From: Candidatus Eiseniibacteriota bacterium
GTDB lineage: Bacteria; Eisenbacteria; RBG-16-71-46; CAIMUX01; VGJL01
Direction: 5' to 3'
Assembly: GCA_041946735.1 (NCBI GenBank)
Contig: JBHGAY010000042.1
Span: 1 to 30,931 of the forward strand
DNA: 30,931 nt
Shown: positions 1 through 30,931 of the stretch, piece by piece
Layout of the letters: every line of letters starts with the position of its first letter
How positions within the stretch are numbered: the first letter of the stretch is position 1
The notes under the pieces: model-generated
What the model was told of the DNA's origin: nothing
What the model saw: only the letters and a program-made list of their open reading frames with translations
The model's database searches: none
Made by a program: the position numbers and the translations under genes

Positions 1-81
1 GCGCCGATCGCCGCACGCCAGATCTCGCCGAGCGGCGTCGAGGACTCGACGAATCGTCGGAGGCCCGGCGCCTCCCTGCGC

Positions 82-87
82 TACGAT
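82..87 (+). promoter_or_regulatory. Putative -10 box (TACGAT) of a leaderless transcript
   Basis: TAnnnT hexamer ends 6 nt before the GTG at 94; no Shine-Dalgarno sequence in between. Confidence 0.55.
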
Positions 88-93
88 TCCCGC

Positions 94-1140
94 GTGAGCG
101 GCGTCCCTCGAGTCTCGATCCTCCTGCCCGTTCGTGACGCGGCGGCGAGTCTGCCCCGCTGCCTGGACTCGCTGCGGGCGCAGACGTTCCCCGATTGGGA
201 ATGCCTCGCCGTGGACGACGGCTCATGCGACGGCACGGCAGAGCTGCTCCGCGAAGCGTCCGCGGCCGATCCTCGCTTTCGGCCGCTCGCCGTCCCCGCG
301 CCCGCCGGGATCGTCGCCGCTCTCGAGATGGCCCGCCTCGCCGCCCGCGCGCCGCTCCTGCTCCGCCAGGATGCCGACGACGCGAGCGATCCGGAGAGAA
401 TCGAACGGCAGGTGCGGGCGATCGACGAGGCGGGTGGCGATCTTGCGCTTCTCGGATGCCGGGTCCGCGTTCCCGGAGCGGTGACCGACGGGATGCGCCG
501 CTACCTCGATTGGCTCGACGCATGCGTCACTCCCGAGGACTGCGCGCGCGAGATCTGGATCGAGAGCCCGCTCGTCCATCCGACCGTTCTCGCGCGCGCC
601 GGCGCGATCGCCGCGGCGGGCGGCTACCGCGATCGACTCTGGCCGGAAGACTACGACCTGTGGCTGCGCGTGCACCGCGCAGGCGGACGCATGGCGAACC
701 TTCCCGACAGGCTCTACGAATGGAACGATCGTCCCGACCGGCTCTCGCGCACCGATCCGCGCTACGCGCCCGAGTCGTTCCTGCGCTGCCGCCTGCACCA
801 CCTGCGGCGCTGGCTCGCGACGCGCGCGGGACCTGATCGTCCCCTCGTCGTGTGGGGAGCCGGGCGGGATGGACGGCGGTTCGTCCGCGAATGGGACCGC
901 GAAGCGTCCGGCGAAGGGCCGCCCGCGCCGCCCGTCGTCGCGTTCGTCGACATCGACCCGGAGAAGGTCGGGCGCTCCCGCTTCGGCCGGCCGGTGCTGG
1001 ACTTCGCCGCCGCGCGCGCCGGCTTTCCCGGCGCCTTCTACCTCGCCGCGGTTGGTGTGGCGGGAGCGCGCGAGCTGATCCGGGAGCTGCTTCGCGAAGC
1101 CGGGATGGTGGAGACGGTCGACTTCGTCTGCGTGCACTGA
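94..1140 (+). CDS. Family 2 glycosyltransferase with C-terminal Rossmann-like domain (QTGAL/B3GNTL1-like)
   Basis: GT-A motifs VSILLPVRD, VDDGS.D, QDADD (DxD) and PEDYDLW; C-terminal VWGAGRDGRR...VVAFVDIDPEK; no signal peptide or TM helix. Confidence 0.88.
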   Translation: MSGVPRVSILLPVRDAAASLPRCLDSLRAQTFPDWECLAVDDGSCDGTAELLREASAADPRFRPLAVPAPAGIVAALEMARLAARAPLLLRQDADDASDPERIERQVRAIDEAGGDLALLGCRVRVPGAVTDGMRRYLDWLDACVTPEDCAREIWIESPLVHPTVLARAGAIAAAGGYRDRLWPEDYDLWLRVHRAGGRMANLPDRLYEWNDRPDRLSRTDPRYAPESFLRCRLHHLRRWLATRAGPDRPLVVWGAGRDGRRFVREWDREASGEGPPAPPVVAFVDIDPEKVGRSRFGRPVLDFAAARAGFPGAFYLAAVGVAGARELIRELLREAGMVETVDFVCVH

Positions 1141-1166
1141 GGAAGCGCGCGGGCTGCGCCCCGCGA

Positions 1167-2174
1167 CTACTTCGACAGCTCGAGCATCCTCTCGATCGGA
1201 ACGAGAGCGCGCGCGGCGATCTCCGGGTCGACGACGATCTCCGGGCGTTCGTCGCGCAGGCAGAGGTAGAGCTTCTCGAGCGTGTTGCGCTTCATGTACG
1301 GGCACTCGTTGCAGGCGCATGCGGTGTCGGGCGGAGCGGGGATCAGCTCCTTCCCGGGCGCGAGCTTTCTCATCTGATGCAGGATCCCCGGCTCGGTCGC
1401 GATGATGAAGCGGCTCGCCGGGCTCTTCACGACGTAGTCGAGGATCGAGGAGGTCGATCCGATGTGGTCCGCCTGGCGCAGGACCGACTCCTCGCACTCG
1501 GGATGCGCCACCACCAGCGCCCCCGGATTGCGGAGCTTCAGCTGCACGATCTTCTTCGCGCTGAAAAGCTCGTGGACTTCGCACGATCCCGGCCAGAGGA
1601 CCATGTCGCGCCCGGTCCGCTTGATGATGTAGCGCCCGAGGTGCTGATCCGGTGCGAAGACGATCTTCCGGTCCGCCGGCACGGAGCGGACGATCTTCTC
1701 CGCGTTCGACGACGTGCAGATCAGGTCCGACATCGCCTTCACTTCGGCCGAGCAGTTGATGTAGCTGATCACGACGTGATCGGGATAGCGGGAGAGGAAC
1801 GCCGCGAAGCGATCCGGAGGACAGCCGTCGGCGAGCGAGCAGCCCGCATCGAGATCCGGGACGACCACCTTCCGGGCGGGATTCAGGATCTTCGCCGTCT
1901 CCGCCATGAAGTGGACGCCTGCGAAGGCGATCATCGAGGCGTCCGTGCGGGCGGCCGCCTGGGCGAGGGCGAGCGAATCGCCGACATGGTCGGCGAGGTC
2001 CTGGATCTCCCCCTCCTGGTAGTAGTGCGCGAGCAGGACCGCGTTCTTCTCCTTGCGGAGTCGCTCGATCTCCTCGTGGAGATCGAGTCGCGGATCGATC
2101 GGCTCGACCCGCGCCGCAGCGGTCCCGATTCCGCGCTCCGCTCGCGCAGGCGCCGTAACCTCAGGTGTGCTCAA
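1167..2174 (-). CDS. nadA: Quinolinate synthase A
   Basis: [58 protein letters not shown] and C.C.ECPYM motifs. Start moved to TTG at 2174, in frame, with GGAGG at 2186-2190; the longer ORF to 2681 is considered an artefact. Confidence 0.95.
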
Positions 2175-2214
2175 CGCTTTTCCATCCTCCTGTTGCGGGC
2201 GCGACCGTCCTCGG

Positions 2215-2223
2215 AGTGTACCA
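2215..2223 (-). promoter_or_regulatory. Extended -10 promoter for nadA (TGG-TACACT)
   Basis: Minus strand reads TGnTACACT about 40 nt upstream of the nadA start. Confidence 0.55.
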
Positions 2224-2264
2224 CGCACGGACCGAACGGCCGGGGGCGACCCCGGGATCCGGTC

Positions 2265-2735
2265 GCAGGAACGGTCGAAGCGGCGCGGGAGATGTCTCGG
2301 CACCACCGTTACGTCCGTCGAAGACGCGCTTGCCATGTCTCGACGACTCCCTCTCGCGTGCGAAAGAGCGATGGCGCATCTCTCGGGGGCCGGCTTTCGC
2401 CTGTCGAAGTCCCCCGGCCGGACCTTCCCAGCTCCTTTCGATGCGCGAAACGGTGACAGGCAGACCGCTGATGGCGGCCTTCGACGCGCGCGATGGCGAC
2501 CGGGCAGGTCTCGACCTCTCCCTCTCGCACGTCGAAGGGGCGTGGCGAGAGACCGGCAGGCGGAGTTGCGCGCGTCGCAGACAGGCACTGCGACATCGGG
2601 GGGCGGGCTTCGACGGGCAAGAGAGGCGCCCCGCGGGCCGGGCGGCCGGCTTTCGCATGCGTGAGACCGGTTCTGCGACATCTCCCGCCGGACTTCGACG
2701 GGCGTGGGACCGCTTCCGCGCCATCGCAGAGCGGC
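2265..2735. repeat. Degenerate ~43-bp-period array (~11 units) with palindromic cores and overall mirror symmetry
   Basis: GTCGAAG at 2274, 2317, 2403, 2531; CTTCGAC at 2479, 2608, 2693; CTTTCG/CTCTCG at 2351, 2394, 2435, 2522, 2650; ATGTCTCG-like at 2292, 2335, 2378, 2506; TGCGACAT at 2589, 2674. Spacings within each series are approximate multiples of 42-43. Confidence 0.7.
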
Positions 2736-2919
2736 GTGGTGCGCTTCGCAGGGACGATGCGAGAGGCCTGACCGTCCTGTTCGGTCGAACGAGAAGTCAC
2801 TGAACGGGTTGCCGGAGCGGTTGCTGCCAAGTCGAATTCGGGCGCCCCGACAGGCCGCGGCATCGTTTTCGCCCCGCGATGCCGGCCGGCCGGGATGGGG
2901 GTCCGCAATCCTGTCGGCA

Positions 2920-2949
2920 TTGAGTTCGGCGCCGGCTCTCCCCTAGATT
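2920..2949 (+). promoter_or_regulatory. Putative sigma70 promoter TTGAGT-N18-TAGATT
   Basis: -35 at 2920-2925 and -10 at 2944-2949, about 160 nt upstream of the ATG at 3109. Confidence 0.4.
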
Positions 2950-3108
2950 CGACTGGCCCGGGTGATACCGGCTCCCGTTACGGGGTCCCGGCCGCGCGAC
3001 GAGCGAAGCGTGGGGATCGAGACCGCCGGGCCCGCGCTTCCGTCAGCGATCGCCGCCTGCTGGTTCCCGGAGCCGGCCGACTGTCGCATCTCGAAAGGAG
3101 GAGCATTC

Positions 3109-3765
3109 ATGCAACTCGCTAGCGCAGTCCGTTCCGCGGTCGTCGCGTCGCTCGCGATCGTCTCCTTCGCCGGCTTGCAGGCGATGCCGGCGCTCGCGGA
3201 CGTCCTCTTCGACGGTTCGTTCCCGCTGGAGCAGGTGGACGACATCGGCTTCAACGATCCCGATGCGGGCGGCCAGAGGCTCGCGGAGGATTTCCAGGTC
3301 ACGAGCCTCTCGACCATGACCGGCGTCCGGTTCGTGGGCGGCTACTATCCGAGCAACACGCCGCAGGACGATTCGTTCACTCTCACGATCCTTGGCGATG
3401 CGGCGGGCCTTCCCGATCCTTCCAACGTCATCGCGGAGCTGCCGCTCACCGTCGAGCGCAACGACACGGGCGTCTTCGCGCTCGGCGTGCGTCTCTACTC
3501 CTACGCGGCTCAGTTCTCGGGGGTGCCGCTGGAAGGGAACACCCCGTACTGGTTCCTCATCGTGAACGACACGTCGAACGATCCCAACGACGATTGGGTC
3601 TGGGCGGGCGGCCATCAGGGCGGCGTGTATGCGCGGTCCTTCGATGGCGGGCTCTCCTGGGTCGACACGGTGGCGGGCAACTTCGACTTCCAGGTCCTTG
3701 GCGATCAGGGACCGACCGCCGTCGAATCCTCGAGCTGGGGTCGCGTGAAGGCCTTGTACCGCTAA
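3109..3765 (+). CDS. Secreted beta-rich protein with C-terminal PTAVESSSWGRVKALYR motif
   Basis: Strong SD AAAGGAGG before ATG 3109; Sec signal ending ALA-D; acidic, beta-rich mature domain (AEDF...GGYY...YWFLI...WVW); terminal SWGxxKxxYR. Confidence 0.85.
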   Translation: MQLASAVRSAVVASLAIVSFAGLQAMPALADVLFDGSFPLEQVDDIGFNDPDAGGQRLAEDFQVTSLSTMTGVRFVGGYYPSNTPQDDSFTLTILGDAAGLPDPSNVIAELPLTVERNDTGVFALGVRLYSYAAQFSGVPLEGNTPYWFLIVNDTSNDPNDDWVWAGGHQGGVYARSFDGGLSWVDTVAGNFDFQVLGDQGPTAVESSSWGRVKALYR

Positions 3766-3789
3766 CTACGAAGGGACCGAGCAACCCGA

Positions 3790-3830
3790 AGCCGGGCGAC
3801 ATCCCACCTCGGTGAGACGACCGCCCGGCT
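3790..3830. terminator. Stem-loop between convergent genes
   Basis: AGCCGGGCG (3790-3798) pairs with CGCCCGGCT (3822-3830); no U tract; a second small hairpin lies at 3893-3910. Confidence 0.4.
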
Positions 3831-3918
3831 CCTTGGGTCCGCCCCCGGTCAGAGCGCTGAGCAAGAAGCAGCAGGGGGACGAAAATCGTTGTGCTCGGCC
3901 GGCTCCGAGCTCGACCGT

Positions 3919-4416
3919 CTAGTGGAAGAAGGTCCAGCCGACGGTCAGCTTGAGGTCGGGAGAATCGGCGAAGCCGACCTTCGCCTCTCCAAAGAAGCGG
4001 TCCCCGTTGTCTAGGCCGCGCTCGAGACCGCCCATCACGTTCAGGCCGAGCTGCGTGTCGGTGTCGTTCCCCGTCAGGCCCTTGTCCTCGCTCCCGACGA
4101 AGTTCACGCCGACTCCGCCACCGATGTAGGGGCTCCAGCTCTCCCACGTGGAGTTGATCCGATAGTTCGTCTCCAGGTTGAGCGCGGCGAGCGTGGATCC
4201 GTCGCCGATGCCGAGCTCCACGTTCGGCTGGAATCGGAAGTGATTCGCGAACTGCCCGAAGTCCAGATGGGCGCCGAAGTGGAACTGATCGGGATTCAGA
4301 GTCGCCCCGACGCGCGGGCCCCAGCCGCGGAATCCGATGCTCGTTTCGTCTTGCGCGAATGCGAGCCCGGTGAAGAGGGCCAGGGCCAGAAGAACCACGG
4401 CGAATAGCTTGCGCAT
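3919..4416 (-). CDS. Small outer-membrane beta-barrel protein (OmpA/OmpW-like 8-strand type)
   Basis: SD AAGGAG before ATG 4416; signal peptide MRKLFAVVLLALALFTGLAFA-Q; amphipathic strands, PYIGGGVG motif, C-terminal LTVGWTFFH beta-signal. Confidence 0.85.
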   Translation of the reverse strand: MRKLFAVVLLALALFTGLAFAQDETSIGFRGWGPRVGATLNPDQFHFGAHLDFGQFANHFRFQPNVELGIGDGSTLAALNLETNYRINSTWESWSPYIGGGVGVNFVGSEDKGLTGNDTDTQLGLNVMGGLERGLDNGDRFFGEAKVGFADSPDLKLTVGWTFFH

Positions 4417-4526
4417 GATTGCCTCTCCTTCGTCTGGGCAACGGGGGGCGCCGGACCGTCCGCCGGGCCCGGCGCCCGCCACCCGTCTCTGCACTTCGCT
4501 TCTTGTCCGTCCTCTCGTTGGACTGG

Positions 4527-4542
4527 AGCAGGAGCCGTGCCG
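4527..4542 (-). promoter_or_regulatory. sigma54-type -24/-12 promoter (CGGCACGGCTCCTGCT)
   Basis: GG-N10-GC spacing with two mismatches to TGGCACGRNNNTTGCW; correct orientation, about 110 nt upstream of the OMP start. Confidence 0.55.
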
Positions 4543-4743
4543 ACAGGCGCGCCCGCATCCGCAGCGCGCCATTCTCCGTCGTTTGCGCCACGCGGGGGGG
4601 CGCCGCGGGGGCGAACGGCGGGCTGCAGAAGAAGGAAGATTCGTAACGCGGGATCGAAAGGTGATGCAGGCAAACGATCGACCGGCAGGGTAGGCGGCGT
4701 GACGCGGCGCCCGAGCCCGCAACGGGGCGCGACGCGCTTCGGG

Positions 4744-4749
4744 TATACT
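4744..4749 (+). promoter_or_regulatory. Putative -10 box (TATACT) of a leaderless transcript
   Basis: TATACT ends 7 nt before GTG 4757; no SD. Confidence 0.6.
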
Positions 4750-4756
4750 GCGGCCG

Positions 4757-6892
4757 GTGATCCGGGAATCGATCCGTAGGGACCGCGTCCTCTGGCTCGT
4801 CCTCGCGGCCGCGGCGGCGCTTCGCTTCTGGAGGATCGGCGGGGACCTTCCCTACGTCCTCCACTATGACGAGCCGACGCTCGTCGACAACGCGGTCTGG
4901 ATGATCCAGGGGCGAACGCTCGATCCCCACTTCTTGAACTATCCGACCGGGCTCATCTACCTGCTCGCCCTCCTCTACGGGATCGTCTTGCTCGGAGGCG
5001 TCGCCTTCGGCCGCTTCGACGGAATCGCCGGCGGGATCGCCTGGCTTTCGGCAGGCACGTACCCGCGTCCGGCCGAGGGGGGCGTCCTCTATTTCTATCC
5101 GACGATCGGAGTGCCGGCCCTCTACCTGATCGGGCGCGGCGTGAGCGCGCTCGCGGGCGTCGCGACCGTTGCGCTCGTCTACACGCTCGCGCGCCGCGTC
5201 GCCGGATCGCGCGCGATCGCCCGCCTCGCGGCCGTCGCCCTCGCGCTTTCGCCGCTCGCCGTCGAGAACTCGAGGCTGATCACGACCGATGCGACGGCGA
5301 CCGCGCTCGCGACCGGCTGCCTGCTCGCGATCGTGACGCTCACGGAGCGCGGGACGCGGCGGCGGGACTGGATCGTGGCGGGAGCGCTCGCCGGGCTGGC
5401 GGCGGGGGTGAAGTACAACGCGGGGCTCGTCGCCGTCCCGCTGGCGGGTGTGGCGGTGCGCGACGCGCTGCGGCGGCGGGGACCGGGCGAGGCGGCGGCA
5501 GCCGGGCGCAGGCTCGCCCTCGCGGCTGCGGCCGCGCTGGTCGCGTTCTTGATCCTCACCCCGTATGCGCTGCTCGATGCGGCGCGCTTCACGAAGGACC
5601 TCGGCTACGAGTTCCGGCGCGTCTCCTCGATCACCGCGACGTTCCAGGGAGCCGAAGCGGTCGAGGCGACGCCGATCGAGAAGGTCGCGGAGATCGCGCG
5701 CAACGGCCTCGGCATTCCCGGCATCCTCGCCGCCGTGTGGGGAGCGGTCCTTGCGATCCGTTCGCGCCGCGCCGCCGCCCTCGTGATCGCCGGCTGGGTC
5801 GCCGTCGCGCTGCTGCCGATGCTTCGCTGGCAGAGCCTCTACGCGCGCTACTTGTTGCCGCCGTGGCCGGCGATCCTGCTTCTCGCCTCCTGGGGGACGG
5901 TCGATGCCTCTGCCCGGGCGGCGCGCGCCGCTCGACTCGACCGCTCCGCCGCGGGGCGGGCTGCGTTGCTCGCGGTCGCCGTCGCCGCTTTCCTCCTTCC
6001 CGGGACGATCCGCGCCTCGCGCTACCTCGCCGCTCGAGCCCACCCCGACCCGCGCGTGGTGATGACCCGTTGGATCGGCGAGCGCATCCCGCCGGGCGAG
6101 CCGATCGTGATGGAGCCGGGCGGTCCGTTCCCGGACGCGGAGGAGCATTCGATCCAGCGGGTCGACTTCCTGGGACGGTCGACGCCGGGCGAGTACCGCG
6201 CGCGAGGGATCCGCTGGCTCGTCGGCACGGGACGCGAGAGCCGGATTGCAGGCAAGCCGGGGTTCGGAGAGGTGCTCGCGAACCTCGACAGCCTCCGCGC
6301 CGCCGCGGATCTCGCGTGGTCGCGCGGGCGCTACGCGGTCTACCGCTTGCGCGGCGGCGCCGCCTGGGAGGACTCGGTCTCCGCCGCGCTCGCCGCGCGC
6401 GACTCCACCGCGGCGTGGAACCTTCTCGAGACGGCGCTCCGTTCGGGGAGGACGCTGAGCGCCCAGTCGTGGAAGAGGCTCGCGCTCCTGCGCGCCGCCG
6501 CCGGCTCGAGCGCGGCGGCGCAGGAAGCCTGGCTCGCCGCGGCCCGCCTCGACCCGAAGGACGTCGAGCCGCCGCTCGCCCTCGGCAACCTCGCGCTCGC
6601 TCGCGGCGAATACGCGTCGGCGCTCGAGCGCTTCGAGCAGGCGCGGGCGCTTTCGCCCCGCGATCCGTTGATCCTCCACAACCTCGCGGTCGCGCACCTC
6701 TACATCGCGCAGGCGGAGCGCGCCGCCCGGGATGCGGCCGCGGCCCGCGCGTCGTGGGAGGAGGCGCGCGAGCTGGCCGACCGCGCCGCCACGGTGTCTC
6801 CCGGAGATCCGTCGATGGCCGCCCTGCGCGACCAGGTTCTTCGCATGGGACGCAAATGGGGCTTTCTGCTAGATTCGCCGGTCGATCGGTAG
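4757..6892 (+). CDS. Membrane GT-C (ArnT/PMT/GT39-like) glycosyltransferase with C-terminal TPR repeats
   Basis: HYDEP in the first loop, HFLNYP, TDA and GVKYN motifs, about 10-11 hydrophobic segments, RYLLP; C-terminal TPR-like repeats (AARLDPKDVEPPLALG...ALSPRDPLILHNLA). Confidence 0.85.
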   Translation: MIRESIRRDRVLWLVLAAAAALRFWRIGGDLPYVLHYDEPTLVDNAVWMIQGRTLDPHFLNYPTGLIYLLALLYGIVLLGGVAFGRFDGIAGGIAWLSAGTYPRPAEGGVLYFYPTIGVPALYLIGRGVSALAGVATVALVYTLARRVAGSRAIARLAAVALALSPLAVENSRLITTDATATALATGCLLAIVTLTERGTRRRDWIVAGALAGLAAGVKYNAGLVAVPLAGVAVRDALRRRGPGEAAAAGRRLALAAAAALVAFLILTPYALLDAARFTKDLGYEFRRVSSITATFQGAEAVEATPIEKVAEIARNGLGIPGILAAVWGAVLAIRSRRAAALVIAGWVAVALLPMLRWQSLYARYLLPPWPAILLLASWGTVDASARAARAARLDRSAAGRAALLAVAVAAFLLPGTIRASRYLAARAHPDPRVVMTRWIGERIPPGEPIVMEPGGPFPDAEEHSIQRVDFLGRSTPGEYRARGIRWLVGTGRESRIAGKPGFGEVLANLDSLRAAADLAWSRGRYAVYRLRGGAAWEDSVSAALAARDSTAAWNLLETALRSGRTLSAQSWKRLALLRAAAGSSAAAQEAWLAAARLDPKDVEPPLALGNLALARGEYASALERFEQARALSPRDPLILHNLAVAHLYIAQAERAARDAAAARASWEEARELADRAATVSPGDPSMAALRDQVLRMGRKWGFLLDSPVDR

Positions 6893-6928
6893 CCGGCCGA
6901 TGAGATCGAGGTTGCGGAGGGGCTCCCC

Positions 6929-7858
6929 ATGATCCAGGTCGAGAGCCTGACGAAGAGCTTCGGCGCCTTGCGCGCGGTCGACGCGGTCAGCTTCCGCGTG
7001 CCGCCCGGGATGATCTACGGCCTCCTCGGTCCCAACGGCGCGGGCAAGACGACGACGATCTCGTGCGTCTGCGGCCTGCTTCGCCCCGACGCGGGGACGG
7101 TGAGCATCGGCGGCCACGACATGGCGGGCGATCCGCTCGCCGCGAAGGCGATCCTTGGGGTCGTCCCGCAGGAGACCGCGATCTATCCGACGCTGACCGC
7201 GGCGGAGAACGTCTCGTACTTCGCCGACCTCTACCGGCTCGACTCCGGCGCGAAGCCGGAGCGCGTGCGCGAGGTGCTGACCCAGGTGGGGCTCGAGCCG
7301 GGCTCCAAGCAGCGCAGCAAGACCTTCTCGGGCGGGATGAAGCGACGGCTGAACCTCGCGATCGGCTTCGTGCACCGCCCGCGCGCCCTGCTCCTCGACG
7401 AGCCGACGGTCGGGATCGATCCGCAGGCGCGGATCCACGTGCTCGACGTCGTTCGCGCGCTGCGCGCCGAGGGGACCGCGATCCTCTACACGACGCACTA
7501 TCTCGAGGAGGCGGAGGAGCTGTGCGACCGGATCGCCGTCATGGATCACGGGCGGATCCTGGCGGAAGGCACGATCCCCGAGCTGCGCCGGCTTCTCGGC
7601 GAGGGGACGATTCTCACGCTGCGCGGCCGCTTCACCGCCGAGCAGGTCCGGCCCCTGCTCGACGGCCGTGACGGCATGCGCGTCCTCTCGCTCGAGGACG
7701 GCGACGCGAAGATCTCCGTGAGCGGAGAGCAGGACGCCGGCGCCGCGCTCTCCGCCGAGGTGATGCGCCGCGGCGTCCCGGTGTCGGAGATCTCGATGCG
7801 CGAGCCGAGCCTCCAGGATCTGTTCCTCAAGCTGACCGGGCGCGAGCTCCGGGACTGA
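6929..7858 (+). CDS. ABC transporter ATP-binding protein (DrrA/LnrL-like)
   Basis: Walker A GPNGAGKTT, signature FSGGMKRR, Walker B LLLDEPT, H-loop TTH; C-terminal PSLQDLFLKLTGRELRD; SD GGAGG. Confidence 0.95.
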   Translation: MIQVESLTKSFGALRAVDAVSFRVPPGMIYGLLGPNGAGKTTTISCVCGLLRPDAGTVSIGGHDMAGDPLAAKAILGVVPQETAIYPTLTAAENVSYFADLYRLDSGAKPERVREVLTQVGLEPGSKQRSKTFSGGMKRRLNLAIGFVHRPRALLLDEPTVGIDPQARIHVLDVVRALRAEGTAILYTTHYLEEAEELCDRIAVMDHGRILAEGTIPELRRLLGEGTILTLRGRFTAEQVRPLLDGRDGMRVLSLEDGDAKISVSGEQDAGAALSAEVMRRGVPVSEISMREPSLQDLFLKLTGRELRD

Positions 7859-7883
7859 CGGGACCGCGGCGGAGGCGACGATC

Positions 7884-9194
7884 ATGCGCTCTCTCCGGCT
7901 CGCCCTCGCGAAGGACCTCCGGCGCTGGATTCGCTCCCCGCTGCCGATCCTGGTCTTCCTGCTCTTCCCCGTCGTCTTCGCGCTCCTGATCGGCTTCACC
8001 TTTGGAGGCGGGGGCGGAGGTGGTGGCGGCGGAGGCGGAAGCGATGGCGACGGCGGCGGCTCGGGCGACAAGCTCGCCCCGATCCGGATCGCGATCGTCG
8101 ATCACGACGGCGGATTCCTCGCGCGCCTCTTCCGCGGCGCGTTCGAGCAGGGGCAGGGACCGATCCGCTTCGACTCGGCGATTCTCGAAGAGGACGAAGC
8201 GCGCGCTCGCATCGAGGACGGGAAGCTCTCCGCGGTGGTCACGATCCCGGCCGGCTTCGAGGACAGCCTGCTCGCCGGCCGCTCGACGCGCGTCGAGGTC
8301 GTCAAGAACCCGGCGGAGTCGATCTATCCCTCGATCGTCGAGGAGTACGTGAAGACGATGGCGCAGGTGCTCGGCTCCGCGACCCGGATCCTGAAGGAGC
8401 CGATCGGCGGCATCCGGCAGGCGACGCGCGAGAAGCGCGCGCCGAGCGAGCAGACGGTCGCGGAGTTGTCGATCCTGGCGAACCGGAAGATGCGCGGGGT
8501 GGGACGCTACGCGTTTCCGCCCGCGATCCGGATCGTGAAGCCGGCGGAGGCGGAGAAGACCGGCGAGGACTCCGCGTCCGCTTCCGCGCCGATGCGGATC
8601 GCCGCGTTCGTGCTTCCCGGCATGGCGAGCTTCTCGCTTCTCACCCTCGCGCTCGCGATGATGGCGGACCTGAAGCGCGAGGAGAGCAACCGCACGCTGG
8701 CTCGCCAGCTCACCGCTCCCGTCTCCGCCTGGGGGCCGGTCGGCGGGAAGGTGCTCGCGACCGCGCTCCTCGCGCTCGCCTGCATCGTCGTCCTGATCCT
8801 GGTCGCGTCGATCGGCGGCGGGATCCGTGTCGCGGTCGCGCCATTCCTCCTCCTCTCCTGCGCGTTGGCGCTCGCCGCGACCGGGTTCGCCACGCTCGCG
8901 CATTCGCTGTCGGGTGGAGAGAGGGCAGGAGCGGTGATCGGCGGCGTGGTCGTCATGGCGATGTCGATGGTCGGCGGGAGCTGGGTGCCTCTCGACTCGC
9001 TGCCCGCGTTCCTCCGCGGGATCTCTCCGTTCACGCTGAACTACTGGGCGAACGATGGGTATCGCAGGATCCTGTTCGACTCGTCGGGGATCGGCGCGGT
9101 CGCGCCGCACGTGGGGGTCCTGGCCGGCGCCGGCGTCGTCCTGCTGGCGGCCGCCGTGGTGCGGCTGCGCCAGCGCCTCGGGCAGGGCGCGTGA
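7884..9194 (+). CDS. ABC-2 type permease with large extracytoplasmic domain
   Basis: N-terminal TM, IAIVDHD, TIPAGF, five further TMs, SPFTLNYW; SD GGAGG; 12-Gly tract. Confidence 0.9.
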   Translation: MRSLRLALAKDLRRWIRSPLPILVFLLFPVVFALLIGFTFGGGGGGGGGGGGSDGDGGGSGDKLAPIRIAIVDHDGGFLARLFRGAFEQGQGPIRFDSAILEEDEARARIEDGKLSAVVTIPAGFEDSLLAGRSTRVEVVKNPAESIYPSIVEEYVKTMAQVLGSATRILKEPIGGIRQATREKRAPSEQTVAELSILANRKMRGVGRYAFPPAIRIVKPAEAEKTGEDSASASAPMRIAAFVLPGMASFSLLTLALAMMADLKREESNRTLARQLTAPVSAWGPVGGKVLATALLALACIVVLILVASIGGGIRVAVAPFLLLSCALALAATGFATLAHSLSGGERAGAVIGGVVVMAMSMVGGSWVPLDSLPAFLRGISPFTLNYWANDGYRRILFDSSGIGAVAPHVGVLAGAGVVLLAAAVVRLRQRLGQGA

Positions 9195-10414
9195 CGATGG
9201 GCCCGCTGCTCTCGATCGCGCGCACCGACCTCCGGCTCACGCTGAAGGAGCGCTCCACGCTCGTCTGGATGTTCGGGATGCCGATCCTCTTCGTCTTCTT
9301 CTTCGGGACGGTCTTCGGCGGCAGCTCCGGTCCGCCTCCCGCCACACGCCTCGGCATCTCCGATCGCGATGGCTCGTTCCTCTCGGGAATGTTCGTGGAG
9401 CACCTCCGCTCGGAGGGACTCGATCTGGACCTGCTGCCGGCGGGGCGCGCCGACAGCGTGGCGGCCCGTCGCGCGGCGCAGAAGCCGGCGGAGGGCGACC
9501 CGGCGCGGGTGCTCACGATCCCGGCCGGCTTCGCGGACAGCCTTTCCTCGGGACGCCGGGCGCCGGTCGAGATGGCGAGCGCGAGCGGCGCGGGCGGCGC
9601 GAGCGACGAGCGGGACATGATGGCCCAGGTGCATCTCTATCGTGCGATCGCACGGACGCTCGCGATCCTCGCCGAGATCGACACCGCCGCGGCGCCAGGG
9701 ATGGTTCGGCCGGAGGATCCCGCGTTCCAGACGCGCTATCGCGAGCTTGCCGCGCTGCCCGATCCGATCGCGACCGTCGTGACGACGGCGGGAAAGGGAC
9801 GGGCGGTGCCGAGCGGCTTCGCGCAAAGCGCGCCGGCGATGCTGGTCCTCTTCATGCTGATGAACACGGTCATCTATGGCGCGGCCTTCCTCACGCAGGA
9901 GAAGCAGAACCGATGCCTGCGCCGCGTCGAGTCGGCGCCGGTCACGCGCGGGCAGCTCCTGGGCGGAAAGCTCCTCGGCCGGCTCGGGATCGCGATGCTC
10001 CAGGCGGTCGTGCTGCTCGCCGCCGGGCGGCTGCTCTTCGGCGTCTACTGGGGGAACAGCGCCCTCGGCTTGGCCGTCCTGCTCGTCTGTCTCGGTCTCG
10101 CGTGCGCCTCGCTCGGGCTCCTGCTTGGATCGATCCTGCGGAGCGAGGAGCAAGCTTCGGCGCTCGGCTGGATCGTCCCGCTCTTCCTCGGCGCGATCGG
10201 CGGGACCTGGTGGCCGCTCGAGATCGTCCCGTCCTGGATGCGCGCCGCGGGACACGTCTCGCCGGCCGCCTGGGCGATGGACGGACTGCACGGCCTGATC
10301 TCCTTCGGCCGCGGCGCGGCCGCCGTCACCGTTCCCGCGCTCGTGCTGCTGGGCTTCGCCGCCGCGTTCTTCGCGGCGGGGGCGCGGTTGCTGAGGACGG
10401 AAGCGGAGGGCTGA
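9191..10414 (+). CDS. ABC-2 type permease (second subunit)
   Basis: GTGA overlap with the upstream stop (alternative ATG at 9197); LGISDRD, TIPAGF, EK...LRR...P, GGTWWPLE...SP..WA motifs. Confidence 0.9.
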   Translation: MTMGPLLSIARTDLRLTLKERSTLVWMFGMPILFVFFFGTVFGGSSGPPPATRLGISDRDGSFLSGMFVEHLRSEGLDLDLLPAGRADSVAARRAAQKPAEGDPARVLTIPAGFADSLSSGRRAPVEMASASGAGGASDERDMMAQVHLYRAIARTLAILAEIDTAAAPGMVRPEDPAFQTRYRELAALPDPIATVVTTAGKGRAVPSGFAQSAPAMLVLFMLMNTVIYGAAFLTQEKQNRCLRRVESAPVTRGQLLGGKLLGRLGIAMLQAVVLLAAGRLLFGVYWGNSALGLAVLLVCLGLACASLGLLLGSILRSEEQASALGWIVPLFLGAIGGTWWPLEIVPSWMRAAGHVSPAAWAMDGLHGLISFGRGAAAVTVPALVLLGFAAAFFAAGARLLRTEAEG

Positions 10415-10485
10415 TCCGGTATCGCGGCCGCGGAAGACCGAAGCGGGGAGCTGGCGGCACATCGCGGCCGGTAGGCTGGCAAGCA

Positions 10486-10528
10486 GAAGCGTGCGAGGAG
10501 AGGGACGCTGCCTCTTCCCGCACGCTTC
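10486..10528. terminator. Long stem-loop between convergent operons
   Basis: GAAGCGTGCG (10486-10495) / CGCACGCTTC (10519-10528) perfect 10 bp, extended inward by GGAGAGG/CCTCTTCC. Confidence 0.55.
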
Positions 10529-10573
10529 GTGGTTCGGGCCGCGCGGAACGCGCGCGACAGAGAACCGCGGCCG

Positions 10574-12418
10574 CTACTTCGCGAGCACCGCCGCCCGCCG
10601 GTAGACCACGTCCCCCGCCTGCAGCGAGTAGAAGTAGGTCCCCGCCGGGACGTTGCGTCCCGCCTCGCTCGTTCCGTCCCAGACGATCTCGTGGTGGCCG
10701 GCTCCGACGCGGCCGTCGATCAGCCGCCGCACGAGCCGTCCCTGCGCGTCGTAGACGGAGAGCTGCACGTCATCCTCGTACTTCAGCTCGAAGGAGAAGG
10801 TCGTCGCGGAGCGGAACGGGTTCGGCCGGTTCTGCTGCAGGCGCGTCCCCAGTCCCTGGCCGGACTCGGCGACGTCGCTCGAAGGCGTCGTCACGAGGAA
10901 CGAGTAGGAGGCGGCCGGCTCGGTGCGCGGCATCCCCTCGCGGCGCCCGGTCAGATCGACCGCGTGGATGTAGTAGTCGACCCTCGTCCCGTTCGGCTGC
11001 GGCGGGATCTCGTAGCGGTACCAGTCGGCCGGCTGATCGGGGCTCAGCGCCGAGGCGGTGAACGCCGGCGGCGGCGTCCCGTCCGGATAGGCGCGCCAGT
11101 AGACGAGCAGCGAGTCGGAGAGGAGCCCCGCCTCGCTCCGGTCGTCGATGAACGCGCGCACCGGGATCGCGGCATAGCGATCCCAGGAGACGATCGGGGT
11201 GTGGCCGACGCGTAGCATCTGGAAGTCCGGGATCCCCATCACGCGGCAGTGGATCGCGTCGTCGGAGAGCCAGCTTCCGGTGAAGCCGATCACCTCGTAG
11301 CCCGGCATCGCGTCGCGATAGACCTGCAGGGCGTTCGCGTCGTGCGGGTTCAGGTTGAAGGTCGGCACGAGCACCTTGTCGTTCAGGATGAGCGAGTTCG
11401 TGTAGGAGGCGACGTCCGAACCGCCGATGCTCGCGCAGTAGACGCGCACGACGCGATAGTTCCGGCCGGTCGAGCTTTGCAGCGAGGCGAGGAGCGTGGC
11501 GTCCTGCTCGCACCGCTGATAGTCCGCGTGGCTTTGCGCGACCTGCTTCACCACGATCGTCTCCTCGTCGAGCATTTTCGCCCAGCAGTCGATGTGGTGG
11601 ATCCCGCCGGCGGAGACGTCGGGGACGACGTTGTAGCTGACGAGGCCGTAGTAGTCGTGCATCAGGTCGAAGATCTGCTGGTGGGTCATCCCGCCGTTCT
11701 CGTCCCACACCAGAGTCGTCTGGAACGAGAAGCCATAGCCGTCCGTCATGTAGTTGCCGCCGGTGTTCCAGAGGCTGTGCGTGTGGACCGGCAGGCCCCA
11801 GTGATCGCCGCAGACGATCGGGATCAGGTTGTCGTTCGGACGGTACGGGCGATTGTAGTAGTGGTCGATGATCGCGATCTCCCCGTTGCCGTCGTAGACG
11901 AACCAGGGGCCGTAATCGCGCGTCCAGTAGCTGTCGGAGTTCGCGAGGATCCAGTCGACTGCGTCCGGATCGACTCCGTTGGACTGGAAGGCGTTCCGGG
12001 CCGTGTTGTAGGAGGACTGCGAGACGACGCAGGAGATCTGCACGTGCTCCGCCATTTCCCGGATCAGCGAGTACGGGATCCCGAGCGGATAGCGGATCAG
12101 CGCCTTGATCATCGGCTCGTACTCGGCGCAGTTGCGGACGGGGGCGAGGGGCGGCGGATCGTCCCGGAGATTCTGCTGGGGCGGCACGCCGCCGTAGGCG
12201 TCCCGCTCTTCCGGCGTCTCCCATTGCGGCAGCTGAGGCGCGAGGTGGTCGGTGTCCCACTGCCATCCCGGGCCGGGGACGATGACCGGGGTCTCGGCCG
12301 GAGGGCTGCCGGAGGCGAGGACGAAAGCCGGAGCAAGGAGCGAGGCGAAGATCGGAGCGGCGAGAAGCGAGAGGCCGAGCGAAAGGATCCGGAGACGCCG
12401 GAGGACGTTGCGAAGCAT
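10574..12418 (-). CDS. Secreted agmatine/peptidylarginine deiminase family protein with C-terminal FlgD-Ig/T9SS-like domain
   Basis: Signal peptide; AEYEP, WTRDYGPW, GGN, HIDCW, SYTNSLILN..VLVP and AIHC (catalytic Cys) motifs; tail LQQNRPNPF...VYD.QGRLVR.L...WDG....G..VPAGTYFY.L. Start ATG 12418 with GGAGG. Confidence 0.9.
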   Translation of the reverse strand: MLRNVLRRLRILSLGLSLLAAPIFASLLAPAFVLASGSPPAETPVIVPGPGWQWDTDHLAPQLPQWETPEERDAYGGVPPQQNLRDDPPPLAPVRNCAEYEPMIKALIRYPLGIPYSLIREMAEHVQISCVVSQSSYNTARNAFQSNGVDPDAVDWILANSDSYWTRDYGPWFVYDGNGEIAIIDHYYNRPYRPNDNLIPIVCGDHWGLPVHTHSLWNTGGNYMTDGYGFSFQTTLVWDENGGMTHQQIFDLMHDYYGLVSYNVVPDVSAGGIHHIDCWAKMLDEETIVVKQVAQSHADYQRCEQDATLLASLQSSTGRNYRVVRVYCASIGGSDVASYTNSLILNDKVLVPTFNLNPHDANALQVYRDAMPGYEVIGFTGSWLSDDAIHCRVMGIPDFQMLRVGHTPIVSWDRYAAIPVRAFIDDRSEAGLLSDSLLVYWRAYPDGTPPPAFTASALSPDQPADWYRYEIPPQPNGTRVDYYIHAVDLTGRREGMPRTEPAASYSFLVTTPSSDVAESGQGLGTRLQQNRPNPFRSATTFSFELKYEDDVQLSVYDAQGRLVRRLIDGRVGAGHHEIVWDGTSEAGRNVPAGTYFYSLQAGDVVYRRAAVLAK

Positions 12419-12561
12419 GAGCTTTCCTCCACGGATGTTGTCGGGCTCGCCCCCTGCGTTCGGGGCGAGCCGCTTCAGGCGATGCTCTCTCTCCGGCGAT
12501 CGCGAGCGACGCGCGGACGACGCGCGGACGACGCGCCCGCCGATCGCACGGAAGCGTTTCA

Positions 12562-12570
12562 ATTCTAGCA
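12562..12570 (-). promoter_or_regulatory. Extended -10 promoter (TGC-TAGAAT) for the deiminase gene
   Basis: TGnTAGAAT on the minus strand about 145 nt upstream of ATG 12418. Confidence 0.6.
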
Positions 12571-12588
12571 GATTCCGGGCTCGGGGGA

Positions 12589-12638
12589 TCAGGGAGACAG
12601 GGAGTCAGGGAGTCAGGGGGGCCCAGGAGATCAGGGAG
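12589..12638. repeat. 8-bp tandem repeat (TCAGGGAG) x4 plus one copy at the kinase stop codon
   Basis: Units at 12589, 12597 (ACAGGGAG), 12605, 12613 (TCAGGGGG) and 12631. Confidence 0.75.
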
Positions 12639-14967
12639 CCAACGCGCGCCCCCCCGGCCGGGAGCCGGCGCGATGGGCCTTCTCGAGGAGGGAGTGGATC
12701 TTCCCGACGAGCGACCGGACGTCGATCGGCTTGTGCACGAGGCCGTCCGCGCCCAGGGCGTGGACCTCCGCCTCGCGCTCCGGCCGCGCGTCTCCGGTGA
12801 CGACGAGGACGCAGGCGAGCCGCAGGGCCCGGATCGCAGGCAGGCGGCGGAGAACCTCGGCGCCGTCCATGTCAGGGAGCATCAGATCGAGGAGAAGCAC
12901 GTCGGGGTCCCGGTGCATCAGCGCCTGGATCGCCTCGTTGCCGCCGGCCGCGGCGAGGACCTTTGCTCCGTACTGCTCGAGGAGGAGAGCGGTCGAGCGG
13001 CGCGTCGTATCGTGATCCTCGACGAGCAGGATGCGAGCCCCGGCGAGGCAGCGGTCGTCCGAGGACGATGCGGTGCCGAGCGAGTCCGTTTCCGCGTCTT
13101 GCTCCTGCTCCGGCAGACGCTCCTGCGACCCGGCCACCGTCGCCTCGGGAAGATGCAACCGGAAGCAGCTTCCCTTCCCAGGCTCGCTCTCGACGGACAT
13201 CCGCGCGCCGATCGCCTCGACCAGCCGCTTGCAGATCGCGAGCCCGAGGCCGGTCCCCTTGCTTCGGTCCCGTTCCGGATTCCGGAGCTGCAGGAACTCG
13301 TCGAAGATCGCGTCGATCTCGCGTGCCGGGATCCCGATCCCGGTGTCGGCGACGTCGATGCGGACTCCCCCGTCCCCGTCCCGGTCCCGTGCCACCGTCA
13401 CCTGCACCGACCCCGCATCGGTGAACTTCAACGCATTGCCGATCAAGTTGGTGACCACGCGGGCGAGCTTCAACCTGTCGGTGCGCAGGCGCAGGCCTTC
13501 CGTCTCTGCCTCGAACGCCAGCGAGAGCGCCAGGCCCTTCTGCCTGGCGGTAGGGAGGAACTGCCGGATCTCGGCATCGAGGACCGCTCGCAACGAGAAG
13601 TCGCTCACGTTCAGCTCCTGGCTGCCGGAGTCGAACCGCGTGAGGTCGAGGACGTCGGAGACGAGCTCGACCATCGATCGCGAAGCGTTCTGGAGGTCAG
13701 CCGCGAGCTGCTGGATCTCGGGCGATGCGGGATTGCTCTCCGAGAGCCGGCGGATCAGCTCGGAGATCAACGTGATCGCGTTCGCCGGGGTGCGGATGTC
13801 GTGGGAGACGGCGGCAAGGAAGTGCGTCTTTCGCCGCGATCCTTCCTCGGCGGCCTTGCGGCGCTCCGCGATTTCCTCGTGGAGCTGGAGCATCTCGAGG
13901 ATCAGGGCACATTGCGCCGACAGCCACTCGATCGCCCGGAAGTCCTCCTCGGTGAATTGGTGGGGCGTCCTGCGATAGACCTCGAACACGCCCGCCGCGC
14001 GCCCCTGGATGCGATACGGCGTTGCCAGGATCGCCCGGATCGGAGCCGCTCCGTCGGGAGTCGGAAGCTCAATGTCGGGACGCAGCGCGAGATCGAACAA
14101 CGCGGCGGTCCGCCCGCGCTCGAGGACGATCGAGGCGAAGGAGCGATCGTAGTCCCAAGACCGCTGCGCGATGGGATGGGAGCCGCTCCATGTATGCACG
14201 AAGATCTTGTCGCCGGAACGCATCGTGACGCCCGCGGCGCCGTCCGGCCCTCCGAGCATCTTGCCCGCGACCCGGCAGATCTCCTCGATCGCCTGCTGCG
14301 GCGACGGCAGGGTCCGGGCACAGCGCAGGAGGACCTGCAGGATCTCCTCGCGCCGGGCGAGATCGGCGTTCGCCGCCACCATCTGCTCGGATCGGATGCG
14401 CAGCTGCTCCGCCTGGGACTCCATCTCCTCGGCCTGCGCCTGCAGCTCGGTATTCTGGCGCGTGATCTCCTCGGTCTGCGCCTGCAGCTCCTCGTTTTGC
14501 CGCCGGATCTCCTCCTCCCGCGCCGAGAGCTCTTCGTTCGCTTCGGCCAGCTCCGCGTTGGATCGCGCGAGCGAGGCGTTCGACGATGCGAGTCGCTCGC
14601 CCCTCGCCGCGGACCGGTCACGGTAGAGGTTGACCATCTCGATGATCACCGCCATCAGGACCAGGTTGGCGATTTGTAGAGCGGCAAAGGAGACCGCCTC
14701 GGAGCCGCGCTCGCCGCCGCGGGTGTACATCTGAATCCCCTTCGCCACGATCATCCCGAGGAACACGACCGCCGTCGATCGATGGAGGACCCGGTGGCGG
14801 TGCCAGAGTCCGAGCGTCAGCAGAAGCCCGTAGCCGATCGGCACGTACTGGTGCCCGTAGAGGACGAAGCGAAGGACGGCCATGAGAATGGCGCCGATCG
14901 CCGTCACGACGATGGCGAGCTCGAGCGACGGGCGCGCCCGGACGCGGACCGCCTCTACTGCCGTCAT
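12631..14967 (-). CDS. Membrane hybrid histidine kinase (TM - coiled coil - GAF - HisKA - HATPase - REC)
   Basis: H-box SHDIRTP, N-box NLIGNALKFT, G1 DTGIGI, G2 GTGLGL, REC ILLVED...LLDLMLP...KP; ATG 14967 overlaps the cheR stop (ATGA) and has GGAGG upstream. Confidence 0.92.
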   Translation of the reverse strand: MTAVEAVRVRARPSLELAIVVTAIGAILMAVLRFVLYGHQYVPIGYGLLLTLGLWHRHRVLHRSTAVVFLGMIVAKGIQMYTRGGERGSEAVSFAALQIANLVLMAVIIEMVNLYRDRSAARGERLASSNASLARSNAELAEANEELSAREEEIRRQNEELQAQTEEITRQNTELQAQAEEMESQAEQLRIRSEQMVAANADLARREEILQVLLRCARTLPSPQQAIEEICRVAGKMLGGPDGAAGVTMRSGDKIFVHTWSGSHPIAQRSWDYDRSFASIVLERGRTAALFDLALRPDIELPTPDGAAPIRAILATPYRIQGRAAGVFEVYRRTPHQFTEEDFRAIEWLSAQCALILEMLQLHEEIAERRKAAEEGSRRKTHFLAAVSHDIRTPANAITLISELIRRLSESNPASPEIQQLAADLQNASRSMVELVSDVLDLTRFDSGSQELNVSDFSLRAVLDAEIRQFLPTARQKGLALSLAFEAETEGLRLRTDRLKLARVVTNLIGNALKFTDAGSVQVTVARDRDGDGGVRIDVADTGIGIPAREIDAIFDEFLQLRNPERDRSKGTGLGLAICKRLVEAIGARMSVESEPGKGSCFRLHLPEATVAGSQERLPEQEQDAETDSLGTASSSDDRCLAGARILLVEDHDTTRRSTALLLEQYGAKVLAAAGGNEAIQALMHRDPDVLLLDLMLPDMDGAEVLRRLPAIRALRLACVLVVTGDARPEREAEVHALGADGLVHKPIDVRSLVGKIHSLLEKAHRAGSRPGGRALAP

Positions 14968-15932
14968 GCGTCGCCTCCCGCTTCGAGCTGGAAGATCGAG
15001 GGAGACAGCGGCCGCAGCCGGCATCCTCCCGGCCTCTCGGCGCTCCCGGTCACCAGGAGCCCGCCTGGGCGCAGAGCCGACACGAGGCGCGTCCAGAGCG
15101 ACTGCGCGGCGTCGACTTCGAGATACATCGCCAGGTTGCGGCAGAGGATGATGTCCCACGGACCCGCCGGAGCGGCCCGCAGGACGTCGGAAACCTTCCA
15201 TCGGATCGATGAAGCGATCGGCGCGGCGATCCGGAAGCCATCGCGCTCGGGGAGTAGATGCCGCCGGATCCGCTCGGTGTCGTGCGGGCGGAACGACGAG
15301 GCGAGGTAGCGCGCCGCTCGCGCCCGCTCGATCGCCTCCGGCCTGCAGTCGGTGCCGAGCAGGAAGGAGCCGGGCAGCCGGCCGGCCTCGTAGAGGAGCA
15401 TCGCGGTCGAGTAGAGCTCCGAGCCATCGGAGCAGCCAGCGCTCCAGACGCGCAGAGGGCCACGAGGCAGCCGCTCCGCGACTGCGCGCTCGAGATTCTC
15501 GAACAGTGGCGGATCGCGGAAGAAGCCGGTGACTCCGAGCAGCAGCGTCTGGATCGCGGGGTCCAGCCGCGATGGTTCCCTGTTCAGCTTCTCGGACGCC
15601 TCCTCGATCGTCGTCGCGCCGATCTGACGGAGGCAGGCGCGGGCGCGCCGCAGGAGGGGCTCCGCACGATAGGCAGTCCCATCGAGCCCCGCCCGGTCGA
15701 GGAGGCCGCGCAAGAAGGAGAGAGCCGCGGGATCCGCAGGAGGGCCCGAGTCACGCCGATCCGAGGCAACCGGGGAAGAGAAACTGGCGCGAGGCGGGGC
15801 CGGGCGCATGGTCGGAGCGGTTGCGGTGCGGGCCGCAGGCCGCCGCGCGCCGGAAAACATGACGTGGCGATACCGGTCGGACTCCGGCGGAACCGGAGTG
15901 GGATCCTGGAGATCGCGGTCCTGATTCTCCAT
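14964..15932 (-). CDS. cheR: CheR-family protein-glutamate O-methyltransferase
   Basis: GVTGFFRD, RVWSAGCSDGSELYS, LGTD, DIILCRNLAMY and L.PGGLL..G.AE motifs; exact start uncertain. Confidence 0.88.
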   Translation of the reverse strand: MENQDRDLQDPTPVPPESDRYRHVMFSGARRPAARTATAPTMRPAPPRASFSSPVASDRRDSGPPADPAALSFLRGLLDRAGLDGTAYRAEPLLRRARACLRQIGATTIEEASEKLNREPSRLDPAIQTLLLGVTGFFRDPPLFENLERAVAERLPRGPLRVWSAGCSDGSELYSTAMLLYEAGRLPGSFLLGTDCRPEAIERARAARYLASSFRPHDTERIRRHLLPERDGFRIAAPIASSIRWKVSDVLRAAPAGPWDIILCRNLAMYLEVDAAQSLWTRLVSALRPGGLLVTGSAERPGGCRLRPLSPSIFQLEAGGDA

Positions 15933-16141
15933 GGCGCGGCACGGCCTCCGAGTACCAGCAACGATGTCGGATCGGAATCAAGTACAGGATAGGGAAAACC
16001 ACGTCGTCGGGGGGACGTTGCTGCATGTCTCGTTCGTCATGTTGATGCGCGGGCAGGGAGACGGGCGCCGCGCGCGCCGCTACCTCCTCGGCGTCCCACA
16101 GGAGTCGCCGCCGCCCCGCCGCGCGGGCCCCGACCATTCGC

Positions 16142-17833
16142 TCAGTGCTGCTCGGCCGCCTTCTCGAGGCGCAGGCGGACGCTCGTCGCGATCGCGGTCG
16201 CTCTCTCGTTGGCGGCCGCGAGCCGCTCGCGCGCCTCCTCCATCGTCTTGGCCGCCCAGGAGCGGTCGGTGATTCCGGGAAGGTTGATCATCACGTTGTC
16301 GTACGCGCCTTCCGCGCACGCCCGGGCCGCGAGCGCGGAGACCGCGGCGTCGCTCGCGGAGTTCGGGTTGCCGCGCTCGGCGACCACGCCGGCGAGATCG
16401 AGGACGGCGGAGACGCGGGACAGCACGTCGAACGGCACCTGGATTGCGAGCCGGGAGGCGCGCTGCATCTCTTCCTCCCGCTTCGCCTGCTCCTCGGGCG
16501 TCTTCTTCGGCAGCCGGTTCGCCGCCATGACGGCGTCGAAGGCGTTGCTGTCGCGGTCGATCTCCTCGAGGTAGAGGTCCTTCAGGCGCTGGCCTTCGAC
16601 CGCGATCCGGTTCATCTCCTCGCGCGCGTCCTCGAAGCCCTTCTTGCCGATCGTGAGGTTCGCGACCATCGCGGCCAGAGCGGCGGCGAGGGAGCCGCAG
16701 AGCGCGGCGACGCTGCCACCTCCGGGAGCCGGCGAGTCGGTCGACAGCTCGTCGACCAGGCCGCGCACCGTTCGGTCGACGAGGAACTTCTGCCCCTCCC
16801 GCACCCGGTACTCGATGATCTTCTTCGCCGGATCGAACGGCGAGATCTCGTCGAGGCCGAGAGAGCGGACCGCGATGTGGACCAACTCCGAGTCCGGGAC
16901 GCCGGTCGACTTCCCCTGCCGGGCCAGGTAGTAGCGCCCGGCCATGCGGACGGCCTCGAGCGGGATCAGTCCCACCAGCTCGCTGCCCGTCACGCGAAGC
17001 CCGAGCCGGCGGCCCACCTCGACGCACGCCTCGAACGCCTCGTGGACGGGGGTCGTGTGGAAGTCGAGCAGGTTGATGGAGACCTGAGCGCGGCCGTACT
17101 CCTCGATGGTCCATCCGACGGCGCGCACCGCCTTGAGCATTCCCTCCTTGCGGACCGGGTTGCCTTCCGCGTCGAGGATCGTGCGGCCCTGGGAATCCTT
17201 CGCCAGGCGTCCGGTCTCGCGGATCTCGAGGGCGATCTCGTTCGCGAGCCTGCGGTCGCGGGTGTTCAGGTTGACGTTGTACGCGATCAGGAACTCGCGG
17301 GCACCGATCACCGTCGCGCCGGCCCGCTCGTGAAACTTCGCGGGCCCGAAGTCCGGCTTCCATTCCGGATCGGCGAGCTTTGCGGAAAGCCCCTCGTATT
17401 CTCCAGCGCGAATGTTCGCCAGGCTTCGCCTCTCGGGGCGGCTGGCTGCGTTCTCGTAGAGGTAGACGGGGATCGATAGTTCGCGGCCGACGCGCTCTCC
17501 GAGCGTGCGGGCCAAGGCCGCACATTCCTCCATGGTGACGCCGCTGACCGGAACGAACGGACAGACGTCGGTGGCTCCCATCCGAGGGTGCGCCCCCTTG
17601 TGCTGACGCATGTCGATGCGCTCCGAGGCGCAACGGATTGCGCGAAAGGCCGCTTCGGCCACGGCCTCGGGGGGACCGACGAACGTGACGACCGTGCGGT
17701 TGGTGTCGGCGCCGGGATCGACGTCGAGCAGGCGCACCCCTTCGGTCCCCTCGATCTCACGCGCGATCGCATCGAGGACCGTACGATCCCTACCCTCGCT
17801 GAAGTTCGGTACGCACTCGACGAGCCCCGCCAT
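16142..17833 (-). CDS. ftcD: Bifunctional glutamate formimidoyltransferase / formiminotetrahydrofolate cyclodeaminase
   Basis: VECVPNFSEGR, HPRMGATDVCPFVP, GAR.FLIAYN.N, QVS.N and SELVGL.P; C-terminal SPAPGGGSVAA and GNPN..SD; SD AAGGAGG. Confidence 0.95.
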   Translation of the reverse strand: MAGLVECVPNFSEGRDRTVLDAIAREIEGTEGVRLLDVDPGADTNRTVVTFVGPPEAVAEAAFRAIRCASERIDMRQHKGAHPRMGATDVCPFVPVSGVTMEECAALARTLGERVGRELSIPVYLYENAASRPERRSLANIRAGEYEGLSAKLADPEWKPDFGPAKFHERAGATVIGAREFLIAYNVNLNTRDRRLANEIALEIRETGRLAKDSQGRTILDAEGNPVRKEGMLKAVRAVGWTIEEYGRAQVSINLLDFHTTPVHEAFEACVEVGRRLGLRVTGSELVGLIPLEAVRMAGRYYLARQGKSTGVPDSELVHIAVRSLGLDEISPFDPAKKIIEYRVREGQKFLVDRTVRGLVDELSTDSPAPGGGSVAALCGSLAAALAAMVANLTIGKKGFEDAREEMNRIAVEGQRLKDLYLEEIDRDSNAFDAVMAANRLPKKTPEEQAKREEEMQRASRLAIQVPFDVLSRVSAVLDLAGVVAERGNPNSASDAAVSALAARACAEGAYDNVMINLPGITDRSWAAKTMEEARERLAAANERATAIATSVRLRLEKAAEQH

Positions 17834-17869
17834 CCCCTCCTCCTTTCCCCACCCTCGAGCAGCGACGCG

Positions 17870-17899
17870 AGGCTACGGCCGGAACGACGGTGAGGTCAA
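17870..17899 (-). promoter_or_regulatory. Putative sigma70 promoter TTGACC-N18-TAGCCT for ftcD
   Basis: -35 at 17899-17894 and -10 at 17875-17870; back-to-back with the divergent promoter at 17919. Confidence 0.5.
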
Positions 17900-17918
17900 G
17901 ATTCCGGCCGTTCTCCGC

Positions 17919-17924
17919 TATAGT
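17919..17924 (+). promoter_or_regulatory. Putative -10 box (TATAGT) of a leaderless transcript
   Basis: TATAGT ends 7 nt before ATG 17932; no SD. Confidence 0.55.
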
Positions 17925-17931
17925 CGAGTTC

Positions 17932-18348
17932 ATGGAGCGGGACGGCAGGAACGGAGCGCTCGAGTTTCGGGGCGCGCCGCCGGGAACGCGGGCCGCGTGG
18001 CGAAAGGCCCCTGGCCGCGGACTCGCCGCCGCGATGCTCCTGATGACCGCCTGCGCTTCGCCTCCGAGCGTTCGCGATCCTTCGGCGCTTCCCCCCTTGG
18101 TCCTTCGGTCGATCGGCGCAGTCGTCGTCGATGCCGATCCGGCGGGAAAGAAACTCACGGCGAAGGACGAGCAGACGGGGACGACTTGGACGATCCTCGT
18201 TCTCGAGTCGACGCGGATAGCGACCGATCGAGGCGTGCCGCTCCGGATGGAGGACCTGCGCTCGGGAGAGCGGGTCCTCGTGCGAGGAAGCTCCCGAATC
18301 GAGGAGGTGCTGACCGCCGAGGAGATCGCGGTGACCCAATCGGACTGA
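17932..18348 (+). CDS. Putative lipoprotein with small OB-fold/DUF5666-like domain
   Basis: Hydrophobic stretch ending in the lipobox LMTA-C; TRI...DLRSGERVLVRG...TAEEIAV pattern typical of DUF5666-type domains. Confidence 0.7.
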   Translation: MERDGRNGALEFRGAPPGTRAAWRKAPGRGLAAAMLLMTACASPPSVRDPSALPPLVLRSIGAVVVDADPAGKKLTAKDEQTGTTWTILVLESTRIATDRGVPLRMEDLRSGERVLVRGSSRIEEVLTAEEIAVTQSD

Positions 18349-18350
18349 CG

Positions 18351-18460
18351 AGACGGAGTCCGAGAGGCGATCGAGTCGGGAAGAGACCAAGCCCAGAAAG
18401 ACCAAGCCCAAGAAGACCAAGTTCGAAGAGATCGAGTCCGAATCGTGATGAGAACGAGTC
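18351..18460 (+). repeat. Degenerate 15-17-bp tandem repeat (core AGAYCRAGYC)
   Basis: Cores at 18351, 18368, 18384, 18399, 18414, 18429 and 18451; AGACCAAG is exact three times at 15-bp spacing. Confidence 0.65.
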
Positions 18461-18490
18461 GAACGAACGCGAATCAGGAGGACTCTGACC

Positions 18491-19255
18491 ATGCGACGTT
18501 CCCATCCATTCCGCCGCACGCTCCTTCCCCTTCTCTCTTCCATGCTGTTCGGCCTCGTCCTGGCGATCCCAGCCTACTCGCAGGCGGATCCCGCGGCGGA
18601 GGAGGAGCAGAAGCAGGCCCAGGAGCAGAACCAGAACTACGAAGAGGCCACGAATCCGCAGACCGGCACGACGGAAGCGCCCGCGACTGCGCCCGCGACT
18701 GCGCCTGCCACGACCGGCACCGAGGCGACCGGCACGGACAGCGGCACACAGACGCAGGTTCGTACCGAGGATCGGGCGCTGAACGAGGCCGAGACCGGAG
18801 TGCCGACCGTCGTCGAGCAGGTCACCTCGTGGGGCGAGAGCGATCCGAGCACGGAGTTCCGCTGGGACTATCCATCTGAGGTCACCTCCGGCATCCAGGG
18901 AACTCCCTCCCGCCGCGTCGTGGGATTCAACTTCGACGGAGCGGGCTCCACCCGTCTGGATCACGAAGCGCACGGCGCCGCGAACCTCGCGATGGAGAAG
19001 CTCCGGACCATGGGGGATCCGCAGACGACGCGCCTGCTGATCGTCGGATTCGCCGACCGCGTGAAGGAAGGCGGAAACGCCCGGCAGCTCGGACTGCGTC
19101 GCGCAGAGGTGGTGCGCAACCACCTCGTGCGACTCGGCGTCCCGCGCGCGAACATTGAAGTGACGAGCTTCGGGGACCGCTTCTCGACCGCGCAGTCCTG
19201 GCAATGGATGCAGCAGCGGTTCGAGAGGCGCGTGGAGATCTGGACACTCCAGTAG
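18491..19255 (+). CDS. Periplasmic OmpA C-terminal (peptidoglycan-binding) domain protein
   Basis: SD AGGAGG; signal peptide; low-complexity Q/E/T/A linker with (APAT)x3; IVGFAD...LGLRRA..V...L...GV....I...SFG...RRVEI. Confidence 0.88.
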   Translation: MRRSHPFRRTLLPLLSSMLFGLVLAIPAYSQADPAAEEEQKQAQEQNQNYEEATNPQTGTTEAPATAPATAPATTGTEATGTDSGTQTQVRTEDRALNEAETGVPTVVEQVTSWGESDPSTEFRWDYPSEVTSGIQGTPSRRVVGFNFDGAGSTRLDHEAHGAANLAMEKLRTMGDPQTTRLLIVGFADRVKEGGNARQLGLRRAEVVRNHLVRLGVPRANIEVTSFGDRFSTAQSWQWMQQRFERRVEIWTLQ

Positions 19256-19435
19256 TCCCCCGGAACTCGGGCCTGCGCGGCGCGGGCCGGTCGCTCCCGC
19301 GCCGCCTAATTTCAAGTGCGCAAAGAGCTTCTGGGTTGTCTGGGGTCGGTCCCGGTCTGTCCTGCCGATCTCGAAGGGAACGCCGAAGCCGGTCCTTGTC
19401 GGAACCGGCGATCCGAAGGTATCCTTGGCCCTGGT

Positions 19436-19451
19436 TGGCACGTCGGTTGAG
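19436..19451 (+). promoter_or_regulatory. sigma54-like promoter (TGGCACGTCGGTTGAG)
   Basis: Perfect -24 element TGGCACG and correctly spaced TTG, but GA instead of GC at -12; about 145 nt upstream of the RRM gene. Confidence 0.45.
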
Positions 19452-19596
19452 TCTGGCGGGGGCTTGTGGTTTCGACCGCTACCGCATGGATCTCAGTCGC
19501 CTCGGCTACCTTGTGGGCCCAAGGGTCGGCCTCTTTCCCAGCGAACCCGGAAAGTGAAAGATAGGGTTCTTCAGCCCTCGTCGAGAGGAGTGTTCG

Positions 19597-19908
19597 ATGG
19601 GCAACAAGCTGTATGTCGGGAACCTGAACTTCACCGTCAACAATCAGGATCTGGAGGATCTGTTCGCGCAGTACGGAACGGTGCAGAGCGCGCAGGTCGT
19701 GATGGATCGAGACACCGGTCGAAGCAAGGGTTTCGGTTTCGTGGAGATGGGGAGCGACGAAGAGGCCCAGGGCGCAATCTCCGCCCTGAACGGCCAGCAG
19801 TTCCGCGGTCGTCCCCTGACGGTCAACGAGGCGCGTCCCCGGGAGGACCGCGGAGGTCGTGGAGGCTTCGGCGGCAACCGGGGTGGAGGTCGCGGCGGAC
19901 GGTACTAG
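19597..19908 (+). CDS. RRM RNA-binding protein with Gly/Arg-rich tail
   Basis: RNP2 LYVGNL, RNP1 KGFGFVEM, LTVNEARP, RGG tail; SD AGGAG. Confidence 0.96.
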   Translation: MGNKLYVGNLNFTVNNQDLEDLFAQYGTVQSAQVVMDRDTGRSKGFGFVEMGSDEEAQGAISALNGQQFRGRPLTVNEARPREDRGGRGGFGGNRGGGRGGRY

Positions 19909-19934
19909 CCGACCCTGAACAAAAGTGAGCGAAC

Positions 19935-19971
19935 AGCGGGGAGGAAGCGAGAGCGGCCTCCCCGCTTCTTT
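19935..19971 (+). terminator. Intrinsic terminator between the RRM gene and convergent mfd
   Basis: AGCGGGGAGG (19935-19944) / CCTCCCCGCT (19957-19966) followed by TCTTT. Confidence 0.7.
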
Positions 19972-22900
19972 CTACCGTCCCTGAGGAAGCGGGATCTCCC
20001 GCTGGAGGAGGCTGCGCAGGATCGCGAGCCCGATCGCGACGGGGCCGGCCGGTCCGGGCTTGCGACAGCGGATCCGGTGGCGGCCGTGAGCGGGGGTGAG
20101 GAACTCGAGCGACGCCGGCGCTTCGGCCAGCCTCTGGATGTCCCCCTTCGTCAACGGGCGATGGAATTCGAAGACGACCTGGTCGCGCTTCACCGTCGCC
20201 GTCTCGATCCCGGCCTCGGAGGCGAGGAGCCGCAGACGCCGCAGGTCCAGCAGCTGCCGCCCCGGCTCCGGAAGCATGCCGAAGCGGTCCCGGATCTCTT
20301 CCTCGATCCGCGCCAGCTCGTCCAGATCCCTCGTGTCGGCGATCGACTTGTACAGCGTCATCTTCTCGCGGCTGTCCGAAACGTAGTCGTCGGGGAAGTA
20401 CGCTTCGACGTCGGTGACGATCCGCGCCTCGCGCTTCTGATCTCCCGGAATCCCCTTCAGTTCGCGCACCGTCTCGTCGAGCAGCTTGCAGTAGAGATCG
20501 AATCCGACGTTCAGGATGAAGCCGTGCTGCTCGGCGCCCAGGAGATTGCCCGCCCCCCGGATCTCCAGGTCGCGCATGGCGAGCTGGAAACCGGAGCCGA
20601 GATCCCCGAACTCCTCGATCGCCTTCAGCCGCTTCTGCGCCGTCTCGGTGATCGAGCGATACGGCGGGACGAGCAGGTAGGCGTACGCCTTGCGATCCGA
20701 GCGGCCGACCCGGCCGCGAAGCTGGTAGAGCTGCGCCAGGCCGAAGGTGTCGCCGCGGTCGATCAGGATCGTGTTGACGTTCGGGAAGTCCAGTCCCGAC
20801 TCGATGATCGTCGTCGACAGCAGGACGTCGTACTCCCGGTCGAAGAACGCACGCATGACCCTCTCGAGATGCGTCTCGCGCATCTCCCCGTGAGCGACTG
20901 CGATGCGGAGGTGCGGGACGAGGCGCCCGAGATAGCTCGCCATCGCGTCGATCGACTCGATCCGGTTGTGGACGAAGAACGACTGCCCGCCCCGGTCCGC
21001 CTCGCGCATGAGCGCGTGGGCCACGATCTCCTCGCGGAACTCCGCGACCTCGGTCTGGATCGGGCGGCGGTCCCGCGGAGGGGTGAGGATCGTCGACATG
21101 TCCCGCCCGCCGGAGAGGGCGAAGTGCAGCGTGCGCGGGATCGGCGTGGCGGTGAGCGTCAGGACGTCGACCGTCTCCTTGATCTTCTTCAGCCGCTCCT
21201 TGTGCGCGACGCCGAACCGGTGCTCCTCGTCGATCACGAGGAGCCCGAGATCGCGGAACGCGACGTCCTTCTGCACGAGACGATGGGTGCCGACGACGAC
21301 GTCGACCTTCCCCGCCTTCAGCTCCTTCAGGACCTCCTTCTGCTCGGCGGGGGATCGGAAGCGGGACAAGAGCTCGACCCGCACCGGGAAGTCGCGGAGC
21401 CGCTCGCGGAACGTGTCGAAGTGCTGCTGCGCGAGCAAGGTGGTCGGGACGAGGACGGCCACCTGCTTGCCGTCCATCACCGCCTTGAAGGCGGCGCGGA
21501 TCGCCACCTCGGTCTTGCCGTATCCGACGTCGCCGCAGATCAGGCGGTCCATCGGATTCGGCCGCTCCATGTCGGCCTTCACCTCGCCGATCGCCTTCAG
21601 CTGGTCGGGGGTCTCCTCGTAGGGGAACGACAGCTCGAGCGCGGACTGCGCGTCGGTGTCGGCCGAGAAGGGATGGCCGGGCCGGGACCGGCGGATCGCG
21701 TAGGTCTTCAGCAACTCTTCCGCCATGTCCCGGATCCTCTTCTTGATCTTCGCCTTCGTCCGCGCCCAGGACGGGCTTCCGAGCCGCGAGAGCGACGGAC
21801 GATGCCCTTCCTCCGCGGAATAGCGCTGCACGAGGCTCAACTGATCGGCCGGGATGTAGAGTCGGTCGCCGCCCGCGTACTCGAGCGTCATGCAGTCCGT
21901 CTCCTGGCCGTCGACGAGCAGGCGCGTGAGACCGCGGTAGACGCCGATTCCGTGCTCCACGTGGACCACGAAGTCCCCGGGAGACATGGCGAGCAGCTCC
22001 TTGAGCGAGATCCCCTGCGTGAAGCGGCGCGAGGCGGAGCGGCGGCGTGAGCGAGCGAAGATCTCGTGATCCGTCAGGACGGCGAGACCGATGTCGGGCG
22101 CCTCGAAGCCGGCGGCGAGGTTGCCCACCTCCAGGAGAGCGGGGACCGGATAGAGCAGCTCGGCCAGTCGGTCCCGGTGGAGATCGGTGTCGCAGAGGAT
22201 GTGGATCTCCGGGCAGGTCTGGGCGAGCCGGAGGATGTAGGAACGTGTGAGTTCCAGGCTGCGTCCGAAGCGCTCCGCCGGCTTCGTCGGGAGCTCGTGG
22301 ACGGCTCCATCGCCTCCACGGAACCCGCCGAGATCGATCCGGATTTCGGAACCGCCGGCGATCGAATCGTCGAGCTGGATTGAATCGTCGAGCCGGTAGA
22401 GCTCCTCGGGCGCGGAGATGATCTTCCCCTCGCCGGCGGCCGCCTCGTACGACTCGACGACCTCGTCGCGCCAGCGCGCGATCGCCCCCTCGAGGGCGGC
22501 AGGGTCGTCGCGCACGATGCAAGGGGCGGCCCCGAGATAGGCGCGCAGCGGGACCATCGGGATCCCGTAGAGCCCCGCGATCCACTCGGCGCCCTCGTAA
22601 TCGGCCGACTCGCGGATCACCTCGGCGAGCGACGGATCGCCGCCCGCCTCCGTGACCGCCTCGGCCGCCGCGGCGCGTTCCTCTCCGGAGGGAAGGATGG
22701 CGGAGACCGGCAGGATCGCCGCCGAGCCGAGCGTGCGGACCGAGCGCTGGGTGAAGGCGTCGAACTCGCGAAGGCTCACGATCTCGTCACCGTCGAACTC
22801 GCAACGGACCGGGTTCTCGCGCCCCAGGCTGAAGATGTCGAGGATGCCGCCGCGCCGGCTCGCGTCGCCGTACTCGCCGACCATCGGCGAGATCTCGTAC

Positions 22901-23505
22901 CCGGCCTCGATCAGCTCCCGCACGAGATCCTCCGGATCGATCGGCTGCCCGACCCGGACCACGCGCACCCGCCTCGCGAGCCATTCCGGAGCGGGAACCT
23001 TGCGGATCCAAGCGGGCGGAGTGGTGACGACGACGCGCAGATTGCGATAGAGGGGGAGCTCCTCCCCGCGCATTCCCGTCGCGAGGACGCTGAGCAGCTC
23101 GGTCCGGATCACGCGCGCGGCGCCCCGACCGGGAGCGGAGGCGTACGGCGATCCGTCGGAGGCGGGATAGAGGACCGCCGAGCGGGGACCGAGGAGGAAA
23201 TCGACGTCTTCGCGGACCTCCTCGGCGATCGCCGATTCGGAGGCGAGGAAGAGGATCGGCTTCTCGCTATCGGAGGCGAGGAGCGCGATGGCGAGCGAAC
23301 GCGCGGACCCGGTGAGGCCGTGAAGGCGGATCGTGGAGGCTCCCGCCCGGCCGTCTGCGGCGCGGCCGTCTCCGCCGGGGCGGGCGGCGGCAGCCATGGC
23401 GGCGCGCACTTCGTCACGGGCCTTCTGGAACGAAGGCCACCGCGAGAAGCGTTCGAGCAGGGTGGCTGCTACGGAGGAGTCACGGATGTCGGGAGCGGAC
23501 GGCAT
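19972..23505 (-). CDS. mfd: Transcription-repair coupling factor
   Basis: UvrB-like RGGILDIF, RID GDFVVHVEHGIG, PYEETPDQ, GDVGYGKTEVA, DEEHRFG, TATPIPRT, QLRGRVGR and TRG motif DLEIRGAGNLLG. Confidence 0.97.
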   Translation of the reverse strand: MPSAPDIRDSSVAATLLERFSRWPSFQKARDEVRAAMAAAARPGGDGRAADGRAGASTIRLHGLTGSARSLAIALLASDSEKPILFLASESAIAEEVREDVDFLLGPRSAVLYPASDGSPYASAPGRGAARVIRTELLSVLATGMRGEELPLYRNLRVVVTTPPAWIRKVPAPEWLARRVRVVRVGQPIDPEDLVRELIEAGYEISPMVGEYGDASRRGGILDIFSLGRENPVRCEFDGDEIVSLREFDAFTQRSVRTLGSAAILPVSAILPSGEERAAAAEAVTEAGGDPSLAEVIRESADYEGAEWIAGLYGIPMVPLRAYLGAAPCIVRDDPAALEGAIARWRDEVVESYEAAAGEGKIISAPEELYRLDDSIQLDDSIAGGSEIRIDLGGFRGGDGAVHELPTKPAERFGRSLELTRSYILRLAQTCPEIHILCDTDLHRDRLAELLYPVPALLEVGNLAAGFEAPDIGLAVLTDHEIFARSRRRSASRRFTQGISLKELLAMSPGDFVVHVEHGIGVYRGLTRLLVDGQETDCMTLEYAGGDRLYIPADQLSLVQRYSAEEGHRPSLSRLGSPSWARTKAKIKKRIRDMAEELLKTYAIRRSRPGHPFSADTDAQSALELSFPYEETPDQLKAIGEVKADMERPNPMDRLICGDVGYGKTEVAIRAAFKAVMDGKQVAVLVPTTLLAQQHFDTFRERLRDFPVRVELLSRFRSPAEQKEVLKELKAGKVDVVVGTHRLVQKDVAFRDLGLLVIDEEHRFGVAHKERLKKIKETVDVLTLTATPIPRTLHFALSGGRDMSTILTPPRDRRPIQTEVAEFREEIVAHALMREADRGGQSFFVHNRIESIDAMASYLGRLVPHLRIAVAHGEMRETHLERVMRAFFDREYDVLLSTTIIESGLDFPNVNTILIDRGDTFGLAQLYQLRGRVGRSDRKAYAYLLVPPYRSITETAQKRLKAIEEFGDLGSGFQLAMRDLEIRGAGNLLGAEQHGFILNVGFDLYCKLLDETVRELKGIPGDQKREARIVTDVEAYFPDDYVSDSREKMTLYKSIADTRDLDELARIEEEIRDRFGMLPEPGRQLLDLRRLRLLASEAGIETATVKRDQVVFEFHRPLTKGDIQRLAEAPASLEFLTPAHGRHRIRCRKPGPAGPVAIGLAILRSLLQREIPLPQGR

Positions 23506-23512
23506 CTGGGGG

Positions 23513-23518
23513 AGTGTA
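23513..23518 (-). promoter_or_regulatory. Putative -10 box (TACACT) of a leaderless mfd transcript
   Basis: Minus-strand TACACT ends 7 nt before ATG 23505; no SD. Confidence 0.6.
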
Positions 23519-23560
23519 CCGCTTCCGCGCCCGGGCGTTCCCGTTCAGGAAATCGCAGAT

Positions 23561-23647
23561 GGCGAGGCGAAGCGGGCCAAGCGGAGGAGGCGGGCGAGGC
23601 GGAAGAGACGGTCGAGGCGGGCGAGGCGGACGAGGGGCGAAGCGGGC
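23561..23647. repeat. Degenerate 9-bp tandem repeat (GAGGCGGNN) x~7-9
   Basis: Units at 23569, 23578, 23587, 23596, 23605, 23614 and 23623. Confidence 0.7.
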
Positions 23648-23691
23648 GCGCGCGCGACACCGCCCAGGGCGACACGCTGCGAGCGATGCCG

Positions 23692-26424
23692 TCAGGAAGG
23701 ATGGATCGCGCTTGGACGTCGTGATTTCGGAAGGCTCCGGCCTGCGAGATTCGCGACGATCGCGATCAGTTCCGTCGGCTCGACCGGCTTCGCGACGTGG
23801 ATCTGGAACCCCGAGACGATCGCCTGCCGGCGATCCTCCATCCGCGCGTACGCCGTCAGCGCCACGGCCGGGACCCTCCCCCCCTGGTTCGCCGGCAAGG
23901 CCCGGACCTTGCGGATCAACGTGTAGCCGTCCTCTCCCGGCATCCCGATGTCGCAGATCAGCACGTCCGGTCGCGTCGCCCGGAGCTGCGCCAGCGCCTC
24001 CCCGGCGTTGACGGCGGTGATCACTCGGGCCCGCTGCTCCTCCAAGAGACGCCGCAGCAGTTGGAGCGCGTCGTCGTCGTCGTCGACTGCGAGGACGGTG
24101 ACTCCATCTAGGGTCGAGAGCGGCCATGGCTCCACGAACCGATGGGGCTCGCGGCCTCCCACGACAGCTCCCGAGGCCGCCGGGGCGATCGGAGCGTCGG
24201 AACGGAAGCTGGGGATCGGGATCGAGACGACGAAAGTCGCTCCCTCGTTGGGGCCGGCGCTACGCGCCGTCACCGTCCCGCCATGCATCTCGGTCAGGTG
24301 GCGGACGATCGCCAGACCGAGGCCGAGGCCGCCATGCACGCGCGAGGTCGACATGTCGGCCTGCCGGAAGCGCTCGAAGAGCGACGGGAGGAACTCGCTC
24401 GCGATCCCGATTCCCGTGTCGCTGACCACGATCTCCGCGTGGGAGCCGGCGCGCCGGAGCTGGACGTCGGTGTGCCCGCCGTGCGGAGTGAACTTGATCG
24501 CGTTCGTGAGGAGGTTCCAGACGATCTGCTGCAGGCGCGCCGGATCGCCGGCCACAGGCCCGGCGTCCGGGTCGAGATCGGTGCGGATGCGGATCTCCTT
24601 GGCATCCGCCGCCGGCTTCACCGATTCGACGGCCGCCCGAATCACCGGCTCGAGCTCGACGCGGCGAACGTCCAGCCGGAGCTTCCCGGAGATGATGCGG
24701 GACATGTCGAGGAGATCCTCGATCAGCTCCACCTGGACGCGGGCGTTGCGCTCGATCACTTCCAACGCCTGGCGGAAATCCTCCGGCGAGAGGCCTTCGG
24801 AGCGGAGCAGCTGGGACCAGCCGTAGATCGCGTTGATCGGCGTGCGCAGCTCGTGCGACAGGTTGGCGAAGAACTCGTCCTTCATCCGGCTGACACGCTC
24901 GGCCTCCGCTCGCGCCGCCTGTTCGCTCTCGAGCAGCTGGGCACGCTCCTGTTCGCCGAGCTTCCGCGCCGTGATGTCGCGCGTGATCGTGGAGGCCGCG
25001 GCCGGCTTGCCGTCGGAGTCGAGCAGCGGGGAGATCGTGAGCGAGACGTGGATCCGGCTGCCGTCCTTGCGCACGCGGACGGTCTCCATCTGGCGGATCC
25101 TCTCCCCGCGGGAGAGCTTCTCGAGGATCCCGTGGAACTCGAGGATGAGCTCCGGCGGGACAAGCAGGCTCACGTTGCGGCCGATCACCTCCTGGGGCTC
25201 GTAGCCATAGGTCTCCTGCGCCGCCGGGTTCCAGGAGAGGATCGTGCCGTCGAGTAGCTTGGAGAAGACGGCGTCGTCGGTCGACTCGACGATCGACGCG
25301 AGAAGGCGGGTCGCCTCTTCCGCCTCGCGGGCGTCGGTCACGTCGGCCCACGTTCCGACCCACTCGCGGACGGCGCCGCCGGCGCGGAGGACCGGGACCG
25401 CGCGAGAATGGATCGTCCGGAGAGAGCCGCCCGCGTCATGGACGCGGAACTCCGACTCGTGCGACGTCGCGAGCTCGATCGACCGCCGCCATGCCTCCTC
25501 GACCCGCGGGCGGTCGGCCCGGTCGATTGCGTCGAGCCACCCGAAGCCGCGCATCTGCTCGAATTCCTGGCCGGTGATCCGCGACCATCCGGGAATCGGC
25601 TCGACCATCCGTCCCTGGTCGTCCGTGCTCCAGATCACCTGCGACGTGGCGAGGGCGAGGGAGCGGTAGCGCTCCTCGCTTTGGCGAAGCGCCTCCTCCA
25701 CCTTCTTACGGCCGGTGATGTCGCGTGCCGTTCCGTAGATGCGGGCCGCCCCTCCGCGCGAGGAGTGCACCTTGCGCGCCGAATAGCGGAGCCAGCGCTC
25801 CTGCCCGTCGCGAGTCACGATCCGCGCCTCCCCCGTGGTCGTCTTGCCGGCGGAAAGATCGCGGAGCTGCTGTTCGATTCGGGGCAGATCGTCGGGATGC
25901 CAGAGCCGCCGCCAGCCGGCCTCGCGGATCTCCTCCGCGCGGAATCCGGTGTCGGAGAGGAACTCCTCGCGGATCCACTCGAGCTCGAGGGAACCGTCGG
26001 GGGCCACGTCCGCCGAGAAGGCATAGTCGGACGCCAACTCGGCGATCTGGCGGTAGCGCTCCTCGTTCTCGCGCGACGTCGCGGTCGACGGTGCGGCCGG
26101 CGTCGCGACGAATCGCGCAACGAGGTAGGAGGCGAGCGCGAAGAGGGAGATGCCGAGGAGATCGAGGCCGATCGATCGATCCGGCGGAGGGTTCGCGAGC
26201 AGGAAGGTGACGAATCCCGCGACCGACAGGCACGAGGCGAGCAGGCCGGGACCACGACCGCCGATGCGCGCGGAGAGGGCGATGGCGGCGAGCCAGGGAG
26301 CGGCGGCGAGAGGGGCGCGTAGGGAGCCCAAAGCGAACGCGACGGCGGTGGCGATCGCCACCAGGGCGATGGCGGGCGGGTATCTCGATACGTGGATCGT
26401 CCGAGCCCTGACCCCTTCGGCCAT
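23692..26424 (-). CDS. Membrane hybrid histidine kinase (DUF4118-like TM - 3 PAS - HisKA - HATPase - REC)
   Basis: Three PAS/PAC domains ending RDIT, ADVT and RDIT; SHELRTP, NLLTNAIKFT, DTGIGI, GLGLGL; REC DD...CDIGMP...KP; start ATG 26424 with AGGAGG 11 nt upstream. Confidence 0.93.
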   Translation of the reverse strand: MAEGVRARTIHVSRYPPAIALVAIATAVAFALGSLRAPLAAAPWLAAIALSARIGGRGPGLLASCLSVAGFVTFLLANPPPDRSIGLDLLGISLFALASYLVARFVATPAAPSTATSRENEERYRQIAELASDYAFSADVAPDGSLELEWIREEFLSDTGFRAEEIREAGWRRLWHPDDLPRIEQQLRDLSAGKTTTGEARIVTRDGQERWLRYSARKVHSSRGGAARIYGTARDITGRKKVEEALRQSEERYRSLALATSQVIWSTDDQGRMVEPIPGWSRITGQEFEQMRGFGWLDAIDRADRPRVEEAWRRSIELATSHESEFRVHDAGGSLRTIHSRAVPVLRAGGAVREWVGTWADVTDAREAEEATRLLASIVESTDDAVFSKLLDGTILSWNPAAQETYGYEPQEVIGRNVSLLVPPELILEFHGILEKLSRGERIRQMETVRVRKDGSRIHVSLTISPLLDSDGKPAAASTITRDITARKLGEQERAQLLESEQAARAEAERVSRMKDEFFANLSHELRTPINAIYGWSQLLRSEGLSPEDFRQALEVIERNARVQVELIEDLLDMSRIISGKLRLDVRRVELEPVIRAAVESVKPAADAKEIRIRTDLDPDAGPVAGDPARLQQIVWNLLTNAIKFTPHGGHTDVQLRRAGSHAEIVVSDTGIGIASEFLPSLFERFRQADMSTSRVHGGLGLGLAIVRHLTEMHGGTVTARSAGPNEGATFVVSIPIPSFRSDAPIAPAASGAVVGGREPHRFVEPWPLSTLDGVTVLAVDDDDDALQLLRRLLEEQRARVITAVNAGEALAQLRATRPDVLICDIGMPGEDGYTLIRKVRALPANQGGRVPAVALTAYARMEDRRQAIVSGFQIHVAKPVEPTELIAIVANLAGRSLPKSRRPSAIHPS

Positions 26425-26718
26425 CGAAACCGTTGCCTCCTGCGACGAAAGATGCGAGATGCGGTGCCGGCGAGCGAGAAGGATCCCTCGTTCGGCAGGA
26501 ACGCCCTTGCGTAAAGACCACCGAGTCAGCCTTAGAATCCCATGAGATCCTTTTCGAGCAAAGCTGCGGCTGGGCGCTTCCACATAAAACATGGGTCATG
26601 AAGATCGTGTGGGGCGAACATTCGACGGAAACGGATCGGCGATACCTCGAACGAAAGCGGACGTGGCCGCGCGTTTCGCAAGCGGCAATTCGGTCCCGAG
26701 GAAGATTCGAGAGACGGC

Positions 26719-29076
26719 TCAGGGAAGGATGCGGCCGCGTCCCAGCAACGACTCGACGATCATGAGGCCGAGCACCGCGATGAGGAGCATCGGCCAGATC
26801 TCCCGGCCGTAGCGCCCCTCGAGGAGCGCGCGATCGATCGCTCCCTTCGGCTGCAGCACGGTCGCGTCGGGACCGAAGAGCGAAGGGAGCGTAGAGGCGG
26901 GCGCGACGGCGAGATTCGACTCCTTCGTGTCGAGATTCACGGCGAGGACGGCCAGCTTGGCGCCGTCGTCGCGGACGATCCGGTAGATCCCGGGAAGGCG
27001 AAGCTCCGGGGTCTTCAGCCACGTCTTGCCTTCCCGCGAGGAGCGCTCCAAGGGCAGCCGGTTGCCGTTCGGGTCCAGGAGCGACGTGTCGCGCGTCCCC
27101 ACCTCTTCGTCCGCGAATGCGCGCTCCGCGGCGGTGCCCGCGAGGACGCGGTCGGCGGAGGAGCCTCCTTGCGCGAGACGCTGGATCATCCGGTGGACGA
27201 GCGGCACGAAGGCGGCGCTCGTCGGCAGGTCGTTCCACCGTCCATCGAAGGACGAAGTGAAGACGAGGGTGCTCCCCGTCTCGACGAGCGCAGGACGGCC
27301 TCCGCTGAACTCGGCGAGGATGCGTGAGCCGGGTCCGGGCTTCGAGTCGAGCACGCGCAGGAAGCGGGCGGAGGTAAGGCTTCCGCCGCTCGTCGTGGAG
27401 AATCCCTCGAAGATCGGATGCCCCGGATCGGTGACGCGGAGCCGGAAGTAGGTGGTGGGATCGTCCAAGGTTCCTTGCAGACCGGTCAACTCCAGCCCGC
27501 CCAGGCGGGGCAGGAGGTCCTCGTTGTACGAGCGAGGATCGACGCGATCGCCGAGGACGATCAGGATGCCGCCCCCGTCGGCCCGATAACGCTCGAGCTG
27601 CTCGAGCGCGGGCGCCGGAAGACGCGGGAGGTCGAGGAGGACGACGGCGTCGGCGCGGATCGGAACGGTCAGGGCGCGGTCGTCCGGGCCCAGGATCTCC
27701 GGCTGGAAGAACTCGTGTCCGCCCGTCGGATCGAGAGCGAGGGCCAGGTAGCGGGCGGCCGGATCGCTCGCCGGGGTCTCCCCGCCGGACACGATGAGCA
27801 CCCGCCGGATGCCCGGCTGCTCGGTCACGAGGTAGGCCTGGTTGTCCCAGGGCAAGGCATCGGGGGCGAGGCTCACGCGCACCGCCCCCGAGGCGGGAAG
27901 CCTGCGCAGCAGAAGCGAGCTTTCGCCGCGGCCGCCCGGAGGAGCGGAGACGAACGCCTCGCCGAGCGCGTCGGACTCGACTTCCTCGCCGGCGCCTCCG
28001 GCGGCGGTCGCGCGGACGACGCGGTCGGTGAGCGGCTCGGAGCCCGGATTCACGACGGTGACGGTGAGGCGGGCCCCCGCCTCCGCTCCCGTGCCGGCCG
28101 ACTCCAGGCGCGCCCTCTCGATCGCGGCGTTGTCGACGGGGAGCGAGCGAAGGGGAACCAGGTAGACGCGGATCCCCTCGGCGAGCGCGATCGCTCCCGC
28201 GCCGGCTCGCGCTCCCGTCTGCAGGCTGTCGGCGCCCTCCGCCACGGCTCGTCCACGATCCGCGTCCCGCCGCGGCGAATCCGCCGGAGCGCCGGCGGGA
28301 CGGCCGGCGAGGCCGCCCGCATGGTGGCGCAGCTCCTCGACGTCAGCCTGTTGAAAGTCCGAAAGGACGAAGATCTCCCGGTTCAAGGTCCGCGCCTGCG
28401 CGAGCAGCTCCGCCGCTCGTTCGATCGCGAGAGGCAGATCGGCGCGTGTCGCCTCGACGCCGGCGCGATCCACTTCCTGACGGAGGAGCCCGAGATCGGC
28501 GATCGGCGTCTGGTAGGGCACGGTGACAGGAGAGGCGGCGAGAACCAGGAAGGCGCGATCGCCTTCGCGCAGCATCGAGACGATCTCTCCCGCGCGGCGT
28601 TTCGCGGCCTGCCAGACGGTCCCTTCCTCCGGAACCGCGGAAGCCGCAGCGGAGGCGGAAGGCGCGCCGGCGTCGAAACCGGCCGAGGCGGAGCCGGGCG
28701 AGGCGGCGGTCGATCCCGCCGCCGGGTTCGAGTAGGAGCCGGGACCGTCGGCCTCCGGATCGCGGGCCGCCATGCTGAAGCTGTTGTCGAGGACGATCGC
28801 CACCGTCGTGCTCCCGCGCCCCAGCGCTCCGCCGGAGGTGCGCAGCGCCGGCCGGCCCATCGCGAGGGCGAAGAAGGCGATGATCAGGATCCTGAGCGCG
28901 AGCAGGAGGATCTGCCGGAGCTGAAGGCGGCGGATCTTCTTCCGCGACACCTCCTGGAGGAACTCGAGGCTCGGGAAGCGGACCTCGCGCGTGCGCCTCC
29001 GGCTGAAGAGATGGATCAGGATCGGCAGCGCCGCCGCCGCCAGACCGGCGAGGAAGATCGGGTTCAGGAACGACAA
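26719..29076 (-). CDS. BatA/double-TM N-terminal, vWA and GATase1-like domain membrane protein
   Basis: MSFLNPIFL...PILIHL...FPSL.FL (BatA motif); MIDAS LDNSFSM and SDFQ; GGGILI; WNDLP...FVP; AVN....ESNL; C-terminal TM; TTG start. Confidence 0.88.
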   Translation of the reverse strand: MSFLNPIFLAGLAAAALPILIHLFSRRRTREVRFPSLEFLQEVSRKKIRRLQLRQILLLALRILIIAFFALAMGRPALRTSGGALGRGSTTVAIVLDNSFSMAARDPEADGPGSYSNPAAGSTAASPGSASAGFDAGAPSASAAASAVPEEGTVWQAAKRRAGEIVSMLREGDRAFLVLAASPVTVPYQTPIADLGLLRQEVDRAGVEATRADLPLAIERAAELLAQARTLNREIFVLSDFQQADVEELRHHAGGLAGRPAGAPADSPRRDADRGRAVAEGADSLQTGARAGAGAIALAEGIRVYLVPLRSLPVDNAAIERARLESAGTGAEAGARLTVTVVNPGSEPLTDRVVRATAAGGAGEEVESDALGEAFVSAPPGGRGESSLLLRRLPASGAVRVSLAPDALPWDNQAYLVTEQPGIRRVLIVSGGETPASDPAARYLALALDPTGGHEFFQPEILGPDDRALTVPIRADAVVLLDLPRLPAPALEQLERYRADGGGILIVLGDRVDPRSYNEDLLPRLGGLELTGLQGTLDDPTTYFRLRVTDPGHPIFEGFSTTSGGSLTSARFLRVLDSKPGPGSRILAEFSGGRPALVETGSTLVFTSSFDGRWNDLPTSAAFVPLVHRMIQRLAQGGSSADRVLAGTAAERAFADEEVGTRDTSLLDPNGNRLPLERSSREGKTWLKTPELRLPGIYRIVRDDGAKLAVLAVNLDTKESNLAVAPASTLPSLFGPDATVLQPKGAIDRALLEGRYGREIWPMLLIAVLGLMIVESLLGRGRILP

Positions 29077-29107
29077 CGGGGGCAGAGCGTCCTCCTCGGT
29101 CTCGGTC

Positions 29108-30046
29108 TCAATGCAGGCGCGAGCGCTTCTCGAGGTAGCGCAGCAGCGCGACGTCGAACGGCGTGTCGGTCAGGATCCTCTCGTAGCCGATGCGGTTCGC
29201 GCCGCACTCCCTCTTGTAGTAGTCGATCCGCTCCCGCATCAGGCGCAGATACTCGGGGCGCAGCTCCCACGGCTGGACGTTGAGCCTCTCGCCGCTCTCC
29301 ATGTCGACGAAGATCGACTCGTCGCGATAGTCGAACCGTTCCTCCTTCGGGTCCTGCAAGTGCAGGACGACCACCTCGTGCTGCCGGTGCCGGAAATGCT
29401 TCAGCGCGCGGATCACGCCGTCCGGCTTCGAGTCCCAGAGGTCCGAGAGGAGGATCATGAGGCCGCGGCGCTGCGTTCGCTCGGCGATCTGCTCCAGGCA
29501 GGGGCCGACGTCGGTGCCCCTCCGCTCCTTGCGCGGCGAGGCGAGCGATTCGCGCAGCGCCTCCTCCATCTCCTTCAGCAGGACGCGCAGGTGCGAGCGG
29601 GCGCTGCGGGCGGGGATCACCTTGTGGATCCTGTCGGAGAAGAGGAGCAGGCCGCAGGCGTCCTGCTGCTGGATCATGAGGTAGGCGAGCGCGGCGGCGA
29701 GGAACGTGGCATACCGGATCTTCTCGATGCGCCCCTCCTCCGCGAACGGCGTCGAGGAGGAGACGTCGAGGAGGAGCCACCCGCGCAGGTTCGTCTCCTG
29801 CTCGTACTCCTTGATGTAGTAGCGGTCGCGCTTCGCGAACACCTTCCAGTCGATGTGACGGATCGGGTCCCCCGACATGTACTGCCGGTGCTCGGCGAAC
29901 TCGACGCTGAAGCCGTGATAGGGGCTCTTGTGGAGGCCGGTCAGGAATCCTTCGACGATCATGCGAGCGATCAGGTCGAGGCCTTGCAGCTTCGTCAGGA
30001 ACGCGGGCTCCAGAAGGACCCGGGTGCTGGTGTCGGTTCGCGCCAT
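29108..30046 (-). CDS. DUF58 family (vWA-like) protein of the MoxR operon
   Basis: G.H.S...G.S.EFAEHR.Y..GD..R.IDWK...K.YE.ET, LD.S.S and SDL motifs. Confidence 0.93.
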   Translation of the reverse strand: MARTDTSTRVLLEPAFLTKLQGLDLIARMIVEGFLTGLHKSPYHGFSVEFAEHRQYMSGDPIRHIDWKVFAKRDRYYIKEYEQETNLRGWLLLDVSSSTPFAEEGRIEKIRYATFLAAALAYLMIQQQDACGLLLFSDRIHKVIPARSARSHLRVLLKEMEEALRESLASPRKERRGTDVGPCLEQIAERTQRRGLMILLSDLWDSKPDGVIRALKHFRHRQHEVVVLHLQDPKEERFDYRDESIFVDMESGERLNVQPWELRPEYLRLMRERIDYYKRECGANRIGYERILTDTPFDVALLRYLEKRSRLH

Positions 30047-30061
30047 GCCCTCTACGCCCGC

Positions 30062-30163
30062 CTCATGCCTGCTTCACGCTTCGCCGCTTCACGCTTGCTT
30101 CACACCTTCCCGCTTCACGCTTGCTTCACTCTCTTCTGCTTCACGCCGGCTCATGCCTGCTTC
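30062..30163. repeat. GCTTCAC x6 repeat cluster bounded by a 14-bp direct repeat of the moxR 3' end
   Basis: GCTTCAC at 30071, 30086, 30097, 30112, 30123 and 30138; CTCATGCCTGCTTC at 30062 and 30150. Confidence 0.8.
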
Positions 30164-30930
30164 GGCTCGGGGATCGCCTCGAGGATCCGCGAGATCACCT
30201 GCACCGGCCGGATCCCTTCCGCCTCGGCCGTGAAGTTCGTGATGATCCGGTGGCGTAGGACCGAGGGCGCGACGGCGCGCACGTCCGCGGCCGAAGGGGT
30301 GAGATTGCCGGAGAGGACGGCGCGGGTTTTCGCGCCGAGGATCAGGAACTGCGAGGCGCGGGGACCGGCTCCCCAGCTCACCCAGTCCTTCACGAACTGA
30401 AGCGCGGTCGACTCCGGCCGGCTCGCGCGCGCGAGCTGGACGGCGTAGGAGACGACGTGGTCGGAGACCGGAATTCGCCGGATCGTCCGCTGGATCCGCA
30501 GGATGTCCTCGCCTCCCAGCACGCGCTCCACCTTCGCCTCCTCCGGGCCCGTCGTCTGCGAGACGACGCGCACCTCCTCCGACTCGCTCGGATAATCGAC
30601 GGAGATGTGGAACATGAAGCGGTCGAGCTGCGCTTCGGGCAACGGGTAGGTTCCTTCCAGCTCGATCGGGTTTTGCGTCGCGAGGACGAAGAACGGACGC
30701 TGGAGCGGGAAGGTCTGGCCGGCGGCGGTCACCTCGCGCTCCTGCATCGCCTGCAGCAAGGCCGCCTGCGTCTTGGGAGGGGTGCGGTTGACCTCGTCGG
30801 CGAGGATCAGGTTCGCGAAGACCGGGCCGTGAACGAAACGGAAGGCGCGCTTTCCGGTCGTGCGGTCCTCTTCGAGAATCTCGGTGCCGGTGATGTCGGA
30901 GGGCATCAGGTCGGGGGTGAACTGGATGCG
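30151..30930 (-). CDS. moxR: MoxR-family AAA+ ATPase (5' end lies outside the window)
   Basis: [60 protein letters not shown] and VLRHR. Confidence 0.95.
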
Positions 30931-30931
30931 G

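Follow-up and report, generated by a model that had tools for sequence, protein, structure and literature searches.

The known bacterial enzyme that decorates queuosine (Q) is GluQ-RS (YadB), and the purpose of the glycosylated queuosines is still debated. QTGAL, the animal queuosine-tRNA galactosyltransferase, is a GT2 enzyme that galactosylates Q34 of tRNA-Tyr with UDP-Gal as donor, and was reportedly identified in a paper in Cell in 2023. In the available text of PMC11755703, QTGAL is the same protein as B3GNTL1, and the accessible part of bioRxiv 10.64898/2026.06.28.735034 describes that QTGAL takes UDP-galactose as donor in an SN2-type reaction leading to a beta-glycoside. The available part of PMC12518689 attributes galQ and manQ to 'many animals', and the literature searched, as far as its text was accessible, contained no description of either outside animals. 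Likewise, no report of a bacterial glycosyl-Q or of a bacterial homologue of B3GNTL1/QTGAL was found in this literature; the 2023 paper in Cell lay outside the search and may describe bacterial homologues.

Here we analysed a gene of a Candidatus Eiseniibacteriota bacterium whose product belongs to a large, unnamed bacterial family and is a soluble two-domain GT2-Rossmann enzyme that is most like animal QTGAL. The gene lies at the very start of the window, by which we mean the whole stretch of 30,931 nucleotides that was analysed and that forms the first 30.9 kb of its contig (C37; 4.9-Mb assembly, 72 contigs).

The gene and its two-domain product

The GT2-Rossmann glycosyltransferase gene is found in the list of open reading frames at positions 94 to 1,140 of the forward strand, starts with GTG and encodes 348 amino acids (stop codon included in the coordinates). 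It is preceded by 93 nt of contig, in which the frame is open back to base 1. The GTG at 94 agrees with 48 aligned homologues, the N-termini of which lie 5–7 residues ahead of the VSILLP strand. The sole GGAGG is located 31 nt 5′ of the GTG, no Shine-Dalgarno-like run was found 5–12 nt 5′ of it and no sigma-70-like promoter was found in bases 1–3000 of the window. This open reading frame is a real gene.

To describe the product we used an AlphaFold2 model built on an alignment of 49 sequences (A1; the window protein and 48 homologues). The model of the whole protein (pLDDT 96.4, pTM 0.93) is a compact two-domain globule. Its GT-A (GT2) catalytic domain, residues 1–224 (positions 94 to 765, forward strand), was assigned by Pfam, VIA-align and Foldseek: the Pfam GT2 family PF00535 covers residues 8–127 (E 8e-23), the whole model reached Z 24.3 to K4CP (2z86; rmsd 2.6, 225 aligned) and Z 23.5 each to SpsA (1h7l), TarS (5tze) and heparosan synthase in VIA-align, and Foldseek gave E values of about 1e-13 to 1e-14 to GT2 structures. 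A solved QTGAL structure was not found by Foldseek against the PDB or by the wide VIA search, and a PDB sequence search retrieved no QTGAL chain.

With TarS, TarP, RmlT, SpsA and K4CP as its top structural matches, the protein could be an ordinary cell-envelope GT2 and supply the PMT_2/TPR protein encoded nearby; it would then be of the teichoic-acid/LPS/EPS type or a polyprenyl-phosphate sugar synthase. Weak NCBIfam matches to EpsE, TuaG and ArnC-like families point in the same direction. However, all these matches are confined to the generic GT-A domain and stay far under the cut-offs: the best one, to EpsE among the surface-glycan GT2 equivalogs, reached 72.7 bits against a cut-off of 450, and none of the 20 NCBIfam families listed, including EpsE, TuaG, EpsD, PgaC, WcaA and ArnC, reached its own. 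Thus, when we checked whether the protein belongs with the LPS/EPS GT2 enzymes, no such equivalog cut-off was reached. In addition, a hydropathy scan detected no transmembrane-like stretch, signal peptide or amphipathic membrane anchor in the 348 residues (highest Kyte-Doolittle 19-residue mean 1.43). We therefore consider an envelope function unlikely.

The catalytic domain is followed by a long linker helix at about residues 226–244 (positions 766 to 825, forward strand; DSSP on the AlphaFold2 model) and by a small alpha/beta domain formed by residues 245–348 (positions 826 to 1,137, forward strand). The latter is a small Rossmann-like domain of the CoA-binding/Rex/PglD_N/WbaP type, as judged from a separate model, VIA and a family profile. 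No curated Pfam family covers the C-terminal third. Folded by itself the domain reached a pLDDT of 94.8, and VIA placed it closest to WbaP (8t53, nucleotide-binding domain; Z 11.6), UDP-QuiNAc 4-dehydrogenase (3nkl, N-terminal domain; Z 11.5) and the CA_C2185 protein (2g6t; Z 11.2), followed by the CoA-binding domains of ATP-citrate lyase (Z 10.1) and citryl-CoA synthetase (Z 9.8). A PglD-like acetyltransferase and Rex (5zz5) scored Z 9.5 and 9.4, respectively. Foldseek found Rex/RSP at E 1.6e-4. When a profile of 36 C-terminal domains of the family (A2) was run against PDB sequences, it matched Rex 5zz5 (E 1.4e-8), 3nkl (E 3.4e-6) and VioB (E 5.7e-6). PF02629 (CoA_binding) was detected at E ≤ 1 in 33 of these 36 domains; on the window protein's own C-terminal domain no Pfam family, PF02629 included, was found at that threshold. 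The initial annotation had described a soluble GT2 with an unusual C-terminal domain, and this is confirmed by the PF00535 match, the lack of a transmembrane stretch and the Rex/CoA-binding-like Rossmann domain.

Conservation was counted in alignment A1, which contains 31 invariant columns. In the catalytic domain, the DADD motif D93–D96 (positions 370 to 381, forward strand) corresponds to the DxD site; D93, D95 and D96 are each present in 48/49 sequences and A94 in 46/49. From what is known of GT-A enzymes, this would be the site for the metal and the nucleotide-sugar. Further downstream are an RYxxW block at residues 136–140 (Y137 in 48/49, W140 in 49/49) and the ESPLVHP block (ESPxxHP, residues 157–163; positions 562 to 582, forward strand), in which E157, P159, H162 and P163 are each found in 49/49. 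The ESPLVHP block is family-specific and, judged by sequence, a putative acceptor-side motif; it was also used as the family-specific pattern in the search for related loci. The WPEDYDLWLR block, residues 183–192 (positions 640 to 669, forward strand), with E185, D186, Y187 and D188 invariant, probably lies where inverting GT2 enzymes have the 'ED' motif of the catalytic base.

Two further blocks lie in the C-terminal domain. The glycine-rich loop from W254 through G-A-G-x-x to G260 (positions 853 to 873, forward strand) sits at the turn from beta1 to alphaA in the AlphaFold2 models, and W254, G255, G257 and G260 are conserved in 49/49 and A256 in 47/49. The D-I-D-P-x-K block (positions 949 to 966, forward strand; P289 in 49/49, D288 and K291 each in 47/49) follows the second strand of the domain, with FxDIDPxK spanning residues 284–291. 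By analogy with other Rossmann folds, it may bind a ribose or a phosphate. E340 and D343 near the C-terminus are among the conserved positions of the family as well.

It had been proposed that a series of short strings matches human B3GNTL1 colinearly along the whole length. On the side of the window protein these strings are all present in the order given: LLGCRVR (119–125), RYLDWLD (136–142), TPE (146–148), PED (184–186, inside WPEDYD), VWGAGRDGRR (253–262), VVAFVDIDPEK (281–291), PVLDFAAAR (300–308) and ETVDF (340–344). Most of them fall in conserved blocks of the family, and they cover the columns W140, W254, G255, G257, G260 and P289, each conserved in 49/49. Within the family, similarity is thus not limited to the generic GT-A N-terminus; conservation also spans the C-terminal domain.

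Taken together, the protein is a cytoplasmic, predicted metal-dependent inverting GT-A (GT2) enzyme with a small Rex/CoA-binding-like Rossmann domain. A second reading of this architecture is a cytoplasmic glycosyltransferase with an acceptor other than RNA, i.e. a small metabolite, a nucleotide-linked sugar or a protein. The Rossmann-like domain would then bind a free nucleotide (NAD(H), CoA or a UDP-sugar) and act as a regulator as in Rex; alternatively, it would hold the acceptor by its nucleotide, like the N-terminal domain of PglD-type acetyltransferases. The nearest relatives of the C-terminal domain given above (Rex, 3nkl, WbaP, VioB/PglD_N and CoA-binding domains) argue for this reading, as do two features of true dinucleotide binders that are kept here, a glycine loop and an acidic residue behind the second strand, and the neutral pI. 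A non-RNA acceptor is a possibility that we take seriously, though we would not expect it to be the correct one.

The isoelectric point of the protein was calculated as 5.9, with a family median of 7.7, and a basic charge that would hint at RNA binding is absent from the 348 residues. A protein that is not basic, together with a C-terminal domain whose relatives bind NAD(H), CoA or the nucleotide of nucleotide-sugars and not RNA, speaks against an activity on Q-tRNA.

A widespread bacterial family and its likeness to B3GNTL1

A word-indexed homologue search retrieved 1209 proteins at E ≤ 1e-3. The best 120 of these are bacterial or metagenomic and mostly full length, most have 330–370 amino acids and, with the exception of the window's own fragment, they share 45–67% identity with the query. 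Moreover, we ran an exhaustive HMMER search with the family-specific part of the protein (residues 119–348) against the representatives of 50%-identity clusters, which yielded 225 representatives at E ≤ 1e-30; their number rose to 916 at E ≤ 1e-10 and to 2747 at E ≤ 1e-3. Scanning one genome per GTDB species gave at least 598 confirmed relatives. The best 80 of them alone are distributed over at least 12 phyla: Gemmatimonadota, Chloroflexota (mostly Anaerolineae), Acidobacteriota, Eisenbacteria, Latescibacterota, Thermodesulfobacteriota, Actinomycetota, Myxococcota, Planctomycetota, Verrucomicrobiota, Pseudomonadota and Armatimonadota. Among the carriers from the Thermodesulfobacteriota is the cultured Citrifermentans bremense R1.

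In a maximum-likelihood tree of 81 rows, the phylum label changes 14 times, compared to a minimum of 11 and a mean of 42.7 after shuffling, and the window protein groups with Candidatus Eisenbacteria (SH-aLRT 98). Inheritance of the family is mostly vertical. Among the relatives of the host, a full-length match was present in 35 of 41 genomes (host included) and in 26 of the 30 high-quality ones, and all but one of the 35 carriers have a single copy. The gene is near-core in the order of the host, and the family is usually single-copy. Such a phylum-following tree and near-core status are unlike what is seen for strain-variable surface-glycan genes, which again argues against an envelope GT2.

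Fused forms were also searched for, including homologues over 609 amino acids and, with residues 119–348, proteins over 403 amino acids, and no genuine one was found. The candidates P0121, P0164 and P0166 are best read as gene calls with frameshifts in high-GC DNA, and the N-terminal extensions of P0232 and P0268 are spurious.

The link to eukaryotes came from ESM-Atlas, an alignment-free search that compares protein features and thus finds language-model look-alikes. In the unfiltered search, the matches listed of the 30 nearest clusters were all bacterial GT2 proteins (score 0.99, 217–232 of 256 features shared). When clusters with accessory GT2 Pfam families were skipped, the best named cluster was 'putative UDP-GlcNAc:betaGal beta-1,3-N-acetylglucosaminyltransferase-l...', with a score of 0.98 and 214 of 256 shared features. 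This cluster of 55 members (representative of 511 amino acids) is 100% Eukaryota, most commonly Bacillariophyta, and shares almost as many features with the query as the protein's own bacterial clusters do. It was followed by a Bacillota cluster of GT2/C2185-like_N/CoA_binding proteins (0.96, 172 features) and a viral GT2 cluster (0.94, 163 features). That the nearest named look-alike outside bacteria is B3GNTL1-like, and that its animal member acts on tRNA according to the accessible literature, speaks against the non-RNA acceptor discussed above.

Searches by sequence retrieved no eukaryotic B3GNTL1: the matches listed in three word-indexed homologue searches were bacterial or metagenomic only, none was present in the best 150 of the 916 HMMER representatives at E ≤ 1e-10 (a list that ends at E 3.5e-34), and none appeared among the names of 20 cluster representatives that were looked up. 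Since no eukaryotic sequence was retrieved, the proposed full-length homology to QTGAL rests on the alignment-free search and the motif pairs given in the initial annotation. B3GNTL1/QTGAL of eukaryotes appears to have its bacterial counterpart in this family, with the feature search as the only tool-derived link.

Gene neighbourhood and the queuosine pathway

In the window, the gene is adjacent to a convergent nadA; further 3′ are a GT-C type PMT_2/TPR gene (positions 4757–6892, 3.6 kb downstream), an ABC-2 transporter and unrelated genes. In 3/3 relatives from the same family as the host, a divergent 2-oxoacid:ferredoxin oxidoreductase flanks the gene on one side and a convergent nadA on the other, and with these flanks the gene forms a single-gene unit. 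As a general link the nadA adjacency was dismissed, as it is kept within the host's own family only. The initial annotation had placed the gene outside any polysaccharide cluster, and this holds with nadA and the 2-oxoacid:ferredoxin oxidoreductase as neighbours and the PMT_2/TPR GT-C gene 3.6 kb away. The latter gene, and the order GT, nadA, PMT_2, ABC that is kept in 3/3 same-family relatives, would suit an envelope GT2. However, when the window's PMT_2 was used as a tblastn query, no match lay close to the gene in the 80 loci of other lineages, and the flanking genes seen in the various lineages (nadA, the oxidoreductase, uvrA and gyrA) argue against such a role.

For a wider comparison we called and clustered open reading frames at 81 sites, i.e. 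the 80 related loci and the window. The commonest neighbours on the same strand were a uvrA-like gene (22/81) and gyrA (21/81), both part of a Gemmatimonadota-type synteny that also includes PALP, HAD and thioredoxin genes. Outside these loci, the neighbours are heterogeneous housekeeping genes, and across the 81 sites we found no polysaccharide cluster, no operon partner conserved across phyla and no polysaccharide or Q gene as a conserved neighbour. The lack of a conserved link to Q genes would suit a non-RNA acceptor; on the other hand, that reading is disfavoured by the lack of a conserved metabolic operon partner and by neighbours that vary between phyla.

The sites at which a uvrA-like gene and gyrA enclose the gene in the same orientation, and the viral GT2 cluster in ESM-Atlas, raised the idea that the enzyme glycosylates another nucleic acid, such as DNA bases, rRNA or another tRNA nucleoside. 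Since the uvrA/gyrA synteny belongs to essentially one lineage, it counts as one event. Moreover, none of the 21 matching GenBank phage records covers 80% of the query, and a scan of IMG/VR gave one weak locus (23% identity, residues 6–239 only). Modification of another nucleic acid is therefore the least probable of the explanations considered here, and we give it very little weight.

The genome of the host contains tgt and queA, adjacent to each other on contig C4, and queG, each over its cut-off. QueH gave no match in this genome, and no GluQ-RS match exceeded the TIGR03838 cut-off. Read from tgt, queA and queG, the host probably contains Q-tRNA. We then looked for tgt in 69 distinct carriers, host included, the genomes of 25 of the 80 related loci being outside this check, and found it in 68 of them: in 5/5 and 49/50 (47 over the cut-off) in two sets and in 14/14 in a phylum sample around genome G004. 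The objection that host genomes would lack tgt, which had been raised against an activity on Q-tRNA, thus did not hold. In the sample around G004, tgt is present in 257 of 301 genomes, so that 14 of 14 carriers have a chance probability of about 0.1. It was also found in 41/41 relatives of the host, including all 6 that are without the glycosyltransferase gene. Because tgt is near-universal in these lineages, the co-occurrence does not refute the Q-tRNA reading and barely supports it. A phylum sample centred on the Actinomycetes MAG G001 has tgt over the cut-off in 218 of 401 genomes (the unpublished G323 counted); here the same test is without power, as G001 is the only genome with the full-length family.

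When the 81 sites were searched by tblastn with the host's own proteins, tgt was found within 8 kb of the gene at 1 of the 80 related loci (L040) and not in the window, and queA at none of the 81 sites. This rarity of tgt near the gene, and carrier genome G409, in which no tgt match was found, are observations that stand against an activity on Q-tRNA.

Candidate acceptor and comparison with known enzymes

The soluble inverting GT-A domain with its conserved acceptor-side blocks, the rigidly packed domain of a nucleotide-binding type, vertical inheritance, single-gene units and the absence of envelope context all point to one conserved intracellular acceptor instead of a strain-variable surface glycan. 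Within this frame, the B3GNTL1-like look-alike makes queuosine-34 the best single candidate. Our main reading is thus a UDP-sugar-dependent inverting transferase that would act on Q-tRNA, with donor, acceptor and chemistry deduced by comparison, and we give it a probability of roughly 0.4. In such a reaction, the DADD motif together with a divalent cation would hold the UDP-hexose, and the invariant E185/D186 pair would activate an acceptor hydroxyl for SN2 attack, resulting in a beta-glycoside. The RYxxW and ESPxxHP blocks and the C-terminal domain with its glycine loop might hold an acceptor that contains a nucleotide. The likeliest acceptor would be the cyclopentenediol of queuosine-34 in tRNA, which would be converted to hexosyl-queuosine. 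As to the earlier suggestion of Q-tRNA rather than a surface glycan as the target, the absence of a surface-glycan context was confirmed, and the B3GNTL1-like cluster is a lead for the kinship to QTGAL; the positive evidence for Q-tRNA is weak, tgt being near-universal.

A wider proposal is that bacteria of at least 12 phyla glycosylate the queuosine of their own tRNA with an orthologue of QTGAL and that the animal enzyme descends from this bacterial family. We put this forward tentatively and regard it as somewhat doubtful. The groups named for it are Eisenbacteria, Gemmatimonadota, Anaerolineae, Acidobacteriota, Latescibacterota, Desulfuromonadales, Myxococcota and others. If true, a further bacterial hypermodification of Q would exist besides glutamyl-Q, and a genetically tractable system would become available to study the role of the Q sugar in decoding or tRNA stability. 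An evolutionary origin of animal QTGAL would be indicated as well, and glyco-queuosine would be no animal invention. Even with a different acceptor, the family would be worth assigning as a GT2-Rossmann fusion that is uncharacterised, widespread and conserved.

Compared to known enzymes, the window protein resembles QTGAL/B3GNTL1 in being a soluble GT2 of similar size, and its inverting GT-A domain fits the SN2 beta-galactosylation from UDP-Gal reported in the accessible part of the QTGAL preprint. The host of the window gene, in contrast, is a bacterium that makes queuosine itself. K4CP (2z86), SpsA (1h7l), TarS (5tze), TarP (6h1j) and RmlT (8bz4) share the GT-A fold and the DxD motif (Z 22–24), but their identity to the window protein is only about 13–23%. 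They are without the Rex-like C-terminal domain and without the RYxxW, ESPxxHP and WPEDYDLWLR blocks. Their substrates are wall polymers or polysaccharides, and their genes are located in glycan clusters. Rex, CoA_binding (PF02629), PglD_N and WbaP have the small Rossmann-like fold with the glycine loop in common with the C-terminal domain (Z 9–12), whereas in the window protein this domain is fused behind a GT-A domain. Finally, GluQ-RS would have the same target, the cyclopentenediol of Q34, but it has an unrelated fold and its chemistry is aminoacyl transfer.

Queuosine genes and family copies in carrier genomes

In the host genome, we found queA and tgt lying side by side on the same strand (contig C4, 15840-17959). 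The open frames enclosing the two matches are 460 and 776 aa long, far exceeding the lengths of the genes; such over-long open frames are usual in high-GC DNA. Among the 69 carrier genomes checked, the only one without a tgt match was G409, which is an Anaerolineales MAG and holds two copies of the glycosyltransferase family, one of them partial. This additional copy (10330-10740 of locus L006) matches query residues 204-347 only and is located 1.3 kb 3′ of the full-length family gene.

Genes accompanying the glycosyltransferase gene in the window

Downstream of the glycosyltransferase gene, domain matches identified a 711-aa PMT_2/PMT (GT-C, ArnT-like) membrane protein with C-terminal TPR repeats (4757-6892, + strand); after it come the genes of an ABC-type ATPase and of two ABC-2 permeases (6929-10414). 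All three same-family relatives keep this gene order, GT-nadA-PMT_2-ABC.

Further along, a single fused protein combines a Porphyromonas-type peptidyl-arginine/agmatine deiminase domain with a FlgD Ig-like domain (10574-12562, − strand); the same FlgD_ig tail recurs on a DUF362 protein near the family gene in the relative L088. The window also encodes two hybrid histidine kinases (12631-15201 and 23692-26592), mfd (19972-23505) and an aerotolerance-type cluster of BatA, DUF58 and MoxR (AAA_3) that continues past the window end (26719-30930, − strand). In addition, we found a formiminotransferase-cyclodeaminase with all three domains, FTCD_N, FTCD and FTCD_C (16142-17833, − strand), an architecture for which animals are the better-known source.

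Look-alike proteins in viruses and Bacillota

The alignment-free ESM-Atlas feature search returned a viral GT2 cluster with a score of 0.94. Despite this cluster, no full-length family homologue was found in the phage and IMG/VR collections. The same search also yielded a Bacillota cluster of 409 aa, in which a GT2 domain is joined with C2185-like_N/CoA_binding/PglD_N, and which may represent a second lineage with the architecture of the window's glycosyltransferase.
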